Positions 1 to 64,000 of a DNA stretch of 64,000 bases are shown in pieces. Made by a program: the position numbers and the translations under genes. This DNA is from Deltaproteobacteria bacterium (lineage in GTDB: Bacteria; Desulfobacterota; Syntrophia; Syntrophales; UBA2210). Under the pieces are notes generated by a model. It made no database searches, was not told the origin of the DNA, and saw nothing but the letters and a program-made list of their open reading frames with translations. The number at the start of each line of letters is the position of its first letter. Within the stretch, counting starts at the first letter, position 1. The stretch spans positions 405 through 64,404 of the forward strand of contig JAFGGB010000087.1 in NCBI GenBank assembly GCA_016930775.1, written 5' to 3'.

Positions 1-832
1 TGACCTTTCCGGCAAGCATTTCCACTTCCGTTTTTCTCCGGGCCTCCATATCCTGGAGCATGGACGTTTTACCTCCCGGAGAAAGCCGCGCCAGGAATTT
101 AAACCATTCATCTATATCTTCGTGTGTTATGGCAATCCCTCTTCGATCGGCTATCTCTACGACTTCCCCCATGGCGGATTCCATGAGCTCCCGGGCGTAG
201 CATGATTCCCTAAAAGCGCCGTAGGCCGCCCTGAGAACGGCGGAAGCCTGATTGATCCCCACATTTATCATGAACTTCCACCAGAGGATGCGAATCATAT
301 CGACAGGTATATCAGAGACAATGCCTGCAGAATCGAAGAGTTGTTTCACAGACAGCACAGCTTCGTCGGGCGGACTGTTCCGGTCCCGGCCGAAAAACAG
401 TTTGCCCGGCGTTGTATAGGTCAACGCGTTCCCCGCCCGTACGGCATCGATTCCCACGGCCACGCCGTAGAGCGCCTTCCCGGGGCCATAAACCGCTCCG
501 ATCCGCTCTTCGCTGTCGATGCCATTCATAACCGAAAGGATAAGGGTGTCGGGGCCGACAAGGCCCTTCATATTTTTAATGGCCTCGTCAAGATCGTGAT
601 ACTTCACTGCCGCAATAATCAGGTCAGCCGGTTCGACGTCCTCTCCCGGGTCAACGATCGGCAGACGGTATGATCGGCCGTTGATGATCAGGCCCCGGGA
701 CATGAGACGCTGCCTCCGTTCACCGCAGGCACAAATCAGAACTTTGCATGCATCGGAGTCGTACAGACGGCCGGCATAGAAACTGCCCATCGCGCCGGCG
801 CCGATAATTGCCGCTGTTTTTAACTTCCTCAT
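1..832 (-). CDS. panE: 2-dehydropantoate 2-reductase (ApbA/PanE family), 3' end beyond window edge
   Basis: The minus-strand frame is open from the ATG at 832-830 to position 1. It is absent from the ORF track because it has no stop in the window. My translation MRKLKTAAIIGAGAMGSFYAGRL... has an N-terminal GxGxxG Rossmann motif. It also has WWKFMINVGINQ and KTSMLQDMEARRKTEVE, which are typical of ketopantoate reductases. Confidence 0.8.
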   Translation of the reverse strand, partial: MRKLKTAAIIGAGAMGSFYAGRLYDSDACKVLICACGERRQRLMSRGLIINGRSYRLPIVDPGEDVEPADLIIAAVKYHDLDEAIKNMKGLVGPDTLILSVMNGIDSEERIGAVYGPGKALYGVAVGIDAVRAGNALTYTTPGKLFFGRDRNSPPDEAVLSVKQLFDSAGIVSDIPVDMIRILWWKFMINVGINQASAVLRAAYGAFRESCYARELMESAMGEVVEIADRRGIAITHEDIDEWFKFLARLSPGGKTSMLQDMEARRKTEVEMLAGKV

Positions 833-1355
833 GCAGATACGATCCTTTCGTTATCAGATGTGCTGACTATACGCGCTCCTTCACCGCAGACGTCGCAGGT
901 CCATGCTATCACAGGACGATGGGACCATCATCTGATTTCACTGCTCGCCATTCTCGGCGCTGCTCTGAATCGGCGCGGCGCCGTTCAAAGATTGAACTGC
1001 CCGTAGAAGGAGGTTTCGGAAGAATCCGGATAAAAAGCGGCCTTCTTACGATGGAATCGGGAAAGGTTTGTTGCAAGCTTGTATGTGAAACAGATCTTTT
1101 TACCGACCATGTCGAGGCTATGAAGGATGACGATGGACACACTGCAATGCAGGATCACCTGCTATACGGTGCAGTCCCAGAAAATTATTGTTCTATATTG
1201 CAACAGGTTGCATTACATCAAGTCCATCTGGGACTTCTGGAGCAAACGCTGAAGGCGTTGCTGCCTTTGAAAATCCCCTACCGGAAGAAAAGGCAACGAA
1301 GACCTCACGGGATCGATTAACGCGTCTTGAAAAAAGCAGGACGGAGAAGCCGCTG

Positions 1356-1727
1356 CTAGGCCTGTTTGGGCTGTTCATCCCCTTCCTTCGGGGCCTTTTT
1401 CTTCTCAGTTTTTGCTTTCTTCTTCTGCGGGGCCTTGCTTTCAGCGGGCTCCTCAGCGGCGGGCTTCTTTTCCTTGAGAGCCTTTTCGGCCTCCGCCTTG
1501 GCTGCCTTGTGGGCTGCCAGTTCCTCGCCTCTTTTTTCTACGGCCATGATCGCCTTGATCTGCCTGGCGCCCTCTCGCATGTGCGACTTGATTTCCTTAA
1601 TCGTGGCGTCCTTGGCGATGGCCTTCTCATCGATTCCTCGGCCGGCAAGCATCGCCGTCCGTTCCTTCAGTTTATCCGCCCATCGGGCCCTCTGGGCCTC
1701 TCTAACGGTCTTGTCCTTCGATGCCAT
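1356..1727 (-). CDS. small Lys/Ala/Glu-rich basic protein, function unknown
   Basis: Part of track ORF 1356..1778. I prefer the internal ATG at 1727 (MASKDKTVREAQ...) because AAGGAG lies 6 nt upstream. The C-terminal half is a low-complexity K/A/E/P tail (KKKAKTEKKKAPKEGDEQPKQA) resembling histone-H1-like tails. I recognise no family. Confidence 0.55.
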   Translation of the reverse strand: MASKDKTVREAQRARWADKLKERTAMLAGRGIDEKAIAKDATIKEIKSHMREGARQIKAIMAVEKRGEELAAHKAAKAEAEKALKEKKPAAEEPAESKAPQKKKAKTEKKKAPKEGDEQPKQA

Positions 1728-1947
1728 ATCTGCTCCTTCTCCCCGGTTCGCTTGACGGCGCCCACTATCGCTTTTCAAGCCGGGGCGCCCTGCCGGCTCT
1801 ATGGATTGAGGCCGAAACCCCTTCCGTCATAGGCCGATGTGCCGGGATACTTAGCACACACGAATGGTTCTATCAAGGCGGATTTTCGCTGAGGCGAGCA
1901 GAATAGTTTCTAATGACGCGATCCCAGGCCGTACAAATGGATATTAA

Positions 1948-1969
1948 AGAACCTTGGTTCTTTTTTTTT
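1948..1969 (+). terminator. intrinsic-terminator-like hairpin plus T9 run, with no upstream + strand gene
   Basis: AGAACCTTGGTTCT palindrome (1948-1961) followed by TTTTTTTTT, then TTGACA at 1971-1976. Confidence 0.35.
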
Positions 1970-2242
1970 CTTGACAAATATGAGTAGGGAGAGTAGAAGC
2001 AGCGATTCCCGAGGACGAGTCGGAGGCGTGGTTTCTCCACCTCTTCGAATACCCCCTTACCCCTTGACAGACGATGCGGCAGGACAACGGGAGCTCGCTC
2101 TCCGGTACCGGAGTTCATGGCTTTTTTATAGTGCCATTACAGGCACTCCGGCAGGACGTCTTGCGCGATTAAGACAAAATGCTGCCGGGAAGGCCGCAAG
2201 GAAAGCACTATTATCGAAAAGAAGTTTAATGAGAGAGACACG

Positions 2243-4330
2243 ATGATTCGAGACATCACCAAAGTACGGAATATCGGCATCAGCGCCCATATCGATTCAG
2301 GCAAGACAACTCTGACGGAACGGATACTCTTCTACACAAAGCGGATCCACGCCATTCACGACGTTAAGGGAAAAGACGGCGTCGGCGCCACGATGGATTC
2401 CATGGATCTCGAAAAAGAACGGGGCATTACAATTACGTCCGCAGCGACGTACTGCCAATGGCTCGGTCACGAAATCAATATAATAGATACGCCGGGCCAC
2501 GTAGATTTCACCGTGGAGGTGGAACGATCTCTCAGGGTTCTCGACGGAGCAATCCTTGTGCTCTGCGCCGTCGGCGGCGTTCAGTCGCAGTCCATCACCG
2601 TGGATACGCAAATGAAACGGTACGGCGTTCCCTGCATCGCCTTTGTCAATAAATGCGACCGCAACGGCGCCAATCCCCTTCGGGTGACAGAGCAACTCAG
2701 GTCCAAGCTCGGTCACAACGCCGTAGCCCTGCAACTGCCCATCGGCCTGGAACATTCCTTCCGGGGCGTGGTAGATGTCCTTTCAATGACGGCCTACACT
2801 TTCGAAGGCGATTTCGGCGAAGAGGTGCGGCAGATTGATATTCCCGCAGAAATGAAGGCCGAGGCGCAGCGCCAGAGGGAAAAAGTCATCGACGCAGCTT
2901 CTCTCTTTTCGGATGAACTGACCGAGGCAATTCTCGAAGAACGCGAAATATCCAACGATCTCATAATCGAAGCGCTGCGTACCGGAACCCTGGCCCGGAA
3001 AATCACTCCCGTCCTCATGGGATCGGCATACAAGAACAAGGGCATCCAGATCCTCCTTGACGCCGTGACCCGGTATCTTCCGGCCCCTTGCGATGTGGAT
3101 AATCAGGCGGTGGATCTTGACAACAACAATGCTCCCGTAAAACTCTCAGGCAACCCGGACGAACCGATCGTGTCCCTGGCATTTAAACTTGAGGACGGTC
3201 TCTACGGCCAGCTCACGTACATCCGGGTTTACCAGGGCACTGTGGCGAAAGGCGCCACCGTTGTTAATTCCAGGACGGGCAGAAAGATAAAAATCGGTCG
3301 AGTTGTAAGGATGCACGCCGATCAGATGGAAGACATCGATTCAATCCCTGCCGGCTACATAGGCGCCCTCTTCGGCATTGAGTGCGCCTCCGGAGACACC
3401 TTCGCAAGCCAGGAAGTCAACTACGCCATGACGGCGATGCATGTGCCCGAACCGGTGATTTCACTGGCCATCATTCCCAAGGACAACAAGTCTCAGATAA
3501 ACATGTCGAAGGCCTTGAACCGATTCACAAAAGAAGATCCGACATTCCGAACCAAGGTGGACGATGAGACGAGCGAAACGATCATCGAGGGAATGGGGGA
3601 ACTCCACCTGGAAATTTACGTGGAACGAATGAGGCGCGAATACGGCTGCGAAGTCACTACGGGAACTCCCCGGGTTGCATACCGCGAAACTATCACTCAG
3701 CGGGCAGATTTCAACTATACTCACAAGAAGCAGACCGGCGGTTCGGGACAGTATGGCCGAGTGGCGGGTTATATCGAACCATTTCCCGACGGCGACTTCG
3801 AATTCGTCAACGAAATCAGGGGCGGCGTCATACCGACCCAATTCATTCCTGCCTGTGAGAAAGGTTTTAAAAGCGCCATTGTCAAGGGCCCCCTCCTGGA
3901 GTTTCCCATTACGGGGATCCGGGCGGTCATTAACGACGGCGCCTTCCATAGTGTCGATTCCTCGGACATGGCTTTCCAGGCAGCAGCGGCGGGCGCTTTC
4001 AGAGAGGTCTTTGGAAAGGCCAAGCCGGTGATTCACGAACCGATCATGAAGGTTGCCGTGGAGACTCCCTCTGACTTCCATGGCGCAGTCATGGGACTTC
4101 TGAACCAGCGGCGAGGCATGATTCTGGGCGCACAGGACGAAGGCCTCTTCTCCGTCATAGAATCGCAGGTTCCTCTGGCGGAGATGTTCGGATTCTCCAC
4201 AGTTCTCAGATCGGCCACGCAGGGGCAGGCCCAGTTCACCATGGAGTTCGCACAGTATCGGCAGGTCCCGCAATCCGTAGCGGAGGAACTGACGGCCAAG
4301 GCCGCCAAACAGAAGCGGAGCGCCGCCTGA
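2243..4330 (+). CDS. fusA: elongation factor G paralog (translational GTPase), stand-alone
   Basis: 695-aa ORF. G1 motif [17 protein letters not shown] and NKCD, plus the full EF-G domain order through the C-terminal [19 protein letters not shown]. It is not in an rpsL-rpsG-fusA-tuf context, so it is probably a second EF-G copy. Confidence 0.9.
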
Positions 4331-4418
4331 GAGAAGGGTGGGGGCGCCTGTGCCCGTGGCGATTCAGAGAAGTCATGGTTTAGCCCGTGTTTATCTCCTC
4401 AGAGAGAGGTACATAGAA

Positions 4419-5120
4419 ATGTTGAAGAAAGACCTCATTATCAAAAATCCACTTAGTCAGGGAGACGACGGTGGGGAGGATCTTCTGGTTCCCGGCGGAT
4501 TCGGCGCCGTGTTGTCGCGGGCCGGTGTCGGCAAGACGGCCCTGGTCGTTCAGATAGCCCTCACGAGCATGCTGCGAAATAAAAATGTCCTGCACATCAG
4601 CCTCAACGACCCCATAGACAAGGTCACCCTCTGGTACCGGGATCTCTTTGGGAAACTTGCACAGCGCTACCATGTGGAATTTGTAGAACAGCTCTGGCAG
4701 GACATCCTCCGTCGCCGGCTCATCATGACCTTCCGGGTCATGGGATTCAGTGTGCCTAAACTGGAAGAACGGCTTTCCGACATGGTTAATCAGGGCATCT
4801 TCTCTCCGGCCGTTATCGTAATTGACGGATTTGATTTCGCCAAGGCGGAACTCCAGCAGCTGGAAGATTTGAAAAGCCTGGCCCGCTCCTTCGGCGCCAG
4901 CGCATGGTTCACCGTTCCTACCCATCGCGATGAACTGTTGTCCACCGACGGATTGCCGCTGGCCTTTTCAGCGGCAGCCGGTCTTTTCGACATCGCCTAC
5001 GAGCTGAAGGCGGTGGGATCCGATGTACATATTTCAATCCTTAAGAGAGTCTCAGGAGTGCCCTCCGGCAGAGCGCTCCGATTGGATCCCGAAACGCTTC
5101 TCATTACTGAAGAGACCTAA
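4419..5120 (+). CDS. KaiC/RecA-superfamily ATPase-like protein (single domain)
   Basis: Track ORF 4338..5120. I prefer the ATG at 4419 (MLKKDL...), which is preceded by GAGAGAGG. P-loop-like SRAGVGKTA and Walker-B-like AVIVIDGFD fit a RecA/KaiC/DnaB-C fold. Function is unknown. Confidence 0.55.
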   Translation: MLKKDLIIKNPLSQGDDGGEDLLVPGGFGAVLSRAGVGKTALVVQIALTSMLRNKNVLHISLNDPIDKVTLWYRDLFGKLAQRYHVEFVEQLWQDILRRRLIMTFRVMGFSVPKLEERLSDMVNQGIFSPAVIVIDGFDFAKAELQQLEDLKSLARSFGASAWFTVPTHRDELLSTDGLPLAFSAAAGLFDIAYELKAVGSDVHISILKRVSGVPSGRALRLDPETLLITEET

Positions 5121-5184
5121 GCCCGCAAAAGAACGCTCGGTGCATGGGCCTGCAGTCGATAGCCGGTTCTGCACAGAACGTTCT

Positions 5185-5994
5185 TCAGGCAGCCTTGCGG
5201 ACCTCCCTTATGAAATCATAGGCTTCTTTGATTTTCCTGGTCTTCTCACTGGCCAGCCTGATCATTTCCTCGGGCAGACCTTTCGATACGAGCTTGTCGG
5301 GGTGATGTTGATTCATGAGCCTTCTGAATGCCTTTTTGATATCCTCATCGCTGGCCGATTCTGGAATCCCCAGCACGGAATAGGCATTCTTGATCCGTGC
5401 GGAAGGCGACTCCTCGACAGCGCCGGAGCGAAGTCGCGAGTATCGCTCTTGGGCCATAATCATTGTAAGCAGCCGTTCGAACTCGGCACGGGGGTAGCTC
5501 AGACGATCGCTGATGAACACGAGGATTCGGCGCTCTTCGTCATGAATCGCGCCATCGGCGACAACTGTCAGGATCATAATCTCTAGGAACATCTGAATCA
5601 GACTGAATCTTCTCTGGCAGATCCGGCGAAATTGGTCCAGCACGTCCTCTAAGGGAAAATCATCGCTTTTACCGCGGTTGAACAGATTTACGGCCGCCCG
5701 GCGTTGCGCCGGTTGCAATTCCATGCGGTCCATGATCCGCTCGGCGATATTAATTTCTTCGGAGGACACTTGACCGTCAGCCTTCGCAAGATGGCCCATG
5801 ATAGAAAACACGGCCGTGAAAAAGGCCGTCTGAACCTCCTCGAAGTCCTCCGATCTAAAGGGACCTCCCCAACCGACTTGCTGAACGGAAGACTTGTCGA
5901 AACTGTGGCCTACAGCTGCACCGAGAAGCGCTCCCAGAGGACCTCCTATCATGAATCCGAATGTCCCGCCTATTAACTTGCCCCACCAACTCAT
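5185..5994 (-). CDS. djlA: co-chaperone DjlA (membrane-anchored J-domain protein with TerB-like central domain)
   Basis: N-terminus MSWWGKLIGGTFGFMIGGPLGALLG, then the central segment MGHLAKADGQVSSEEI, then a C-terminal J domain with the HPD motif (LMNQHHPDKLVSKGLPEEM). It is collinear with E. coli DjlA as I remember it. The start is moved to 5994 from the track's 6075. Confidence 0.9.
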   Translation of the reverse strand: MSWWGKLIGGTFGFMIGGPLGALLGAAVGHSFDKSSVQQVGWGGPFRSEDFEEVQTAFFTAVFSIMGHLAKADGQVSSEEINIAERIMDRMELQPAQRRAAVNLFNRGKSDDFPLEDVLDQFRRICQRRFSLIQMFLEIMILTVVADGAIHDEERRILVFISDRLSYPRAEFERLLTMIMAQERYSRLRSGAVEESPSARIKNAYSVLGIPESASDEDIKKAFRRLMNQHHPDKLVSKGLPEEMIRLASEKTRKIKEAYDFIREVRKAA

Positions 5995-6091
5995 CGTGCA
6001 AAAACTCCTTTGCGTATTCGTTGTCTGTTTGTTCATCCATACGGTTGGACCGCTCTCCCCGGCGATTTTATGCATGCCGGTCGGAGATGAA

Positions 6092-6766
6092 TCATTTTAC
6101 CGAAACATCGGCGCCTTCCCATTTCACGCCAAGAACCTTCAGGATCTCCCGGGCAAAATCCTTCTCAGGCAAAACCCCGACAATGGAATGGTCTTCATTA
6201 ATCACTGTGTGGGGAACGCCGCTGACATTGTATTTCACTGTAAGATGGGGATATTCGGAACTTTCGACAACATCGCCTCGAACATGGTCGCTGGCCATGG
6301 CGAACTGATGGACCATTCGAGCCGCGCTGGGACAATAGGGACATGCAGGCGATATGAAAACCTGAAGATGGGCCGGTGTGCCGATTGCAGAAATCATGGT
6401 CAGCGTCTCTTCCGAAAGTCCCGGAACGCCTTTGCTGATGCCGAGAATGTCCTGGATGAGCACAGTGAATTCGTAGCCCGATGGAATTCCGAAGAATCGT
6501 ATGCCATAATCCTTCGCTCCGAGAATAACTGTCGCCGGAATTTTGTCAACACCGTAGCGTTCCGCCTCGTTTGTATCGGCGACAAAATCGCGGATGGTCA
6601 GAGAAAGCTTATCGGAAAGCGCAGTCACTTCTTCGAGCATTGTTCTCGTGGTTTCACAAAACTGACATTCCGTCTCCTGGGTGAACAGTAGGAGCGTCAC
6701 CGGTTCCATCAGTCCCTGGAAGAGCTGTCGCAGCTTTTCCTTCTCGACATCTTTCAGAACGGCCAT
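6092..6766 (-). CDS. protein disulfide oxidoreductase, glutaredoxin-like, two thioredoxin folds
   Basis: 224 aa with two CxxC motifs (CQFC in the N-terminal half, CPYC in the C-terminal half). Length and layout match Pyrococcus/Thermotoga-type PDO. Confidence 0.75.
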   Translation of the reverse strand: MAVLKDVEKEKLRQLFQGLMEPVTLLLFTQETECQFCETTRTMLEEVTALSDKLSLTIRDFVADTNEAERYGVDKIPATVILGAKDYGIRFFGIPSGYEFTVLIQDILGISKGVPGLSEETLTMISAIGTPAHLQVFISPACPYCPSAARMVHQFAMASDHVRGDVVESSEYPHLTVKYNVSGVPHTVINEDHSIVGVLPEKDFAREILKVLGVKWEGADVSVK

Positions 6767-6801
6767 GTCAATCTCCTTTCCGGCGGTTATGCCCTGCGCT
6801 T

Positions 6802-7944
6802 CTAGATGAATCCCCTGGACAAAAGGTAATCGTATGCCGAGAGAGCCGCCTTGGCGCCCTCGCCGGCGGCGATAATGATTTGCTTGTAAGGAACGGTCGT
6901 TACATCCCCTGCGCCGAAGAATCCCGCCGTGCTGGTTCGACAGGAACAGTCGACGTTAATCTCGCCCGTTGCCGTTGTGTCCGCAACGTCCCGAAAGGCC
7001 TCGCTGTTGGGAACGAGACCAATTTCGATAAAGATCCCCTGGGCATCGATTTTTTTTGCATTTCCCGATAGACGATTTTTCACAACCACAGCCGTCGCCT
7101 GCCGGTCGCCCTCGATAAGGGAAACTTCATGATTGTCGAGGAATCTGACGGCCCCCGACTGACGAACCCTCTCCTGCAGGTATTCATCGGCCTGCCAGCC
7201 CTTAACGGCATTCACGAGGGTTACTGCAGCGCCGACCTTAAGGAGGTCCACGGCAGTCGTGAAAGCAGAGTTGCCTCCGCCGGCCACCACAACGGTCTTG
7301 CCTTTGAAGAAAGGCGCATCGCACGTGGCGCAGTAGGCGACGCCCCGTCCCAGAAATTCGCGTTCACCCGGAACATTGAGCGGCCGATGACGTTTTCCCG
7401 TTGCGGCAATGATTGTTTTCGCCACATATCGCCCCTCATCGACCGTGGTGACCCTAAACAATTCTCCCTCCCGGGAAACCGCCGTGACGGCGCCGCCCGT
7501 TTTTGCGGGTATCCCAAAAGCCCGGACATGCTCCGTGAACTGATTCACAAGATCTCTGCCGTTGACGCTCTGGAAGCCAAGCCAATTGTCGATTGCGGAG
7601 GTTTCACCAACCTGGCCGCCGAAGTCCTTCGTTACAAGTCCCAGGTTAAGCGTCTTCCTCGCCCCATACACGGCAGCGCTCATGGCGGCCGGACCGCCCC
7701 CGATGATCAGAAGATCGTAGGTCTCCCCGGTGGACAGTTCTTTCGATTCCTCAAAAACAGACGCATCAAGAGCAAAAGTCTCTATGTCCACAATAGGCCT
7801 CCCGGATTGCCGTGATACAGGGACCGGCCCTGTCAGAAACCGCCGGTCTGGTGGCATGTTACTATACCACAGGGAAAAGGACAGGCAAATTATGACAACG
7901 CAGACGATCCGGCAAACAAAAACGTGAAGCTTAAAAAAAATCAT
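6802..7944 (-). CDS. thioredoxin-reductase-like FAD/NAD(P)-dependent disulfide oxidoreductase
   Basis: DLLIIGGGPAAMSAAVY (FAD site), CATC redox pair, VVVAGGGNSA (NAD(P) site) and GFFGAGDV. The start is uncertain. The track start at 7944 adds a hydrophobic 29-aa N-terminus; an alternative ATG lies at 7857. Confidence 0.8.
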   Translation of the reverse strand: MIFFKLHVFVCRIVCVVIICLSFSLWYSNMPPDRRFLTGPVPVSRQSGRPIVDIETFALDASVFEESKELSTGETYDLLIIGGGPAAMSAAVYGARKTLNLGLVTKDFGGQVGETSAIDNWLGFQSVNGRDLVNQFTEHVRAFGIPAKTGGAVTAVSREGELFRVTTVDEGRYVAKTIIAATGKRHRPLNVPGEREFLGRGVAYCATCDAPFFKGKTVVVAGGGNSAFTTAVDLLKVGAAVTLVNAVKGWQADEYLQERVRQSGAVRFLDNHEVSLIEGDRQATAVVVKNRLSGNAKKIDAQGIFIEIGLVPNSEAFRDVADTTATGEINVDCSCRTSTAGFFGAGDVTTVPYKQIIIAAGEGAKAALSAYDYLLSRGFI

Positions 7945-8053
7945 TACGGCAATGTATCAAGAAGTCGGGGCAGAGAGGGTAAACCCTCAATCATCCAGGC
8001 GTCTCTTCCCCCCAGGTCTTCCTTTCCACATTTCTCAAGATCACTGGTCCGCT

Positions 8054-8305
8054 TTATTTGAGGCTCTTTTTGTTTGCTTCCTCGCTTGAGGTGTCCGGCA
8101 GGGTGCTGTTACGGTCGCCTTTCGGACAGGTGGTCATGCCAAGAATCTTGTAGAGCGGGCAGTATCCGATAATGGCTGTGAAAATCGGGACGAGGCCGAC
8201 AAGGCCCCACAGGCTCCCGTAGGCAAGCCCGATTCCTAAAACAAGAAGACCTGCCATGATTCGAAAAATACGATCTTTCTTTCCGACATTGCACTGCATG
8301 TTCAT
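8054..8305 (-). CDS. DUF2892 / YgaP-like small membrane protein
   Basis: MNMQCNVGKKDRIFRIMAGLLVLGIGL...IIGYCPLYKILG is the typical DUF2892 pattern. The ATG at 8305 is preceded by GGGAGGA. Confidence 0.7.
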   Translation of the reverse strand: MNMQCNVGKKDRIFRIMAGLLVLGIGLAYGSLWGLVGLVPIFTAIIGYCPLYKILGMTTCPKGDRNSTLPDTSSEEANKKSLK

Positions 8306-8453
8306 TCCTCCCGTTTCTCGATGCCTAATCCCTGCTGTTCCCGGGTCATACACGACGGAAGAGCTTCCTCATGCTCTCTCGGTGGAACCGTCAATTGAAT
8401 CGTAATATAATCACAGCATCCTTAACAGCTCAAACGACCCCTGATCCGGCCGG

Positions 8454-8930
8454 TTATCGAGCCTTGTCAGGCTCCTCTATCAACTGCAGGACACGAAGTT
8501 TGGCATCGATAAGCTGGCGATGTGCGACGCGCAGGAGCAATGCCATTTTGTGGGCAAGATAATCTTCGTGACTTTCCAGCTTGCCGTCGCTGTAGGCGAT
8601 GCGCCAGACATCTTCGATCAGTGCAATTTTTTCCTCAAGGCCGCATTCCTCGTTGACGCGCAGGGCAAACTGCCAGAGATCCACGCTCTCTGCCAGCTCC
8701 TTCTCGGCGGCCGAGATGAGTCCCTGGGCTCTCTCGCCGGAAAGACCGTATTTCCTTTGCAGGATTTCCGAAAGGGCCTTCTTTTCCTCGTTGCTGAAGC
8801 AGCCGTCAATCGTTGACATCTCCAGCAGAAGAGCCACGACGGGAAGGGAAGAATCGCGTCCGGATTCGCCTTCCCGCCCCGCTTTCTTCGGTGGGACGCC
8901 GCCTAACAGTCTTTTCAGCGTGTCGATCAT
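8454..8930 (-). CDS. TerB-family (tellurite-resistance TerB-like) protein
   Basis: The segments IDGCFSNEEKKALSEIL and AYSDGKLESHEDYLAHKMALLL show the TerB-like repeated D-G-x-x-x-x-E signature. The start is either 8930 or 8951. Confidence 0.65.
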   Translation of the reverse strand: MIDTLKRLLGGVPPKKAGREGESGRDSSLPVVALLLEMSTIDGCFSNEEKKALSEILQRKYGLSGERAQGLISAAEKELAESVDLWQFALRVNEECGLEEKIALIEDVWRIAYSDGKLESHEDYLAHKMALLLRVAHRQLIDAKLRVLQLIEEPDKAR

Positions 8931-9018
8931 TTCGAACGATCCTGTACCCAAGCTGGTCTTTGGTTGCTTTCAAAAAAGAGGTCGCCAAGAACAGTATCCA
9001 CTCTTTTTAAGGTTTCGA

Positions 9019-9475
9019 TCACGCCGCTTCGCAAGGACTGAGATCCATTTTCACCGCTTTTTCAACACCAGCGGCACCGCTGTCGAAGGCCTTTTTCACA
9101 GGAAGATCGCCATCCATTTGGCGTCGGAACATCTTCTCCACCGTAACCGACAGAATCGATCCGGCAGGAGCGGCGCACCCGCGCCCCTCTTCCATGAGGT
9201 CTCCGGGATAAACGACATTGCCTTTGCTCTTCGACATCTTATGGCCGTCAACGAGGAGATGCCCGCAGCGGATCGAAATAAATTATACCGCCGTGGCGAT
9301 AGGCTGCGTTTCCCTTCAGCAATTCTTCAATAATCTTCGCTGCACCCTCCACTGAACCGGAGGCTCTGCCCGGATAGTCGGGATTTTTGATTCCCGGAAC
9401 CCGCATGTCGCCGATGAAGACATCAGGGCATTCTGCAGCAGAAGCATTGAGTTCCTCCCCTCGAGGGATGCTCTT
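9019..9475 (-). pseudogene. decayed class-I aminoacyl-tRNA synthetase remnant, most like cysS
   Basis: Three collinear minus-strand fragments lie in two frames, with no start codon for the first. Fragment 1 is DMRVPGIKNPDYPGRASGSVEGAAKIIEELLKGNAAYRHGGIIYFD, resembling the CysRS PRATEHI...LIEKGHAY..GDVYFD region. Fragment 2 is HLLVDGHKMSKSKGNVV, the KMSKS loop. Fragment 3 is FRRQMDGDLPVKKAF, resembling the CysRS F..AMDDDFNTP.A motif. About 450 nt stand in for a ~1.4-kb gene. Confidence 0.5.
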
Positions 9476-9599
9476 TTATTGCCTATATATCAAAAAACGG
9501 AAACTCTCACAAAGTCATGTCAAATTTTCAGATCAAAAAAATTCAATTTTTTTCTGAAACTGACGATAGAATGGAAAACAAGGTCTATAGAATCATAAA

Positions 9600-9642
9600 C
9601 TGGGAGGATAAGTCGAGCGTCATCCCAGTGTGGCTTTTTTTT
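9600..9642 (+). terminator. hairpin plus T8 run in the MCP leader (terminator or attenuator-like)
   Basis: CTGGGAGGAT...ATCCCAG imperfect stem (9600-9628), then TGTGGC, then TTTTTTTT (9635-9642). It lies 30 nt upstream of the MCP ATG and has no upstream + strand gene. Confidence 0.3.
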
Positions 9643-9673
9643 CACGATCATCCGGCGTAAAGGGAGGAGAATA

Positions 9674-11368
9674 ATGAAACTATCTCACAAATTACTGATA
9701 TTGCCTGTCGCGACAGCTTTCATGCTGATCGTTCTGTCCGGCGTCTCGTACTGGGGAATGAAGAACCAGAGTCTGGCGATCGACAATATTTCACGAGTCG
9801 TCCTCGATTATGTTCAAGAGGCTAACGCCATCGACAAACTCATGTTCCGGCTCAACGCCAATGTCTACAAGGCTTTTAATTTTGCCTACATCAATGAGTC
9901 AGACAAAATTGCAGGCCAGATCAAGCTCATCTATGCCGATTACGACGAGATGCAGAAAAGAAGCGAGGCGATGAGAAAATCTGCAGAGACAGGGGCGCTC
10001 GCATCAAATAATCGATCGTCCGACAAGGCCTCGACAACTATAAGCGTGTTGACGAACCTCACGGCAACCATACAGGAATATAAGAAAATCCTCGATCAGG
10101 TCTTGAGCGCCGTCAAGGAAGGGAATCTGGGCATCGGTCTCTATCTGATATCCGAGGGAGTCGGGGCGAAATATCTCGCAGAAATATCATCGGACATCGA
10201 GAAACTGACCGTGTGGGCGAATAAGCAATCGGAAACAAGCTTCGCGAAGGCTTTGGCTTCTTATAAAATATCCATGCGAATTTTTGCGGCCGTGGCAATC
10301 TTTGCAATCGTCATTTCCATGTTCGTATCATTTCTTCTCAACCGTTCGATCACCGGCGCCATCACCAGAGCTTCAAAATCATTGAATGATTCGGCGGAAC
10401 TCATGTCCGTCTCGTCAAATGAAATCAAATGCACGAGCCAAAGTCTCGCCGAAGGCGCTTCGGAACAGGCGGCATCCATAGAAGAAACTTCATCTGCTCT
10501 TGAAGAAATGTCGTCGATGACAAAAAAGAATGCAGACAATGCTTTCGAAGCCAACCAGTTGACGAAGGAATCCATCGCCGTGGTGGAGAGGGCCAACGAA
10601 TCGTTGCGTCAGGTTACAACGTCCATGGAAGAAATATCCAAAGCGAGCAAGGAAACATCGAAAATAGTCAAAACCATCGATGATATCGCCTTCCAAACGA
10701 ATCTCCTGGCTCTGAACGCGGCCGTGGAAGCCGCCCGGGCCGGCGAGGCCGGCGCCGGCTTCGCCGTCGTGGCGGACGAGGTGAGAAACCTTGCCATGAG
10801 GGCAGCCGACGCCGCCAAAAACACCGGGCGCCTCATTGAAGGAACCGTGAACAAAATCAATGACGGGGCCAAGCTCGTCAGCGTCTCGAACGAAAATTTT
10901 GCCGATGTGTCTAAATGCACGACCAAGGTGAGCGAACTGGTCAGTGAAATCGCCGCAGCTTCGAGCGAACAGGCCCAGGGGATCGAGCAGATCAACAAGG
11001 CCGTCGTACAGGTTGACCAGGTGACGCAAAGAACGGCGGCCAGCGCCGGTGAATCGGCAAACGCATCTGAGGAAATGTTCGAACAGGCGGAACTCGTAAA
11101 GGACAATGTTCATGACCTGATGAAACTTGTCAGGGGAACCGACGGAAGAAACGGCTTCAAAGACGGAACAGGCAACGGGAAGGGGTCTATTCTGGGACTC
11201 TTCAACAAGAAAACGGCGCCGGCAGCGGTGCAGAGCCAGGCTCTTGTCTCCGACCGCCAGAAGACCGGCCGACCGGCGCCGGCCATCCGTTCTTCGCAAA
11301 TAAAGCAAAAAGAAATTTCGCCTGAAGAAATCATTCCTCTGGAGGGAGATGATTTTAAAGACTTCTGA
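9674..11368 (+). CDS. methyl-accepting chemotaxis protein
   Basis: An N-terminal TM helix, a periplasmic helical domain, a second TM helix and a HAMP domain. The conserved signalling hairpin reads IDDIAFQTNLLALNAAVEAARAGEAGAGFAVVADEVRNLA. A strong SD (GGGAGGAG) precedes the ATG. Confidence 0.92.
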   Translation: MKLSHKLLILPVATAFMLIVLSGVSYWGMKNQSLAIDNISRVVLDYVQEANAIDKLMFRLNANVYKAFNFAYINESDKIAGQIKLIYADYDEMQKRSEAMRKSAETGALASNNRSSDKASTTISVLTNLTATIQEYKKILDQVLSAVKEGNLGIGLYLISEGVGAKYLAEISSDIEKLTVWANKQSETSFAKALASYKISMRIFAAVAIFAIVISMFVSFLLNRSITGAITRASKSLNDSAELMSVSSNEIKCTSQSLAEGASEQAASIEETSSALEEMSSMTKKNADNAFEANQLTKESIAVVERANESLRQVTTSMEEISKASKETSKIVKTIDDIAFQTNLLALNAAVEAARAGEAGAGFAVVADEVRNLAMRAADAAKNTGRLIEGTVNKINDGAKLVSVSNENFADVSKCTTKVSELVSEIAAASSEQAQGIEQINKAVVQVDQVTQRTAASAGESANASEEMFEQAELVKDNVHDLMKLVRGTDGRNGFKDGTGNGKGSILGLFNKKTAPAAVQSQALVSDRQKTGRPAPAIRSSQIKQKEISPEEIIPLEGDDFKDF

Positions 11369-11397
11369 TTCTATCGAACAGAGGTTATAGAACTGCG

Positions 11398-11425
11398 ACC
11401 GGGCCTTTGGGCCCGGTTTTATTTT
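11398..11425 (+). terminator. rho-independent terminator of the MCP gene
   Basis: ACCGGGCC-TTTG-GGCCCGGT perfect 8-bp GC-rich stem followed by TTTTATTTT. Confidence 0.8.
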
Positions 11426-11507
11426 GCAGTCTTAATTTTGCAGTCTTGAGCAAGGCGTTCTCATCGGGTATAGTGTATGCGATTTTAAGATCCTCACGAG
11501 GGGCATT

Positions 11508-12149
11508 ATGACTGAAACGGAACCGACTATAGAATGGCTGGGACACGCAAGTTTTCGCATAGAGAGCAAAGGAATGGTCATCTACATCGATCCGTGGCAA
11601 ACAGCGACGGACCGAAGAGGCGATCTCATCCTCATAACTCATGACCACCACGACCACTGCTCTCCCGATGACGTGGCTCGTCTCAGGAGCAAAGATACGA
11701 TTATCGTAGCGCCGCCCTCGGCGGCGGCAAAACTTCCGGGACCTGTCCGGACTATACGGCCGGGAGAGCGCCTCGCCTTGAAAGGAATAGAGATTGAAGC
11801 GACTCCTGCATACAACCTGAACAAGTTTCGCAGCCCGGGCGTTCCGTTCCATTCCAGGGAAGCGGGCAATGTGGGATACGTGGCCACCCTGGACGGCATG
11901 CGCATTTATCACTCAGGGGATAGCGACGTTATTCCGGAAATGTCATCCATACATGCCGACATTGCTCTTCTTCCGGTCAGCGGGATCTACGTCATGACGG
12001 CCGACGAGGCGGTAAGAGCGGCTGAACTGATAAAACCCAAAAAGGTCATCCCCATGCACGTCGGCCGCGGCATAGGAACTCTAGACGATCGCGACAGCTT
12101 CAGGCAAAATGCCTCTGTTCCTGTAATAATCCTCCCTCTGGTTAAATGA
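11508..12149 (+). CDS. MBL-fold metallo-hydrolase
   Basis: 213 aa with the HxHxDH motif (ITHDHHDHC) and downstream His/Asp ligands (YHSGDS, IPMHVG). Confidence 0.8.
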   Translation: MTETEPTIEWLGHASFRIESKGMVIYIDPWQTATDRRGDLILITHDHHDHCSPDDVARLRSKDTIIVAPPSAAAKLPGPVRTIRPGERLALKGIEIEATPAYNLNKFRSPGVPFHSREAGNVGYVATLDGMRIYHSGDSDVIPEMSSIHADIALLPVSGIYVMTADEAVRAAELIKPKKVIPMHVGRGIGTLDDRDSFRQNASVPVIILPLVK

Positions 12150-12302
12150 GAAGCTCTCTGCATCGACCATGTTTCATGCGCGTTTGCCAACAGGCTTGAC
12201 CTTGCATTCAGAATGTAAAAAGCGTTGGACGCACTGCACTAGTTGAAATCGCTTATTCGCTAGAGATCCGGCGCCCCAAGCACGGAGGACGCAAAGCATA
12301 AT

Positions 12303-12641
12303 ATGGCAGTTAAAGTGATGATCCAGCGGATCGTTCCGCCGGAACGAGAGCAGGAACTGCTGGCACTGACCATGAAGCTCCGCGTCAAGGCCTCTCGGCA
12401 GCCGGGGTACATATCGGGCGAAACGCTGAGAAGCGTCAACGATCCGTCCGTCTCCCTCGTAGTGAGCACGTGGCAAACCCTTGAAGATTGGAACGAGTGG
12501 GTCAACAGTAAAGACCGGCAGGAGATCCAGAGAAAAATCGACACGCTCCTTGAGCGTAAAACGCTCTATGAAACGTATTTTCATCCCAATGCGCTGAGCA
12601 GAACTTCGCAGGATTCAATCATGGGGCTTGGCGCCCCTTGA
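12303..12641 (+). CDS. antibiotic-biosynthesis-monooxygenase (ABM, ferredoxin-like) domain protein
   Basis: 112 aa with the typical ABM pattern: GYISGETLRSVNDPSVSLVVSTWQTLEDWNEWVNS. Confidence 0.7.
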   Translation: MAVKVMIQRIVPPEREQELLALTMKLRVKASRQPGYISGETLRSVNDPSVSLVVSTWQTLEDWNEWVNSKDRQEIQRKIDTLLERKTLYETYFHPNALSRTSQDSIMGLGAP

Positions 12642-12652
12642 CTACGGCTGTT

Positions 12653-12692
12653 TCAAGAAAGGCGAGAGCCCCGGCGTCCCGCAGGGGATGCC
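12653..12692. terminator. bidirectional hairpin between the convergent ABM gene and ppdK
   Basis: CGAGAGCCCCGGC ... GCCGGGGCTCTCG is a perfect 13-bp stem, and the 14-nt loop can pair further (TCCC/GGGA). It sits between the two stop codons. Confidence 0.7.
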
Positions 12693-12707
12693 GGGGCTCT
12701 CGGTTGA

Positions 12708-15500
12708 TTATATCGAGTACTCTTGCTCGTTCAGTTTGGCATGGGCGGCGGCGAGCCGGGCAATGGGCACGCGGGGCGACGAGCAGGAAACATAGCTCAT
12801 GCCGATGTGGTGGCAGAACATGATCGCGTCGGGATGGCCGCCGTGTTCCCCGCAGATCCCCACGCTCATCTCCGGGCGAGTCTTCCGAGCCCACTCTATG
12901 GTGATGCGCATGAGCCGACCAACTCCCTTGATGTCCAGCACCTCGAAAGGATTGTGCTGCAGAATCCCCCGATCCTCGTAGAGCGGCAAAAATTTGTTCT
13001 CCGCATCCTCCCGCGAAAAGGAAAAGGTAGCCTGGGTCAGATCGTTGGTCCCGAAAGATATGAACTCCGCAAGCCCCGCTATTCGTCCCGCCCGCATGCA
13101 GGCCCGGACCACCTCGATCATCGTCCCGAACTTGTAGCGCACGGTCATGCCGTACTGCTTCTCCACTTCCTTGTGAATCTGTTCCACATACCGGTGGACC
13201 CACTGCAGTTCCGCCAGTGTGCAGACCTGGGGTATCATGATCTCCGGTACGATGTCGCCTCCCGCGGTTATGTGTTCCGCCGCCGCCTCCAGGATCGCCC
13301 TGATCTGCATCGCGTAGATTTCGGGGTAGGTAATGCCCAGGCGGACTCCCCGATGGCCCAGCATGGGATTCGTCTCGGCAAGGTTCCTGACTTTCTTCAA
13401 AACCGTCTCTTTCGCCTCGATCATCTGCTCCGCCAGGTTCTTCCCCTTCACTTTTTCCAGGTTCTTCGCAACGCTCTCCAGGGTGTCCGCGTATTTGGCA
13501 TAGAGCTTCGGATCCAGCAACAGCAGCGTGTCCGGCAGATCGGCAAGCCCTTCAACGGTGCGCTGCAGCTCCTTTAAGTGGTTGATCTCCCGCTGAATCT
13601 CGTCAGCCGAGGGCAAAAACTCATGGATCGGCGGATCCAGAAGCCTCACCGCCACGGGACGGCCGTCCATGATGTGGAATATCTCTTTCAGGTCGTTCCG
13701 CTGGAAAGGCAGCAGCCGGTCCAGCGCCGCCTGACGCTCCTGCGTCGTGTCCGCCAGAATCATCTCCCGAACGATGGGCAATCGGTCCGGCTGGTTGAAC
13801 ATCCGCTCCGTCCGGCACAGCCCGATCCCCACGGCCCCAAATTTCAGCGCGCGGGCCGCCTGTTCCGGCGTGTCCGCATTGGCTCGCACTCTAAGCTCGC
13901 TGATGTCGTCCGCCCACTCGAGCAAAACCAGCATGTCGTCCACAAACTCCGGCTCGATCATCGGAACCTCGCCGGCATAGACGTTCCCAGTCGTCCCGTC
14001 GATCGTGATGACGTCCCCCTCCTTGAACGCAACTCCACCCACCCGAGCCTCCCGGCTCGCATGGTCGATCTCGATGGCCTCGCAGCCCGAAACGCAGGCC
14101 TTGCCCATGCTCCGCGCAACAACGGCCGCGTGCGAGGTCTTCCCGCCCCGGCTCGTCAAGATCCCCTGCGCCGCAAAAAAGCCGTGGATGTCCTCGGGCT
14201 TCGTCTCTTCCCGAACCAATATCACTTTCTCTCCCAGCTTGCCCTTGCTCTCCGCACGGTCCGCATCAAACACCACTTTCCCCGAGGCCGCACCCGGAGA
14301 CGCCGGAAGTCCCTGGGCCAGCACGGCGTTCGTCGACTGCGGATCGATCTGCCGGTGAAGAACCTGGGCGAGCATCTCCGGCTTCACGCGCAGCAGCGCC
14401 TCGCGTTCCGATATGAGGCCCTCGTTGAACATGTCGATGGACGTCTTGATGAAGGCCGAGGCGTTCATCTTCGCGTCTCTGGTCTGCAACACATGAAGCT
14501 TCCCCTGTTCAACGGTGAATTCCAGGTCCTGGACCTCCCGGTAGTGCTGTTCCAGCGTGTGCCGAAGGTTCTCCAGTTCGCAGTACACTTCGGGCATCTC
14601 ACGCCGAAGCGTCTTGATCGGCTTCGGAGTCCGAATCCCCGCCACGACGTCCTCCCCCTGGGCGTTGATCAAATACTCCCCGAAAAACCGGTTCTCCCCC
14701 GTCGCCGGGTCGCGCGTAAAGGCAACGCCCGTGGCGCTCTCGGCGCCGCGGTTCCCAAATACCATGGTGCATACGTTCACGGCCGTGCCGTCCGCTATGT
14801 CCGCCGTGATCCCGAACTGCTTCCGGTAGTCAACTGCTCGTTTCCCCATCCAGGACCGCAATACCGCCTCGACGGCCAGTTCCAACTGCTCGTACGGATC
14901 CTGCGGAAAGGGGCTTCCCGTCTCCTGCTCGTACACCTGCAAAAACTGCTTCGTTATCTCCCGCAACGCACCGGCATCCAGGTCCACGTCCGCCTTCGCG
15001 TAAAACTTCTTCTTCGCCTTCTCAAAAATCCCGTTAAACTTCTCGTGGGATATCCCCACGCACACGGTCCCGAACAACTGGATCAGCCGACGGTATAAAT
15101 CGTACACAAACCGCTCGTCGCCCGTCTGGTCCACCAGTCCCGCCGCCGTCTGGTCCGTCAGGCCTAGGTTCAATATCGTGTCCATCATGCCCGGCATCGA
15201 CACCGCCGAACCAGATCGAACCGACACCAGCAAGCAGTCCTCTCTCCTGCCAAATCCCTTGCCCGTCCGCTTCTCCAGCTCCTCCATCGCTCCGCGCACC
15301 TGCTCCACCAGCTCCGCCGCCAATCCCTTCTTCTTCTGCCCAAGGTAGGCCTTGCACGCCTCCGTCGTTATCACAAATCCCGGCGGCACTGGCAATCCGA
15401 TCTGCGTCATCTCGCACAGGTTCGCTCCCTTGCCGCCCAATAACTTCTTGTTCTTGCTGTCGCCTTCATTAAAAAAATAAATGAATCGCTTCTCTTTCAT
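12708..15500 (-). CDS. ppdK: pyruvate, phosphate dikinase
   Basis: 930 aa. The N-terminus reads FIYFFNEGDSKNKKLLGGKGANLCEM. The phosphohistidine region is GILTSRGGKTSHAAVVARSMGK. A C-terminal PEP-utilising TIM-barrel region includes FISFGTNDLTQ. Confidence 0.95.
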   Translation of the reverse strand: MKEKRFIYFFNEGDSKNKKLLGGKGANLCEMTQIGLPVPPGFVITTEACKAYLGQKKKGLAAELVEQVRGAMEELEKRTGKGFGRREDCLLVSVRSGSAVSMPGMMDTILNLGLTDQTAAGLVDQTGDERFVYDLYRRLIQLFGTVCVGISHEKFNGIFEKAKKKFYAKADVDLDAGALREITKQFLQVYEQETGSPFPQDPYEQLELAVEAVLRSWMGKRAVDYRKQFGITADIADGTAVNVCTMVFGNRGAESATGVAFTRDPATGENRFFGEYLINAQGEDVVAGIRTPKPIKTLRREMPEVYCELENLRHTLEQHYREVQDLEFTVEQGKLHVLQTRDAKMNASAFIKTSIDMFNEGLISEREALLRVKPEMLAQVLHRQIDPQSTNAVLAQGLPASPGAASGKVVFDADRAESKGKLGEKVILVREETKPEDIHGFFAAQGILTSRGGKTSHAAVVARSMGKACVSGCEAIEIDHASREARVGGVAFKEGDVITIDGTTGNVYAGEVPMIEPEFVDDMLVLLEWADDISELRVRANADTPEQAARALKFGAVGIGLCRTERMFNQPDRLPIVREMILADTTQERQAALDRLLPFQRNDLKEIFHIMDGRPVAVRLLDPPIHEFLPSADEIQREINHLKELQRTVEGLADLPDTLLLLDPKLYAKYADTLESVAKNLEKVKGKNLAEQMIEAKETVLKKVRNLAETNPMLGHRGVRLGITYPEIYAMQIRAILEAAAEHITAGGDIVPEIMIPQVCTLAELQWVHRYVEQIHKEVEKQYGMTVRYKFGTMIEVVRACMRAGRIAGLAEFISFGTNDLTQATFSFSREDAENKFLPLYEDRGILQHNPFEVLDIKGVGRLMRITIEWARKTRPEMSVGICGEHGGHPDAIMFCHHIGMSYVSCSSPRVPIARLAAAHAKLNEQEYSI

Positions 15501-15798
15501 CTGGCTCCTTCTCCTTGCATCGTCTCTGCAATACTGCCGTACCTAATACAGCGTTCAAAACAAGAGGCTGCTTTTCGTAATGGGGTTCACCACTCTATCC
15601 GTCGGACATTCCTGCGGCGCGACGGATTGCCGTATATTCGGCCTCTACGGTTGGGCATACTGTCCATAAATTATTTTTCTTTTACTATATCCAGTTTTTG
15701 CCTATGAAGAAAGATTATTCCGTTTGCGTGGGCGCCGGATAATCCTCACACGACCTTCGCTTCCGAATTCGATTATTAATAACAAGGATCCCTTCCAT

Positions 15799-16098
15799 TC
15801 AGAGCCGTTGCAGCATTTTATTTGTACGATTCGTCAATCGTTGATGAAGGGGCGGAGTTAAGTTCCGCCCCTTCCGGCCGCCGCCGCAGAGAATCATTCT
15901 CAGGATCAAGATGCTGATGCCGGACAATATTCCAGACACCCGCGTGGACGAGGTGAAGGCGAGAAGGGCGGTCGGCGCATCCCTGTTGGATAACTGCGAC
16001 AGGCGCTCGGCAGTGCGAGTCGCTGCCGCCATAAAGAGGGCGTTAATGCCATGTTTCATCATAATAGACAGAGCCGGTCCCACATAACCTCTCTTCAC
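15799..16098 (-). CDS. hypothetical protein (weak call)
   Basis: 99-aa ORF in the otherwise empty 820-bp gap between the response regulator and ppdK. Third-codon positions look coding-like. No motif was recognised, and the GC-rich hairpin at 15846-15874 lies inside its 3' end. Confidence 0.2.
   Translation of the reverse strand: MKRGYVGPALSIMMKHGINALFMAAATRTAERLSQLSNRDAPTALLAFTSSTRVSGILSGISILILRMILCGGGRKGRNLTPPLHQRLTNRTNKMLQRL
15846..15874. other. perfect 11-bp GC-rich hairpin
   Basis: GAAGGGGCGGA-GTTAAGT-TCCGCCCCTTC. There is no adjacent T run on either strand. Confidence 0.6.
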
Positions 16099-16322
16099 TT
16101 ATCGGCGACCCGTCCGTTTCCGGGAAGGAACCGAACGCCCCGTCGCACGGTGCTCCACCGCGCTCGCCGAATAAACGGAAGATACTTACAACTCGAAGTT
16201 AGCAGTGATTGCTTTCAAATATGGCGCCAGAAGGGCCAAAAATCGGCACAAATTATTCCCGTGCCAAATCAAACGGTTGGAGGTGCATCGCCGTTCGGTG
16301 ATAGTCGTGTTCTTTCGGCCGC

Positions 16323-17735
16323 TCAGTATCTTGACCCATATCCACCACCTGGTGGTGGATAACGCCCAGGAAGAGAGATGCCGTGTTTTTCCATTCTGTA
16401 CCTCATGGTATTGCGACTGATCTTTAGAAACTGCGCCGCCTTGGATTGATTGTAGTTCGCCTTTTTAAGCGCCATGAGTATCAAATCTTTTTCAATCGCC
16501 TCGAGGGACACCCCGTCGCCGGGTATGCCAAACCCCTCCGGTGAAATATTGTGAGCCGTTTTCCTGGAATCGAGCAATAGCTCTCCCGGAGTTACCTCGC
16601 GGCCGCTGCAGAGTATCATGGCCCTTTCGAGGGCGTTCTGAAGCTCACGAACATTGCCAGGCCAATTGTGAGCTACGAGCAATTCCATGGCCTCGGGGGA
16701 AATGGTCCACACCTGCTTGCCCATCGCTTCCGACAACTTCTTTACAAAGTGGTCTGCAAGCAGAGGAATGTCTTCCCTGCGCTCCCGCAGGGGGCGAAGA
16801 TTGATGGGAAAGATGTTCAATCGATAAAAAAGATCGTTCCGGAACGTCCCCTTTTCCACCATGTCTGCAAGATTGTGATTTGTCGCCGCGATTACGCGGA
16901 CATCTACCTTTCTGGTCTTTGTGTCGCCAAGCCTCTCAAAGGATCGTTCCTCCAGGACGCGAAGCATTTTTACCTGCAGCTCATGACTCATGTCACCTAT
17001 CTCATCGAGAAACAGCGACCCGCTGTCGGCCAGTTCGAACCTTCCCGGTTTTTGCTTGTAGGCCCCCGTGTAGGCGCCTTTTTCATGACCGAACAATTCA
17101 CTTTCCAGGAGATTCACCGGCAAGGCGCCGCAGTTGAAGGCGATAAAGGGCCGCGGCGCCCGAGGGCTGTTGTAATGGATTACCTTGGCAATCAGTTCCT
17201 TGCCCGTGCCGCTCTCCCCTTGTATCAACACGGTGGAAGCTGTCTCGGCCACCTTGGCCGCAAGCTCCCGGACGGTTTGTATGTGCTGCGAATTGCCGAT
17301 GACGGACTTGAAGGGATAATGCCGTCCTATGGCCTCGCGGAGGTAGCGATTCTCATCCTTCAGCCGGGAAAAATCAATAGCCTTTGCAACGGTGATCCTG
17401 ATCTCCTCCCTCTCGAAGGGCTTTGTAATGTAATCGAAGGCGCCGTTTTTCATCGCCGAAACAGCCGATTCCACGCTTCCATAGGCTGTTATGACGATAA
17501 CCGGGACGTTTGGATTCTTCCCCGAAATCAGCCGAAGGAGCTCCATGCCGTCCATGTCCTGCATTTTCAAGTCGGTCAACACAATTCTATAGCAGTTCTT
17601 CTGAAATTTAGTCCATGCCTCCTCGCCGCTCGTAGCAAGATCAATATCGTACTCGGGACTCTGCAATATTATCTGGAGGATGCGGCGCATTTTCGCTTCG
17701 TCGTCAACAATCAAAATTTTACTTCTATCGGTCAT
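16323..17735 (-). CDS. sigma-54-dependent response regulator (NtrC/AtoC type)
   Basis: Receiver domain (ILIVDDE...DLKMQDMDG), AAA+ sigma-54 activator core (GESGTGKE, the GAFTGA-like HEKGAYTGA, and RNDLFYRL) and a C-terminal Fis-type HTH. SD GAGGAGG. Confidence 0.92.
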   Translation of the reverse strand: MTDRSKILIVDDEAKMRRILQIILQSPEYDIDLATSGEEAWTKFQKNCYRIVLTDLKMQDMDGMELLRLISGKNPNVPVIVITAYGSVESAVSAMKNGAFDYITKPFEREEIRITVAKAIDFSRLKDENRYLREAIGRHYPFKSVIGNSQHIQTVRELAAKVAETASTVLIQGESGTGKELIAKVIHYNSPRAPRPFIAFNCGALPVNLLESELFGHEKGAYTGAYKQKPGRFELADSGSLFLDEIGDMSHELQVKMLRVLEERSFERLGDTKTRKVDVRVIAATNHNLADMVEKGTFRNDLFYRLNIFPINLRPLRERREDIPLLADHFVKKLSEAMGKQVWTISPEAMELLVAHNWPGNVRELQNALERAMILCSGREVTPGELLLDSRKTAHNISPEGFGIPGDGVSLEAIEKDLILMALKKANYNQSKAAQFLKISRNTMRYRMEKHGISLPGRYPPPGGGYGSRY

Positions 17736-17750
17736 GCAGAAGCTCCTCCT

Positions 17751-19580
17751 CTATGAAACAGGGAAAGTCATGATGAATCGCGTGCCGATTCCGGGACGAC
17801 TTTTCACCGATATTCCCGCATGATGCTGTTCCATTATTCGATATACGGCGGACAACCCCAGACCGGTTCCTTCGGCTTTCGTCGTAAAAAAAGGATTGAA
17901 TATCTTCGATAAATTTTCAGGTTCTATGCCGGAACCGTTGTCTTCAAATTCCACAACGACGCACTTTAGATTATTGCCCGGCGCTGCGCCCTGAGATCCC
18001 CTTAGATTCCAGGCTCTCGGATCCTCTCCATTCAGCTTCGTGGATATTTTGAGATGGCCGCCTCCCGGCATGGCTTCGGAGGCATTGATTATTATATTCA
18101 TGACGGATTGTTTGATAAGGGATTTATCGAGACGCACCATCGGCAGATTTGAGGCGAATTCGCCCATTATTTCCATCTGTTTCAGTTCCACTCGCCGTGA
18201 TTCCCAAAATTTAATTCTCTCGGACAAAAGAGCGTTCAGATCAACATCTTCAAAGTTCAAGGGCATAGGCTTTGCGTAGGTCAGGAGCTCTTGGGTCCTC
18301 ACGGCCAGGTTGTTGACTTCTTCTATGATATAGTGGGCGACTTCCTTCTTCGTCTCCTGTTCTGCCTCTTCATCCACAAGAATCTGAGCAGAGCCCTTGA
18401 TGATTCCCAAGGGATTTTTAATTTCATGGGCTATGCGGGCCGTCAATTCGCCCATGGCGGCCATGCGCTCCTTCTGGGCAAGCCTTTCGTAGGTCCGTCG
18501 CAATTCCTCTTTATTGTCCTTCAGGGAAAGGGCCATTTTATTGAAAGACTTCGCCATGCTGGTAAATTCTGACGTTGACTTCAGGGAAATTGTCCGATTG
18601 AGGTCTCCGGCCGCCACCGCTTCCATGGTTTTTTTAAACTGATTGATAGGCTTCGTCACAAAACCGGTGACGATGAGAGCAACCGTCGAGGCGATCAGAA
18701 ACGAAATGACGATCGTGATGAAAATAACGATATCTCTCACCCTGTCGGAGGGTGCGAAGATTTCATCGACCGGTGCGTTAATCCCGATAATCAGACCCGT
18801 CAGCCGTTCTTCTTTGAAAGCGCCGATGAAATTGACCCCTTCGTAATCGTATCTCATGACACCGCTTTTCATCTTCAGGATCTTTTTCCCCTGGGGGAAA
18901 TCGCTGAAATCGGCCTTCATAACTTTCGTTGTGTCCGGATGAGCGATCACCAGACCGTCGCTCCGCAATATATAAGCATATCCCGTTTTAGAGAGTTTAA
19001 TGGGATCGACGTATTGGGATGAGAAATACGTTAAATCTATGCTCGATGCAAAAACGCCCCTTATCCGCTCGCCGCTCCAAACGGGCGCCGCAATAACGAG
19101 AGTTGGCTTGCCCTTTATGCCGGCAAAAATATCCGATACGAAAATATGTCCCAGCGATGCCGAAAGGAAAAAAGCCTCCTGAGACATGTTGCTCGAAAAT
19201 ATCGATCCGTCACCCGAAGAGACAATGACGTCGCCGTCAATATCGCACAGGTACAGCGCCTCGTAAAACCCATATTCGTCTCTCAATCTGGCCAGCATCG
19301 GTTTCGCAGCTTTCCGCGCCGCTTTGCCGAGGAACGATTCCGGTATGGCGTCGCAGATTATGTCGAAACGGCTCCACCGCTGAATGTCGATTTTGTTTCG
19401 TTCAATCCACGATGCAAGCATCGTCGACAAAGATTCGGCAATCTGGGTCATTTGGCTCTTGATGGCCGATTCCACCTCGGTCGTCGAGCTGTAATAGGTG
19501 CTGTAGGACGACAACAGTACGCCGAAAACAAACAGCATGATCGTCGGTCCAATGAATTTTTGGCGAAGCGTCCCTTTCAT
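17751..19580 (-). CDS. sensor histidine kinase with periplasmic Cache-like domain and HAMP
   Basis: A TM helix, a ~270-aa extracytoplasmic domain, a second TM helix and a HAMP domain. H-box ELTARIAHEIKNPL, N-box INASEAM and G-boxes FEDNGSGI and GTGLGL. Confidence 0.9.
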   Translation of the reverse strand: MKGTLRQKFIGPTIMLFVFGVLLSSYSTYYSSTTEVESAIKSQMTQIAESLSTMLASWIERNKIDIQRWSRFDIICDAIPESFLGKAARKAAKPMLARLRDEYGFYEALYLCDIDGDVIVSSGDGSIFSSNMSQEAFFLSASLGHIFVSDIFAGIKGKPTLVIAAPVWSGERIRGVFASSIDLTYFSSQYVDPIKLSKTGYAYILRSDGLVIAHPDTTKVMKADFSDFPQGKKILKMKSGVMRYDYEGVNFIGAFKEERLTGLIIGINAPVDEIFAPSDRVRDIVIFITIVISFLIASTVALIVTGFVTKPINQFKKTMEAVAAGDLNRTISLKSTSEFTSMAKSFNKMALSLKDNKEELRRTYERLAQKERMAAMGELTARIAHEIKNPLGIIKGSAQILVDEEAEQETKKEVAHYIIEEVNNLAVRTQELLTYAKPMPLNFEDVDLNALLSERIKFWESRRVELKQMEIMGEFASNLPMVRLDKSLIKQSVMNIIINASEAMPGGGHLKISTKLNGEDPRAWNLRGSQGAAPGNNLKCVVVEFEDNGSGIEPENLSKIFNPFFTTKAEGTGLGLSAVYRIMEQHHAGISVKSRPGIGTRFIMTFPVS

Positions 19581-19627
19581 GCCCTACCTTGCCTTGCACG
19601 ACAACCGTTCATGGCCGCCATCGCTGT

Positions 19628-20620
19628 TCATTCGATAAGTATGTAAGCCGACTTGAGAATGCTATAGGGTATTTCATATCCCAAAGCTTGCGCGATGCGG
19701 GTGTTTATAATCAAGTATCCTTCCTTGTTTCTTTCAACGGGAATGTGGCTGGGCGGCGTGCCTCTCAAAATCTCCAAGGCTGTCTTGGCCGCCCAAGAGC
19801 CTTGTTCCTCTGCGACTTTGGCGAAGGTAATAAACACATAGGGCGCCATAAAGTCGAGTATCGTTCCCGAAGGGATCTTCGTGTTCCTTTCGACAAAGGC
19901 AATGATATCGTCTGCTTGATCTTCGTACAGTCCGCCGTCGCTGTCGATGATCAGCATATCCACTTTATTCTGGAGTTCGAGGAATGCCTTTTTCCAATCA
20001 TCGGCATCCCGCGAGTAATATTCCGTAAGCTTGATGCCGAACTCTTTTTTATAGTTGTCCACTTCCTTGTGGGCGGATAAAAGGTCCGGCGACAAAAAGC
20101 CGACACGGTCTCCTTTGCTGTACCGCTTCAGATAATCGAGAAGCTGAGGAACCGGCGCCACTTCAATCATGCCCGTCGCATTTTTTGAGGGCAGACCATA
20201 AATCGATGCATCCCAATTAATTCCGCAAAAGACAACGGGAAGGTCGGTATTCAAATAATAAGGCATGATCAAGTATTTAGCCGCATTGTCGTCGGCGGCG
20301 ATGACCACGTCCGGCTTGAATTTTTCGATAAACTCCTTCGCCTTAAGCGCTGCTGTTTTTTTGAATTCCTCGCTTCGGTTGCGTTTGGTATCAAGCCGAA
20401 GGACTCGCACCTCGTGGATTGTACCGTTCAGCACCTCCATGACGCCGGCCGTAATGCCTTCGCTCCAGGCGTATCCCTCATGATATGAATCAATGTAGAG
20501 AATTTTTTTAGCCTGCACGATTGAACAGCCGGGAGCAATGACCAACCCCGCTGCAAAACAGGCAACCCCGAGAAAGGACGCCGCAGATCTCCTTGTGCTC
20601 CCTCGAGGGAAAAAGTGCAT
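19628..20620 (-). CDS. ABC-transporter-type substrate-binding protein (ABC_sub_bind-like), likely sensor partner
   Basis: A signal peptide, then KKILYIDSYHEGYAW...PDVVIAADDNAAKYL...LPVVFCGINWD...NATGMIE. The start is moved to the ATG at 20620 (GGAGGG 9 nt upstream). It is co-directional with the kinase and regulator. Confidence 0.65.
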   Translation of the reverse strand: MHFFPRGSTRRSAASFLGVACFAAGLVIAPGCSIVQAKKILYIDSYHEGYAWSEGITAGVMEVLNGTIHEVRVLRLDTKRNRSEEFKKTAALKAKEFIEKFKPDVVIAADDNAAKYLIMPYYLNTDLPVVFCGINWDASIYGLPSKNATGMIEVAPVPQLLDYLKRYSKGDRVGFLSPDLLSAHKEVDNYKKEFGIKLTEYYSRDADDWKKAFLELQNKVDMLIIDSDGGLYEDQADDIIAFVERNTKIPSGTILDFMAPYVFITFAKVAEEQGSWAAKTALEILRGTPPSHIPVERNKEGYLIINTRIAQALGYEIPYSILKSAYILIE

Positions 20621-20945
20621 TTTACACCGCCCTCCGGCATTCAACCGGCAGTCTGCCGGCCATAATAAAACCCGACGATATTCCTCTGACGATTGTCCGT
20701 CGCTCAGCAGGCTGTGCCGTCATAACCGGTACATCGATGCCATCGCAGCCGACCCGCTGCAACCGGTCGCTTCGCCGGTCTATAATAATAATGGCTTATA
20801 AGGCATTGTGTGGAGGATACCTGAACGGTTTCATTTGTCAAGAAGAGCGGCTGCTCCGTTGAACCGCCATGCCAGACAACCTCTTGTGTGGGAAGGCCCT
20901 TCTGTGCATAATGGGTCGCCATGAATTATACGGAGGTTGCAATCA

Positions 20946-21479
20946 ATGAACACTGGAAATCTGTCAGAGGATGCCCGGCAACGGGCCCGCAATCATCACG
21001 CCCAAGGGCTCAACTGCGCCGAAAGCACCCTTAGAGGCGTTCTGGAAGTGCTGAGAGAAGAAGGCGTCACCGACGTTTCCCTGGAGGCAACGCTCCTGGC
21101 CTCGGGATTGGGCGGCGGCATCGGCGGCAGCGGCGCCACCTGCGGCGCCCTCATCGGCGCCTCCATGGCCATCGGCACCGTTCATGGCAGGAAAGATCCA
21201 TATGCTCTTGCCACGTTCGAGGAGCGGAGGGATCAACTTAACGGCCCAGAGGGACTCTATCGAGTTTTTAATAATCTCGTTCATGATTTCAAAAAGACCA
21301 TGGGAACCACAAGCTGCGCGGAGCTCACGTGCCCCTATGACTACCGAAGCGAAGAGCGTAAGCAGTTCTGCAGAAATATCATCGGCGACGGAGCGGCCCT
21401 GGCGGTGGCATGGACAATCAGAGCCCTGGAAGAGGGATATCGTTTGCCCTACCGGTACAATATCATGGGCGATAAATGA
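20946..21479 (+). CDS. C_GCAxxG_C_C family (putative redox-active, Cys-rich) protein
   Basis: GLNCAES ... GGSGATCGALIGASMAIG ... TSCAELTC ... FCRN matches the family's spaced Cys/CGAxxG pattern. The ATG at 20946 is preceded by GGAGG. Confidence 0.75.
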   Translation: MNTGNLSEDARQRARNHHAQGLNCAESTLRGVLEVLREEGVTDVSLEATLLASGLGGGIGGSGATCGALIGASMAIGTVHGRKDPYALATFEERRDQLNGPEGLYRVFNNLVHDFKKTMGTTSCAELTCPYDYRSEERKQFCRNIIGDGAALAVAWTIRALEEGYRLPYRYNIMGDK

Positions 21480-21503
21480 CATCACCCTGTTCAGAGTCAA
21501 AAT

Positions 21504-22199
21504 TTACAGGATTCCCCTTTCCTTAAAGGAGGTATACCCCCGAGCGCTTATGATCAGATGATCCAGGGGCGTTATATCGACGGCGCGGCAGGCGCCCGTA
21601 AGCCTTTCGGTTATGATTCTGTCCTGTTCGCTCGGTTCAAGGTCCCCCGATGGGTGATTATGGACGAAAATGACCGCCGATGCTTTCAGATCCAGCGCTC
21701 GCTTGATAACTTCCCGGGGGTAGACTGCCGATTGATTCACTGTGCCTTTGAAAAGGTCCTCCATGGCAAGGATCGCATTGCCCGTCGTGAGATAGATGAC
21801 TCGGAAGATCTCCTCCGTCAGACCTGCCATGGAAAGCGACAGGTATTCGACCACATCCGCCGGTCCCCCGATTACCCTGAGATCCATGACGCCTTCCCGA
21901 AGCTGCCGCTTGGCCAGTTCCGAAGCGGCCATGATCTGGGCAACTTTGGCGCGGCCGAGTCCTTTCACGGATTTGAGATCCTTATCCCTGGCGTTCATAA
22001 TGCCCCTTAGCCCTCCGAACCGTTCGAGAAGCCTCCGTCCCAGAGCAACGGCATCGGTTCCGGCCGTCCCCGTGCGAAGCAGAATGGCAAGCAGTCCCGC
22101 ATCGGACACGAATGCAGCGCCTTTGTCCAACAGGACCTCCCGGGGACGCTCGGACGGAGGCCATTTCTTTATGCCGCCACTGACCCGTGGTGATTCCAT
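21504..22199 (-). CDS. radC: RadC-family JAB/MPN domain protein
   Basis: PSERPREVLL, LLAILLRTGTAG and an HhH region (GLGRAKVAQI). The JAMM motif reads FVHNHPSGDLEPSEQD. The start is moved to the ATG at 22199, which is preceded by AAGGAGG. Confidence 0.9.
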   Translation of the reverse strand: MESPRVSGGIKKWPPSERPREVLLDKGAAFVSDAGLLAILLRTGTAGTDAVALGRRLLERFGGLRGIMNARDKDLKSVKGLGRAKVAQIMAASELAKRQLREGVMDLRVIGGPADVVEYLSLSMAGLTEEIFRVIYLTTGNAILAMEDLFKGTVNQSAVYPREVIKRALDLKASAVIFVHNHPSGDLEPSEQDRIITERLTGACRAVDITPLDHLIISARGYTSFKERGIL

Positions 22200-22386
22200 G
22201 GAATCCTCCTTTTTCACAAATGCAGCATAGTTCGCAAGCGACAGAGAAGAACGCCGGCGCCCGAGCGGATCCAATTGTGAGGCGCCATTTTCCTTGTACC
22301 AGAAATCCGCCTTCACCGCACCTGCTATATCGATCTTCTCGGTCGAGGCAGCAACGAGAGCCTTGACAGAACGCATTAGTTGATAT

Positions 22387-23391
22387 ATGCATCTGTTGCA
22401 TGATACATCTATCTTGGGAGGATCTCTTTTGATTGAAGGAAATGCCCTGAATGCATTTAGAAAAAACCTGCGACGGCTTGAATGGTTTCTGGTGGATTAT
22501 CTGAAGGAATCGGGATGCTGCACTGATGTGACGCTTGCCCAGTGTCACGCCCTTATTGAAATCGGCGAGAAAGGCGGGGCGACGATCATGGAACTGGCCC
22601 AGGCTCTCGATTTGGACAAGAGCACCGTAAGCCGCACGGTCGACGGTCTTGCTGCCGAAGGATTGATTCTCCGGCAAATACATCCCTCCGATCGGCGATA
22701 TATTTCCGTGACCCTCACGGGCGAGGGCATGAAGCTCTTCAGCAAGATCAACGGGGCCAACAATGCTTTTTTCGGCACATTGCTGGATGTTTTAGAGGAA
22801 CATCAGATTGATGTCATCCTCGATCACTTCGGCATCCTCGTTGAGGCATTAACTGCGAGAAGAACCTCTCTTTCTCCGCCGCAGCCGTGCTGTTCCTCCT
22901 TCACGGGAGGGGAACGACCCTTCGTCGGCCGCACTCCCGAGGAAACGGCGGAAAAAGCCTTTTCCCTCTTTCAATCGGGTTTCTGCTGCAGCGAAAGCGT
23001 TCTTATGGCCCTGGCCGAACACTGGAATATTCGATCTTCTTTGATTCCCAAAGCGGCAACCGGTTTTTGCAGCGGCCTGGCCCGAACAAAGGGAACCTGC
23101 GGGGCCGTCGCCGGCGCCATTATGGCCGTCAACATGATGACCGGCCGAAACGAAGCGCATCATCCACGAGACCGGAACTTCACGGCTGTCGGCTCGGTTG
23201 TCGAGGGATTTATTAAACTCTTCGGTTCCATAAACTGCTATGACCTCACAGGCCTCGATCTTGGAACCGAAGCGGGTCGAAAAAAAATAACGGGAAGCGG
23301 TGCAATGGAAAACTGCTGGCGCTATGCCCGCGAGGCCGCACTTCTGGCCCTGAAGGCCGTCGAATCCGATGAACTGAAAGGAACATCATGA
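22387..23391 (+). CDS. MarR-type winged-helix regulator fused to a C_GCAxxG_C_C domain
   Basis: The N-terminal ~150 aa look MarR-like (LAQCHALIEIGEKGGATIMELAQALDLDKSTVSRTVDGLAAEGLILRQIHPSDRRYISVTLTGEG). The C-terminal ~150 aa carry FCCSES ... GTCGAVAGAIMAV ... NCYDL ... ENCW. An alternative TTG start lies at 22429, 6 nt after GGGAGGA. Confidence 0.75.
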   Translation: MHLLHDTSILGGSLLIEGNALNAFRKNLRRLEWFLVDYLKESGCCTDVTLAQCHALIEIGEKGGATIMELAQALDLDKSTVSRTVDGLAAEGLILRQIHPSDRRYISVTLTGEGMKLFSKINGANNAFFGTLLDVLEEHQIDVILDHFGILVEALTARRTSLSPPQPCCSSFTGGERPFVGRTPEETAEKAFSLFQSGFCCSESVLMALAEHWNIRSSLIPKAATGFCSGLARTKGTCGAVAGAIMAVNMMTGRNEAHHPRDRNFTAVGSVVEGFIKLFGSINCYDLTGLDLGTEAGRKKITGSGAMENCWRYAREAALLALKAVESDELKGTS

Positions 23392-23495
23392 ACGACATGG
23401 CATGGACGCAGAAACTTCTCGCCGATCCATCGGCACAGACACATTGCGCATCAACGACGCTAAGCTCCTTGTGAGGCAAATCCAGCGGGGTTCAG

Positions 23496-24557
23496 TTGAA
23501 CCCTCCACGCTTCGAGCAGCCGTTCGTCATCGGCGCGATCGACTCTTCATGCGGAGCGGTTCCCCGAATTTCCTCACTGATCACGTGGCGGGACCGTCTC
23601 GGGGCATTCAAGGTCCGCTGGCGCATCAACCGTATGGGTTATGTCGTCGATCCCGGTCTCTACGCCCTGGGTCAACCGAACAAAAAATCGCCGATTCTCG
23701 TCACGGCAAACTACAAATTGAGCTTCGACAAGCTGAGGGAACGTCTAACGGGCCGGGATTTCTGGATTCTCGTCGTCGATACGAAAGGAGTCAACGTGTG
23801 GTGCGCAGCCGGCAAGGGTTCTTTCGGAACGGAGGAACTGGTCCGCCGAATTGCCGCCGCGCGACTGACGGAAGTTGTTAACCACAGGACTATTATTCTC
23901 CCCCAGCTGGCCGGACCCGGCGTAGCGGCCCATCTGGTGAAACAGCTGTCAGGATTCAACGTTCGCTACGGTCCCATCAGGGCTGCCGACCTGATCGAAT
24001 ACCTCGACGCCGGAATGAAGGCGTCACCATCCATGAGGGAGGAATCCTTCTCCCTTGCCGAACGGATTGTCTTGGTTCCCGTTGAACTAGTTGCGGCATT
24101 AAAGGCGGCTTTCTTCATCATTGTTGCCCTGTTCTTTACGGCGGGTCTCGGCGCCGAAGGCCACTATTGGCAATCGACGCTTGCAAAAGGACCGGCAGCA
24201 GCGGCGGCGATTGGACTGGCTCTTCTCGCAGGCACAGTGGCGGTTCCGGTTCTCTTGCCGTGCATTCCCGGAAGAGCCTTCACTGCCAAAGGCATTTTAG
24301 TCGGATTAGCCGCATCGTTTCTTTTCCTCGTTCTTACAGGGACCTTTAATGAACAGGCAATGAATATTCTCGAGAAATCCGCCTGGATTCTAATTATCAC
24401 CGCCGCGACGGCGTACCTCGCGATGAATTTCACCGGCGCCTCCACCTTCACATCCCTTTCGGGCGTCAAGAAAGAGATGCGCTGGGGACTGCCGGTCGAG
24501 ATCGCCGGGGCTGTTGCAGGGATTGTCCTGTTGATCGCCTCACGGCTCGCCTTTTAG
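23496..24557 (+). CDS. hgcA: mercury methylation corrinoid protein HgcA
   Basis: The diagnostic cap-helix motif GVNVWCAAGKGSFGT is present (Cys codon at 23802-23804). It is preceded by SPILVTANYKLSFD and followed by about 5 predicted TM helices. The start is a TTG; see the finding on the upstream in-frame TGA. Confidence 0.9.
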   Translation: MNPPRFEQPFVIGAIDSSCGAVPRISSLITWRDRLGAFKVRWRINRMGYVVDPGLYALGQPNKKSPILVTANYKLSFDKLRERLTGRDFWILVVDTKGVNVWCAAGKGSFGTEELVRRIAAARLTEVVNHRTIILPQLAGPGVAAHLVKQLSGFNVRYGPIRAADLIEYLDAGMKASPSMREESFSLAERIVLVPVELVAALKAAFFIIVALFFTAGLGAEGHYWQSTLAKGPAAAAAIGLALLAGTVAVPVLLPCIPGRAFTAKGILVGLAASFLFLVLTGTFNEQAMNILEKSAWILIITAATAYLAMNFTGASTFTSLSGVKKEMRWGLPVEIAGAVAGIVLLIASRLAF

Positions 24558-24567
24558 GAGTTTTCAT

Positions 24568-24879
24568 ATGTCGAACTTTGAATATCTGCAAAATGTTGTA
24601 ACCCTTCAGCTCGATCAGGCGGCATGCATCGGCTGCGGCATGTGCATAGAGGTCTGTCCCCGGTCGGTCTTGTCGATCCCTGCCGGCATCGCTCGCATCG
24701 AACGGCGCGACCGATGCATCGAATGCGGCGCCTGCATGCGCAACTGTCCCGTTGGGGCGGTTGCCGTGAGATCCGGCGTCGGTTGCGCCGCCGCCGTGAT
24801 CAACAGCCTGCTGGGTCGAAAAGGCGGCTGCTGTTGCACCATCGACGAGAGCTCCAGCGATAAGGGGTGCTTTTGCTGA
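24568..24879 (+). CDS. hgcB: mercury methylation ferredoxin HgcB (2x[4Fe-4S])
   Basis: CIGCGMCIEVCP and CIECGACMRNCP clusters, a C-terminal vicinal Cys run (GGCCC) and a terminal CFC. It starts 11 nt after hgcA. Confidence 0.9.
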   Translation: MSNFEYLQNVVTLQLDQAACIGCGMCIEVCPRSVLSIPAGIARIERRDRCIECGACMRNCPVGAVAVRSGVGCAAAVINSLLGRKGGCCCTIDESSSDKGCFC

Positions 24880-24927
24880 TTATCGACTCTGTGCAATCAA
24901 ATCTTTCAATAAACATCGACAGGCAGA

Positions 24928-24956
24928 TTGGCACAGCCTATTGACGATTGTAATTT
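24928..24956 (+). promoter_or_regulatory. sigma-70-like promoter candidate for the DEAD-box helicase (long 5' UTR)
   Basis: TTGGCA - 17 nt - TAATTT. This would give a ~220-nt leader, as is common for cold-shock DEAD-box helicase genes. Confidence 0.3.
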
Positions 24957-25178
24957 GCACAGAATGCCCCGCCGGGGAAGCGATCGATGAAACTTTCTCG
25001 GCATTTCAAGGTTGTGCCGAGGGAAAATCAAAATATTTTCCTTGCATTCGCTTCTCACAAAGACTATAAGAGTGCCCTGCCTACGAAAACAATCAACTTG
25101 TTCCGTAATCAGAATAAATCAGAACAACATCGAGCTGAGAGTGCAACTTGGCTCCATGGAGTCAAGGAGAACTTTACA

Positions 25179-26543
25179 GTGAGTTTTGAACAATTTTCTT
25201 TCGACCGGCGCATCTTGGCCAGCATTAAGGCGGCCGGGTATACCGAGCCGACCCCCATTCAGCAGAAAGCGATACCCGTCGTGACCGAAGGGCGCGACGT
25301 ACTAGGCATCGCCCAGACAGGTACGGGCAAAACGGCAGCCTTCATGCTGCCCATTCTCGAGCGGCTGAGGAAAAATCCCTCTCGCACTGTCCGCGCCCTT
25401 ATCATCGCTCCCACGCGGGAACTCGCCGAACAGATCTACGTGGCGGGTCTTGCTCTCGGGAAAAAAACCAATGTGCGGAGCATCACCATCTACGGCGGCG
25501 TGAGCAAATCGGCTCAGGCGGCAAAACTGCGGAGCGGCGCCGATATCATCGTAGCCTGCCCCGGCCGCTTGCTCGACCATATCAACGATCGCAACATCAA
25601 CCTGTCGTCCATTGAGGTATTGGTCCTGGATGAGGCGGACCGGATGTGCGACATGGGCTTTCTGCCCGACATTCGGCGGATAATCAAACATCTTCCGGCG
25701 CAACGGCAGACTCTTTTTTTCTCGGCAACAATGCCGCAGGATATCCGTTCCCTGGCGGACAGCATTTTGAAAGACCCCGTTACGGTGCAGATCGGCATGA
25801 TGACGCCGGCGGCGACGGTTTCTCACGCTCTTTATCCCACGCCGGACAGTCTCAAAACGAAACTTCTCATGTCCATGTTGCAGCAGACGCCGACAGGCCG
25901 GGTCCTTATTTTCACTCGCACCAAACGGCGCGCTCAGAACCTCGCCCTTGATTTGGGACACAATGGCTACCGTGCATCGGCTCTCCAGGGCAACATGGCG
26001 CAGAACCAGCGACAAAGTGCGATCAACGGCTTCAGGGATGGCAGGTATGACATTCTTGTCGCCACCGATATAGCTTCCCGGGGTATTGATGTATCTGAGA
26101 TTTCACACGTTATTAATTTCGATATGCCCGATACGGTGGATGCATACACTCATCGAATCGGCCGCACCGGCCGGGCTAATCGCTCCGGCGAGGCCTTCAC
26201 CCTAGCATCGCATGCGGATGAACAACTGATCCGTGACATTGAAAAGGCATTGGGCGCACGAATCGATCGGCGACGCGTGCCCGATTTCGACTACGGCCCC
26301 TTTTCACCGGAACAGCTGTTCCAGGAAAACCGGCCCTATCATCGTTCACGGCAGGGACAGTCATACCGAACCGACCGTCCTCGGTACGCTTCTACGCGCC
26401 CGAAAACATGGACGCCAGCTGTCAAGGAAACCCGGAGCTACGCTGTAAATGCCGCCGGAGAATCCGCCGCGACGGACACTGCATCGAGCCGCAACCATCA
26501 ACGGTCAACTCGGCGCTTCACACCGACCCGACGCACCTGGTAG
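25179..26543 (+). CDS. DEAD-box ATP-dependent RNA helicase (RhlE/DeaD-like)
   Basis: Q motif (F..L......GYTEPTPIQ), AQTGTGKT, PTRELA, VLDEADRM (DEAD), SAT and HRIGRTGRA, followed by a basic R/S-rich tail. I prefer the GTG at 25179 (AAGGAGA 7-8 nt upstream) over the track's ATG at 24987, which adds 64 non-homologous residues. Confidence 0.9.
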   Translation: MSFEQFSFDRRILASIKAAGYTEPTPIQQKAIPVVTEGRDVLGIAQTGTGKTAAFMLPILERLRKNPSRTVRALIIAPTRELAEQIYVAGLALGKKTNVRSITIYGGVSKSAQAAKLRSGADIIVACPGRLLDHINDRNINLSSIEVLVLDEADRMCDMGFLPDIRRIIKHLPAQRQTLFFSATMPQDIRSLADSILKDPVTVQIGMMTPAATVSHALYPTPDSLKTKLLMSMLQQTPTGRVLIFTRTKRRAQNLALDLGHNGYRASALQGNMAQNQRQSAINGFRDGRYDILVATDIASRGIDVSEISHVINFDMPDTVDAYTHRIGRTGRANRSGEAFTLASHADEQLIRDIEKALGARIDRRRVPDFDYGPFSPEQLFQENRPYHRSRQGQSYRTDRPRYASTRPKTWTPAVKETRSYAVNAAGESAATDTASSRNHQRSTRRFTPTRRTW

Positions 26544-26579
26544 AATGAAGAACCTCTAATCGCCCTGCAGCACTGCAAG

Positions 26580-26621
26580 CCTGTCAGGCCTTGAAATGTC
26601 TCTCAAGACCTGACAGGTTTT
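26580..26621 (+). terminator. rho-independent terminator of the helicase gene
   Basis: CCTGTCAGG ... CCTGACAGG is a 9-bp stem with further inner pairing (CTTGA/TCAAG), followed by TTTT. Confidence 0.7.
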
Positions 26622-26780
26622 CCGACTCCGACCGCCTGCCAAATTAAAACCGTTAATTTTTCACGATACTGATTTACCGATCGGGAGGTCGTTGCCATAA
26701 CGAATCTTCGTGTTCATCAGCATTTCGGGGGTGAAACTGAAAACCCCAAAGATTTACGATAGGGAATATCCGCAGGGCTT

Positions 26781-27326
26781 TCATCGAATCCGGTTATGAC
26801 AGTCGGGACACTCACGGACAAACCAGTAGAGTCGTTTGCCGCAGCTAGGACACTTGCCGGCTTTTTTCTGATCTTCCAGCCAACGTTCGATCCCCTGATC
26901 CTTGATATACTGTAAATTCTCGATGAGCTTTTCATGGTGAGAAATGTCGTTTACGACATGAATGTCCTTGAAGGCCCTGAGACGATCGCAGGGAAACTCT
27001 CCGCACTGAAAACACCATGCAACGTTCTGTTCCTCCGCACACGTTCGGAAACCATGCCTGCACTCCACGCAAAGACGGAAGACCCGGTCAGAGCGACAGC
27101 CGTCGCAACGGACTTCTTCAACGGGAAGGTCGTATGCTTGAGAAAGCTGTTCTAATTGATCGATATCCTTTTCCCGGCCGGCAAGATAGAAAGGGCACGT
27201 TCCGCAATAGATGCCGCAGATGCCGACGAGTTCTCTTCCACCGGATTGCGTCATGACTGTCTCGCTTTCATTGTGGCGGATTTTTTTGTTACCCAGGGAA
27301 TGCCTCTTCCCCCGGCGCCGGGCCAT
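26781..27326 (-). CDS. DUF3795-like Cys-rich protein
   Basis: GICGIYCGTCPFY, CDGCRS, CVECRHGFRTC, CFQCGEFPC and a C-terminal CPSCG...CPDC. The ATG abuts the upstream stop (TAAATG). An alternative start lies at 27254. Confidence 0.65.
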   Translation of the reverse strand: MARRRGKRHSLGNKKIRHNESETVMTQSGGRELVGICGIYCGTCPFYLAGREKDIDQLEQLSQAYDLPVEEVRCDGCRSDRVFRLCVECRHGFRTCAEEQNVAWCFQCGEFPCDRLRAFKDIHVVNDISHHEKLIENLQYIKDQGIERWLEDQKKAGKCPSCGKRLYWFVRECPDCHNRIR

Positions 27327-28133
27327 TTAGTCTTCCAGCTTAACAGGATTCTCAAGACGCCCGATCTGTTCAATTTCGATAGTCACATTGTCCCTCGGTT
27401 GAAGAAAAACCGGCGGCTTCCGGGTAAAACCAACGCCGCTGGGAGTTCCCGTGAGAATGACCGTTCCCGGGAGCAGCGTCATGGATCTGCTGAGGTCGCT
27501 GACAATGTCTGCAATGCCGAAACACAGGTCCGATGTTCGAGCATCCTGCATAATCTTTTTATTGAGGATTGTTCGTATGGCAAGGTCGTCGGGATTCTTT
27601 ATTTCATCCTTCGTGACTATCCATGGTCCCAAGGGACAGAAGGTATCGAAGCTTTTGCCCCGGGCCCACTGGCCCTTCTGTTTGTGGATCTGCCAATCTC
27701 TGGCACTTACATCGTTGGCGCAACAGTATCCGAAGATATGTTCGAATGCCCTCTCGAGGGGTATGTTCTTGCCCGGTTTTCCTACGATAATGGCAAGTTC
27801 CGCCTCGTAGTCAACTTCACCCGGTCCGGCTTTGGGCAATAGAATCGTTTCACCCGGACCGATTACGCTGTTGGCGCCTTTAAGGAACATTACCGGCAAT
27901 TCCGGGTACGACATGCCCGTTTCTTCTGCATGCTTCTTATAATTAAGGCCCAGCGCGATGATATTCGCGGGAATGACGGGGGCCAGCATTGTGCGAATCC
28001 CTTCCCGCCGTTGCGTTATTTTATGATCCCCGAAGAGTGCGCCCTGCAGGACTGCCGCTTCGTCCGGCTTGTTCACATCATAGACCCCGTGAAGGATCTC
28101 GCCTCCCTGCGACTGGAACCGACATATTTTCAT
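27327..28133 (-). CDS. fumarylacetoacetate hydrolase (FAH) family protein
   Basis: IIALGLNYKKHAEE, VDYEAELAIIVGK, FGYCCANDVSARDWQ and PGTVILTGTPSGVG. The start is at MKICRF (28133). Confidence 0.88.
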   Translation of the reverse strand: MKICRFQSQGGEILHGVYDVNKPDEAAVLQGALFGDHKITQRREGIRTMLAPVIPANIIALGLNYKKHAEETGMSYPELPVMFLKGANSVIGPGETILLPKAGPGEVDYEAELAIIVGKPGKNIPLERAFEHIFGYCCANDVSARDWQIHKQKGQWARGKSFDTFCPLGPWIVTKDEIKNPDDLAIRTILNKKIMQDARTSDLCFGIADIVSDLSRSMTLLPGTVILTGTPSGVGFTRKPPVFLQPRDNVTIEIEQIGRLENPVKLED

Positions 28134-28321
28134 CGTACCCCTCTCTCGCCCGTTCTTTTTTCTGGACGATACTATAATCAGCCCGTTCCGAAAATTCAAC
28201 GTTCAAATGGCTGCCATGAAATTATTGACAATGGCCGACCTTGGCCCCATAGTATGGTGCGAGTCCGGCCACGACAAAGCAACTCGGGCTTTTCCACTAT
28301 ACCGACCGGCAGGGTAGCCTG

Positions 28322-29107
28322 ATGATTGTTGTTCTCGAAAAGATCGGATCGGCCTTCCTAAGCCTTTCGCGTTCATTCTTTACAACCCTGGGATTCTCCG
28401 GCGCTGTCCTCATCCGCATATTTTCTCCAAAAGCCTATACCAGCGCTTCCCTTTCGGTTCTGCTGCATCAGATCTACTTTACGGCCGTCCAGATCCTGCC
28501 CTTTTTTCTCCTGATATCCGTGATTCTCGGCACGCTTCTGATCGGAATAGCCTTCCAGACTATCAAATCCATGGGCCTTGACCGCTTCCTCGGCACTGTC
28601 CTGGTAGGCTTTATCATTACGGAGCTCTCTCCCTTCGTTACCGTTCTTCTTCTCGCCCTTCGTTCCAGTTCGGCCATCAATACGGAGGTCGCCGTAATGA
28701 AGGTAAACCGGGAACTTCGGACACTTGAAGTCTTCGGCATAGACGTTGTCGATTATCTCTTCCTTCCCCGCATAATGAATGGAATGATTTCCCTGACTCT
28801 GCTGAACGGTCTTTTTTCCGTCGTCCTTCTGGCAAGCGGTTTCTTTTTCTCGTTTTTCATCTTCGGCATGGATTTCCAGAGTTATTCTGAGCTTTTGGCC
28901 GAATCGATCGTTTTTTCCAGCATGATTATTCTCGTTGGCAAGTGCATCGCCTTCGGATTTTTCATAACCCTGATCCCCATAATGGCCGGAACCGGCGCAA
29001 CATACGACCTGACAACCATTCCGGTATCGGTGCTCCATGGCATGATCAGGGTCTTTTCTGCAATCATCGTCGTTGAGGTGTTGTCATTACTGGCTCGATT
29101 CATTTAG
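28322..29107 (+). CDS. mlaE: MlaE-family ABC transporter permease
   Basis: 261 aa, polytopic. The core ITELSPFVTVLLLALRSSSAINTEVAVMKVNRELRTLEVFGID matches the MlaE/YrbE pattern (ELGP..TA...AGR.GSA..AE.G.M....E). Confidence 0.85.
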   Translation: MIVVLEKIGSAFLSLSRSFFTTLGFSGAVLIRIFSPKAYTSASLSVLLHQIYFTAVQILPFFLLISVILGTLLIGIAFQTIKSMGLDRFLGTVLVGFIITELSPFVTVLLLALRSSSAINTEVAVMKVNRELRTLEVFGIDVVDYLFLPRIMNGMISLTLLNGLFSVVLLASGFFFSFFIFGMDFQSYSELLAESIVFSSMIILVGKCIAFGFFITLIPIMAGTGATYDLTTIPVSVLHGMIRVFSAIIVVEVLSLLARFI

Positions 29108-29154
29108 ATTTTTTTGCCCGGCGTTCCGACCTGGAAGCGGCCCTTGCGGATCTT

Positions 29155-29559
29155 ATGCTCCGCTTTCCTCATAGCGGCGTCGTTTCTCCCGGGGCGCCCC
29201 TCATATCGAATCTCAACGCGCTGGAAAACGTTGCCCTTGTCCTTCAGTATCACCGGAGATTTTCCTTCTCCCGGGCCCGCGATATGATTGTTCCACGGTT
29301 TCAGGTTTTTTCAATCGATCATTGCGCCGCTCTTCGGAATTCCGCACTTTCCGACGAAGAACGTTTTCTCGTCATGCTTCTGCGGGCCGCCTTCCGCGGT
29401 TCGCCGATTCTCCTGGACAGGCCTTTCATGCTCATTCCCGGCGTCGAACGCGCTGTTTTTATCAACGAATCTCTCTTGAAGATAGACGATTTGATCGGAG
29501 AGTGTTATATAATCGACTATCGGACAAATACAAACAGGTACGTTGCCAGCAATGCCTAA
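29155..29559 (+). CDS. degenerate MlaF-like ABC ATPase fragment lacking Walker A (possible pseudogene)
   Basis: 134-aa ORF starting 48 nt after mlaE. It aligns by eye to the C-terminal two-thirds of MlaF. LISNLNALENVAL matches the region after the Q-loop, but the Q is replaced. LSDEERFLVMLLRA is a degenerate LSGG signature. ILLDRPF is a Walker B with Arg where the catalytic Glu should be. There is no room upstream for a P-loop. Confidence 0.6.
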   Translation: MLRFPHSGVVSPGAPLISNLNALENVALVLQYHRRFSFSRARDMIVPRFQVFSIDHCAALRNSALSDEERFLVMLLRAAFRGSPILLDRPFMLIPGVERAVFINESLLKIDDLIGECYIIDYRTNTNRYVASNA

Positions 29560-30565
29560 ACGAATCGAACTAAAAGTCGGCCTTTTTATCGTCCTCACCT
29601 GTATCGTTATCGGAATATTCTTTCTCTATATCGCCTACAAGAAAGACTTGTTCTCAACAGTCTATACATACAAGCTGTCCTCCGAATCGGCCCAGGGTTT
29701 CAGTGTGGGGATGCCCGTCCTCTTCTCGGGCTTCCAGATCGGAAAGGTACAGCGTCTTGAACTTAATGAAGAAGGTTTCGTGCAAATTTTCATCACGGTG
29801 GCAGAACACCAGGTGAAGTGGCTCAGGAAAGACAGTGTATTCCTTCTTGAACGACCCTTGATCGGATCTCCCCGGATCGTCGTTTATACGGACAACATGT
29901 CGAGTCCTGTGCTCTCGTCGGACAGCGTGCCCAATATCTTTCCCGTGGACAGCATTGACGAGGCCGTCCAGAAAGTCCAGCGGCTTCTGGACAAGCTCAC
30001 CGTAATTTTCACGAACGTTTCCAGTCTCTCTGAACGGTTCGCAGCCAAGGAATCGGTTCTTGAAATGGCTCTTGGCGATGAAAAAAGCGTTGCAGCGATT
30101 CACCTCGCCGTTGCTAATGCGGAACGCCTTATGGCTCGAATCAGCGAGATAGCGGAACGGTTTGCGGCCAAGCAATCCCTCCTTGAAATGGCTCTCGGCG
30201 ATGAAAAAAGCGTCAAAGCGGTTCACGGCACGGTCACTCAAACCGAGCGTCTGATGGCCCGCATCAACGAAACAGCGGAACGGGTCGACGGGATCACTGC
30301 GGAGGCGTCAATAAAAATCCTCGGGCAGGAGGGCACTGTACCCCTGGTCAATGCGATTCTTAGAGATCTTGTCGGAAAGCTCAAGGAACTGGATTCCGTC
30401 GTTGCCGCGCTTCCCAAGGTCGGTTCAAACATAGCCTCTTCGACGGACCAGCTTGACCGGCTCCGCGCCGAGATAGACACGGCTCTCGTGACGATGAACA
30501 AGGTCCTTCAGGATTTGGAACGCCTGGTTCCGCTGTCAAAGGAAAGGGAGATTCTTCTGCCGTGA
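29552..30565 (+). CDS. mlaD: MlaD/MCE-domain protein with extended helical C-terminus
   Basis: An N-terminal TM helix (LKVGLFIVLTCIVIGIFFLYIA), then an MCE fold (GFSVGMPVLFSGFQIGKVQRLEL) and a long helical tail containing a tandem repeat. The ATG at 29552 overlaps the upstream stop. Confidence 0.85.
   Translation: MPKRIELKVGLFIVLTCIVIGIFFLYIAYKKDLFSTVYTYKLSSESAQGFSVGMPVLFSGFQIGKVQRLELNEEGFVQIFITVAEHQVKWLRKDSVFLLERPLIGSPRIVVYTDNMSSPVLSSDSVPNIFPVDSIDEAVQKVQRLLDKLTVIFTNVSSLSERFAAKESVLEMALGDEKSVAAIHLAVANAERLMARISEIAERFAAKQSLLEMALGDEKSVKAVHGTVTQTERLMARINETAERVDGITAEASIKILGQEGTVPLVNAILRDLVGKLKELDSVVAALPKVGSNIASSTDQLDRLRAEIDTALVTMNKVLQDLERLVPLSKEREILLP
30032..30277 (+). repeat. 2 x 123-bp in-frame tandem duplication inside mlaD
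   Basis: Unit 1 is 30032-30154 and unit 2 is 30155-30277. They encode ERFAAKESVLEMALGDEKSVAAIHLAVANAERLMARISEIA and ERFAAKQSLLEMALGDEKSVKAVHGTVTQTERLMARINETA. Confidence 0.9.
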
Positions 30566-31230
30566 GAAAGACAGCAACTCTTGTAATTCTGGCTGCTCTC
30601 CTGGTCGTCGAAGGATGCGGCGCCAAGGCGGTCCCTCGCTGGAGGACCTCCGCCTTTAACTATCTGGAGCAATACAAAGAGTTGACTCTTCTGGGCGACA
30701 CAAGATCGGCAGACCTTTTTTTCGCGAAAGCCCTTGAGGAAATCAAGAAGAGCGGCGATCTCCTTCTTCTCGGCAGGATCTATCTCACCCAATCGGCCCT
30801 TCGGACCGCCATAGGAGAGGATTCCCGGAATCCCTCATATGAAGTCGTCGCCGCTGCCGAGCATGATGCAGCCAATGCAGCATTTTACCGGTTCCTCCAG
30901 GGATCGCCCCAATCCACGGACATTGAGGTTCTTCCGAAGGCATACAGCCTCTTCGCAAAAGCTCTGTTCAACCGCGATATCGCCGGCGCGGAACGGCAAA
31001 TCTCGCTGATCGCCGATCCATTGTCACAAGCAATAGCCGCCTCGATTTTCATCAGAACCTTCGGTCCACGGGAAGGAGTTTTTTTAAAGGCCGCGGAAAC
31101 GGCTTCATCCCGGGGATGGAAGGCCGTTCTTCTCTTCCATCTCAATGGTCTTCAGGATTTCTACAGGGCAACGGGAAATATGGCGGCAGCCGACAGGATT
31201 CTCCAGCGTATAGCTCTCATCGCCGGTTAA
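30562..31230 (+). CDS. putative lipoprotein, helical, last gene of the Mla-like operon
   Basis: The GTG start overlaps the mlaD stop (GTGA). The signal peptide has a lipobox-like VVEGC. No family was recognised. Confidence 0.55.
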   Translation: MRKTATLVILAALLVVEGCGAKAVPRWRTSAFNYLEQYKELTLLGDTRSADLFFAKALEEIKKSGDLLLLGRIYLTQSALRTAIGEDSRNPSYEVVAAAEHDAANAAFYRFLQGSPQSTDIEVLPKAYSLFAKALFNRDIAGAERQISLIADPLSQAIAASIFIRTFGPREGVFLKAAETASSRGWKAVLLFHLNGLQDFYRATGNMAAADRILQRIALIAG

Positions 31231-31272
31231 TGAGGGTCCTTTTGCAGGATGTAGCGCAGCGGCTTTGGTCGT

Positions 31273-32250
31273 TTAACGCTCCAGGTAGGGATCGATGGCG
31301 GACAGGTACCTTCTAACGTACTCTTCCACAGCCTCCTCAAGGGAGTAAAAAGGCTTATCGTAGCCTGCCTTTCGGAGTTTATCCATCGCCGCCTCGGTGA
31401 AATACTGGTAGTGTGGCCGGACGCTTTCAGGCATGTCGCTGTAATCGATCTGTCTCTTCCTGCCCATGGCGTCGAAAACCGCCGCCGCAAGATCATTCCA
31501 GGTTCTTGCCGTTCCCGTTCCGACGTTAAAGATACCCGTTGCGCGCCGATTTTCCAGAAACCACCAGATCACCTCCGCGCAATCCTTCACATAAATAAAA
31601 TCCCTCATTTGTCCGCCATCCCCATAGTCTCCGCGATATGACTTGAAGAGGCGGACGGCGCCCTCGCGCCTGATCTGGCAGAAGGCCTTGTGGACGACGC
31701 TTCGCATATCCCCTTTATGATACTCGTTCGGCCCGAAAACATTGAAAAATTTCAGCCCCACAATCGTTCTTTCCAGGTTTTGCGAAAGCATCCAGCAATC
31801 GAAAAGATGCTTCGAATAGCCGTACATGTTCGTGGGCTTCAGTGTTGTTATCAGTTTGTCGTCATCATTGAAGCCCTGGTCGCCGTTTCCGTAAGAGGCG
31901 GCGCTGCTCGCGTAAATGAACGGTATATCCCGATCGGCCGCCCACTGAGCCAGGATCTTTGTATAGCGGTAGTTGTTTTCCATCAGGTAGTCGGCATTGC
32001 GTTCCGTCGTTGAAGAGCAGGCGCCCATATGAACTATCGCCGTTGCAGGAAAGGGCGCCCGGTCTTCTCTCACCATGGCAATGAAGCAATCCTTGTGGAG
32101 GTACTCCCGATAAGTGCAATTAACGAGATTCTTCCACTTCTCCGTAGCGCCGAGGTTGTCGACGACGACGATATCGTCAATTCCTTCCCTGTTAAGCCGC
32201 CACACGACGGCACTGCCGATAAATCCAGCTCCGCCTGTTACAACGATCAT
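31273..32250 (-). CDS. hldD: ADP-L-glycero-D-manno-heptose 6-epimerase
   Basis: MIVVTGGAGFIGSAVV, GACSSTTE, YASSAASYG, YGYSKHLFD and a C-terminal KLRKAGYDKPF. It is collinear with E. coli HldD/RfaD as remembered. The start is moved to 32250. Confidence 0.9.
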   Translation of the reverse strand: MIVVTGGAGFIGSAVVWRLNREGIDDIVVVDNLGATEKWKNLVNCTYREYLHKDCFIAMVREDRAPFPATAIVHMGACSSTTERNADYLMENNYRYTKILAQWAADRDIPFIYASSAASYGNGDQGFNDDDKLITTLKPTNMYGYSKHLFDCWMLSQNLERTIVGLKFFNVFGPNEYHKGDMRSVVHKAFCQIRREGAVRLFKSYRGDYGDGGQMRDFIYVKDCAEVIWWFLENRRATGIFNVGTGTARTWNDLAAAVFDAMGRKRQIDYSDMPESVRPHYQYFTEAAMDKLRKAGYDKPFYSLEEAVEEYVRRYLSAIDPYLER

Positions 32251-32311
32251 CGCTCTCCCCCGCGCCTCTTTTCGGTCAGTCGACCGAAAAGTCATTGATA
32301 TTCATACCTCT

Positions 32312-33088
32312 CTACGGATCTTCGCCTCTGTTGTCAAGTCGAATATCCCGTGTCCTGCCCTTGCCGTAATTGTCGATCTGCCGGCAAATTCCCCTTAAGA
32401 CTTTAACGTCCTTTCCATAGAGAACCGTTCGTGAAAAGAAACGCCTGAGGTGCGCCATCCAATATTCGGGATTTTCCGGATTGACAAAGTTAATTTTTAT
32501 CAGGATGTCCCTCAGATCGTCGTACATCTGCTCTCGCTCTGCGACTGTTGCCAGCGCGCCGAGCGGTTCTGTTGCGTCCGAACCTCCCGTTGTGAAGATC
32601 TCGTACAGGATTATCATTACTGCGTGAGAAAGATTTATGGACCGCATGCGTGCGGCGGTCGGTATCGTAACCAGCATGTCGCACAACCGAAGGTCATCGT
32701 TCGAAAGCCCCCTGTCTTCTGATCCGAAGAGAAGAGCCACGGCATTGTCCTGAGATACCGTCTCAAGACTGCGGGCCATCGCCTTGGGGTTCAGAATCGG
32801 TTTCCTCAAACTGGACGATCCTCTCCGCCCCGTCGTACCGACAACGTACTGAAAAGGCCCAAGAGCTTCTTCAAGACGATCCTTATATTCTATGCTGTCG
32901 ATGAGCGAGGCTGAAAAATGAGTCCCCATTTTTATCATTAACTCTCGATCCCTCTCCCGGGGATCAACGACAATTATTCTGGATACGCCCATATTCAGAG
33001 CGCAACGCGCTACGGAGCCGATATTGCCGGCATAGCGGGGTCTATGGAGAACGATTGCCAGATTATCGAATTTGATCTTCCTCGCCAT
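32312..33088 (-). CDS. trmJ: SpoU/TrmH-family tRNA 2'-O-methyltransferase, TrmJ-like
   Basis: IVLHRPRYAGNIGSVARCALNMG, ALLFGSEDRGLSNDDL and SINLSHAVMIILYE, plus a C-terminal extension typical of TrmJ. The ATG at 33088 is preceded by AGGAGG. Confidence 0.75.
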   Translation of the reverse strand: MARKIKFDNLAIVLHRPRYAGNIGSVARCALNMGVSRIIVVDPRERDRELMIKMGTHFSASLIDSIEYKDRLEEALGPFQYVVGTTGRRGSSSLRKPILNPKAMARSLETVSQDNAVALLFGSEDRGLSNDDLRLCDMLVTIPTAARMRSINLSHAVMIILYEIFTTGGSDATEPLGALATVAEREQMYDDLRDILIKINFVNPENPEYWMAHLRRFFSRTVLYGKDVKVLRGICRQIDNYGKGRTRDIRLDNRGEDP

Positions 33089-33178
33089 GGATCGATCCTC
33101 CTGCGCTTCCTGCTTGCCACGAGCCCTCTCATACCGTAAAGTGCCCTTCTGAGCAAAGATTTCCTGAGGCCGAGCACA

Positions 33179-33844
33179 ATGGACGATGTTGAAGCGATCA
33201 TTCGCCGGGCTTCCGAAGAGTTGGGCTGTTTTCTTGATGACGAAGCGATCGGCCGATTCCTTCAATACCACAAGGTATTGACATTATGGAACAGGCGGAT
33301 CTCCCTCATAGCGGAGAAGGGACCCTTGGACATCCCCGTAAAGCACTTCATCGATTCCCTGACGGCCTTGCCCTTTATCCATCCGGAGACCCGTCGTCTT
33401 CTCGATATCGGTTCAGGGGCCGGGTTGCCCGGAATCCCCTTGAAGATAGCCCGTCCCGAGCTCTTGGTTTCTCTTCTCGAACCAACGGGGAAGAAAACTT
33501 CTTTTCTGAAGGAAGCTCTGCGAAAACTCTCCTTAGAGGGGCTGGAGGTGCTGCAGGGACGGTCCGACGACCCCTTCATCCTGAGCAACCGCATGAATTC
33601 CTATGACATTGTTATTTCCCGCGCCACCTTCGCCCTCAAAGACATAATTCTCCAAGGACATCCCTACCTTCGTCGGAGGGGATTCATCATCGCCATGAAA
33701 GGTCCCGCCGTTGACAAGGAACTGTCCGAGGCAATGATGTATGCCCATAAAAAAAACCTCTCTCTCGCGACCGTACACCGGATGTCGTTGCCGCTCCTGC
33801 AGGAACAACGCGTAATTGTGGTATTTACAAATAATTCCAGTTAG
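33179..33844 (+). CDS. rsmG: 16S rRNA (guanine527-N7)-methyltransferase RsmG (GidB)
   Basis: WNRRISLIA...HFIDSL and the SAM motif LLDIGSGAGLPGIPLKI. Its position immediately upstream of parAB fits. Confidence 0.9.
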   Translation: MDDVEAIIRRASEELGCFLDDEAIGRFLQYHKVLTLWNRRISLIAEKGPLDIPVKHFIDSLTALPFIHPETRRLLDIGSGAGLPGIPLKIARPELLVSLLEPTGKKTSFLKEALRKLSLEGLEVLQGRSDDPFILSNRMNSYDIVISRATFALKDIILQGHPYLRRRGFIIAMKGPAVDKELSEAMMYAHKKNLSLATVHRMSLPLLQEQRVIVVFTNNSS

Positions 33845-33936
33845 TTTTTCGCAAGCTATTTCCCCTTCTAAACTCTACCGTTTTGTGCTACGCTCGCCTC
33901 ATCTTCCAGGAACGCTCATAATTTTCCCGGTCAGAC

Positions 33937-34719
33937 ATGACGAAGACGATAGCCATAGCAAATCAGAAAGGCGGTGTTGGAAAAACGACTACCGCCATCA
34001 ATCTCGCCGCCTCGCTGGCGGTTGCGGAGCGAAGAACCCTCCTCGTTGACTGCGACTCCCAGGCCAATGCCTCAAGCGGCCTCGGAATTGACCGGTCCTC
34101 ACTGTCGGACTGCCATCTTTACCACGCTCTCATCGGAAATCGCCCGGCCGAAGAGGCAATCCAGCAGACAGGAATTCCCATGCTTCACATCCTGCCGTCC
34201 GACAGAGATCTGGTCGGCGCGGAAATCGAGTTTGTCTCGTTGCCGGACCGGGAACATAAGCTGCGGGAGGCTTTGCGTTCCGTCATTGACCGTTATGATT
34301 TCGTTATAATCGATTGTCCGCCATCGCTGGGATTTCTTACTTTGAACGCCCTCGTGGCGGCCCGTTACGTAATCGTGCCTCTCCAGTGCGAGTATTTCGC
34401 CCTTGAAGGCCTGGGGCAGCTTCTCAACACGGTAAAGCTTGTGCAAAAAAGGCTTAACCCGGCTCTCGCACTGGCGGGAATACTTCTTACTATGTTCGAT
34501 TCGAGGAACAGAATATCGCACCGAGTCCGCGAAGAGGTCACGAGCTACTTCGGAAACAAGGTTTTCAAAACCATAATCCCCAGGAACGTCAGGCTCTCCG
34601 AAAGTCCGAGCCATGGATTGCCCATCATTCTCTACGATATCAATTCTCGGGGCTCCCTTTCCTACATGGAGCTCGCCCAAGAAATTCTCACGAACGGACG
34701 ATTTGCCAATGACCCGTAA
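33937..34719 (+). CDS. parA: chromosome partitioning ATPase ParA (Soj)
   Basis: Deviant Walker A IAIANQKGGVGKTTTAINLA, then DFVIIDCPPSLG. Confidence 0.95.
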   Translation: MTKTIAIANQKGGVGKTTTAINLAASLAVAERRTLLVDCDSQANASSGLGIDRSSLSDCHLYHALIGNRPAEEAIQQTGIPMLHILPSDRDLVGAEIEFVSLPDREHKLREALRSVIDRYDFVIIDCPPSLGFLTLNALVAARYVIVPLQCEYFALEGLGQLLNTVKLVQKRLNPALALAGILLTMFDSRNRISHRVREEVTSYFGNKVFKTIIPRNVRLSESPSHGLPIILYDINSRGSLSYMELAQEILTNGRFANDP

Positions 34720-35569
34720 GAACGCACTCGGTAAAGGCCTCGGGGCTCTTTTTTCAGATCTCGTCGATAACGCCGGCGCCGGCATTGTCAGTGCCGTCTG
34801 CGGCATTGAAGAGCTTTCGCCAAATCCTTATCAGCCCAGAAAGGTTTTCGACAGGGATGAGCTCAACCGGCTTGCCTCATCTATTTCAGAAAAGGGCATC
34901 ATTCAACCCATCGTGGTTCGAAGAACCGGTGGAGGCTATGAAATCATCGCCGGTGAACGTCGCTGGCGGGCGGCCCAAACTGCCGGTCTCAAGGAAGTTC
35001 CTATCGTAATTCGCGATGCCGATGATGCGGAGGTCGCTCAGCTTTCCCTCATAGAGAACCTTCAGAGAGAGGAGCTTAATCCTATCGAGGAAGCACATGC
35101 TTACCGGACGCTTGTGGACCGATTCGACCTGTCTCAGGAGGCCGTTGCCCTGATCGTGGGCAAGGATCGTTCCACCGTGACGAACACTCTCAGACTCTTG
35201 AAACTTCCCCAGGACATACAAGATGCGCTGAGCTCAAAAAAAATTACCGTCGGTCACGCCCGACCCCTCCTTTCGGTAGAATCGGTTCAGAATCAACTCT
35301 ACGCTTTCAATCGAGTTATGGCGAAGCGCCTCAGTGTCCGTGAAACGGAACTTCTCGTAAAGAAACTGACGGCAGATGCTCCAAAACAGTCGGTTCGCCA
35401 TGAAAAGGAACAAGCCATTGTCGATCTGGAAAACCGTCTTTCCCGACATTATCTAGCCAAAATCACAATAAATCCGGCAGTCAGGGGAGGCTCCATCGAA
35501 ATCCGTTACACCTCGGCGGATGATCTCAATCGGTTGCTGACGCTCCTGGCAAAAAACGATCATACGTGA
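34709..35569 (+). CDS. parB: chromosome partitioning protein ParB (Spo0J)
   Basis: MTRKNALGKGLGALF start, the GERRWRAA arginine patch and an HTH region. It overlaps the parA stop by 11 nt. Confidence 0.95.
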   Translation: MTRKNALGKGLGALFSDLVDNAGAGIVSAVCGIEELSPNPYQPRKVFDRDELNRLASSISEKGIIQPIVVRRTGGGYEIIAGERRWRAAQTAGLKEVPIVIRDADDAEVAQLSLIENLQREELNPIEEAHAYRTLVDRFDLSQEAVALIVGKDRSTVTNTLRLLKLPQDIQDALSSKKITVGHARPLLSVESVQNQLYAFNRVMAKRLSVRETELLVKKLTADAPKQSVRHEKEQAIVDLENRLSRHYLAKITINPAVRGGSIEIRYTSADDLNRLLTLLAKNDHT

Positions 35570-35605
35570 TTTTCTATGGCGGCGGGAGCGAGTCAGGAAA
35601 CGAGC

Positions 35606-35637
35606 TGTATCAACAACTGTTTACAAAGTTGTTTATA
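35606..35637. promoter_or_regulatory. degenerate DnaA-box-like repeats in the dnaA upstream region
   Basis: GTATCAACA (35606-35614) and the direct repeats TGTTTACAA and TGTTTATAA (35617-35625 and 35629-35637). Read on the other strand these are TTGTAAACA and TTATAAACA. That is 2 and 1 mismatches, respectively, to TTWTNCACA. Confidence 0.25.
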
Positions 35638-35650
35638 AGGGTAGTGGTCA

Positions 35651-36994
35651 TTGGAAACGATTTGGTTACATGCTATAGATATAATTCACAAAAATGTAAG
35701 TCAGCATCCTTTCGAAACCTGGATACGGCCCATCAAACTTGTTGCTATTGAAGGAACGAATGTGCAGCTGTCCGTTCCGAATATTTTTTTTAAAGACTGG
35801 CTTCGCGATAATTATCAAACAGTTATTCAGGGAGCGCTGGAATCTACGATGGGAATGCCCGTAACGATCAGTTTCGTCGTAGCAAAAGATGATCCGCTTC
35901 AAACAAGAGCGCAAATCAAACGTACAGCTGTCCACAAAGAACAAAAGAAAAAAAGAACCTCCATACATCCTTCTCTTAATTCTCACTATACATTTGATCG
36001 CTTTGTGGTCGGTTCCAGCAACCAGTTTGCCCATGCAGCCGCCACATCTGTTGCCGAACAGCCGGCAGCGAATTACAACCCTCTCTTTATTTACGGCGGC
36101 GTCGGTCTTGGAAAGACTCATCTCCTGAATGCCATCGGCATTCAAACAAACACGCTCTACCCGGAAAAGAATGTTCTCTATGTATCGGCTGAGGAATTCA
36201 TGAATGAGTTGATCAATTCCATTCGCTATGACAAAATGCCTTTGTTCCGGGAAAAATATAGGAATATCGATTCCTTGTTAATCGACGACATTCAGTTCAT
36301 CGCAGGGAAGGAACGAACGCAGGAGGAATTTTTCCATACGTTCAACACGCTTCATGATTCAGGCAAACAGATTGTCGTTACAAGCGATAAGTTTCCAAAG
36401 GAAATTCCCAATCTTGAAAAGAGACTCCGCTCACGATTTGAATGGGGTCTCATAGCGGACATACAACCTCCCGAAATAGAAACAAGAGTAGCTATTCTTG
36501 AAAAGAAGGCTCAGGAAAACAATATAGATATTCCAACTGCAGTGGCACACTACATTGCCTCCATCGCGGATTCCAATATCAGAGAATTGGAAGGAATTCT
36601 CACACGTGTCGCTGCATATTCTTCACTTACGGGCCGAATCATCGATATCGCTCTCGTTAAAGAGATCATAAAAAATATTTTAAGTCCAAGCAATACACGT
36701 AAGATAACCGTCGATATGGTCCTGAAAGCAGTGGCGTTAAAATTTAAAATAAAAATATCTGAGATTAAATCGGAGAAAAAAAATAAAAATCTTGTTCTTC
36801 CCCGCCAGATTGCCATGTATCTGTCCCGTTGTCTGACAGACGATTCTTTTCCGGATATCGGTATAAAAATGGGAGGAAGAGATCACTCGACGGTGATTTA
36901 CGCAAATAAAAAAATTTCCTCCTTACTTGAGCAAAATATTGAACTGAAATATACCGTCGAGGAAATTGAAGAGAGTCTGCACACCGGTGCCTAA
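35651..36994 (+). CDS. dnaA: chromosomal replication initiator DnaA
   Basis: 447 aa with a TTG start. FDRFVVGSSNQFAHAAA, Walker A GGVGLGKTHLL, LLIDDIQF and the domain IV motifs (LPRQIAMYL, GGRDHSTVIYA). Confidence 0.95.
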   Translation: METIWLHAIDIIHKNVSQHPFETWIRPIKLVAIEGTNVQLSVPNIFFKDWLRDNYQTVIQGALESTMGMPVTISFVVAKDDPLQTRAQIKRTAVHKEQKKKRTSIHPSLNSHYTFDRFVVGSSNQFAHAAATSVAEQPAANYNPLFIYGGVGLGKTHLLNAIGIQTNTLYPEKNVLYVSAEEFMNELINSIRYDKMPLFREKYRNIDSLLIDDIQFIAGKERTQEEFFHTFNTLHDSGKQIVVTSDKFPKEIPNLEKRLRSRFEWGLIADIQPPEIETRVAILEKKAQENNIDIPTAVAHYIASIADSNIRELEGILTRVAAYSSLTGRIIDIALVKEIIKNILSPSNTRKITVDMVLKAVALKFKIKISEIKSEKKNKNLVLPRQIAMYLSRCLTDDSFPDIGIKMGGRDHSTVIYANKKISSLLEQNIELKYTVEEIEESLHTGA

Positions 36995-37141
36995 ACATTC
37001 AATCACCGAGCATATTTCTTTTTTAATTAAAGTGAAACAGCGGCTTGCTGACAATTATCAACATATGAACAGGTCTTACTACTACTACTATTTATTTTTA
37101 TCTTAATTAGACTACAATAAAAGAACGAGGGGAACGACATT
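36995..37141. promoter_or_regulatory. candidate oriC / DNA-unwinding element between dnaA and dnaN
   Basis: One DnaA-box-like TTATCAACA (37055-37063). It is followed by a very AT-rich run (37076-37122) containing (TAC)4 and TATTTATTTTTATCTTAATTAG. No cluster of perfect boxes is present. Confidence 0.3.
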
Positions 37142-38260
37142 ATGAAATTTACAATTGAACGGAATGTCATTCTAATGGCGGTTCAAAAAACCTTGGGAAT
37201 TGTTGAACGAAAAACAACCATTCCGATTTTGAACAATATTCTTATAGAGGCCTTGGAATCATCGATACGTGTGGTTGCATCGGACCGTGAGATTGGCCTG
37301 CAGTCGAGCTACCCCGCCGATGTGGAAGTGAAGGGTTCGGTGACGGCGCCGGCCAAAAAATTAAGTGAGATGATACGGGAACTCTCCGGTGAAACGGTTG
37401 CGTTCGATGTGACCGACAACAACTGGATTACTGTCAGTAGCGGCACTGTGGTGTATCGCGTTCCGGGTTTGCCTGCATCAGAGTTTCCTGATGTAAAGTA
37501 TGATATAAGCGATATTTCAACAATACTGCCCTGTGATGTTCTTGGGAGAATGATTGCCCAGACGATTTTTGCCGTTTCATCCGATGATATGAGGCCGGTG
37601 CTGAATGGGGTCTATGTAATGTCGCCTGTCGAAGGATTTATTGAGATGGTTGCGACGGATGGACACAGGCTGTCGCTTGCGAAACGGTCCATTGCAGAAT
37701 CTGCGGAAAGCTTTATAGAGAAAGGAATAATAATTCCTCGGAAAGGTCTATCTGAGCTGAAGAAGCTTGTGGAAGACAATATAGGGAATGTTACATTGAG
37801 CGTTTCCAGGGGAATGCTCCTTGCCCATCGTGATGCAGCTGTTCTTGGCATCAGTCTGATTGACGGTGAATATCCCGATTACAAGAAGGTTATACCGGTT
37901 GACAAAGGCATTGAAATAGAGTTGCCAAGGATGATGATGCTTCAGGCGTTGCGACGAATGAGCGTCATGTCGAACGAACGGTTCAGTGGTGTGAGGATTA
38001 AGCTTCAGGAGGGAAAAATTATTCTGAATTCCATTAATCCTGGTGTCGGGGAGGCAACCGACGAGATCGGAATAGTTTATTCTGGGGATGTCGTAGAAGT
38101 AGGGTATAATGTTCGCTATCTGATTGATGCCATAGAGGGCGTCGACGACGAAAGGATATCTTTTGAAATGAGACCGGGAAGTGGGCCGGGTGTTGTGCGG
38201 TCTCTCGGAGAAGATAGTTACCTCTGCATCATTATGCCGATAAAACTGAGAACTGAGTAA
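37142..38260 (+). CDS. dnaN: DNA polymerase III beta sliding clamp
   Basis: 372 aa with a three-domain clamp pattern (MKFTIERN..., TILPILNNILIE, ATDGHRLS). Its position after dnaA fits. Confidence 0.93.
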   Translation: MKFTIERNVILMAVQKTLGIVERKTTIPILNNILIEALESSIRVVASDREIGLQSSYPADVEVKGSVTAPAKKLSEMIRELSGETVAFDVTDNNWITVSSGTVVYRVPGLPASEFPDVKYDISDISTILPCDVLGRMIAQTIFAVSSDDMRPVLNGVYVMSPVEGFIEMVATDGHRLSLAKRSIAESAESFIEKGIIIPRKGLSELKKLVEDNIGNVTLSVSRGMLLAHRDAAVLGISLIDGEYPDYKKVIPVDKGIEIELPRMMMLQALRRMSVMSNERFSGVRIKLQEGKIILNSINPGVGEATDEIGIVYSGDVVEVGYNVRYLIDAIEGVDDERISFEMRPGSGPGVVRSLGEDSYLCIIMPIKLRTE

Positions 38261-40684
<2,424 letters not shown>

Positions 40685-40782
40685 ACGAACTGACGATCGA
40701 GAAGTGCGATATATCTGCGGGCGCCGACGGGATTCTCGACGGTTCCCTTACTATCGACGAAGAAGCGGAGGAAAATCCTTAC

Positions 40783-43269
40783 ATGGATCAGGTCTTTCAG
40801 CGGAATATCCCTGTTAATATCGAAGATGAAATGAAGAAGTCCTATCTTGACTACGCCATGAGCGTTATCGTTGGTCGCGCAATACCGGACGCCCGCGACG
40901 GTCTCAAACCAGTCCATCGCAGGGCTCTTTATGCCATGTCGGAATTGGGGAACCGATGGAACAAGTCCTATAAGAAATCGGCTCGCATCGTCGGCGATAT
41001 CATTGGTAAATATCATCCCCACGGAGACTCTGCGGCCTACGATACGATCGTAAGGATGGCTCAGGATTTTTCGATGCGGTACCCATTGGTGGACGGCCAG
41101 GGCAACTTTGGTTCCGTGGACGGCGATCCTCCTGCGGCAATGCGGTACACGGAAATCCGCATGACCCGTTTCGCCGAGGAACTCCTGTCGGATATCGACA
41201 AGGATACTGTCGATTTCACGCCCAATTATGACGGCTCTCTTGTAGAGCCTCTTGTCATGCCGGCGAAGATCCCCGTTCTCCTGCTGAACGGCTCCTCCGG
41301 GATAGCTGTCGGCTTGGCCGGCAACATACCGCCTCACAACCTTACGGAAGTGGTGGACGGTCTCGTTGCCCTCATTAAAAATCCCGATCTTTCCATTGAA
41401 GAACTGATGCATTTCATCAAAGGTCCCGACTTTCCAACGGCAGGATTCATTAACGGTCGCCAGGGGATTATATCAGCCTACCGGACAGGCCGGGGCATCA
41501 TCAGGATACGGGCGCGGGCGCTGGTGGAACGAAATGCCAGGACGGATCGGGAGAGCATCATCGTCACGGAACTTCCCTATGCGGTTAACAAGGCCATGCT
41601 CATAGAGAAAATTTCCGATCTTGTCAGAGAAAAGAAGATCACCGGCATTGCCGACCTTCGGGATGAATCCGATCGAGATGGAATGCGCATCGTCATTGAC
41701 ATGAAGAAGGACGAGATACCGGCGATAATACTCAATCAGCTGTACAAGCACACGCAGATGGAGGCTACCTTCGGAATTATCATGCTTGCCATCTATGAAG
41801 GACAGCCAAAGGTCTTCAATCTGAAGGAAATACTCGAGAGCTTCATCATGTTCCGCAAGGTCGTGATTACGAGACGAACGTCCTACGAACTTGCCCGGGC
41901 TCGCGAACGACTCCACATTCTCGAGGGCTTCATCATTGCGCTCAACGGCATAGACGACGTAATCGCAGTTATCAAGGCGGCCGAAAATACTGCAGCTGCA
42001 GCAGCGGCTCTCATGCGGGAATTCGGACTTTCGGATATTCAGGCCAAGTCCATTCTGGACATGAAACTCCATCGTCTTACGGGCCTCGAACAGGACAAGA
42101 TCCGTGAGGAACATCGGGACACAGCTGCACTGGTCGTCCATCTCGAGGGAATTCTTGCAGATCCGCAAAAAATTCTCGACATCATCATGGAGGAACTTGA
42201 GGAGGTGAAGCGCCGATTCGGCGACGAGCGGCGCACGGAGATCGTAACGGACAGCGAGGAAATCGACATTGAAGACATGATTGTCGAGGAAGATATGGTG
42301 GTCACCATCTCCCACCAGGGATACATTAAGCGCAATCCCGTGAGCCTTTACCGGAGCCAGCTCCGCGGCGGCAGGGGCAAGGTGGGCATGGGCACGAAAG
42401 ACGACGACTTCGTGGAGCGGATTTTCATCGCCTCGACCCACAGTCACATTCTTTTCTTTACGAACAGCGGGCGCGTTTACTGGCTGAAGATCTATCAGAT
42501 TCCCCAGGCGGGAAGAGCCGCCAAGGGCAAGGCGGTAATCAACCTTATAGGCATTTCCCAGGATGAAAGGATTACGGCCGTTCTTCCCGTTAAGGAATTC
42601 ACGGAAGATCGTTACGTTATTATGGCCACGAAAGAGGGCATTATCAAGAAAACGGATCTTATGGCCTATTCTCATCCGCGGACCGGCGGAATTATCGCCC
42701 TGACTCTCGACGAGGGAGACGAACTGATCGACGTGAAACAGACCGACGGCAACCAGGAGATCCTCCTGGCCACCCGACAGGGCAATGCCATCCGGTTCAA
42801 GGAAGGAGATGTGCGTCCCGTGGGCAGAACCTCTCGAGGCGTTACAGGCGTCAGAATGGCAAGCGGCGACAGGGTCATCGGCATGGAGATTCTCAGCGAA
42901 GGAACGACAATACTTACTGTGTCGGACCGGGGATGTGGGAAGCGAACGGAAATCGACAAGTATCGTCTCCAGAGCCGGGGCGGCAAGGGAATCATAAACA
43001 TGAAAGTTACCCCGAAGGTGGGAATGGTTTCACGAGTGAAACTGGTCACGGGCGAGGAAGATATAATGCTCATCAGCAACTCGGGCAATATCATCAGACT
43101 GCACGTCGACAATATCCCCTCGCTAGGCCGCGGAACGCAGGGCGTCAAGCTTATTGATCTTGCCGCCGGAGAAATTCTCGTCGGTTGTGCGCGGGTAGAG
43201 CGCGAGGAGCCAGGCGTCGCCGATGCAGAGGAAGAGACAGGAGAGGACAACGCGCTCCTGGATATTTGA
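40783..43269 (+). CDS. gyrA: DNA gyrase subunit A
   Basis: [28 protein letters not shown], the QRDR region [13 protein letters not shown], the active-site AAMRYTE and C-terminal beta-pinwheel repeats. Confidence 0.97.
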
Positions 43270-43284
43270 AGAGACGCGAATATC

Positions 43285-43713
43285 ATGGCAGGAAAACCTT
43301 GCCTCTATCGCTTGATCGACCATACGGCAGATCTCGGCATGGAGGTTTGCGGGCGCGACCTTCGGGATCTCTTTTCCCGTGCGGGCAACGCCATGGTCGA
43401 TATGATGACCGATCGAAGCACCGCCTTTCCCAGGAACGAGCGAATCCTGAAAGCGACTGGAACGGACTGGACTGATCTTTTGATCGCTTTTCTGAGAGAA
43501 CTTCTGGCTCTCCATACCATCGAGGACTTCTTGCCTGTTGAATGTTCCGTTGATACAATAGCGCCGTACCGGCTGACTGCTCTGGTAAGAGGCGAGCCCT
43601 GTGATCCGTCGCGTCACCGGATCATCAGGGAAATCAAGGCCGTAACCTATCATGGCGCGGTGGTGGAAAAGACCGGCCGAAGGTGGCGAGGGCGGGTGAT
43701 CTTCGATGTCTGA
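43285..43713 (+). CDS. archease (RtcB activator)
   Basis: 142 aa with the hallmarks DHTADLG, IKAVTYHG and a C-terminal VIFDV. It overlaps the rtcB start by 8 nt. Confidence 0.88.
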   Translation: MAGKPCLYRLIDHTADLGMEVCGRDLRDLFSRAGNAMVDMMTDRSTAFPRNERILKATGTDWTDLLIAFLRELLALHTIEDFLPVECSVDTIAPYRLTALVRGEPCDPSRHRIIREIKAVTYHGAVVEKTGRRWRGRVIFDV

Positions 43714-45148
43714 AATACGATTGGAACGGCAGGATGAATACCGCTGGCTTATCCCCGTGGAGGGGAATATGCGGGTTCCCGGCCTTATTTACGCCAGCGA
43801 GGAGATGGTCCGGGGATTGACCGGAGACGAAAGTCCCCGGCAGGTTGCCAATGTGGCTGAACTTCCCGGCATCGTGAGATATTCCTTGGCCATGCCCGAC
43901 ATCCATTGGGGTTACGGTTTTCCTATCGGAGGCGTGGCCGCTTTCAATCGGGAGGAAGGCGTCGTGTCGCCGGGCGGCGTTGGCTATGATATCAATTGCG
44001 GTTGCCGCCTCGTAGCCACGAAGCTCTCCTTCGATGATATTCGCGAGAGAGTCCGCGATCTCGTATCGGCTCTTCTCAGAAACGTACCCACAGGCGTTGG
44101 TTCCACCGGTTCGATTAAGCTCTCGGGCCAGGAGGAACGGGCGGTTCTTGAGCAGGGCGCCCGGTGGGCCGTGAAAAACGGCTATGGATCGGTTGAAGAT
44201 CTGGACATGATGGAAGATGGAGGGTGTTTGCCCGGCGCCGATCCTGAGTGTATAAGCGATCGAGCCATGAAACGGGGCAAGGAACAACTGGGGACCCTGG
44301 GATCGGGCAATCATTTCCTGGAGATCGAGGTTGTGGATGAAATCTTTGATGAAGAAGCCGCGAGAGTTTTCGGGCTCTTCATCGGTCAGGTTGCCGTAAT
44401 GATCCACAGTGGTTCCCGGGGCTTAGGTTACCAGGTATGCGACGATTACCTTGCCAGGATGGTCAAAGGGATCGGGTCTCTGGGGTTTGAACTGCCGGAT
44501 CGCCAGCTCGCCTGCACCTACCTCTCGTCGTCCCTGGCCCGCGAGTATCTTGCCGCCATGGCCTGCGCAGCGAACTATGCCTGGGCCAACCGGCAGCTCC
44601 TCATGCACTGGACAGAGGAAACCTTCGAAAAGACCCTCGCGGCGTCGCCCAGGGATGTAGGCATGCGACTCGTCTATGACGTGTGCCACAATATAGCGAA
44701 GATGGAAGATTTTCCATTGGAAGAAGGAATGACAACGCTCTGTGTTCATCGAAAGGGCGCCACCAGGGCCTTTCCCCCGGGACACGAGGCTCTCTGTCGT
44801 CGCTATAGATCAATCGGTCAGCCCGTTCTGATTCCCGGAGACATGGGAACTGGGTCCTATGTACTGGCTGGTACGGACAAGGCCTTCAGGGAGACCTTCG
44901 GAAGCGCCTGTCACGGGGCAGGAAGGACGATGAGCAGAAATCAGGCAATGAAGACGAGCAGAGGCCGCTCTATCGGACAAGAGATGGCCAAACGGGGAGT
45001 CATCGTTATGGCGGCGGGGAAGACTACTCTTCAGGAAGAACTTCCCGAGGCGTATAAGGACGTGAATGAGGTAGTTGAGGTGGTTCACCGGGCGGGCTTG
45101 GCCAAAAAGGTGGCTAGACTCCGCGCCGTAGGCTGCATCAAGGGATGA
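43706..45148 (+). CDS. rtcB: RNA 3'-phosphate ligase RtcB
   Basis: MPDIHWGYGFPIGGV, GGVGYDINCG, GSGNHF, HSGSRGLG and HRKGATRA, plus the guanylyl-His region SACHGAGR. Confidence 0.95.
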   Translation: MSEIRLERQDEYRWLIPVEGNMRVPGLIYASEEMVRGLTGDESPRQVANVAELPGIVRYSLAMPDIHWGYGFPIGGVAAFNREEGVVSPGGVGYDINCGCRLVATKLSFDDIRERVRDLVSALLRNVPTGVGSTGSIKLSGQEERAVLEQGARWAVKNGYGSVEDLDMMEDGGCLPGADPECISDRAMKRGKEQLGTLGSGNHFLEIEVVDEIFDEEAARVFGLFIGQVAVMIHSGSRGLGYQVCDDYLARMVKGIGSLGFELPDRQLACTYLSSSLAREYLAAMACAANYAWANRQLLMHWTEETFEKTLAASPRDVGMRLVYDVCHNIAKMEDFPLEEGMTTLCVHRKGATRAFPPGHEALCRRYRSIGQPVLIPGDMGTGSYVLAGTDKAFRETFGSACHGAGRTMSRNQAMKTSRGRSIGQEMAKRGVIVMAAGKTTLQEELPEAYKDVNEVVEVVHRAGLAKKVARLRAVGCIKG

Positions 45149-45159
45149 GGAGACGCGCC

Positions 45160-46140
45160 ATGGAGGAACAGGATATGCCGAAGGATATCTACGACGTCGT
45201 CATCATTGGAGGCGGACCGGCCGGTTTCACTGCCGGGATCTATGCGGCGAGGTCGAAGTTGCGAACCATTCTGCTTGAGGGCTCTTCGACGGTCAGTCAG
45301 ATCACTGTAACCGATATTATTGAAAATTATCCAGGTGTTCCCGAGACAAGCGGTTTTGATCTTCTTGATGCGATGAAGCGTCAGGCCGGAGGATTCGGTC
45401 TCGCCGTTGCCCAGGAAACTGTATCGGCGTTGAAAGCCCAGGTTCAGGATGATTTTTCCCGATGGATAGTAGAGACGGAAAAACGCAGGTATGCGGCGCT
45501 TGCCGTTATTGTCGCAACGGGCGCTTCCTGGCGGAGAATCGGCGTGCCGGGGGAAGAAGAATTCATCGGTCGCGGCGTTTCTTTTTGTGCCACCTGCGAC
45601 GGTCCATTTTATAAGAATCGTGCTGTCGCAGTTGTGGGGGGAGGCGACACGGCGCTCCAGGAAGCCCTGTTCCTCACGAAATTTGCCAGTTCCGTAACGG
45701 TAATCCATCGCCGTGAACGTCTTCGAGCCACGGCGATTCTTCAGGAACGTGCTTCCGCAAATCCTAAAATCAACTTTGCCTGGAACGCCGTCGTGCAGGA
45801 GATACGGGGCGATCAGACAGTCCGGTCGCTGGTCCTGCAGGATCTCAAGGAAGGACCAGTGCGAGAGATTGCCGTCGATGGAGTGTTCATTTTCATCGGT
45901 CTCGAACCGGTGACGGCTGTGGTCAAGGACATTGTCAGGTGCGATGAGAGAGGGTATATTGTCACCGGCGACGACATGAAAACCTCGGCGCCCGGTATTT
46001 TCGCCTGCGGCGATTGCCGAAAAAAATCCCTTCGGCAGGTAATCACTGCGTGCGGAGACGGCGCCACGGCAGCTCATGGCGTCCAGTTGTATGTCGATGA
46101 GGTGCAGGGTCGATCCTACGGGGCCTGGCGCAGCCCCTGA
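45160..46140 (+). CDS. trxB: thioredoxin-disulfide reductase
   Basis: YDVVIIGGGPAGFTAGIYAAR, the CATCDG redox centre, VVGGGDTALQEALFL with HRRERLRA, and GIFACGDC. The ATG at 45160 follows GAGGAG. An alternative ATG at 45145 overlaps the rtcB stop (ATGA). Confidence 0.9.
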   Translation: MEEQDMPKDIYDVVIIGGGPAGFTAGIYAARSKLRTILLEGSSTVSQITVTDIIENYPGVPETSGFDLLDAMKRQAGGFGLAVAQETVSALKAQVQDDFSRWIVETEKRRYAALAVIVATGASWRRIGVPGEEEFIGRGVSFCATCDGPFYKNRAVAVVGGGDTALQEALFLTKFASSVTVIHRRERLRATAILQERASANPKINFAWNAVVQEIRGDQTVRSLVLQDLKEGPVREIAVDGVFIFIGLEPVTAVVKDIVRCDERGYIVTGDDMKTSAPGIFACGDCRKKSLRQVITACGDGATAAHGVQLYVDEVQGRSYGAWRSP

Positions 46141-46166
46141 AAGATTTTATTCTCCGGGAGGGCGCG

Positions 46167-46367
46167 ATGCCTATTTACGAATATGAATGCCGTTGCTGCG
46201 GCAATGAATTTGAGATGATACGATCTCTCAAGGATGATGATGCGGAGGTGGCCTGTCCCGCCTGCTCCGAAAAGAAGGCGCACAAGCGAATATCCCAGGT
46301 GGCAGGCGCCGGATCTTCCTGCGGTTCCTGTTCCAGCACAAGCTGCTCCTCGTCGGCCTCCGGTTGA
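46167..46367 (+). CDS. FmdB-family zinc-ribbon protein (CxxC_CxxC_SSSS)
   Basis: MPIYEYECRCCGNEFE ... CPACS, followed by a Ser/Cys-rich tail. Confidence 0.85.
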   Translation: MPIYEYECRCCGNEFEMIRSLKDDDAEVACPACSEKKAHKRISQVAGAGSSCGSCSSTSCSSSASG

Positions 46368-46455
46368 CGGTAGAGAATGCCGCCCGGAGGGCGGACGAAA
46401 AACGGATGGAACCTTCGTTACAAGCACCGGCAATAGAGAATGGCTTGGCGGATCT

Positions 46456-47289
46456 ATGGATCATTTAATTTCTATCTGGCAAGAACTGCCCCGGCACATC
46501 GATCCTGTTGCGCTGTCTATCGGGCCGCTGTCTATCAAGTACTACAGCCTCATGTACCTCGTTGCCTTCGGCATCACCTATGTCCTGGTGAACCGCCGTC
46601 TTGCCCGGGAGCCCTTCGCCATAAGCCCGAAAGTCCTTGAGGACCTTTTTCTCTGGTGCATCATAGGGCTTCTGGCTGGCGCCCGGGTAGGGTACGTCCT
46701 CTTCTATGATCCTCAACACTATCTACGGCGCCCGCTGGACGTAATTCTGCCCGTCCGGTTCGATGGAGGATTCCGTTTCACTGGCATCAGCGGCATGTCC
46801 TATCACGGGGGACTCCTCGGCATCATAGTTGTGGCGATTGTCTTTTGCCGACGGAACAATCTATCATTCTGGGATCTTGCAGATCTCTTCTGTCCGGCCA
46901 TACCCCTGGGATACACCTTCGGTCGATTGGGCAATTTTTTTAACGGCGAACTTTTCGGACGGGCAACCACCGTTTCCTGGGGGATGTATTTCCCTCTGGA
47001 TTCTGTAAACCGACTCAGGCACCCTTCCCAGCTCTATGAAGCGTTCTTCGAGGGACTGTTCCTTTTTGCCGTCCTCTGGTCGGTACGGAAGTTCCGTCCT
47101 TTTCCAGGCTTTTCGTTCGGACTGTATCTCATTTGCTACGGCACCGTGCGATTCGTGATCGAGTTCACACGTGAACCCGACAGTCAACTTGGCTTCGTAG
47201 CCGCCTTCCTGACAATGGGTCAGATTCTCTGTCTTGTCATGATCGCCGCCGGCGCCGTTATTCTGCTTAGGCCTGCCCGGTCTTCATAA
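46456..47289 (+). CDS. lgt: prolipoprotein diacylglyceryl transferase
   Basis: PVALSIGPLSIKYYSLMYLVAF, GMSYHGGLLG, FGRLGNFFNGELFGR and HPSQLYEA. The start is moved to the ATG at 46456 within track ORF 46234..47289. Confidence 0.9.
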   Translation: MDHLISIWQELPRHIDPVALSIGPLSIKYYSLMYLVAFGITYVLVNRRLAREPFAISPKVLEDLFLWCIIGLLAGARVGYVLFYDPQHYLRRPLDVILPVRFDGGFRFTGISGMSYHGGLLGIIVVAIVFCRRNNLSFWDLADLFCPAIPLGYTFGRLGNFFNGELFGRATTVSWGMYFPLDSVNRLRHPSQLYEAFFEGLFLFAVLWSVRKFRPFPGFSFGLYLICYGTVRFVIEFTREPDSQLGFVAAFLTMGQILCLVMIAAGAVILLRPARSS

Positions 47290-47365
47290 AAACACTTGAT
47301 TATTCTTGCTTAATGCTTTATGGGTTTCTACCCGTAAGTACAAGCAATCGGAAGGGGAACCAGCT

Positions 47366-48652
47366 ATGCCGCATTTCTTGACAACGGTGCGCTCTAAAGA
47401 AGATTTGGAGACCATACAACTGAAAGGTCTTCAGTGGACCTGCCGTCACGCCTATGAGGGATCGCCTTTTTATCGGAAGCGCTTCGATGATGCAGGCATC
47501 GGTCTCGAGGACATTCGATCCCTTGAAGACTTGCAGCGCCTTCCCTTCACTACCGCCGCCGATCTGCAGGAACAGTATCCCTGGCCCCTTCGCTCCGTTC
47601 CCTTTGAGAAGATAGTCCGCATCCATGCGTCCTCGGGGACCACGGGGAAACGTAAAGTAATGGTATATACGGCCAAGGATATAGACGACTGGGCCGATAT
47701 GTTCGCCCGCTGCTACGCAACGGCCGGACTCTCCCGCGCAGACCGCGTGCAGATTTGCGTAGGTTACGGCGTTTGGACGGCCGGCGTAGGTTTTCAGCTG
47801 GGATGCGAACGATTTGGCGCCATGGCGGTTCCCGTCGGACCCGGCAACATAGATATGCAGATGCAGTTCCTTGTAGATTTTCAGCCCACCGTGCTCTGTG
47901 CCACGGCATCCATGGCCCTTCTCCTTGCAGAGGAGGTGGACAAGCGGGGTCTCGGAAACAAAGTCGCCGTTAAAAAGGTGATCTTCGGCGCCGAACGGTC
48001 TACGGACGCCATGCGGTCGAAAATCCGGGAGTTGTTTGGCGCGGAACATACCTTCGACATTCCGGGATTAACGGAGGCCTATGGTCCGGGGACCGGTCTG
48101 GATTGCCAGCTGCATCAAGGAATTCATTACTGGGCCGATTACTATATCCTTGAGGTCCTCAATCCCGAGACCCTGGCGCCTGTTCGAAACGGCGAAGTTG
48201 GCGAGATGGTTTACACGACGCTCCGCAAGGAGGGGGCGCCCCTGATTCGCTATCGTTCCCGCGATCTCACCAGATTGATTTCGGGCGATTGCCCCTGCGG
48301 ATCTCTTTTCCCCCGGCATGACAGGATTCTCGGCCGGTCGGACGATATGTTCATAGTGCGCGGCGTGAATATTTATCCGGGGCATGTGGATGAGATACTC
48401 GCGGCGGAAAAGGGAATCGGCAGCGAATACCAGATTCACCTGGACAGGAAGGAAGACGGCAAGGACTACATGACGGTTCTCGTGGAGCGGGCTTCCGATG
48501 GAGATCCTTTAGCCGACGAACCGTTGAGCAGGAAAATCGAGCGGGATCTCAGGAAAGAGCTTCTGGTGAGCGGCGCCGTGAAGATTGTCCGGTACGGGTC
48601 GCTTCCGCGGACCGATCGAAAGACGAAAAGGGTTTTCGACAACAGGGACTGA
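47366..48652 (+). CDS. paaK: phenylacetate-CoA ligase family (aryl-acetate--CoA ligase)
   Basis: PFYRKRFDDAGI, LQRLPFTTAADL, the AMP motif HASSGTTGKRKV, YGVWTAG and a C-terminal ACT-like region. The start at 47366 follows GGAAGGGGA. Confidence 0.85.
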   Translation: MPHFLTTVRSKEDLETIQLKGLQWTCRHAYEGSPFYRKRFDDAGIGLEDIRSLEDLQRLPFTTAADLQEQYPWPLRSVPFEKIVRIHASSGTTGKRKVMVYTAKDIDDWADMFARCYATAGLSRADRVQICVGYGVWTAGVGFQLGCERFGAMAVPVGPGNIDMQMQFLVDFQPTVLCATASMALLLAEEVDKRGLGNKVAVKKVIFGAERSTDAMRSKIRELFGAEHTFDIPGLTEAYGPGTGLDCQLHQGIHYWADYYILEVLNPETLAPVRNGEVGEMVYTTLRKEGAPLIRYRSRDLTRLISGDCPCGSLFPRHDRILGRSDDMFIVRGVNIYPGHVDEILAAEKGIGSEYQIHLDRKEDGKDYMTVLVERASDGDPLADEPLSRKIERDLRKELLVSGAVKIVRYGSLPRTDRKTKRVFDNRD

Positions 48653-48660
48653 AAAAAGCC

Positions 48661-48689
48661 TTGCTTTTTTACAGAAGCTGCATTATACG
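48661..48689 (+). promoter_or_regulatory. sigma-70-like promoter candidate for the leader-iorAB transcript
   Basis: TTGCTT - 17 nt - TATACG, about 35 nt upstream of the leader ORF ATG. Confidence 0.3.
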
Positions 48690-48723
48690 TTTCTCTCCAT
48701 AAGAACACGAGGGGGTTATTTTC

Positions 48724-48798
48724 ATGTGCGGTAAACAAACAATCCTCTGGCGCTGGTGGCGCATATATAGATCGGGGAGGTCTGTTCACTGCCGGTAG
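48724..48798 (+). CDS. 24-codon Trp-rich leader peptide candidate (MCGKQTILWRWWRIYRSGRSVHCR)
   Basis: The ATG at 48724 lies 9 nt after GAGGGGG. Three TGG codons fall within four codons (48748-48759), and the stop is TAG at 48796. The ORF is below the track's size cutoff, so I read it by hand. Confidence 0.45.
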   Translation: MCGKQTILWRWWRIYRSGRSVHCR

Positions 48799-48823
48799 CC
48801 CCTCGGGGGAGATTGTCGACGAT

Positions 48824-48858
48824 AAAGCCGTGAACATCCTTTGTTCACGGCTTTTTTT
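48824..48858 (+). terminator. strong intrinsic terminator between the leader ORF and iorA (attenuator candidate)
   Basis: AAAGCCGTGAACA-TCCTT-TGTTCACGGCTTT is a perfect 13-bp stem running into a T7 tract. It ends 24 nt before the iorA ATG. Confidence 0.8.
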
Positions 48859-48881
48859 ACATTAGATTCACAGGTGTTTGT

Positions 48882-50720
48882 ATGGATTGCATTGAGAACA
48901 GAATTCTCATGGGGAACGAGGCCATCGGGCGGGGCCTCGTGGAGGCGGGATGTACGCTGGCGACTTCCTATCCGGGGACGCCGGCTTCAGAGGTTCTTGA
49001 ATCGGTTGTGGCCTTCGCCCGGGAAACGGGGGCGCCGGTTCATACTGAATGGTCCGTGAATGAGAAAGTGGCCTATGAGGTGGCGCTGGCAAACAGTTAC
49101 GCCGGAAAACGTTCCTCCGTTGCGATGAAGCAGGTTGGACTCAATGTTGCTTCGGACCCTTTCATGAGGTCGGCCTATCTCGGCGTCGTGGGAGGACTTG
49201 TAGTGGTTGTTGCCGACGACCCGGGGCCGCACAGTTCCCAGACAGAGCAGGACAGCCGGTTTTTTTCGCTTTTCGCTCATATCCCCGTATTCGATCCCTC
49301 GACGCCCGCCGAGGCGAAGGACATGGTGGAACGGGCCTTCTCTCTTTCCGAAGAATACGAACTCCCGGTGATGCTGAGACCGACAACCAGAGTATGTCAC
49401 GCCCGCCAGAATGTGATTTGCCGGGCGCCTCGGAGGCTCTCACGAAAAGCCTCCTTCGAAAAAAATCCTGCACGATGGGTGGCGACTCCCAGATATCTCA
49501 CAAAGCTCCACGGGCTGCTCAACGAGAAGGTGGAGGCGATCGCCCGGGATAAAAGTTTTTTGCCGACCCGTATTGCAGGCGACGGCAGCTTTGCCCGCCG
49601 ATGTATCATTGCTTCCGGCGTTGCCTATGCCAATGTACACGATCTCCTACGGGAAATGGGCGTCCTGGGCCGTATCGATTGCTACAAAGTAAACCTGCCG
49701 TATCCTCTGAACAGAGACTTTATCGAAACGATTGATCAACAGTACGACACTGTCATGGTCTTCGAGGAGACCTATCCGACCATCGAGTGCCAGCTTGCCG
49801 CCAGGGGTGTCCGGGGCCGGCGGACCAAGGATGTCCCCAACTGTGGCGAGCTGACGCCCGACATCATCGATGAGGTCCTGAGAAAGTTCCTGGGCCTTTC
49901 GCCGACGGCGAAAACAGAACCGGCGGCGCCAGGCGTGAGGCCGACGCTCTGCCCCGGCTGCCCCCACCGCGCTGCCTTTTTCGCCATCAGAGAAACGTTT
50001 CCCGATGGAATCTTTCCGAGCGACATAGGATGCTATACCTTGGGCATGAATTTCGGCGCTGTCGATACCTGCCATTGCATGGGCGCCTGCATCAGTCAGG
50101 GGGCGGGCTTTTATCATGCCTATTCCGCGGATGGCGGGGCGTTTCCCACGGTCGTCGTCACCATTGGAGATTCCACCTTTTTCCATGCCGGCATACCAGC
50201 TTTGGTGAATGCCGTTTTCTCGGGCGCCCGTATCATCGTAGTTATTCTCGACAACGGCACAACGGCCATGACGGGCAGTCAGCCGACGCCTCAAGTAGGC
50301 ATCAGGGCAGACGGAAGCCGGGGCCGGCGCGTTTTCATCGCTGATCTTGTCAGCGCATCCGGCGTGTCCTTCCTGCGCCGGTGCGATCCCTACGATATGG
50401 AGACCTTCAGGCATCATTTGATTGAGGCCGACGGGTACATACGAAGCAACGATGGCGGAGTGGCCGTAATAATTGCCGAACATCCCTGCATCCTGGATCG
50501 CGATTCCATGAAGAATCAGACCTTTTATGAAATGACAGTAGAGGATTCCTGCGTGGGCTGCAGGATCTGCATCAATACATTTGAATGTCCCGGCCTTGTT
50601 TTTGACGAAGGAACGAAAAAGGCAGTCATTGCCGACGGCGTTTGCATCGGCTGCGGCGTCTGTTCGACCGCCTGTCCTGTGGGTGCTATTTCGGCGGATA
50701 GTCGGAGCGAAAGTATATGA
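48882..50720 (+). CDS. iorA: indolepyruvate:ferredoxin oxidoreductase alpha subunit
   Basis: 612 aa. N-terminus LMGNEAIGRGLVEAGCTLATSYPGTPASE, then a TPP-binding region (GDSTFFHAG) and two C-terminal 4Fe-4S motifs (CVGCRICINTFECP, CIGCGVCSTACP). Confidence 0.9.
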   Translation: MDCIENRILMGNEAIGRGLVEAGCTLATSYPGTPASEVLESVVAFARETGAPVHTEWSVNEKVAYEVALANSYAGKRSSVAMKQVGLNVASDPFMRSAYLGVVGGLVVVVADDPGPHSSQTEQDSRFFSLFAHIPVFDPSTPAEAKDMVERAFSLSEEYELPVMLRPTTRVCHARQNVICRAPRRLSRKASFEKNPARWVATPRYLTKLHGLLNEKVEAIARDKSFLPTRIAGDGSFARRCIIASGVAYANVHDLLREMGVLGRIDCYKVNLPYPLNRDFIETIDQQYDTVMVFEETYPTIECQLAARGVRGRRTKDVPNCGELTPDIIDEVLRKFLGLSPTAKTEPAAPGVRPTLCPGCPHRAAFFAIRETFPDGIFPSDIGCYTLGMNFGAVDTCHCMGACISQGAGFYHAYSADGGAFPTVVVTIGDSTFFHAGIPALVNAVFSGARIIVVILDNGTTAMTGSQPTPQVGIRADGSRGRRVFIADLVSASGVSFLRRCDPYDMETFRHHLIEADGYIRSNDGGVAVIIAEHPCILDRDSMKNQTFYEMTVEDSCVGCRICINTFECPGLVFDEGTKKAVIADGVCIGCGVCSTACPVGAISADSRSESI

Positions 50721-51232
50721 ATCAGCAAATTATCATCAGCGGGCTTGGGGGACAGGGCATCCTGTTTCTTACAAAACTCCTAGCCCAGGCGGCCATGGAC
50801 AGCGGGAACGATGTAATTACCTCGGAAACCCACGGCATGGCCATGAGAGGAGGAACCGTTGTCTCTCACGTAAAGATCGGTTCCTTCCTGAGCCCCCTTA
50901 TCAGAACCGGACAAGCGGACATGGGGTTTTTCCTGACGGCGGGCAGCTTTGAAATTCATAGAGCGTTCCTCCGCGAAGGGGCGCCTGCCGTTATCAATAC
51001 ACCCAGGACCGATGGACCATTCGCAATCGATGCCGCTGCCATCGCCCGCGAGGCGGGAGCTCGTATGGCAACAAACCTGGTTCTTCTTGGTTTCGCCGTT
51101 AAACGAGACCTGCCTTTCTGCACAGTTTCCATCATGAGGGAGGCCATAGGACGGCTGTCTCCCTCTCGACATAGACAGATGAATATTGAGGGCTTTGAAC
51201 GGGGATTAAACTATGAAGGAGGTGCATCATGA
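50717..51232 (+). CDS. iorB: indolepyruvate:ferredoxin oxidoreductase beta subunit
   Basis: IIISGLGGQGILFLTKLLAQAAM ... SETHGMAMRGGTVVSHVKIG is typical of the gamma-like domain of 2-oxoacid:ferredoxin oxidoreductases. A 4-nt ATGA overlap links it to iorA. Confidence 0.88.
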   Translation: MNQQIIISGLGGQGILFLTKLLAQAAMDSGNDVITSETHGMAMRGGTVVSHVKIGSFLSPLIRTGQADMGFFLTAGSFEIHRAFLREGAPAVINTPRTDGPFAIDAAAIAREAGARMATNLVLLGFAVKRDLPFCTVSIMREAIGRLSPSRHRQMNIEGFERGLNYEGGAS

Positions 51233-52251
51233 AGATGCGCGTGCTGTGTCCATTGTTAGCAGTGTTACTGATTGCAAGTGCTGTTGTTGTGCCGCAACCG
51301 GTCGCGGCCGGTCCTCTAACGCTGACCTATGCCAACTTTCCTCCAGCTTCCACGTTTCCCTGCGTCCAGATGGAACGGTGGAAAACAGAGGCGGAAAAAC
51401 GGACCGACCGGGCCGTCCAGATTCAGACCTTTCCGGGCGGCACGCTTTTGGGAGCGAAGAATATGCTCGATGGAGTCATCTCCGGTCAGGCTGATATCGG
51501 CTGCTTTGCCATGTCATACCATCCCGGACGATTTCCCGTTCTTGAAGTGGTCGACCTCCCGCTGGGATGGTCTAACGCCACAGTTGCCAGTCTTGCCCTC
51601 TGGGATCTTTACAACCAGTACCAGCCGGAATCGCTTAGCAAGGTGAAGGTTCTGACTCTTTTTACATGCCCTCCGGCAAACATTATGTCCATCAAGCCGG
51701 TCAGAACGATTGATGATCTGAAGGGTTTCGAAATCAGGGCTGCCGGAACGGGCGTCAAAGTCTTTGAGCTGCTGGGAGCGGCGCCCATCGGAATGCCCCA
51801 GTCAGACGTTCCCGACGCCCTTCACCGAGGCGTCATTCAGGGCATGGCCTCTTCACTGGAGGTTATGAAAGATTTCAAATATGCCGAGTACTGCCGTTTC
51901 ATAACCATGACGAACCTCCAGGTCGTCACCTTCGGCGTGGTAATGAATCTTGACCGCTGGAAAACTCTTCCCGAAAAGACCCAGGCTGCACTGAACTCTT
52001 TGGGCCGCGAGCAGGCGGAGTGGACGGGCCGGTATGTGGATGACCATGTAACCGAAGCCGTGGCTTGGTCGAAGAAGACCTATAACGTGGAGGTCATCTC
52101 ATTGTCCCCCGGCGATCGGGAGCGAATGGACCAGCTCTTGAAGCCCCTGGTTGACGGATATATAGCACGGGTTGGATCGTCGATTCCGGGAGAAAAAATC
52201 GTTAAAGACGTGATCGCCCTGAAGAAACGCTACGAGCGAACAGTGAAATAA
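51229..52251 (+). CDS. dctP: TRAP transporter substrate-binding protein (DctP family)
   Basis: A signal peptide followed by the DctP-like pattern (LTYANFPPAS..., GVISGQADIG). It overlaps the iorB stop by 4 nt and is followed by dctQM. Confidence 0.8.
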   Translation: MKMRVLCPLLAVLLIASAVVVPQPVAAGPLTLTYANFPPASTFPCVQMERWKTEAEKRTDRAVQIQTFPGGTLLGAKNMLDGVISGQADIGCFAMSYHPGRFPVLEVVDLPLGWSNATVASLALWDLYNQYQPESLSKVKVLTLFTCPPANIMSIKPVRTIDDLKGFEIRAAGTGVKVFELLGAAPIGMPQSDVPDALHRGVIQGMASSLEVMKDFKYAEYCRFITMTNLQVVTFGVVMNLDRWKTLPEKTQAALNSLGREQAEWTGRYVDDHVTEAVAWSKKTYNVEVISLSPGDRERMDQLLKPLVDGYIARVGSSIPGEKIVKDVIALKKRYERTVK

Positions 52252-52275
52252 GGGTCGTTCAAAGGGAGATCTGCG

Positions 52276-52779
52276 ATGAATAAGATAATTCGAGGCCTCG
52301 ACGGTCTCATCGATTCTGTGAACAAAGCACTCATGGCGTCGGCAGGCGTTCTGCTCATTGCCATGGTTTGCCTTGCCACACTGAACGTAATCTTACGCAA
52401 AGCAGGCTTTCCCATGAATGGCGCCTTTGAAATCATGGGCTTTTTCGGCGCCCTCGTGGCATCCTTCGCGATGGGACAGACGCTGAAGGCAGGCGAGCAT
52501 ATCGCTATTGACGTGATCGTGAAGATGCTGCCGCGTGTGGTGCAAAGGATTTTTTTGACAGCAAACGACATCGTTTCCGCAGTCTTTTTCGGATTAGCCG
52601 CATGGAAGATCATTGTGTTGGGAACAAACCTCTGGAGAGTGAACGATCTTTCGGAGACACTGCGGATCCCCTACTTTCCCTTTCTTTACGGCGTCGCTTT
52701 CGGGAGCATTGTCATGACCCTGATGATTATCGTGGAAGGGGCTAAACGATTCGTGCCCCCGGGGGAGGTGAAACCATGA
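52276..52779 (+). CDS. dctQ: TRAP transporter small permease (DctQ)
   Basis: 167 aa with 4 TM helices, positioned between dctP and dctM. Confidence 0.8.
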   Translation: MNKIIRGLDGLIDSVNKALMASAGVLLIAMVCLATLNVILRKAGFPMNGAFEIMGFFGALVASFAMGQTLKAGEHIAIDVIVKMLPRVVQRIFLTANDIVSAVFFGLAAWKIIVLGTNLWRVNDLSETLRIPYFPFLYGVAFGSIVMTLMIIVEGAKRFVPPGEVKP

Positions 52780-54080
52780 CCTATTCCATTGTTGGTCTTG
52801 GGGGAATAGGACTCTTGATGGTTTTGCTCCTCCTCTTGGGAATGCCCGTTGGTTTCGCCATGGGGATCGTGGGCGTTGGAGGAATGGCGCTGATCGTGTC
52901 AGGGACGGCGGCGACCGCAATGCTGGGCACGGAGATGTGGAACATCTTTTCTTCCTACGGACTCACCATGATACCTCTCTTTATTCTCATGGGTGAAATC
53001 TGTTTCTATTCCGGTCTTAACCGGCGGCTCTTCAAAGCGACGCATACAGTTGCAGGGCATATTCGAGGCGGTCTTGCCATTGCCACGATCGCCGCCTGCG
53101 CGGGTTTTGCGGCTATCTGCGGTTCAAACACCGCCACGGCGGCGACTATGACGACAGTGGCGTTGCCGGAGATGAGAAAGTATCGGTACGAACCGGCCCT
53201 TTCTCTGGGGGCCATAGCCTGCGGTTCGACGCTGGGCGTCGTGATTCCGCCCAGCGTTGTCCTCATTATTATAGGGCTCTATACGGGACAATCGATCAGC
53301 AAGCTCTTCTATGGCGGCATACTCGCCGGACTGTTGTTGGCGGCTCTGTTTATGATTACCGTCTTCGTTCTCTGCTCAATAAAGCCGGAACGGAGTCCTG
53401 TGGCGAATCACTACAGTCTGCGGGAAAAGATTCGCGCCCTGCCCGGCTTCCTTGAAGCGCTTATTCTTTTTCTCCTGGTCATCGGCGGTCTCTATTCCGG
53501 ATTCTTCACACCCACGGAGGCGGGCGCCGTGGGATCCTTCCTGGCGCTGGTCATGGCCATGGGGCGGCGAAAGATCACATGGCAGGGATTCAAGACTGCC
53601 GTGGCGGAGACCCTGGAGATCTCTTGCATGGTCTTTGTCATTATTGCCGGCGCAGTTATGTTCAGTCGCTTCCTTGCAGTGACGCGGCTTCCTTTTACAG
53701 TTGCTGAATGGGTTGGGTCCCTGCCAGTTCCTCCCGTCGCAGTGCTCTCGGTAATCTTTGTCATCTATATTTTGGGCGGCGCAATTATGGACGCCCTTGC
53801 ATTTCTTCTGATAACGATTCCCATTTTTTTCCCTGTAGTTGAGAAACTTGGATACGATCCTCTGTGGTTCGGCGTCACGATCACAGTAATCACCACGCTC
53901 GGCGCCGTTACGCCCCCTGTAGGGGCAACGACCTACGTTGTGGCCGGCATGGCCAAGGACGAATCGATGACCACAGTTTTCAAGGGCATCTTCTATTTTC
54001 TGCCGGCCTATCTGCTCTGTGTCATTCTACTGGTAGCCTTTCCGTCTATTGTTACATACCTTCCGAATCTTGTACGTTAA
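52776..54080 (+). CDS. dctM: TRAP transporter large permease (DctM)
   Basis: 434 aa and polytopic. The motif AAICGSNTATAATM is typical of DctM. It overlaps dctQ by 4 nt. Confidence 0.88.
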   Translation: MTYSIVGLGGIGLLMVLLLLLGMPVGFAMGIVGVGGMALIVSGTAATAMLGTEMWNIFSSYGLTMIPLFILMGEICFYSGLNRRLFKATHTVAGHIRGGLAIATIAACAGFAAICGSNTATAATMTTVALPEMRKYRYEPALSLGAIACGSTLGVVIPPSVVLIIIGLYTGQSISKLFYGGILAGLLLAALFMITVFVLCSIKPERSPVANHYSLREKIRALPGFLEALILFLLVIGGLYSGFFTPTEAGAVGSFLALVMAMGRRKITWQGFKTAVAETLEISCMVFVIIAGAVMFSRFLAVTRLPFTVAEWVGSLPVPPVAVLSVIFVIYILGGAIMDALAFLLITIPIFFPVVEKLGYDPLWFGVTITVITTLGAVTPPVGATTYVVAGMAKDESMTTVFKGIFYFLPAYLLCVILLVAFPSIVTYLPNLVR

Positions 54081-54102
54081 AATCGTTATGAAAGGAGTGC
54101 AG

Positions 54103-54984
54103 ATGAGGACGGAGCGATTGAGCGGCGCGAGGAGTCTTCCGGTCTTTCCTGAGGATCGCTACGCAATGGTCGGAGACCTCAGGATCAGATACTGGATGGC
54201 GGGGAATGCAGGATCGCCGGTAGTCCTGATACACGGACTTGGTCTCTCGGCGGAAGTTTGGATGTTTACTCTGGAAACCTTGGCACGCCGCCGCCGTATC
54301 TTTGTACCGGACCTGCCGGGATTCGGCCGGAGCGAAAACCCGGCACATTATTCTACGGACTTCCTGGTTTCGTTCATCGATGAATTCCTGAAGGCCTGCT
54401 CCATAGACGAGGTCACGCTCGTAGGATCCTCTCTTGGAGGCGGGCTTTCACTTTTGTATGCGCTTGCCCATCCGGAACGTGTACAAAATCTTGTGCTCAT
54501 CGGCAGCGCCGGTTTCGGACGGGATATTTCTGCAGCCCTCAGGCTTCTCACGCTTCCCGTACTCGGAGAGTGTGTGACGACGCCTTCCCGCCGATGGACC
54601 AGACTGCTCCTTCGAACGTCTGTCTTCGATACATCGCTGATAACTGCTGCGGAAGTGACGCTTTTTTACAAGCTGTCACGGCTTCCGGGGAATCAGAAGG
54701 CCTTCCTGTCGATCCTTCGATCCGCTTGTTCGCTGGGCGGTGTGCGGGAGGAAATTCTGGGACCCATCCGCAGGGGTCTGCCCGGCCTCGTCATGCCGGC
54801 TCTTTTACTCTGGGGCGATCGAGACGCAGTGATCCCGTTGCGATACGGAGAGAAGGCCCGAAGCCTGATGCCGAAATCTTCCATGAAGGTTTTACACCGG
54901 TGCGGACATCTCCCCCCCTATGAGCGGCCGGATGAAACCTGCGACGCTATCCTCGACTTTCTTGACCGACAAGGAATATCGTAG
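54103..54984 (+). CDS. alpha/beta-fold hydrolase
   Basis: HGLGLS oxyanion region, nucleophile elbow GSSLGG and a C-terminal HRCGH. The ATG at 54103 lies 6 nt after AAAGGAG. Confidence 0.8.
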   Translation: MRTERLSGARSLPVFPEDRYAMVGDLRIRYWMAGNAGSPVVLIHGLGLSAEVWMFTLETLARRRRIFVPDLPGFGRSENPAHYSTDFLVSFIDEFLKACSIDEVTLVGSSLGGGLSLLYALAHPERVQNLVLIGSAGFGRDISAALRLLTLPVLGECVTTPSRRWTRLLLRTSVFDTSLITAAEVTLFYKLSRLPGNQKAFLSILRSACSLGGVREEILGPIRRGLPGLVMPALLLWGDRDAVIPLRYGEKARSLMPKSSMKVLHRCGHLPPYERPDETCDAILDFLDRQGIS

Positions 54985-55146
54985 CTGCACAGGAAGAGTA
55001 TTTTTCACACGTCCTTGCGGTGAATACTGTCCGGGAAAGGGAATTTCATGACGACGGCAACATCTGGGGACGCCCTCTTTCATATTGAAAAGCAGTTGTG
55101 CCAAATGGTAGGTTGTTGAAAAAGCGTTTATTGCAGGAGATGTTTC

Positions 55147-56769
55147 ATGCGGGCAGATGACTTGCAGCGCCTTGAATTAATCGACATCGACTCCGTTTCA
55201 GGGTTTCCTTTCCTCGGCTCCCACAGGTTAATGGTTTTCAGCACGGCATCCCTGGGGCGTCTGAGGAAAGATCTCCAACGGGCCATAGGCCCGGAGCAAA
55301 CGAAGGTCATTCTCGCCCGGCACAGTTACGAAACCGGAATGGTTATGGCGATGGCCATAGGCGAACTCTATGAGTTTGATACGCCGGAAGAATGGCTGAA
55401 GGCGGGAAGCCGCATACGGACCATGGCTGGGCTGGCTCACGAACATATCGAGACGATATCTCTCGACAAGGAAACAAAGAGGTTATGCTTCCAGGGCACA
55501 TGGCAAGATTCTTTCGAAGTTCATATATGGAAGGAAAGCTTTGGCGTAAGCGCCGAATCCATATGCGTTATGCTTGCGGGCATGCTCAGCGGCTACGCAA
55601 GCACCGTTATGGGCGCCGAAGTCCTGGTTAGAGAACTGGCCTGTCAGGCGCAAGGCGAATCTCTCTGCCGTTTCGAGGGGCGGACAGTAGCCGAGTGGGG
55701 ACTCACGTCCGAGGAGGTGCAAGCCGTTTTCGCCGTCGGACCCATTGGCGAAGAACTAGTCTCTTTGAAGGCGGCGTTGCTGAAGGCCAACGATGAACTG
55801 GATCTTCAACACAGGCAGATTCAACGGCTCAAGCAGCTGGCTTACCGGCGGGAGCTCAAGGAAGATATAATTTTTCGGAGCGAATCCATGGCGAAAACTC
55901 TTATGCTAGCCGAAAAAGTGGCGCCGTCGGCTTCCACTGTTCTCATCCTGGGAGAAAGCGGTACGGGCAAGGAGGTTCTGGCCAAATTCATCCACCGTAA
56001 TTCCGGCAGAAAGGACCGCCCATTCCTGGCGATAAACTGCGCCGCACTGCCTCCAAACCTTCTGGAATCGGAGCTTTTCGGCCATCTGAAAGGATCATTT
56101 ACGGGGGCTGACAGGGACAAGAGGGGCCTGTGCGTTGAGGCCGGCGAAGGCACGCTCTTTCTCGACGAGGTTGGGGAGGTCCCCCTGGAGATGCAAGCGA
56201 AACTCCTCAGAGTTCTCCAGGAAAAGAGGATAAGGCCCGTCGGTGGAGTCCGAGACATTCCCGTGACCGCCAGGATCATTGCAGCAACGAACAGAAACCT
56301 TCACGAGATGGTTCAGCAGGGCGCTTTTCGAGAAGATCTCTATTATCGTCTAGCTGTATTTCCTGTAATTGTAATGCCTCTCAGGGATCGTCGCCAGGAT
56401 ATATTGCTCCTGGCGAGACATTTTCTCTCTCGATTGAAAAAGATTCATCGGGGCTTTTCACCGGAGAGCGTTCGTATGCTTGAGGCATACTCGTGGCCCG
56501 GAAATGTGCGTGAGCTGGAGAACTGGATGGAATATGCCGTTATAATGGCCGGCGACGATCTGATCAGACCCGAGCACTTTCCCCTGGCGCCGTTCGGCGA
56601 GGGCGGCTCTTTCAACGACTTGACGGCCGATTATCCTTCGCTCGATGAGCTGGCGCAACGGTATATATCAAGAGTGCTCGGTCATACGGGCGGAAACAAA
56701 CGAGAGGCGGCCCGGATACTCGGCATAGGCGCCAGCACCCTCTGGCGGAGGCTAAAGAATACTCCCTGA
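55147..56769 (+). CDS. sigma-54-dependent activator with XylR-N/V4R-type effector domain
   Basis: The N-terminal ~200 aa resemble XylR/DmpR sensor domains and end in the V4R-like [13 protein letters not shown]. These are followed by the AAA+ core ([26 protein letters not shown]) and a C-terminal HTH. Confidence 0.85.
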
Positions 56770-56783
56770 AAGGAGCGCATGAT

Positions 56784-58115
56784 ATGGCGAAAAGGCTTGT
56801 CATAGTCGGAGGAGGTGCCGGCGGCCCTTCGATGGCGGCGGAGGCGAAACGGAGAGACCCCTCCCTGGATATCATTATGATTGAACAAGGCGAATACGTA
56901 TCCTATGCGGCCTGACCGATGCCCTATTACATCGGTGATGTAATAGGCGATTCGTCTCTGCTGGTGGCTCGTACCCCCGAGGAGTTTGAAAAATCGGGAA
57001 TTCGAGTGATGCTGAATACATCGGTGGAGTCTATAGATCTGAACAAGAAGGTTGTTGCTCTGGCGGACGAGCGCCGGATACCCTTTGATCTTCTTGGCGT
57101 GGCAACGGGTTCGACCGCTCATTTTCCCGCCATTCCCCTGGATGTTCGTGACGGTGTTTTTGTCTTGAAAAATTTAAACGACGGCCTTGCCCTGAAGAGC
57201 TACATAACAAAAAAGTCTTGCCGCAGGGTTCTCGTTGTCGGAGCGGGCTTCATTGCCATGGAACTCTGCGAGGCTTTCAGGAATCTTGATCTAGAAACGG
57301 TGATTGTTCATCGGGGCGATCGTCCGGTGGCGCGGTGGGATCCTGAATTAACCCAACTAATCGTAAAAACTATCGAAACCAACGGAGTATCCTTCATGAC
57401 GGGAAGGACGGCAAGTGCCGTGGAAGGCAGGAACGGCAGGATCCGTCTACTCACCGATAAAGAATCCTTTGAAGGCGATCTCGTCGTTTTCGCTGCGGGC
57501 GTCCGGCCGAACACTGCGGTGGCGAAAGCAGCGGGGATTGAAATAGGAGCTACAGGCGCCATAAAGGTGGACGCCCTCCAACGAGCCTCAAGCGAGTCTG
57601 TTTTTGCCGTCGGTGATTGCAGCGAGGCCTATCACCGCATCAGCAAGAAGTGGGTCAATCTGCCTTTGGGAGACGTGGCAAACAAACAGGGACGGGTGGC
57701 TGGTCGAGTAGCCGCAGGTCTTTCCGCTGCCTTCCCGGGCGTTGTCGGTTCGCAGGCTTTCAAGGTCTTTAATCTCGAAGCGGCAGCTACGGGACTCACG
57801 GAAGAGGAAGCCGCATCTAGCGGGTTCAAGGTTGCGGCAGTGACGCTCTGGGGGTCGCCGATGGCCCACTCCATGAGCAAAGGCCGAAAACTGGGTCTGA
57901 AGCTTGTGGCAGACAGCAGGACAGGGAAATTGCTGGGAGCGCAGGCCGTCGGTCACGGCGGCGCCTGGGCTCGCATCAACATGCTTTCCGTCTGCTTGTG
58001 GGCAGATCTTTCCATTGATGAATTGATGTTTATGGACATGGCCTATGCTCCACCCTTCGGCGGGGCTTGGGATCTTGTCCACGTAGCAGCCCAGCAGCTG
58101 GCTAAACGACTGTAG
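56784..58115 (+). CDS. CoA-disulfide reductase / NADH oxidase-family flavoprotein with in-frame TGA (candidate selenocysteine) at the active-site Cys position
   Basis: The ATG at 56784 (after AAGGAG) opens MAKRLVIVGGGAGGPSMAAEAKRRDPSLDIIMIEQGEYVSYAA, then TGA (56913-56915), then PMPYYIGDV... This is in frame with track ORF 56919..58115. The family motif is S-F/Y-x-x-C-x-x-P-Y, and the TGA sits exactly where that Cys would be. The total of 443 codons matches the family's usual length. Confidence 0.75.
56923..56947 (+). other. SECIS-like stem-loop downstream of the in-frame UGA
   Basis: CCTATTACATC-GGT-GATGTAATAGG is a perfect 11-bp stem with a GGU apical loop. It starts 7 nt after the UGA, and the loop lies 19-21 nt downstream of it. 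Confidence 0.65.
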
Positions 58116-58125
58116 AGCGAGACCA

Positions 58126-58413
58126 ATGCACTGCTGTTATCGATGCGGAAATTTATACGAAAGCTCTTTACCCGTGAGCAGGCGGGATCGATGCGACGAT
58201 TGCGGGTCTGACCTTCGGATTTGTCGTAACTGTATCTTTTTTGAAGAGACAGCGTACAACAGCTGCCGGGAAACCCAGGCTGAACGTGTTATCGAAAAAG
58301 ACAGGGCAAATTTCTGTGAATATTTCCGTTGGAGAGAAGGCCCTCTGTCAAAACGACAGGAAGGAGGGATCAATGATTTCCGAAAAAAAGCGGAGGCGTT
58401 CTTTAAAAAATGA
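58126..58413 (+). CDS. small Cys-rich (zinc-ribbon-like) protein, unknown function
   Basis: 95 aa with CCYRCG, CDDCG, CRNC, C..C-like spacing and ANFCEYF. It starts 10 nt after the candidate selenoprotein gene. Confidence 0.5.
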   Translation: MHCCYRCGNLYESSLPVSRRDRCDDCGSDLRICRNCIFFEETAYNSCRETQAERVIEKDRANFCEYFRWREGPLSKRQEGGINDFRKKAEAFFKK

Positions 58414-58570
58414 GGACTATTTGAAAGATCTCCATGGCAAACTGTCGACGTCGGCTTCACCACTCGCATCCGTATAGACGGATATGCGGGAAAAATGACC
58501 TTGCAAAGGCCCAAGATACGAGGTATGAAAATCGCCGATGGACATGCTCCGATGTGGTGGGATGTGTTAA

Positions 58571-58843
58571 ATGGTTGCCATGGGACGGGAATATTATGAT
58601 GTTAAAGTGTCTCAGGTTCTAAGGTGGGTCGGCACTGCCTGGCTTGTCCTTATAGGTTTTTTCCTCCTGGTTGGTTATGGAGGCGTTATTTTCACTGCAG
58701 ACTCAGTCACTGCGGGACTCCAGGACTTTCGCGCCATGCTGGGAGACATGAGTATCCGTAGCGGTGCGACAGTCGTCTTTATTATCATGCCTGGGATTAT
58801 TGCAAGAATGCTAGCGAGCCGGCTTGCAAAAAAATCTCGATAG
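58571..58843 (+). CDS. small hypothetical membrane protein
   Basis: 90 aa with two hydrophobic segments (WVGTAWLVLIGFFLLVGYGGVIF and ATVVFIIMPGIIARML). The start is uncertain and no family was recognised. Confidence 0.3.
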   Translation: MVAMGREYYDVKVSQVLRWVGTAWLVLIGFFLLVGYGGVIFTADSVTAGLQDFRAMLGDMSIRSGATVVFIIMPGIIARMLASRLAKKSR

Positions 58844-58933
58844 AAAGAATCTCTTTCACTGTTGCCGGCATTGCTATGCCGAAGCGTTCAGGCGACGTAG
58901 CCGGCGTAGCGACCCAATCGAAGGGGAATTTCC

Positions 58934-60541
58934 ATGAATTTGCAGTTAATTGTTGGTCTTGCGGGAGGCCTGGGGCTCTTTCTCTTTGGCATGAAGCTCA
59001 TGAGCGAGGCCATGCGAAGCCTTTCTCTGGGAATTCTGAAACAATTACTCGAGAAAATAACTGCCAACAGAATCAAGGCAACCCTCGTAGGGACGGCCCT
59101 TACAGCGATCATTCAGAGTTCCAGCGCCACCTCGGTCATCCTCATCGGATTCATCAATGCGGGCCTTTTGTCTCTCCATCAAGCGCTTCCGGTCATTTTC
59201 GGCGCCAACATAGGCACCACCATAACGGCCCAACTGATCGCCTTCAAACTCACGAAATCGGCCCTTGTCTTTATTTTTATCGGCGCCATCGTTAATCTCT
59301 TTGCCAAAAAAGAAAAGAACAAGAACCGCGCTCTGGCAATCATCGGATTCGGGATACTCTTTCTGGGGCTTTCCGTTATGAGCGATGCCGTGAAGCCGCT
59401 GGCATCAAACGAAACGGTGGTTGAACTCTTTATCAAACTCGGACGCTACCCCCTTCTGGGCGTCCTTACAGGACTGATCGTCACGTCGATTATTCAAAGC
59501 AGCAGTACAACCGTGGGAATGGTCATTGCATTCGCTACGGCGGGCCTCCTGGATTTGCCGTCATCCATCTATCTTGTCATGGGAGACAATATAGGAACGT
59601 GCATCACGGCGATCCTGGCAAGCCTGGGCGGAAGAATAGCCAGCAAACGTCTTGCCGTCGGCCATGCCCTCTTCAACGTCATAGGGACCATGATTTTCTT
59701 TCCCCTCATTCCGCTCTACATCAGACTGGTTCCCCTTCTGTCTTCGGACATAGCGCGGCAGATCGCCAATACCCACACGATCTTCAACATTTTTAACACT
59801 GTTATACTTCTGCCGTTTGTTCCGCTATTTGTCCGAATCCTTACAAGACTGGCGCCCGGAGAAGATTATGAAAAGCGGGACACTCGATATCTGGACATCA
59901 ACCTTCTGGCCACTCCAGATACGGCGGTAAGAGCTGTTATTAAGCAGCTCTGCGTCATGGTTGAGATTTGTAAGGAAATGCTTGAAAAAGCTCAGAGTTG
60001 TATCGGTCAGTACAATCATAAGTTGAAAAACGAATTGACCATTGACGAAGATTCAATAGACGAGATGCAGAAAGATGTGACCGCCTACTTGGTGGAGCTG
60101 ACAAAGTGCCAGCTCTCCGACAAACGGCGGAGAATCATTCCCGCCCTTCTTCACAGCGTCAATGACCTGGAAAGAGTGGGCGATTATTGCGATGACATCG
60201 GACAGCTGGCCCAACGGCTCTACGAAAACAATCTGACCTTCTCGGATTCTGCTGCAGGGGAGTTGAATAAGATTTTTGAGAAGACGCAGCAAATCATAAA
60301 ATTTACTCACAAGGCCATGCGGAACGACGATCACGATGCCGCCCGCATCACCCTTTCCATAGAAAGGGAAGCTGATGAACTCATTGTGCAATACAAACTG
60401 AACCACCTCCGTCGTCTTGTGGAAGGCACCTGCATGGGTGATTCGGGACTCGTTTTTTCCGACATCCTGACGTACATGGGACGGCTTAACGATCATCTCT
60501 GCAATATTACCAAAGGGATTCTTCACATCGGCAAGAGATGA
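58934..60541 (+). CDS. Na/Pi cotransporter family protein with C-terminal PhoU-like domains
   Basis: GLGLFLFGMKLMSEAM, the duplicated IIQSSSATSVI and IIQSSSTTVGM repeats, and a C-terminal helical PhoU-like region (LERVGDYCDDI). Confidence 0.9.
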   Translation: MNLQLIVGLAGGLGLFLFGMKLMSEAMRSLSLGILKQLLEKITANRIKATLVGTALTAIIQSSSATSVILIGFINAGLLSLHQALPVIFGANIGTTITAQLIAFKLTKSALVFIFIGAIVNLFAKKEKNKNRALAIIGFGILFLGLSVMSDAVKPLASNETVVELFIKLGRYPLLGVLTGLIVTSIIQSSSTTVGMVIAFATAGLLDLPSSIYLVMGDNIGTCITAILASLGGRIASKRLAVGHALFNVIGTMIFFPLIPLYIRLVPLLSSDIARQIANTHTIFNIFNTVILLPFVPLFVRILTRLAPGEDYEKRDTRYLDINLLATPDTAVRAVIKQLCVMVEICKEMLEKAQSCIGQYNHKLKNELTIDEDSIDEMQKDVTAYLVELTKCQLSDKRRRIIPALLHSVNDLERVGDYCDDIGQLAQRLYENNLTFSDSAAGELNKIFEKTQQIIKFTHKAMRNDDHDAARITLSIEREADELIVQYKLNHLRRLVEGTCMGDSGLVFSDILTYMGRLNDHLCNITKGILHIGKR

Positions 60542-60686
60542 TCCTGCTGTTGAAAAGCATCAACAATGGAAGTGCGGGAAGGCGATTTGAAGGCCCTCAA
60601 AAAGGTGGGGAATGCCTGTTCGCGCTGAGTATTTTAATCGGTCGTTCATAGGTCGTCATGAACGAAGCGATAGAAGGCAGGCTCGT

Positions 60687-61844
60687 ATGGCATGTTTCAA
60701 TGTTCGATTGGGGCGATTCACGGAGTCAGTCATCAGAAGGATGACCAGAGTTGCCGATGAGTGCGGCGCCATCAATCTTTCCCAGGGATTTCCCGATTTT
60801 GATCCGCCGCTGGAACTGCGGCAGGCTTTGGCCGAGGTGGCCCTTAGGGGACCACATCAGTACGCTGTTACATGGGGAGCGTCGGCATTCCGAGAAGCTC
60901 TGGCGAAGAAACAGTCTCGATTTATGGGAATTCCCATAGATCCTGACAGCCACATCGTCGTTACATGCGGCAGCACCGAAGCAATGCTCGCAGCGATGAT
61001 GACAGTTTGCAATACCGGCGACGGCGTAATTGTCTTTTCGCCTTTTTATGAGAATTACGGCGCCGATGCCATTCTTTCAGGAGCTGAGCCTATATACGTT
61101 CCCCTCAGACCGCCATATTTCGAATTCGACCGGAAGGAATTGAAAAGAGCTTTCGATCGGAAGCCCAAGGCCATGGTGTTGTGCAATCCCTCGAATCCCT
61201 CAGGAAAGGTTTTCACGAAAGAAGAGCTGGAATATATTGCGGGACTTGCCAATGACTCCGGCGCCTTCATTATTACCGACGAGGTCTACGAGCATATCGT
61301 CTATCCACCGAACCGTCATACATACATGGCGTCGCTGCCGGACATGTTCGACCGGACCCTGTCCGTCGGTTCCCTGTCGAAGACCTATTCGATCACCGGT
61401 TGGCGGTTGGGATACATTATCGCCGCTTCCCCCATCATAGCGGAAGCGAGAAAAATTCATGATTTCGTAACGGTAGGCGCCGCGGCGCCCCTTCAGGAAG
61501 CTGCCGTCACCGCTCTTTCATTGCCTGATTCATATTACGGGGAATTGCTGGAGGGATATAGGGAGAGGAGAGATTTTTTCCTCCGTCATCTCGATCGGGC
61601 TGGATTGAAATATTATGTCCCCCAAGGGGCTTATTATGTCCTCGTTGATATTTCAGATTTCCGATGGAAGGACGACGTGGGCTTTTGCGAAAGGATGGCC
61701 CGGGAAGTCGGTGTGGCGGCCGTGCCTGGCTCCAGTTTCTTTCACGAACCGGTGAATCACCTGATTCGACTCCACTTTGCCAAAAGCATCGAGACGCTTA
61801 AAGAGGCGGGCGAGCGACTCGCTTTTTTGAGAGAAAAAATGTAA
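60687..61844 (+). CDS. class I/II pyridoxal-phosphate-dependent aminotransferase
   Basis: INLSQGFPDF, YENYGA, NPSNPSGKVF and the PLP-lysine motif SLSKTYSITGWRLGY. The start is moved to 60687. Confidence 0.88.
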   Translation: MACFNVRLGRFTESVIRRMTRVADECGAINLSQGFPDFDPPLELRQALAEVALRGPHQYAVTWGASAFREALAKKQSRFMGIPIDPDSHIVVTCGSTEAMLAAMMTVCNTGDGVIVFSPFYENYGADAILSGAEPIYVPLRPPYFEFDRKELKRAFDRKPKAMVLCNPSNPSGKVFTKEELEYIAGLANDSGAFIITDEVYEHIVYPPNRHTYMASLPDMFDRTLSVGSLSKTYSITGWRLGYIIAASPIIAEARKIHDFVTVGAAAPLQEAAVTALSLPDSYYGELLEGYRERRDFFLRHLDRAGLKYYVPQGAYYVLVDISDFRWKDDVGFCERMAREVGVAAVPGSSFFHEPVNHLIRLHFAKSIETLKEAGERLAFLREKM

Positions 61845-62034
61845 CGGGGTTCCTGGTCTGGTAGGTTTCGTCGTTACGGTGAGGTGGGTCAGCTTCGACA
61901 GATCTTCGTCAAGACAGTGCCGGTTTCTCGACCCGTTCAAGGCAAGAGGCGGACGAGATGAACCGGGAAAGACGCCGTTGATGGAAAGCGCGGCAAGATT
62001 CTTCCATAAGATAGATTGTCCGGGATAGTCATGG

Positions 62035-63069
62035 TCAGGTTATTCTAAGGACCTTCCCTCCGCGGATCTGTTTTCCTTTGAGCTCTCGAAGAGCCCTGTT
62101 CGCCTCGGCAAGAGGGAATTCGTCGAGTTCCGGCTTAATCGGAATCGATGCGGCCAAGGCCAGGAAGTCGTTGATGTCCCGCCTGGTAACGTTGGCAACC
62201 GTCTTGATTTCTTTTTCCATCCAGAGATGCCGTGAATAATCGAGAACGCTTAAAATGTTCCGATCGCTCGTTTCTTTGCGAATAGCATTGATTACAAGCC
62301 GGCCTCCGGGAGAGAGATGTTCGAGGGAGGCGATTACGGGCCTCCAGGCCGGCGTCGTGTCGATGATGGCCTGGAGAAGCTGCGGTGGAGAATCGGCTGT
62401 ATCGCCGGCCCAATGGGCGCCCAGGTCCATGGCGAAACGGCGCTCGCTCTCGTTCCTGGCAAAGACGTAAATATTCGACGAAGGGTAGATGTGACGCGCA
62501 GTCATCAGAACCAGGTGTCCAGAGGAGCCAAAACCAGTGAGTCCAAGCGGTTGACCGTCAACGATATTTGCGAGCCTGAGAGACCGGTATCCCACTGCCC
62601 CGGCGCACAGAAGAAGAGATGCCTCGCTGTCGCTGAAAATATCCGGAATGACATGGGCAAAGGCCTCAGGAACGGCTATGAACTCTCCATAGCCTCCATT
62701 AACGTCGCGGCCGGTAGCCGTGAAGGCGGCGCAGAGGTTTTCCAGACCTGAACGGCAGAAGTTGCAGCAGCCGCAGGTTTTGTATATCCAGCCGATGCCG
62801 ACACGGTCGCCTTGAGAGAACCGGGAGGTTTTCTTTCCAAGGGAGATTATGCGGCCCACCACCTGATGGCCTGGCACGATGGGGAGATGCGGAGGCGTAG
62901 TCCGGCCTTCAATTTCGTCGAGTTCGGTGTGACAGACGCCGCACACAGAGACGGCAACGAGGAGTTCGTCTTCGCCTGGTTCAGGATCTGGAATCTCGAC
63001 CTGCGCTAAGGGATCATGCCAAGAACGTATGTCAAGATTGCAGATATGGGAGAGTGTCATTGCGTTCAT
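62035..63069 (-). CDS. zinc-dependent alcohol dehydrogenase family protein
   Basis: Catalytic zinc site GVCHTELDEIEG...GHQVVG, structural zinc site CGCCNFCRSGLENLC, and a GLTGFGSSGH nucleotide-binding loop. The start is 63069 or 63060. Confidence 0.88.
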   Translation of the reverse strand: MNAMTLSHICNLDIRSWHDPLAQVEIPDPEPGEDELLVAVSVCGVCHTELDEIEGRTTPPHLPIVPGHQVVGRIISLGKKTSRFSQGDRVGIGWIYKTCGCCNFCRSGLENLCAAFTATGRDVNGGYGEFIAVPEAFAHVIPDIFSDSEASLLLCAGAVGYRSLRLANIVDGQPLGLTGFGSSGHLVLMTARHIYPSSNIYVFARNESERRFAMDLGAHWAGDTADSPPQLLQAIIDTTPAWRPVIASLEHLSPGGRLVINAIRKETSDRNILSVLDYSRHLWMEKEIKTVANVTRRDINDFLALAASIPIKPELDEFPLAEANRALRELKGKQIRGGKVLRIT

Positions 63070-63211
63070 TGAAGACTTTTCTCTATCGGGCTTTTTGACA
63101 ATGGAAGTCAAAAAACAGAACCGCGCACAGCGAATAGAGTCAGTTGCCATTCTACGGACTTATTTAAACACAGTTAAGGGCCAATGGCAAAGGATCTGAA
63201 TATGGAAGGGG

Positions 63212-63256
63212 GCTCGATTTATCCGGAGGTGTTGGCGTCCGCCGGATAAATCGAGC
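63212..63256. repeat. perfect 15-bp inverted repeat with 15-nt spacer
   Basis: GCTCGATTTATCCGG - N15 - CCGGATAAATCGAGC, in the intergenic region between the LuxR-type gene and the ADH gene. Confidence 0.85.
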
Positions 63257-63514
63257 TCAACGGGGAGGAGGGCTTTCGGAGATGAGAGTAGATGGCTATG
63301 CTGTGCCAGCGCCATCATTCATTGAAAGAACATCTTCCGTACCCGGAAAATAGAATGACAGATCTGTCAAAAAATTCAACGGTAAAGGATTATAGTATAA
63401 TATACAGGTAGTAACTGGCATATTTTTAGATATACGTCCGTAGCGAATCTGTGAGTCGACTTATCGGTGAAAAACACTGCATCTGATGAGAAAGCGATAA
63501 TAGACCTGTAAGTT

Positions 63515-64000
63515 TCATGAGATGGTCATTAGATAAGAAACAAGGTTCGTTTTTTTATGAGTGAGGCCGAGTTTTCGCCGAATGTTGCTCCTGTAAAATT
63601 CAACGGTATTGATCGATATGTTGCACAGGGCGGCGATTTCCTTGTTTGTCTTGGCATCCCGAACGAGCCCGGCCACCTGAATCTCCTTGGGTGTCAGATT
63701 AATGTAGGCAGACGAGAGTTTTCGCGAAAAAGGTGAAACTATATCGTTGAGATTCCCATCGATGATGTTCAGGCAGCTCAATTGTTCTTTGTCGAGCTTA
63801 GTGGTTCTAAGGTGTTCAATGTAGGGCATAACAAGGTCCCTCAGATTTGCGAGCATTTTATCTTCAAGGACCTTTCGGTCTTCATCCCGGTTTTTCAACA
63901 AAACGCGGAGCGTGGCATTTATTTCCTCCAACTCTCGAGATTTCCGCTTGAGCTCATCCGTCCGTTCTTGCAGGATGCTTTTCGGTTTGTTTGCAGCCTT
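63515..64000 (-). CDS. LuxR-family transcriptional regulator, C-terminal part (5' end beyond window)
   Basis: The C-terminal HTH reads LTPKEIQVAGLVRDAKTNKEIAALCNISINTVEFYRSNIRRKLGL. The frame stays open upstream of the track's TTG at 63931 all the way to position 64000 (AANKPKSILQERTDELKRKSRELEEINATL), so the gene is truncated by the window. Confidence 0.8.
   Translation of the reverse strand, partial: KAANKPKSILQERTDELKRKSRELEEINATLRVLLKNRDEDRKVLEDKMLANLRDLVMPYIEHLRTTKLDKEQLSCLNIIDGNLNDIVSPFSRKLSSAYINLTPKEIQVAGLVRDAKTNKEIAALCNISINTVEFYRSNIRRKLGLTHKKTNLVSYLMTIS

Follow-up and report, generated by a model that had tools for sequence, protein, structure and literature searches.

The window, as we call the whole 64,000-nucleotide stretch of DNA analysed here, carries directly upstream of hgcA and hgcB a gene in which a MarR-type winged helix is fused to a C_GCAxxG_C_C domain (Table 1). 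This arrangement had been proposed in the initial annotation and proved to be real. Both domains scored above their Pfam cut-offs: PF01047 (MarR) matched residues 49-104 (E 8.6e-15, 54.8 bits against a cut-off of 24.6), and PF09719 (C_GCAxxG_C_C) matched residues 199-320 (E 5.7e-22, 78.5 bits against 27). The latter domain also scored 57.8 bits with TIGR01909 (cut-off 47.4). It is complete, as had been claimed: the cysteines of all four motifs, FCCSES, GTCGAVAG, NCYDL and ENCW, were found.

Table 1. Features at the regulator-hgcAB locus; positions are those of the window
Feature	Position	Strand	Remarks
Stand-alone C_GCAxxG_C_C protein	20946..21479	+	PF09719 E 2.8e-21; TIGR01909 62 bits (cut-off 47.4); alternative TTG start 20937
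radC (RadC JAB domain + UPF0758_N)	21504..22376	-	PF04002 E 6.1e-41, PF20582 E 8.8e-25; divergent from fusion gene
Operator-like dyad 1, GTTGATATATGCATC	22379..22393		Weak copy, 5.2 bits on family matrix; includes -35-like TTGATA
Operator-like dyad 2, GTTGCATGATACATC	22395..22409		13.2 bits; overlaps TGn-extended -10-like TGATACATC
MarR_ars::C_GCAxxG_C_C fusion gene	22429..23391	+	320 aa from TTG 22429
MarR_ars-type winged-helix domain, residues 1-148	22429..22872	+	Pfam MarR; Cys30/Cys31 at 22516-22521, Cys39 at 22543-22545
Tail/linker joining both domains, residues 149-170	22873..22938	+	Cys154/Cys155 at 22888-22893
C_GCAxxG_C_C domain, residues 171-320	22939..23388	+	PF09719; Cys187, Cys224, Cys270, Cys296
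Non-coding spacer, fusion gene to hgcA	23392..23495	+	104 bp
hgcA, corrinoid protein, TTG start	23496..24557	+	NF040863 452 bits (cut-off 275); PF03599
hgcB, 2x[4Fe-4S] ferredoxin	24568..24879	+	NF040864 111 bits (cut-off 99); Fer4 families

The open reading frame of the fusion gene extends over 22387-23391 of the plus strand and would encode 334 aa if counted from its ATG; the database gene model (P0001) starts at TTG 22429 and comprises 320 aa. The N-termini of homologues align to the TTG start, and a Shine-Dalgarno sequence, GGGAGG, is located at 22416-22421. The ATG at 22387, which lies within dyad 1, is unlikely to be the start. A contig from a different study (run X2) covers 22300-23588 with 11 substitutions and no gaps. 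No stop codon arises from any of the 11 substitutions observed within the fusion ORF. The X5 and X6 contigs run across the domain junction without indels. As the same open frame, free of indels, is present in the X2, X5 and X6 contigs, the fusion is no assembly artefact, and its frame is preserved across strains about 1% apart. The X2 strain differs by seven substitutions in the 1005 bp of the fusion gene versus four in the 104-bp spacer; four of the seven are synonymous and three nonsynonymous, too few for a test of selection.

The free-standing C_GCAxxG_C_C ORF is real as well, and radC alone stands between it and the fusion gene. Its description as a paralog 0.9 kb away holds for family membership, but the relationship is distant (29% identity to the fused domain over 86 residues). 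A third C_GCAxxG_C_C copy of the genome was seen on another contig. The match of radC to its family starts at residue 69 of 290, and the true start of this gene is probably downstream of the first ATG of its ORF. On the other side, the stop codon of the fusion gene had been described as overlapping an ATG in the hgcA frame (ATGA at 23388-23391). This overlap exists and its ATG is in the hgcA frame, but it opens a frame of 28 codons that is ended by TGA at 23472-23474; thus, the fusion gene neither overlaps nor is coupled with hgcA, and the two are simply separated by the spacer. The spacer showed neither a terminator-like nor a plus-strand promoter-like site ahead of hgcA. An extension of HgcA through selenocysteine read-through of TGA 23472 was considered and dropped, because the HgcA model matches from residue 22 of the TTG-started ORF and the spacer is more variable than the genes. 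The translations contain NVWCAAGK, which we take to be the cap-helix motif of HgcA, and a terminal CC, presumably the C-terminal motif of HgcB. Compared with 13 HgcA proteins of the same taxonomic family, HgcA of the window was 53-58% identical to 12 and 49% identical to one, about equal to its identity to HgcA of other phyla. Given these similar identities, we claim neither vertical inheritance of hgcA nor replacement of a regulator in situ.

The MarR half displays the cysteine pattern CC...QCH...CC, in which Cys30/Cys31 lie within GCCTD and Cys39 within QCH. Cys31, Gln38, Cys39 and His40 were invariant in 30 aligned MarR homologues, and Cys154/Cys155 aligned with the C-terminal C or CC of most of them. 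The subfamily profile matched 114 solved MarR-type sequences at E <= 1e-5. Judged by its sequence, the MarR half is of the cysteine-rich MarR_ars type: it has two vicinal cysteines on the N-terminal side of the DNA-binding domain and a C-terminal cysteine about 120 residues further on. The neighbourhood of ars genes that also marks this type was seen for relatives (ArsM and ArsN2 above cut-off; ArsR, ArsD and LMWPc), and the neighbour in the organism's own genome is hgcAB. In that genome (3.12 Mb, 96.9% complete) the fusion protein is the sole MarR of its subfamily. No ArsM above cut-off was found there, so that an arsenic role in the host is not evident.

The characterised member, AdMarR_ars of Achromobacter sp. 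As-55, needs Cys36, Cys37 and Cys157 for its response to As(III); either As(III) or Sb(III) causes MarR_ars to dissociate from DNA (Yu et al. 2021, bioRxiv 10.1101/2021.08.12.456183). Compared by features and not by direct alignment, AdMarR_ars and the fusion protein have in common the MarR fold, the vicinal cysteines ahead of the winged helix and the C-terminal cysteine at similar spacing (36/37/157 versus 30/31/154-155). AdMarR_ars is an autoregulated repressor, and we propose the same working for the fusion protein. The differences concern the genes controlled and the C-terminus. MarR_ars of that paper heads arsN, whereas relatives of the window's MarR head genes for ArsM, ArsN1-like and ArsN2 proteins, and the operon of the window is hgcAB, unmentioned by Yu et al., with a C_GCAxxG_C_C domain fused onto the cysteine tail. 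The initial annotation had suggested an undescribed thiol, metal or corrinoid switch for hgcAB. A cysteine-based switch responsive to metal(loid)s or thiols is indeed very probable. The regulator type itself is not undescribed, because Cys30/Cys31 and Cys154/Cys155 are the cysteines conserved in MarR_ars, a subfamily known since 2021, and no evidence pointed to corrinoid sensing by the fusion protein. From its sequence, the MarR half itself, and not the C-terminal domain, is likely to be the sensor.

Relatives of this regulator numbered 318, and the loci of the closest 80 were kept. Among these best 80 of 318, hgcA lay beside the MarR gene in 24. The next gene encoded a Methyltransf_31 enzyme in 23 loci (the one tested was ArsM, NF008823 298 bits against a cut-off of 263) and a GNAT protein in 15 (three tested: one ArsN2 above cut-off and two ArsN1-like below cut-off). 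A separate C_GCAxxG gene was found at most 2.5 kb downstream of MarR in 14 of the 80 loci and was directly adjacent in six; the three C_GCAxxG genes nearest to the fused domain of the window (42-46% identity) adjoin the closest MarRs. In three genomes of the same taxonomic family, C_GCAxxG, MarR and hgcA are consecutive separate genes, a fourth such locus being split by a contig end, and the C_GCAxxG proteins of this family are 46-52% identical to the fused half. By eye, the same-family C_GCAxxG gene is apparently followed by a hairpin with a T-run. A census of 71 evaluable hgcA loci revealed ArsR upstream in 19 and the MarR type of the fusion in 9-11.

These neighbourhoods bear on the kind of signal perceived. 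The cysteines might sense oxidants or electrophiles through disulfides, as in a thiol switch of the OhrR/MarR type, instead of metalloids. Vicinal and paired cysteines could form disulfides, and the cysteine synthase, MATE efflux and Glu-Cys ligase fusion genes downstream in some relatives would also fit thiol stress. We nevertheless regard this as very improbable, given that the dominant neighbours are ArsM, ArsN-type GNATs, ArsR, ArsD and ArsC-like genes and that AdMarR_ars responds to As(III)/Sb(III).

Comparative genomics yielded GTTGYA-N3-TRCAAC as the consensus of a putative operator heading these MarR operons, a sequence absent from the available part of the text of Yu et al. 2021. A 15-bp dyad matrix, trained on the same 83 upstream regions on which it was scored, detected at least one site of at least 9 bits in 73 of the 83 regions and at least two sites, 16 bp apart, in 51. 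The two dyads of the window are exactly 16 bp apart, the spacing of these 51 related regions. As a control, the organism's own 3.12-Mb genome contained 73 dyad sites of at least 10 bits. The score of dyad 2 was equalled or exceeded by 12 other sites of this genome; these 13 sites in all correspond to about 2.5e-4 expected per 60-bp stretch. The operator of the window is degenerate (13.2 and 5.2 bits versus 18-24 bits in relatives), which counts against reading the protein as a repressor of the operon. In the seven loci with the order hgcA-hgcB-MarR, the dyad precedes hgcA and not MarR, in tandem in five of the seven. Thus, the operator follows the head of the operon, pointing to hgcAB as the target. 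In the same-family relatives with a separate C_GCAxxG gene, the operator is downstream of this gene, which lacks a site of at least 11 bits of its own and may be outside the regulon. The initial annotation had proposed 23.39-23.50 kb and 22.2-22.4 kb as regions in which to test binding of the window's regulator. The former is not supported: the spacer contains no operator-like site of at least 9 bits, and binding is instead predicted at 22379-22409, ahead of the regulator gene. A sigma-70 consensus scan of 22150-25100 returned no plus-strand promoter; the putative promoter at 22380-22409 was read by eye and from its likeness to those of relatives.

How widespread the fusion is was examined by protein searches. 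A word-indexed search for MarR/C_GCAxxG_C_C fusions returned the window's own protein alone, and no second protein covering both halves was present among the best 150 of 6920 matches (1.84 billion representatives). With the single fusion protein as query, no related locus was obtained, and an alignment-based scan was needed to recover relatives. The fusion is so far unique, and both the fusion and the link of C_GCAxxG to this regulator type and to hgcAB are new. The fusion had been expected to be enriched next to hgcAB in other genomes; taken literally this fails, because the fusion was found nowhere else, but its unfused parts are enriched, MarR with hgcA and C_GCAxxG with MarR, at the frequencies given above, and all three occur together in genomes of the same family. 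As the fusion is confined to one lineage, any selection for the fused state is hypothetical. It could be a neutral accident caused by loss of a stop codon, the protein being an ordinary MarR_ars whose halves work independently or whose C-terminal half is inert. In accord with such an origin, a single lineage has it, the closest MarR genes are directly followed by a C_GCAxxG gene, and the linker DNA still contains a Shine-Dalgarno-like GGGAGGGG (about 22904-22911) that no start codon follows. That the glycine motif and all four cysteines of the family have been preserved, that the frame is maintained in strains about 1% apart and that the predicted structure of the C-terminal domain is very confident (pLDDT 95) all argue against this explanation, which we consider unlikely.

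An alignment of 53 C_GCAxxG_C_C sequences showed C60, C106 and C132 to be invariant and C23 nearly so. The model of the fused domain superposed on residues 22-195 of 1h21_A with a Z score of 15.3 and an rmsd of 2.8 Å over 140 aligned residues, the next-best match reaching 6.5. A profile match to 1H21 (E 1.2e-4) aligned the CGAxxGA motif and the last cysteine and covered two of the four cysteines; a single-sequence search of solved structures with the C-terminal domain gave no match. By fold and profile match, the C-terminal domain is a homologue of the domain that houses the non-haem iron centre in split-Soret cytochrome c from Desulfovibrio desulfuricans (PDB 1H21); it lacks the haem-binding part of that protein. 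The iron centre of 1H21 is, we take it, a four-cysteine [2Fe-2S] cluster. From this homology, the all-helical four-cysteine domain formed by the C-terminal 150 residues is likely to hold an Fe-S cluster or some other thiophilic metal. The family includes selenoproteins according to its NCBIfam name, and a redox thiol role therefore fits as well as that of a cluster ligand. C_GCAxxG also occurs fused to ArsN2 (four of eight GNAT fusions above cut-off), to DVU_1556-like methyltransferases (two) and to a PALP cysteine-synthase-like enzyme (one), partners that are of the same gene types as those following MarR in the related loci.

Fusions of a sensor to a DNA-binding domain are the usual build of one-component regulators. 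This would favour the C_GCAxxG_C_C domain as the principal sensor; through its Fe-S cluster or thiols it would report redox state, oxidants or metal attack on the cluster and steer the binding of MarR to DNA. The iron-centre fold and the position of the domain directly on the cysteine tail needed for a complete inducer site agree with such a role. We assign it a low probability: the MarR half retains the full cysteine set that is sufficient in stand-alone relatives, and the fusion is unique, C_GCAxxG being separate or fused to enzymes in all other loci examined. Fe-S cluster-sensing factors of the SoxR/IscR/Rrf2 type would be comparable in their possible working, as suggested by the fold match to the iron-centre domain, and not by membership.

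We favour the reading, with a probability of about 0.65, that the fusion protein is a metalloid-sensing, autoregulated repressor of hgcAB that has taken up an adjacent accessory gene. The fusion gene would then be the first of a three-gene operon with hgcA and hgcB and repress all three. Its N-terminal 148 residues would form a winged-helix dimer on the two dyads and block transcription from the overlapping promoter. A soft trivalent metalloid or metal held by Cys30/Cys31 and Cys154/Cys155 would cause the repressor to leave the DNA, a step suggested by motif conservation and the published AdMarR_ars mutant data. The behaviour of AdMarR_ars suggests As(III) or Sb(III) as candidate inducers; Hg(II) is a further possibility. 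C_GCAxxG, which is usually encoded separately and accompanies this regulator type, appears here to have been captured onto the cysteine-bearing tail, and the fused domain most likely retains the accessory role of its free form in this regulon. Because it sits on the tail that would complete the inducer site, it could also tune induction.

An ArsR-like regulator has been linked to hgcAB before. ArsR2 of Pseudodesulfovibrio mercurii ND132 is arsenic-responsive and co-transcribed with hgcAB, hgcAB expression does not track mercury, and the sole regulator tested is ArsR-like and from one Desulfovibrio-type strain, according to the accessible part of a preprint (Gionfriddo et al., bioRxiv 10.1101/2022.10.17.512643). 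As described there, ArsR2 resembles the fusion protein in being a cysteine-rich metalloregulator directly upstream of hgcAB with the same regulatory role, but differs in its ArsR/SmtB fold (PF01022) with a four-cysteine site; the accessible text does not mention MarR. Two genes of the MarR family near hgcA, at the same relative position, are noted in a single sentence by COG class only in the available part of another study (2023, PMC10349881). That part describes no cysteines, operator, arsenic link or fusion for them. Our literature search yielded only this one-sentence mention of MarR-family genes and no paper describing the link of this regulator type to hgcAB or that of C_GCAxxG; a search on MarR together with arsM gave nothing relevant, and one on split-Soret cytochrome c nothing about its iron centre. 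The accessible literature naming the C_GCAxxG_C_C family gives no function for it. A catalogued counterpart is the NF045669/NF045667 pair, a C_GCAxxG protein (DVU_1555 family) and a small SAM methyltransferase (DVU_1556 family), whose definition includes neither a regulator nor hgcAB. All our scores are below the cut-offs of these models: the fused domain reached 52.2 bits with NF045669 (cut-off 103), and Methyltransf_11 enzymes with sub-threshold matches to NF045667 are encoded after this MarR and also occur fused to C_GCAxxG.

A wider interpretation is offered tentatively, as we think it improbable. C_GCAxxG_C_C proteins of this clade may be dedicated Fe-S, thiol or selenol accessories, for example electron or metalloid donors, of systems that handle metalloids or methylate (ArsM, ArsN2, small methyltransferases and HgcAB). 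With such an accessory fused to the repressor tail, hgcAB might be released only on the coincidence of two signals, a soft metalloid at the MarR cysteines and a particular condition of the iron centre (its redox state, or damage to the cluster by metals). If true, hgcAB would have its first known two-input switch, and the C_GCAxxG_C_C family its first assigned function.

The findings show that a second regulator type, itself widespread and with a putative operator defined by comparative genomics, precedes hgcAB, and they offer a testable idea of how hgcAB may be switched. The presence of MarR relatives at genes for arsenic methylation and arsenic-antibiotic resistance strengthens the link between arsenic and mercury. 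For the C_GCAxxG_C_C family, the likeness to an iron-centre domain is a structural lead, and the unique fusion, the recurring adjacency of the genes and the enzyme fusions (with ArsN2, methyltransferases and a cysteine-synthase-like partner) together provide a first concrete functional context.

The initial annotation had placed a fusion of a MarR-type regulator and a C_GCAxxG_C_C domain upstream of hgcAB, with a stand-alone copy of the domain nearby, and the Pfam and NCBIfam matches agree with this arrangement. The N-terminal half of the open reading frame matched Pfam MarR (E 8.6e-15) and the C-terminal half Pfam C_GCAxxG_C_C (E 5.7e-22), both far over the curated cut-offs. TTG 22429, preceded by GGGAGG, agrees with the N-termini of homologues and with the database gene model. 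The ATG in ATGA 23388-23391, at the end of the fusion gene, does lie in the hgcA frame as had been noted, but this frame is closed by TGA 23472-23474; hgcA itself begins at TTG 23496, a 104-bp spacer separating it from the fusion gene. The stand-alone copy, previously called a paralog, belongs to the same family but is only 29% identical to the fused domain (86 residues compared) and is thus an old family member rather than a recent copy. A third C_GCAxxG_C_C copy is encoded on another contig. Past hgcB, at a distance of 1.9 kb and beyond a DEAD-box helicase gene, lies the gene for a cysteine-rich DUF3795 protein (26781-27326, minus strand; PF12675, E 6e-17).

Features of the hgcAB region and the predicted operator
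Feature	Position	Strand	Remark
Stand-alone C_GCAxxG_C_C gene	20937/20946-21479		separate from fusion
radC	21504-22376	-	sole gene between stand-alone C_GCAxxG_C_C gene and fusion
Dyad 1	22379-22393		5.2 bits
ATG	22387	+	inside dyad 1
ORF (MarR + C_GCAxxG_C_C)	22387-23391	+	Pfam matches on both halves
Dyad 2	22395-22409		13.2 bits
hgcA	23496-24557	+	NCBIfam HgcA, 452 bits (cut-off 275)
hgcB	24568-24879	+	NCBIfam HgcB, 111 bits (cut-off 99)

The fusion was checked by aligning contigs of four public sequencing runs to 22300-23600. Run X2, which comes from another study, has a contig that covers 22300-23588 without gaps and with 11 substitutions, and contigs of runs X5 and X6 cross the domain junction with 0 indels. 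An assembly or frameshift artefact as the source of the fusion was set aside because the frame was free of indels in all three. Within the ORF, 11 substitutions were recorded, none of which introduced a stop codon; X2 has seven (four synonymous, three nonsynonymous). The X2 spacer before hgcA is the more variable part, with 4 substitutions in 104 bp versus 7 in the 1005-bp gene, which fits the expectation for non-coding DNA. A Shine-Dalgarno-like GGGAGGGG lies within the linker coding sequence (22904-22911), has no start codon downstream and may be a relic of an earlier two-gene arrangement.

When 1.84 billion representative proteins were scanned in full with HMMER, 6920 matched, and the best 150 of these were inspected for coverage. 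Besides the window's own protein (P0001), no second MarR::C_GCAxxG_C_C fusion was present among these 150; all others had a single matched stretch, either the MarR or the C_GCAxxG half, and a two-half fusion at about 35% identity was expected to rank within this set. P0001 was also the sole fusion found in a word-indexed search of 5.8 billion proteins, and all 37 genomes examined from its taxonomic family lacked the fusion. The fusion is new and unique among the sequences searched.

The MarR half was aligned with homologues encoded directly upstream of hgcA elsewhere and with the best database matches (30 sequences). These sequences make up a subfamily. C31, Q38, C39 and H40 were invariant within the motif sCCGvTxAQCHxLxEIG, and a cysteine or cysteine pair was present in the C-terminal tail of most sequences. 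The equivalent residues in the window's protein are Cys30/31, Cys39, and Cys154/155. AdMarR_ars, the founding member of the MarR_ars subfamily, is a repressor released by As(III)/Sb(III) and requires Cys36, Cys37, and Cys157 (bioRxiv 10.1101/2021.08.12.456183). Judged from its sequence, the MarR half matches this published subfamily, the likeness lying in the published cysteine set. The arsenic reading was reached separately, from neighboring genes and NCBIfam matches. This type of regulator is already known.

A 15-bp dyad, GTTGYA-WWW-TRCAAC, is conserved upstream of the MarR genes, mostly as a pair with 16-bp spacing, whose second member overlaps a TACAAT-like -10 element. With a matrix trained on the same upstream regions that it scored, 73 of 83 non-identical regions contained a site of at least 9 bits and 51 contained two or more; the window's whole genome (3.12 Mb), used as a control, held 73 sites of at least 10 bits. 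Among 80 hgcA loci (852,780 bp), 12 of the 19 sites of at least 14 bits coincided with a MarR gene start or lay no more than about 70 bp upstream of it. Where the order was hgcA-hgcB-MarR (seven loci), the dyad stood ahead of hgcA and not of MarR, in tandem in five. The operator thus tracks whichever gene opens the operon, and no other observation in this analysis argues as strongly for hgcAB being a direct target. Thirteen sites genome-wide scored at least as high as dyad 2, which puts the chance of one in any particular 60-bp stretch at about 2.5e-4. Relatives have sites of 18-24 bits, and the window's predicted operator falls clearly short of these. Apart from the regulator's own sites, the top operator-like site in the window is GTTCTATATTGCAAC (1190-1204, 14.9 bits) at the start of ORF 1188-1832, which may be a chance match.

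A second cysteine-rich MarR branch (loci L173-L177 and L178-L191), with the motif CQAARCCRQDSxFCEGVTFSQF... and a C-terminal CxC, shares 23-27% identity with the window's MarR half and stands ahead of hgcAB in the majority of hgcA-positive genomes in the window's taxonomic family. Its loci carry one strong dyad (18-24 bits) abutting the ATG, an arrangement that points to a leaderless start.

An alignment-based scan yielded 318 MarR relatives, and neighbors were counted in the best 80 loci with a crude purpose-made ORF caller. hgcA adjoined MarR in 24. The next gene encoded a Methyltransf_31 enzyme in 23 loci, 267-312 aa long except for one 442-aa fusion with a GNAT; the single enzyme tested is an arsenite methyltransferase (NF008823, 298 bits; cut-off 263). 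A GNAT came next in 15; among three tested, one is ArsN2 (147 bits versus 125) and two are ArsN1a-like but under the cut-off (140 and 125 bits versus 170). The next position was taken by a gene for a small Methyltransf_11 enzyme in four loci and, in another four, by a cysteine synthase gene with a MATE pump gene after it; ArsR, ArsD, and ArsC-type phosphatases were also encoded nearby. Behind MarR, L135 and L146 each encode a small Methyltransf_11 enzyme plus a protein of the PEP-mutase/isocitrate-lyase family, a set that hints at organo-phosphonate or organo-arsenical chemistry. The converse census took the 80 loci whose HgcA is most similar to that of the window; of these, 71 were evaluable (three had no called hgcA and six lay at contig edges). 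The gene directly upstream of hgcA encoded ArsR in 19/71, a MarR_ars-type regulator in 9/71 (11 counting L005 and L033, two loci mishandled by the ORF caller), an ArsC-like phosphatase in 7/71, and an AbrB/MazE-type protein in 1/71.

A separate C_GCAxxG gene was found at most 2.5 kb downstream of MarR in 14 of the best 80 MarR loci (13 without a weak fragment), directly adjacent in six. The three such proteins nearest the fused domain (42-46% identity) come from Pseudomonadota-type MAGs, where their genes neighbor the closest MarRs. In the set of 80 hgcA loci, C_GCAxxG occurred in 3 of 12 with this MarR (11 directly upstream of hgcA plus L062) versus 0 of 68 without it; thus, it travels with the regulator and not with hgcA as such. 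Within the window's taxonomic family, hgcA is present in 14 of 38 genomes, its own included, and about 10 of the 14 have MarR or the operator ahead of hgcA. Three (G024, G027, G037) have the order C_GCAxxG, MarR, hgcA; in G001, C_GCAxxG-MarR ends one contig and hgcA begins another. The fused half has its nearest relatives in the C_GCAxxG proteins of these four (46-52% identity). Their MarRs, of the other cysteine-rich branch, share 23-27% identity with the window's MarR and have the same operator consensus. There, the operator lies between C_GCAxxG and MarR, and no site of at least 11 bits was found ahead of C_GCAxxG, which may accordingly have its own transcription. Yip1-domain membrane proteins are encoded upstream of MarR-hgcA in G019 (L182) and directly upstream of hgcA in G018 (L185), both genomes of this family.

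C_GCAxxG was also seen fused to ArsN2-type GNATs in both orders (eight, four above the ArsN2 cut-off) and to DVU_1556-like methyltransferases (two); such GNATs, methyltransferases, and PALP partners are gene types that follow this MarR. In a MAG of the Bacillota, a MarR-hgcAB unit is followed after about 6 kb by one PALP cysteine-synthase-like::C_GCAxxG_C_C fusion (L077:11617-13008), whose ORF runs past the locus end. One dihydrofolate reductase::C_GCAxxG_C_C fusion (P0094, 315 aa) raises the mere thought of a folate link to methyl transfer.

The C-terminal domain was modeled from 53 aligned sequences as all-helical with very high confidence (pLDDT 95, pTM 0.90). Exhaustive structural comparison gave one outstanding match, split-Soret cytochrome c (1H21, entitled "A novel iron centre..."; Z 15.3, rmsd 2.8 Å, 140/156 residues). 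Runners-up at Z 6.5 and 6.1 were L-serine dehydratase and CyuA, the latter with [2Fe-2S] clusters according to its entry title. Foldseek concurred (TM 0.69 to 1H21), and the family profile matched 1H21 with E 1.2e-4, aligning the CGAxxGA motif and the last cysteine. We take the iron center of 1H21 to be a four-cysteine [2Fe-2S] cluster. The NCBIfam label of the family, "(seleno)protein," makes a redox thiol/selenol role possible too.

Taking the domain identities, intact frame, cysteine conservation, operator with its position rule, neighborhood statistics, and fold match as established, we propose that the fusion protein would dimerize via its MarR part, bind 22379-22409, and repress its own gene and hgcAB; scanning found no terminator-like or plus-strand promoter-like site in the spacer before hgcA. 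A soft metalloid at Cys30/31 and Cys154/155 would release the repressor from DNA. The C-terminal domain, probably captured from a neighboring accessory gene, hangs on the tail that would supply the third ligand and could thus gate the inducer site.

In the published text available, MarR ahead of hgcAB appears only in one sentence on "MarR family" genes of two strains (PMC10349881), and supplements could hold neighborhood tables; the recurrent association of MarR_ars and C_GCAxxG with hgcAB and ars genes is new. The accessible portions of the literature naming the C_GCAxxG_C_C family yielded no function for it, and the homology to an iron-center domain provides a new functional lead for this family.

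Follow-up and report, generated by a model that had tools for sequence, protein, structure and literature searches.

How is expression of iorA and iorB, which encode the subunits of an indolepyruvate:ferredoxin oxidoreductase (IOR), controlled in this Syntrophales genome, and what does that control say of the enzyme's purpose? Leader-peptide attenuators are informative here, because the genes they control are switched on when a particular amino acid is short, and they thus reveal what those genes are for. We analysed a 64,000 nt stretch of DNA (the window), in which a Trp attenuator had been proposed between paaK and iorA, together with 103 iorA loci with visible upstream DNA from Syntrophales and related MAGs and metagenomes. 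We consider it likely, from comparative sequence analysis, that transcription into iorA-iorB-dctPQM is gated in this region by a ribosome-mediated attenuator of the classical type, which would sense charged tRNA-Trp.

Elements of the paaK-iorA intergenic region

The five elements originally proposed are all found in the sequence, and the features of the region are collected in Table 1. On re-reading of the coordinates, the predicted ORF with three TGG codons arranged as W-R-W-W is present, ending at a TAG codon at 48796, and its Shine-Dalgarno (SD) sequence is also present, although the spacing to the ATG is not the 9 nt first given. The region comprises a short ORF that has an SD and a start codon of its own as well as clustered regulatory codons, and an intrinsic terminator lies between it and the first structural gene. 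Purine-rich tracts also precede the leader ATG in relatives. The terminator folds at -20.4 kcal/mol (z = -7.7 relative to shuffled sequence) and is by far the best terminator-like site between 43 and 57 kb; it agrees with the original prediction in all but its distance from iorA, as the T7 run ends at 48858, 23 nt rather than 24 nt upstream of the iorA ATG (48882). We refer to the terminator 5' arm plus loop (48824-48841) as segment 3, and to the complementary strand at the end of the leader ORF as segment 2.

Table 1. Coordinates of features in and around the iorA leader region of the window
Feature	Coordinates	Strand	Basis
PaaK-family aryl-acetate-CoA ligase gene (paaK)	47306..48652	+	Pfam AMP-binding and AMP-binding_C_2
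A-tract and -35-like box TTGCTT (box 48661-48666)	48652..48666	+	sequence; box kept positionally in relatives
-10-like hexamer TATACG, 17-nt spacer after -35 box	48684..48689	+	sequence; position kept in relatives
Shine-Dalgarno GAGGGGG of leader ORF	48709..48715	+	8 nt before ATG at 48724
Leader ORF, 24 codons, MCGKQTILWRWWRIYRSGRSVHCR*	48724..48798	+	sequence reading; Trp-run homologues in relatives
Regulatory Trp codons W9 (48748-50), W11 and W12 (48754-59), W-R-W-W	48748..48759	+	sequence reading
Segment 2, putative antiterminator 5' strand (GAGGUCUGUUCACUGC), last leader codons	48777..48792	+	pairs with 48827-48841 in nascent-RNA fold; compensatory changes in relatives
CCCCTCG, complementary to leader SD region CGAGGGG (48708-48714)	48799..48805	+	sequence, folding
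Intrinsic terminator, 13-bp perfect stem (48824-48854), 5-nt loop, T7 tract	48824..48858	+	terminator scan, folding
iorA (48882-50720) and iorB (50717-51232), indolepyruvate:ferredoxin oxidoreductase subunits	48882..51232	+	Pfam, NCBIfam
dctP, dctQ, dctM, TRAP transporter, coding regions overlapping or abutting	51229..54080	+	Pfam

The proposed promoter, TTGCTT-17-TATACG, was found as described and its position is kept in relatives, an A-rich tract followed by TTG[ACG][ACT]T being in the equivalent position in 49 of 61 distinct loci from relatives. Of the -10 element, however, only position and a 'TA' at the 17-nt spacing are kept (18-38 nt before the leader ATG in most), and the hexamer in the window is poor, being without the canonical final T. 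These counts come from a positional motif count, which replaced plain consensus scoring; scoring against TTGACA/TATAAT was uninformative, with mean best scores equal to those of shuffles and with the paaK coding sequence picked up, and a generic promoter scan of the window did not list the candidate. Transcription would begin just after the paaK stop codon, near 48696. In this window paaK itself is outside attenuator control.

The dctPQM genes are probably co-transcribed with iorAB, which would be the first genes under the attenuator, and iorAB-dctPQM is the common layout in leader-bearing loci; paaK is directly upstream of the leader in most relatives. IorA matches the NCBIfam IOR_alpha model over its full length (622.5 bits against a cutoff of 650.9), IorB matches the IOR beta models, and PaaK matches TIGR02155 with 391 bits (cutoff 646). 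IorA thus falls just below, and PaaK well below, the equivalog cutoffs, and we therefore infer their substrate specificity. The closest PDB entry to the DctP of the window is 4n6d (9e-116), followed by 4pgn, 4pgp and 4nap (about 1e-95, full length). We take 4PGN, 4PGP and 4NAP to be structures of Dde_0634 with indole pyruvate, indole-3-acetate and tryptophan bound. Dde_0634 has been reported to bind indole-3-acetate (PMC9973260). The DctP of the window is alike to Dde_0634 over the full length, and its ligand is predicted from that homology. A gene for a MobR/phenol-regulator-type sigma-54 activator follows shortly downstream, at 55147-56769.

Conservation of the leader in related loci

Within the window by itself, the terminator is the sole element that stands out from chance, and the window taken singly is weak evidence; the argument against a chance arrangement is the conservation of the ensemble in relatives. 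In 85 of the 103 loci, or about 80% (72 from an automatic screen and 13 from inspection), iorA is preceded by a leader ORF rich in Trp codons and by a strong intrinsic terminator, so that the conservation of mini-ORF and stems on which the original prediction had staked its case is borne out. There are 62 distinct leaders, of 14-30 codons, and 55 of these contain a WWW or WWWW run, the longest run of W being three in 41 and four in 14. Of the peptide, the Trp-rich segment is common to all of the terminator classes into which the leaders fall, and the rest is variable, with C-termini such as GRGLFTA, GSGVRV and GLRLVH, or none. Every class keeps the start codon and reading frame, the run of TGG codons, and the position of the stop codon relative to the antiterminator. 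The Trp leader and terminator are also present at loci where the upstream gene is not paaK.

A covariance model (R1) built from 24 relatives, with the window left out, matches the window at 48739-48860 on the + strand over the full model length (61.5 bits, E = 3.4e-12). This is the sole + strand match in the 64 kb, and a second match, on the - strand, is to the terminator stem, which is palindromic. In relatives, R1 also finds second copies of the Trp leader upstream of paaK, at eight loci. No leaders with runs of Phe, Tyr or other residues were found in 19 leaderless loci or in the whole window; locus L091 proved to have a W-P-W leader.

Comparison with Rfam yielded no family match at E <= 10 between 47500 and 50000 of the window, Trp_leader (RF00513) included. 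In six related loci no family scored above threshold and there was no Trp_leader match at E <= 1. The sole leader-region match in these six is a sub-threshold His leader (RF00514) in locus L025, which is full length but reaches 37.5 bits where the gathering score is 49 (E = 0.018).

Antiterminator pairing and leader geometry

An antiterminator had been predicted from the complementarity of TGTTCAC (48783-48789) to GTGAACA (48830-48836), 7 bp with 2 bp more after a mismatch, and both the sequence and nascent-RNA sub-folds show this pairing. The additional pairs past the mismatch are G91-C28 and C92-G27, and on the other side GAGG (48777-80) pairs with CCUU (48838-41). Taken alone, the 72 nt antiterminator fold of the window is no better than shuffles (z = 0.15), and its cognate antiterminator duplex beats 95% of mononucleotide shuffles.

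The comparative data are more telling. In alignment A1, which comprises 25 class A and class B sequences, 91.4% of antiterminator cells are paired, compared with 30-49% for slid controls, a level reached by none of 500 shuffles, and the homologous terminator hairpin is 97% paired across 25 relatives. Covarying stems upstream of iorA, which had been named as a check on the prediction, are found in the same alignment, with compensatory changes on both sides in 6 of the 13 antiterminator pairs. Nucleotides of segment 2 are conserved in relatives even at wobble positions. For class C the antiterminator is 95.6% paired (12-53% for slid controls), with no within-class covariation, there being too little variation in the alignment to show any. 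The terminator stems themselves differ by lineage (GUGAACA, GUGGACA, CCAUGGG, GUGGAUG, and the long GCCGUGGGCAGCC), and in each case the last part of the leader ORF can pair with the 5' arm and loop of its own terminator. In classes C, E and F the cognate duplex beats shuffles only marginally, and a matrix of cognate versus non-cognate duplex energies, which is confounded by the long GC-rich arms of class E, is clear only for classes A and D. These data support an antiterminator that would be mutually exclusive with the terminator and that is backed by covariation, the evidence being weak in classes C, E and F and in the window by itself.

The spacing of these elements is consistent with control by a ribosome. 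Counted from the first base of the last Trp codon, segment 2 of the window begins 19 nt downstream under the duplex definition, and its end falls 2 nt short of the stop codon. Over the 62 leaders the corresponding medians are 22 nt and -2 nt, and in most loci the stop lies within -8 to +5 nt of the segment 2 end. With this geometry, a ribosome stalled at the Trp codons would leave the antiterminator strand exposed, and one that had reached the stop codon would sit on it. Six leaders (L025, L037, L066 and L102 among them) stop right after the Trp run and must therefore rely on pairing of segment 1 with segment 2; in L025 and L037 a classical switch between 1:2 and 2:3 pairing is predicted when the Trp codons are masked.

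Folding of the leader under alternative constraints, proposed as a further check, gave a mixed outcome. Nascent-RNA sub-folds produce the antiterminator, but minimum free energy (MFE) folding of whole leaders with ribosome footprints masked does not separate the states cleanly and is noisy: on average, 0.56 of the 5' arm is paired upstream with the ribosome stalled and 0.43 with it at the stop codon; the sub-folds and the alignment-based counts are more informative. RNAalifold applied to 19 full leaders recovers the terminator and a 5-bp helix in which the Trp-codon run pairs with the 3' part of segment 2. The MFE structure of the window differs from this Trp-run helix of relatives, in that segment 2 is paired with the start-codon and SD region. 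The anti-antiterminator thus varies by lineage, and there is no single conserved structure. The complementarity of the SD region to CCCCTCG that had been pointed out is present in the window, although 1 nt to the left of the place assigned to it (48800-06), and CCCCTCG sits in a long hairpin that encloses the leader ORF in the ribosome-free RNA; this SD:anti-SD pairing is not conserved among relatives.

Proposed regulation and role of the operon

The elements can be assembled into a plausible sequence of events, in which the 24-codon leader would be translated while it is being made. When Trp-tRNA is plentiful, the ribosome would reach the TAG and cover segment 2, the terminator would fold, and transcription would stop 23 nt before iorA. 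When Trp-tRNA is scarce, the ribosome would stall at the W-R-W-W codons and leave segment 2, about 19 nt downstream, free to pair with the emerging terminator 5' arm and loop, such that no terminator forms and transcription reads through into iorAB-dctPQM. In ribosome-free RNA, segment 2 would be sequestered by upstream sequence (the start-codon and SD region in the window, the Trp-codon run in relatives), giving termination by default. The products would then act in concert during Trp shortage, with the TRAP system importing indole-3-acetate or indolepyruvate, the PaaK-like ligase activating the imported indole acid to its CoA ester, and IOR reductively carboxylating the ester to indolepyruvate, transamination of which would yield Trp. 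The sequence elements, their conservation and covariation, the leader geometry and the gene context are read directly from the DNA; where transcription begins, that the ribosome stalls, how read-through answers to Trp and which way the enzyme runs are predictions built on them.

Several other accounts of the locus have to be weighed against these data. The hairpin could be the terminator of an lgt-paaK transcript, with iorA having a promoter of its own and the mini-ORF arising by chance; it does lie downstream of paaK, after which there is no other terminator, and the antiterminator is statistically unremarkable in the window alone. But the ORF, the Trp run and their position relative to the terminator recur in the 85 loci, some of which have no paaK upstream, the promoter-like box is conserved upstream rather than downstream of the terminator, and the mere 23 nt between the T tract and the iorA ATG leave no room for another promoter; we regard such a coincidence as exceedingly improbable. 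A riboswitch, or a leader that binds a protein or tRNA (of the T-box or TRAP-protein type) with an incidental ORF, would account for the strong conservation at the RNA level, including that at wobble positions in the 3' part of the ORF. We consider this highly improbable: what is conserved across all classes is the start codon, frame, TGG run and stop position relative to the antiterminator, with no structured aptamer kept across classes, and Rfam gave no match in the window region at E <= 10, and the sole match in the leader region of six related loci, a sub-threshold one to the His leader, is itself to a leader-peptide attenuator.

The remaining alternatives concern what the control is for. 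IOR is classically known as an enzyme of amino-acid fermentation that oxidatively decarboxylates indolepyruvate, and as a Trp-containing leader ORF precedes the operon, a TnaC-like arrest peptide might be envisaged, in which free Trp stalls the ribosome and induces a catabolic IOR operon fermenting Trp to indoleacetate. Yet the run of 3-4 Trp codons is the only conserved feature of a peptide that otherwise varies by lineage, the leaders contain no conserved single-Trp...Asp...Pro arrest motif with its C-terminal Pro, and there is a strong intrinsic terminator with an overlapping antiterminator rather than a Rho site. A ribosome held at the stop codon would moreover cover the antiterminator strand and give termination, not read-through, and the operon includes an indole-acid uptake system where a fermenter would excrete rather than import; a TnaC-like mechanism is very unlikely. 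It is also conceivable, though unlikely, that the attenuator is real and that Trp control is but one input to an operon for aryl-acid or 2-oxoacid metabolism in general, such as interconversion of Phe, Tyr and Trp or the detoxification of indole acids, instead of a dedicated path to Trp. IOR enzymes also take phenylpyruvate and 4-hydroxyphenylpyruvate, the substrate assignments are by homology below equivalog cutoffs, and the sigma-54 activator at 55147-56769 is of the MobR/phenol-regulator type. Against this, no Phe- or Tyr-rich leaders are found in leaderless paralogous loci or elsewhere in the window, paaK and iorAB both have Trp-specific leaders in eight loci, and the closest solved binding protein is one that we take to be an indole-ligand binder.

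We conclude that this is a real classical attenuator, predicted on comparative grounds to act on a new target operon. Its presence favours an anabolic role for IOR, from indoleacetate to Trp, and because the Trp attenuator recurs in about 80% of related loci, the data suggest that the operon makes Trp from imported indole acids when Trp is short. The biosynthetic or salvage role originally proposed for this IOR gains support from the separate Trp leader of paaK in the eight relatives and from the likeness of DctP to what we take to be the indole-binding Dde_0634. Whether Syntrophales possess a dedicated, so far undescribed bacterial Trp-salvage regulon, in which indole-3-acetate would be taken up by TRAP, activated to the CoA ester by a PaaK-like ligase, reductively carboxylated by IOR and transaminated, and which would be switched on by uncharged tRNA-Trp through one or two tandem attenuators, we regard as an even call.

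These findings would extend classical attenuation to Syntrophales and to a non-trp operon, and argue that IOR in these anaerobes is an indolepyruvate synthase for Trp supply and not a fermentative enzyme. Such a role for bacterial IOR was proposed from old rumen labelling work, and to our knowledge is without genetic support; the salvage regulon, if true, would be the first regulatory evidence for an anabolic bacterial IOR in vivo. A likely substrate (indole-3-acetate or indolepyruvate) and a purpose can be assigned to the TRAP transporter family, and a cross-feeding link in methanogenic consortia is suggested, in that syntrophs could, if the regulon exists, live off indole acids excreted by amino-acid fermenters. 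R1 is a ready covariance model with which to annotate the leader in MAGs.

No description of a Trp attenuator in front of ior genes came up in a literature search, in keeping with the original expectation that none had been described for an ior operon; targeted reading of comparative-genomics papers yielded none either, and Rodionov et al. 2004 describes no delta-proteobacterial Trp attenuator. For Methanococcus maripaludis it is established that aryl acids are converted to aromatic amino acids in an IOR-dependent way, according to the passage of PMC4162585 that cites Porat et al. The enzyme family is the same, and the direction proposed here, reductive carboxylation of aryl-acetyl-CoA to arylpyruvates, is too. 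That route is archaeal, with no leader-peptide control described, whereas the system proposed here is bacterial and includes a TRAP importer, a PaaK-like ligase and Trp attenuation.

Among known leaders, the likeness is greatest in design and not in sequence. E. coli trpL (RF00513) similarly has a short translated leader with adjacent Trp codons and a terminator just before the first structural gene, and a mutually exclusive antiterminator whose 5' strand is covered by a ribosome at the stop codon and free on a Trp stall, with termination as the default; for the leader described here, the part played by the ribosome and the default are predictions. The Syntrophales (Thermodesulfobacteriota) leader has no sequence or covariance-model likeness to trpL (no Rfam match), and its predicted targets are iorAB and the TRAP transporter, together with paaK in some genomes, rather than trp biosynthesis genes. 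Relatives of the window have 3-4 consecutive Trp codons and not two, the antiterminator also uses the terminator loop, and the anti-antiterminator is not conserved. Analogues of trpL precede trpE(G) in Sinorhizobium meliloti and trp genes in Corynebacterium and Streptomyces. The His operon leader is also a leader-peptide attenuator, to which the L025 leader has its sub-threshold match, but the regulatory codons here are Trp and not His, and the window leader has no match. The tnaC leader peptide likewise contains Trp and precedes genes of Trp and indole metabolism; it senses free Trp through an arrest peptide at the stop codon, blocks Rho-dependent termination and induces catabolism. In the present leader, by contrast, a run of Trp codons is combined with an intrinsic terminator that an antiterminator overlaps, in a geometry that predicts induction on shortage of Trp-tRNA.

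The leader region between paaK and iorA

The paaK-like gene (47306-48652) and iorA (starting at 48882) are separated by a 229-nt gap, and all five elements originally proposed to form a tryptophan attenuator in front of iorAB are found there (see table), although the anti-SD heptamer CCCCTCG lies one base to the left of its predicted position. Among terminator-like sites in the 14 kb scanned, the hairpin ranks first by a wide margin, with a fold of -20.4 kcal/mol (z = -7.7 versus shuffles), and its T7 tract ends 23 nt before the iorA ATG. RNA covering 48770-48841, from just past a Trp-stalled ribosome as far as the terminator loop, adopts the proposed antiterminator fold at -22.2 kcal/mol, with GAGG..UGUUCAC.GC pairing with GC.GUGAACA.CCUU. 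This G-rich segment folds no better than its own shuffles (z = 0.15), the cognate antiterminator duplex beats only 95% of shuffles, and no Rfam family matches the leader region, so that from the window alone the attenuator is a plausible guess.

The paaK stop codon is followed directly by a weak A/U-rich inverted repeat (AAAAAAGC-CTT-GCTTTTTT), made up of the A-tract and the T-run past the -35 box; the repeat may serve as an UP-like element or terminate paaK transcription weakly, and its A-tract is conserved in relatives. An opposite-strand 123-codon ORF covers the paaK 3' end and the entire leader, and is very probably spurious because it is the + strand features that are conserved.

Features of the window and of related iorA loci (L numbers; genome contigs and metagenomes)
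Feature	Locus	Position	Strand	Basis
TTGCTT, A-tract before it	window	48661-66	+	window sequence
TATACG, 17-nt spacer after TTGCTT	window	48684-89	+	window sequence
Leader SD GAGGGGG, 8 nt before leader ATG	window	48709-15	+	window sequence
Leader ORF, 24 codons, product MCGKQTILWRWWRIYRSGRSVHCR	window	48724-48798	+	window sequence
Leader TGG codons	window	48748-50 and 48754-59	+	window sequence
Anti-SD CCCCTCG	window	48799-48805
Terminator, perfect 13-bp hairpin; then T7 tract, end 48858	window	48824-54	+
A/U-rich inverted repeat	window	48653-48671	+
123-codon ORF	window	48466-48837	-
Alpha/beta-fold hydrolase ORF	window	54049-54984	+
Sigma-54-dependent activator	window	55147-56769	+
Class I/II aminotransferase	window	60612-61844	+
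parB, dnaA, dnaN, gyrB, gyrA	window	34613-43269	+
Enlarged terminator-iorA spacer	L002	~3750-4006
Enlarged terminator-iorA spacer	L006	~3670-4006
Enlarged terminator-iorA spacer	L056, L058-L061
Enlarged paaK-leader spacer	L010, L037
Leaderless type 1: paaK, 80-nt gap, iorAB; no TRAP genes	L030, L047, L090, L094
Leaderless type 2: dctPQM-paaK-iorA, gaps 3-9 nt	L024, L046
paaK attenuator	L054	2298-2431
paaK attenuator	L078	1292-1428
paaK attenuator	L067	1292-1435
paaK attenuator	L057	1201-1431
paaK attenuator	L012	2310-2429
paaK attenuator	L020	2318-2432
paaK attenuator	L103	~1285
paaK attenuator	L001	2308-2431

Leaders and antiterminator pairing among iorA loci

Searching with the IorA protein returned 55 loci on contigs at one genome per species, nearly all from Syntrophales, Smithella, Syntrophaceae or unclassified deltaproteobacterial MAGs (58-71% IorA identity) with a single NC10 outlier (41%), and 70 further loci in metagenomes; leader counts are based on the 103 loci with at least 200 nt visible upstream of iorA. 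An automatic screen for short ORFs in which Trp codons cluster, with a stem plus T tract at most 90 nt downstream, was positive at 72 loci, and inspection added 13 in which the terminator has a mismatch or the Trp codons are spaced. The mini-ORF and terminator are therefore conserved before iorA in relatives, with a Trp-rich leader and terminator at 85 of 103 loci. The 62 distinct leaders, mostly 24-29 codons long, have runs of WWW (41), WWWW (14) or WW (6), and outside the run the peptides are lineage-dependent (e.g. ...NWWWWCKIPGRGLFTA, ...LWWWRSSHKGSGVRV, ...YWWWWR, ...AWWWIMTSSGLRLVH). In several relatives, normally compact spacers are enlarged by 200-450 nt of palindrome-rich sequence (e.g. 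...cctccgctggcggaggtg...) that looks like inserted repetitive elements; the attenuator is intact in these loci.

R1, a covariance model of the iorA-upstream leader built from 24 relatives with the window left out, has 48739-48860 as its sole + strand match in the window (61.5 bits, E = 3.4e-12), and its second match is the palindromic terminator stem on the - strand. The iorA leader of a Smithellaceae chromosome (L025:3834-3969) gives a full-length, sub-threshold match to Rfam His_leader (37.5 bits versus a gathering score of 49, E = 0.018), which reflects resemblance to a classical attenuator; the regulatory codons in L025 are Trp.

Terminator stems differ by lineage, with GCCGUGAACA in the window's class and GUGGACA, GGCCAUGGG, GUGGAUG/GCGGAUG or a long GAGCCGUGGGCAGCC elsewhere. 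The antiterminator proposed between the leader's last codons and the terminator 5' arm recurs in each lineage as complementarity to the cognate 5' arm and loop, pairing GGUCUGUUCAC with GUGAACAGAUC, CUGUCCGC with GUGGACA, GUGC..GUCUA.GGC with GCC.UGGGCGCAC, and GGCUUGUCC with GGAUGAGCC. In an alignment of 25 sequences from the window's class and the class nearest to it, pairing is kept at 91.4% across the 13 antiterminator pairs versus 30-49% for slid controls, both-sided changes occur at 6 of the 13, and none of 500 shuffles reaches the observed value; the terminator is 97.1% paired. When loci are grouped by terminator stem (classes A-F), class C keeps 95.6% of the pairing versus 12-53% for slid controls, with no covariation among sequences that are too similar, and duplex energies are clearly better than those of shuffles in classes A, B and D and only marginally so in C, E and F. 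Nucleotides in the paired part of the ORF, wobble positions included, are conserved within the window's class, so the constraint is on the RNA and not on the peptide.

A plain promoter consensus score of related loci was uninformative. By positional count, 49 of 61 distinct loci have an A-rich tract followed by TTG[ACG][ACT]T, a 16-18-nt spacer (nearly always 17) and TA, mostly 18-38 nt before the leader ATG, and near variants are present in most of the remainder. The candidate TTGCTT-17-TATACG promoter fits this pattern, and only the first two bases of the -10 hexamer are conserved; we infer the position of the leader transcription start from sequence.

Counted from the first nucleotide of the final Trp codon, the antiterminator strand starts at a median of 22 nt across the 62 leaders (bulk 18-27 nt), which places it just past the 3' side of a ribosome halted at that codon. 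Most loci have the stop codon between -8 and +5 nt from the 3' end of this strand, so a ribosome at the stop would cover it; for the window the two distances are 19 nt and 2 nt. Six of the leaders, including those of L025, L037, L066 and L102, end directly after the Trp run. When L025 and L037 are folded as free RNA, the antiterminator region is taken up by pairing with the Trp-codon run and the terminator 5' arm is left unpaired; with the Trp codons masked the antiterminator forms, as in the classical alternative.

RNAalifold of 19 full leaders of the window's class gives the terminator and a 5-bp helix in which the Trp-codon run pairs with the 3' end of segment 2, the antiterminator 5' strand (48777-48792 in the window). 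The window's own ribosome-free MFE is a long hairpin enclosing the leader ORF, in which SD/start-region bases pair with segment 2 and with CCCCUCG after the stop codon. The predicted SD:anti-SD complementarity is thus present in this fold but is not conserved in relatives. We therefore regard an anti-antiterminator as probably real in principle but lineage-specific.

Operon genes and probable tandem attenuators

The leader is preceded by rtcB, a thioredoxin-reductase-like gene, lgt and the paaK-like gene, and followed by iorA, iorB, dctP, dctQ and dctM, whose coding regions overlap or abut, and then an alpha/beta hydrolase. IorA matches NCBIfam IOR_alpha at full length, just below cutoff (622.5 versus 650.9 bits), and IorB matches IOR beta models; the ligase is of the PaaK family, scoring far below the equivalog cutoff, with a putative aryl-acetate substrate. 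The closest PDB chains to DctP are 4n6d (9e-116) and 4pgn/4pgp/4nap (about 1e-95), the next match being at 1e-31. We take 4pgn, 4pgp and 4nap to be structures of the O. alaskensis G20 protein Dde_0634 in complex with indole pyruvate, indole-3-acetate (IAA) and tryptophan. Binding of IAA by Dde_0634 is described in PMC9973260.

Leader-bearing loci as a rule follow the order (paaK)-leader-iorA-iorB-dctPQM. The layouts of the 18 leaderless loci differ from this and include paralogous or rearranged ior clusters; a divergent sigma-54 activator adjoins the cluster in L030 and L047. In eight relatives a Trp-run leader and terminator with their own promoter box directly precede paaK (e.g. MMTIVRYDSYWWWQNNIGSRPSAG), giving tandem attenuators for paaK and for iorAB-dctPQM; the paaK leader of L001 is degenerate, with a single Trp left (MNILHLTCCWRRR). 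With leaders before both genes, the ligase, oxidoreductase and transporter would all be under Trp attenuation in these eight genomes. The window lacks a paaK attenuator because paaK lies 17 nt after lgt.

With an overlap of ~30 nt at the dctM 3' end, the hydrolase ORF may close the attenuated operon; no homologue was seen at the same position in related loci. The activator directly downstream of the operon, which among NCBIfam models comes closest to MobR, a regulator of phenol degradation (V4R-type sensor), at a score well short of the cutoff, could be a second, aromatic-ligand-responsive input or unrelated. The aminotransferase gene ~6.5 kb downstream, unlinked to the attenuator, is a candidate for the final indolepyruvate-to-Trp step. 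From the parB-to-gyrA row, the window seems to take in the region of the chromosomal replication origin.

Alternative readings and relation to known attenuators

Comparison of these sequences makes it likely that the conserved Trp leader-peptide attenuator before iorAB is real. Coincidence of a paaK terminator with a chance ORF is excluded by conservation of leader and terminator in relatives and by the position of the promoter box, which comes before the terminator. A TnaC-like arrest peptide sensing Trp excess is unlikely, as the leader peptides have no conserved arrest motif and precede an intrinsic terminator, and as termination would be favoured by a ribosome held on the stop codon. What all classes have in common is the start codon, reading frame, TGG run and stop position and not an aptamer, so a riboswitch or protein-binding leader is also unlikely.

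Under Trp leader-peptide attenuation, Trp-tRNA shortage would induce the operon and with it an anabolic route from IAA through indoleacetyl-CoA and indolepyruvate to Trp. The same route has been established for aryl acids in Methanococcus maripaludis, in work cited in PMC4162585. This route fits because induction on Trp-tRNA shortage would be combined with a putative indole-acid importer, a pattern of regulation and transport that does not fit Trp fermentation, and we lean slightly towards salvage of IAA to Trp; the operon may also serve aryl acids more broadly, Trp being just one of its inputs.

In full-text searches that took in few subscription journals, and in comparative-genomics papers, no description of Trp attenuation ahead of ior genes turned up, and an earlier report is possible. 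Leader-peptide attenuation is a classical mechanism, exemplified by trpL of E. coli and also present in Sinorhizobium, Corynebacterium and Streptomyces. The iorA leader would use the same mechanism as these; new are its lineage (Syntrophales), its sequence family, which has no Rfam model, and above all its target operon.

Follow-up and report, generated by a model that had tools for sequence, protein, structure and literature searches.

The 64,000-nucleotide stretch of DNA analysed here (hereafter the window) carries, at positions 56784..58115 of the + strand, what is very probably one gene for a 443-residue flavoprotein, in which a selenocysteine (Sec) encoded by UGA replaces the catalytic cysteine. 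The gene is continuous across the UGA, the UGA codon corresponds to the Cys of homologous enzymes, and the hairpin that follows it is constrained at the RNA level and agrees with the SECIS consensus. On the basis of its translation, Pfam domains and PDB matches, the complete coding sequence was annotated as a predicted CoADR/NADH-oxidase-like single-Cys(Sec) flavoprotein disulfide reductase with Sec as residue 44.

Organization of the gene

Direct reading of the sequence places a Shine-Dalgarno sequence AAGGAG (56770..56775, + strand) 8 nt upstream of an ATG at 56784, which is the first of 43 sense codons (56784..56912); an in-frame TGA (56913..56915), 399 further codons and a TAG stop (58113..58115) follow, all on the + strand. 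The 43-codon stretch translates to MAKRLVIVGGGAGGPSMAAEAKRRDPSLDIIMIEQGEYVSYAA; it contains the FAD-binding GGGAGG beta-alpha-beta element, is conserved at the protein level and was missed by the ORF track. No frame disruption other than the TGA was found in the translation of the 443-residue gene. In the mechanical ORF list the locus appears as two ORFs, one of 43 aa (56784..56915) and one of 398 aa (56919..58115), the second being opened by the ATG of Met46 (56919..56921, + strand), which is regarded as a false start used by ORF callers. The coordinates of the original prediction (the AAGGAG, the ATG at 56784, the 43 codons, the TGA at 56913-56915 and an ORF track running from 56919) all hold on re-reading.

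When the protein was read through the TGA, Pfam detected Pyr_redox_2 over residues 4-287, which span the TGA, Pyr_redox over residues 148-218 and Pyr_redox_dim over residues 325-428. The architecture of the single-Cys pyridine nucleotide-disulfide oxidoreductases, that is, Pyr_redox_2 plus Pyr_redox_dim with an N-terminal GxGxxG, emerges only if the translation takes in the 43 codons that precede the TGA. End-to-end matches in the PDB were obtained with the Thermus thermophilus Nox 6ruz (1e-98), the A. fulgidus NoxA-3 6pfz and the P. horikoshii CoADR 4fx9, the E values ranging from 1e-98 to 1e-74. In these alignments codon 44 falls, without gaps, on C44 of 6ruz, on C48 of 4fx9 and on the Cys of 6pfz; C48 of the P. 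horikoshii CoADR is the catalytic cysteine (PMC6026696). The predicted enzyme resembles these three proteins in its full-length homology, its aligned catalytic residue, its putative FAD and NAD(P)H binding and its dimerisation domain, and it would differ from them in that Sec replaces Cys.

Among the NCBIfam models, the CoADR equivalogs NF007123 and TIGR03385 ranked first, with scores below their cut-offs (375.5 against 458 and 363 against 578.8, respectively), and the score for the H2O-forming NADH oxidase NF046103 was 235, below the cut-off of 600. Since the equivalog scores lie below the cut-offs and substrate specificity in the CoADR/Nox enzyme group is unpredictable from sequence (PMC6026696), the gene was filed as a CoADR/Nox-like selenoprotein.

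Sec and Cys forms among the homologues

Among the best 120 database homologues, 84 were full length, and every one of these 84 has Cys at the position of codon 44 (mostly ...SYAACPMPYYIGD...). Together with the structure alignments, this bears out the proposal that the UGA stands at the redox-active Cys: the catalytic Cys of the homologues falls at codon 44 and not elsewhere. The other 36 of the 120 are proteins of 398-400 aa that all begin exactly with MPYYIGDV, matching the truncation at ATG 56919, and in the contigs of relatives the 43-aa and 399-aa genes are called side by side. It had also been claimed that automated annotation truncates genes of this kind, and the 36 database proteins with the same MPYYIGDV start are direct examples of it.

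The corresponding DNA was analysed at 80 species-representative loci, whose genomes are almost all Syntrophales, Syntrophaceae or Smithella MAGs. An in-frame TGA was found at codon 44 in 71 of the 80 loci, and TGT or TGC was clearly present in four. The TGA-form loci possess a conserved N-terminus of about 43 codons from an ATG, with synonymous variation. A second genome scan, in which the peptide was fixed and every synonymous site was left degenerate, yielded 153 distinct TGA sequences and seven Cys sequences. GxGxxG lies in frame upstream of the TGA in 146 of the 153 TGA forms, and in some of them codon 46 encodes Thr, Leu or Ile and not Met. The TGA-form clade, with at least 153 distinct sequences, comes mostly from Syntrophales/Smithellaceae and includes some Acidobacteriota and Syntrophobacterales MAGs. 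Judging from the loci compared, most of the closest Syntrophales orthologues that were sampled seem to be of the TGA form.

At the protein level, the MPYYIGDV stretch is invariant in the Sec forms, whereas 24 variants of it occur among the 84 Cys forms. As the peptide is invariant in the Sec forms while the Cys forms vary, the RNA element would seem to constrain the peptide too.

The TGA and the hairpin downstream of it are unchanged in contigs X3, X4 and X5, from three independent public assemblies of a strain about 99% identical, which excludes an assembly error. Of the 59 long ORFs in the window, 30 end with TGA, which shows that UGA has not been reassigned in this genetic code. It is important to mention that the 44-nt segment 56901-56944 alone draws contigs of many other organisms (from sediment metagenomes, with word depths of about 300-860). 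These contigs diverge on both sides of the segment, and the contigs of the source organism itself tend to break there. The breaking of metagenome assemblies at this ultra-conserved segment helps to explain why the gene is often fragmentary.

Structure of the predicted SECIS hairpin

Seven nucleotides (CCGAUGC) follow the TGA, after which CCUAUUACAUC (56923-56933), a GGU loop (56934-56936) and GAUGUAAUAGG (56937-56947) form the predicted hairpin of the window (56923..56947, + strand). It has 11 perfect Watson-Crick pairs and a UGA-to-loop spacing of 18 nt. The folding energy of the hairpin alone is -12.4 kcal/mol; in a 61-nt context it is -23.8 kcal/mol (z = -2.9), and 3 of 200 shuffled sequences were equally stable. 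The folding signal of the window by itself is only moderately above chance, and the comparative evidence is decisive.

The criteria described for bacterial SECIS elements comprise a loop of 3-9 nt, an upper stem of 4-16 bp, a G at loop position 1 or 2, a UGA-to-loop distance of 16-37 nt and an MFE of at most -7.5 kcal/mol (PMC13188914). The hairpin of the window lies within all of these values, with its 3-nt GGU loop (G at positions 1 and 2), 11 bp, 18 nt and -12.4 kcal/mol, in agreement with the bacterial SECIS geometry that had been suggested for it. The perfect 11-bp stem of the original prediction stands for the window; as a trait of the family it does not, the conserved core there being 8 bp. 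The family-wide element consists of this 8-bp core, AUUACAUC/GAUGUAAU, and a GGN loop (136 of 153 sequences), and the core alone reaches only -5.2 kcal/mol. In the window, the 19-nt core AUUACAUC-GGN-GAUGUAAU corresponds to 56926..56944 (+ strand) and was annotated as family-invariant (153/153 TGA forms). Over positions +6..+39, 61% of the family members reach -7.5 kcal/mol. The stem of the window, which extends to 11 bp via ATA-GGC at codons 54-55, is the longest seen in the family.

A SECIS model with a lower stem and a bulge was also considered and was rejected, because no covariation was found (p = 0.19) and the paired fraction was no better than in a shifted register. No match was obtained when the whole window was searched with Rfam at gathering thresholds, and a permissive Rfam scan of 56850-57010 returned only noise far below threshold, with no sign of an Rfam model for such an element.

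Constraint at synonymous sites

The codons of the stem are almost completely fixed in the 153 TGA forms: Tyr48 is TAT in 152 of them, and Tyr49 (TAC), Ile50 (ATC), Asp52 (GAT) and Val53 (GTA) are each identical in all 153. The third base of the GGN loop is free (U in 81 sequences, C in 53, G in 15 and A in 4), and the flanking Pro (CCN) and Ile54 (ATH) codons vary. In the core, which is formed by the codons for YYIGDVI, no wobble variants are found, even where a G-U pair would keep the pairing (Y49 UAC, I50 AUC, V53 GUA). A codon-threaded alignment was also prepared from 124 full-length genes of the TGA form; 100 of its columns hold a conserved amino acid with degenerate codons. Codon entropy in this comparison is zero for the TGA and the five stem codons only; the column that comes next has 0.32 bits, and the median lies at 1.6 bits. 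An RNA-structure constraint on the synonymous sites had been proposed from the single sequence of the window, and the zero-entropy stem codons of these 124 genes confirm it.

Cys forms with the identical peptide differ at the stem sites, GTA being present in three of seven and GAT in five of seven. The hairpin is lost in four of these same-peptide Cys forms (L025, L029, L063 and L099) and is intact in two others (L043 and L199, with TGC); judged by sequence, the latter two look like products of a recent Sec-to-Cys conversion. Covariation in the stem is absent because the core never varies. The pairing is deduced from the perfect inverted repeat, from the pattern of constraint (stem fixed, loop free) and from the linkage to the TGA.

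Genomic context and Sec-decoding machinery

In the relatives, the gene order is gyrA-AsmA-archease-RtcB-TrxR-like-Zn-ribbon-Lgt, followed by the 43-aa and the 399-aa gene. In the window, about 9.5 kb separate gyrA-archease-RtcB-TrxR-like-Lgt from a XylR-like gene and the predicted selenoprotein gene. By gene order, the gene of the window is the positional orthologue of the gene of the relatives. Only the window has the XylR-type sigma-54 activator immediately upstream; the relatives carry lgt at this place. A promoter and terminator scan gave only background-level signals, and zero reads mapped from two RNA-seq runs with the same organism code.

The genes selA, selB, selC and selD were found neither within the 64-kb window nor in the flanks of the TGA-form loci, and no matches were obtained when SelA and SelB were compared by tblastn with the window and with every TGA-form locus. 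ARAGORN detected no tRNA in the window and no tRNA-Sec in the 1.6 Mb of fetched loci. A scan of the window for further TGA-interrupted genes returned none that was convincing, so no second selenoprotein provides internal support. When S. aciditrophicus SelA was used as a probe, in a search that reaches close relatives only, 13 Syntrophales/Smithella MAGs proved to carry SelA. Just two assemblies, OY762510 and CAYWTL01, are common to the SelA matches and the gene loci, and both carry Cys forms. S. aciditrophicus has 19 selenoproteins, including SelD (PMC1794560). Together with the retention of the TGA and the hairpin in more than 150 species, these findings give strong, though indirect, support for Sec decoding in the source organism.

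Proposed mechanism and alternative explanations

From these observations we infer SelB binding, incorporation of selenium at the UGA and a redox cycle centred on residue 44. SelB would bring Sec to the UGA at 56913-56915 in competition with release factor 2, and the resulting read-through would give the full-length enzyme; the hairpin involved would be the core that the codons for YYIGDVI form. The selenolate at residue 44 would adjoin the flavin and act as the redox centre, alternating with a Se-S mixed selenosulfide (with CoA or a persulfide) or with a selenenic acid, and NAD(P)H would re-reduce this centre through FAD. CoA disulfide, per/polysulfide, O2 or H2O2 are candidate physiological oxidants.

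The alternative that comes closest to this proposal keeps the read-through and dispenses with Sec: at the UGA, a suppressor tRNA or a near-cognate one would supply Cys or Trp, constitutively or at low selenium, and the hairpin would merely slow termination. With Cys at residue 44 the enzyme would be a normal one, like the 84 Cys-form homologues, and neither sel genes nor a tRNA-Sec lie within the 64-kb window. The hairpin, however, fits the SelB-type bSECIS consensus exactly, the homologous position is Sec in a catalogued selenoprotein, and the order is selenoprotein-rich and possesses SelA. Moreover, the TGA and the frozen hairpin have been kept in more than 150 species although one change to T or C would give Cys, which argues for a benefit specific to Sec. 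We consider read-through by another tRNA improbable. Still less credible is an explanation of the inverted repeat as a DNA-level or other regulatory element unrelated to Sec, such as a protein-binding palindrome or a pause site. It would account for a stem that never varies even at sites where G-U wobble preserves pairing, a pattern that resembles conservation of sequence and not of structure. Yet the conservation is tied to the TGA, as the loss of the hairpin in four same-peptide Cys forms indicates (two others keep it), within the 19-nt core only the third loop nucleotide is free to vary, as a hairpin predicts, and both position and loop match the bSECIS model; we give a regulatory element very little weight.

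Two further explanations would make the TGA a real stop or an error. Gene callers produce, in the window and in the relatives, a 43-residue upstream peptide ended by the TGA and a 398-residue enzyme that starts at ATG 56919, only 3 nt after the TGA. The Pfam and PDB homology, however, places both the FAD-binding fold, with its GxGxxG, and the catalytic residue within residues 4-44, so neither would be present in a product initiated at Met46. In more than 120 species, moreover, the 43 codons before the TGA are conserved in frame as protein, with synonymous variation, and the TGA forms in which codon 46 is Thr, Leu or Ile cannot start there. A separate 398-residue protein is accordingly most unlikely. 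A pseudogene, or a sequencing or assembly error in an ordinary Cys-form gene, would need only one change from TGY to TGA, but the TGA recurs in three independent assemblies and in 153 orthologous sequences, other frame disruptions are absent, and the coding sequence before and after the TGA is under purifying selection; this explanation is effectively refuted. A UGA-encoded Sec at residue 44 thus remains by far the most probable interpretation of the locus.

Comparison with known selenoproteins

A Sec-containing NADH oxidase/CoA-disulfide reductase has already been documented in deltaproteobacteria (PMC1794560, PMC1976440, PMC9312934), in line with the original prediction, which spoke of predicted Sec members in some delta-proteobacteria. 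The family, with the motif UGxP, has been catalogued from G. metallireducens and an Olavius symbiont; the 2006 survey had a single Sec member and counted S. aciditrophicus SB among the Cys forms. The gene of the window shares with the G. metallireducens Sec NADH oxidase the superfamily, the domain architecture and the predicted Sec at the aligned single catalytic Cys of a COG0446/TIGR03385-type flavoprotein. The hosts are likewise anaerobic bacteria of the deltaproteobacterial type, and the genes are usually mis-annotated as truncated. On the other hand, identity to the Geobacter protein is 36% over the full length, and the Sec contexts differ (...HTSFSAUGIPYYVG... in Geobacter and SYAAUPMPYYIG in the window). 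The motif of the window is thus UPMP and not the catalogued UGxP: Pro at +3 is retained, and Gly at +1 is replaced by Pro. On sequence grounds, we take this to be probably a difference between subfamilies. Furthermore, in contrast to the single Geobacter sequence known in 2006, the UPMP clade is a large one of no fewer than 153 distinct sequences.

The hairpin resembles the SECIS of the E. coli fdhF type in being located in the coding region directly 3' of the UGA, in its small loop starting with GG, in its 18-nt spacing and in its adequate stability. Unlike typical bacterial SECIS elements, it has a loop of the minimum size of 3 nt, and a bulge or a lower stem is unsupported. It also differs from them in the unusual degree to which its nucleotides are frozen among more than 150 species, and in that the core is AU-rich and, in most members, weak (-5.2 kcal/mol).

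Our literature search found no paper that links Syntrophales with selenoproteins. The gene is a predicted new member of a known selenoprotein family, within which it arguably belongs to a large subfamily of its own; it does not represent a new kind of system, and the current understanding of Sec decoding is unchanged by these results. It is conceivable, although we regard it as rather unlikely, that the UPMP clade centred on Syntrophales is an independently evolved and undescribed Sec subfamily of CoADR-like enzymes, with a SECIS whose nucleotide sequence has stayed frozen in over 150 species. If this were true, it would imply that recognition by SelB is specific for sequence and not just for structure, or that the element has a second function, and a tight co-constraint would also freeze the peptide PYYIGDVI beside the active site.

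In anoxic sediments and digesters, Syntrophales are key syntrophic degraders of fatty acids and aromatics. The split into a 43-aa ORF and a truncated "FAD-dependent oxidoreductase" of 398/399 aa at present affects, besides the gene of the window, at least 36 database proteins and some 150 genomic orthologues, and this annotation should be corrected. The locus also offers a very clean natural case of a coding-region SECIS that would constrain both the synonymous sites and the downstream peptide. A family first known from a single Geobacter sequence is now enlarged, and the mis-split gene calls hide a predicted selenoenzyme of the Syntrophales.

Sequence conservation of the TGA codon and SECIS core in metagenomes

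The 44-nt segment at 56901-56944, which comprises the TGA codon and the SECIS core of the selenoprotein gene, has matches in contigs of many other organisms from sediment metagenomes, where the word depths for this segment are approximately 300-860. The contigs of other organisms sharing the segment diverge on either side of it. Additionally, the contigs of the window organism itself tend to be interrupted at this segment; for example, one begins at 56915 and another stops at 56940. The segment acts like a short inter-genomic repeat, fragmenting assemblies at the selenoprotein gene.

Multiple family members and Cys forms

More than one member of the family was observed in some MAGs. In locus L065 (positions 2240 and 4130), the TGA form is preceded, at a distance of about 1.9 kb, by a canonical Cys paralogue (...SFANCGLPYYVGG...). 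Two further MAGs, JAPLJM01 and CAZODI01, each carry two loci matching the selenoprotein gene, on separate contigs. Those of JAPLJM01 (L013 and L056) are both TGA forms; those of CAZODI01 are L024 and L151, the TGA codon being confirmed for L024 alone. The complete hairpin core is also retained in two orthologues with TGC at the aligned codon, L043 (CAYWTL010000013.1) and L199 (DHHR01000032.1), which appear to have switched recently from Sec to Cys and to preserve a fossil SECIS. A SelA gene (L212, CAYWTL010000003.1) is present in the same MAG as L043.

Gene organization around the selenoprotein gene

Consecutive dnaA-, dnaN-, gyrB- and gyrA-like ORFs were recognized at 35651-43269 of the window, their identities being based on N-terminal sequences and on gyrA Pfam hits in a syntenic relative rather than on a direct family scan. 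Taken together, this gene order and the minimum of the cumulative GC skew near 36000 (about 36 kb) suggest that the chromosomal replication origin is probably within the window. Downstream of gyrA, an archease-RtcB-thioredoxin-reductase-like flavoprotein-Lgt cluster (43285-47289) is conserved between the window and relatives (L205-L208, 1364-5869), and in the relatives the selenoprotein gene directly follows this cluster. In the window, the interval between lgt and the selenoprotein gene contains ORFs (48882-54080) that are missing at that position in the relatives. These were partially identified as an AMP-binding enzyme, membrane-transporter-like ORFs, an alpha/beta hydrolase, and a 612-aa and 171-aa ORF pair that resembles indolepyruvate:ferredoxin oxidoreductase by N-terminal sequence only. 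A regulator with XylR_N, V4R, sigma-54-activator and HTH_8 domains (55147-56769, + strand) ends 14 nt before the selenoprotein ATG; this XylR-like gene adjoins the selenoprotein gene in the window only, the upstream neighbour in the relatives being lgt.

On the other side, a 95-aa Cys-rich ORF (MHCCYRCG...CDDCG...CRNC...; 58126-58413, + strand) begins 11 nt past the selenoprotein stop codon. No match to it was found in Pfam or NCBIfam; tblastn detected relatives in 12 related loci. The best match (47% identity) is in L062, where about 1.6 kb separates it from the selenoprotein orthologue on its upstream side. The product of this ORF might be a zinc-ribbon-like partner.
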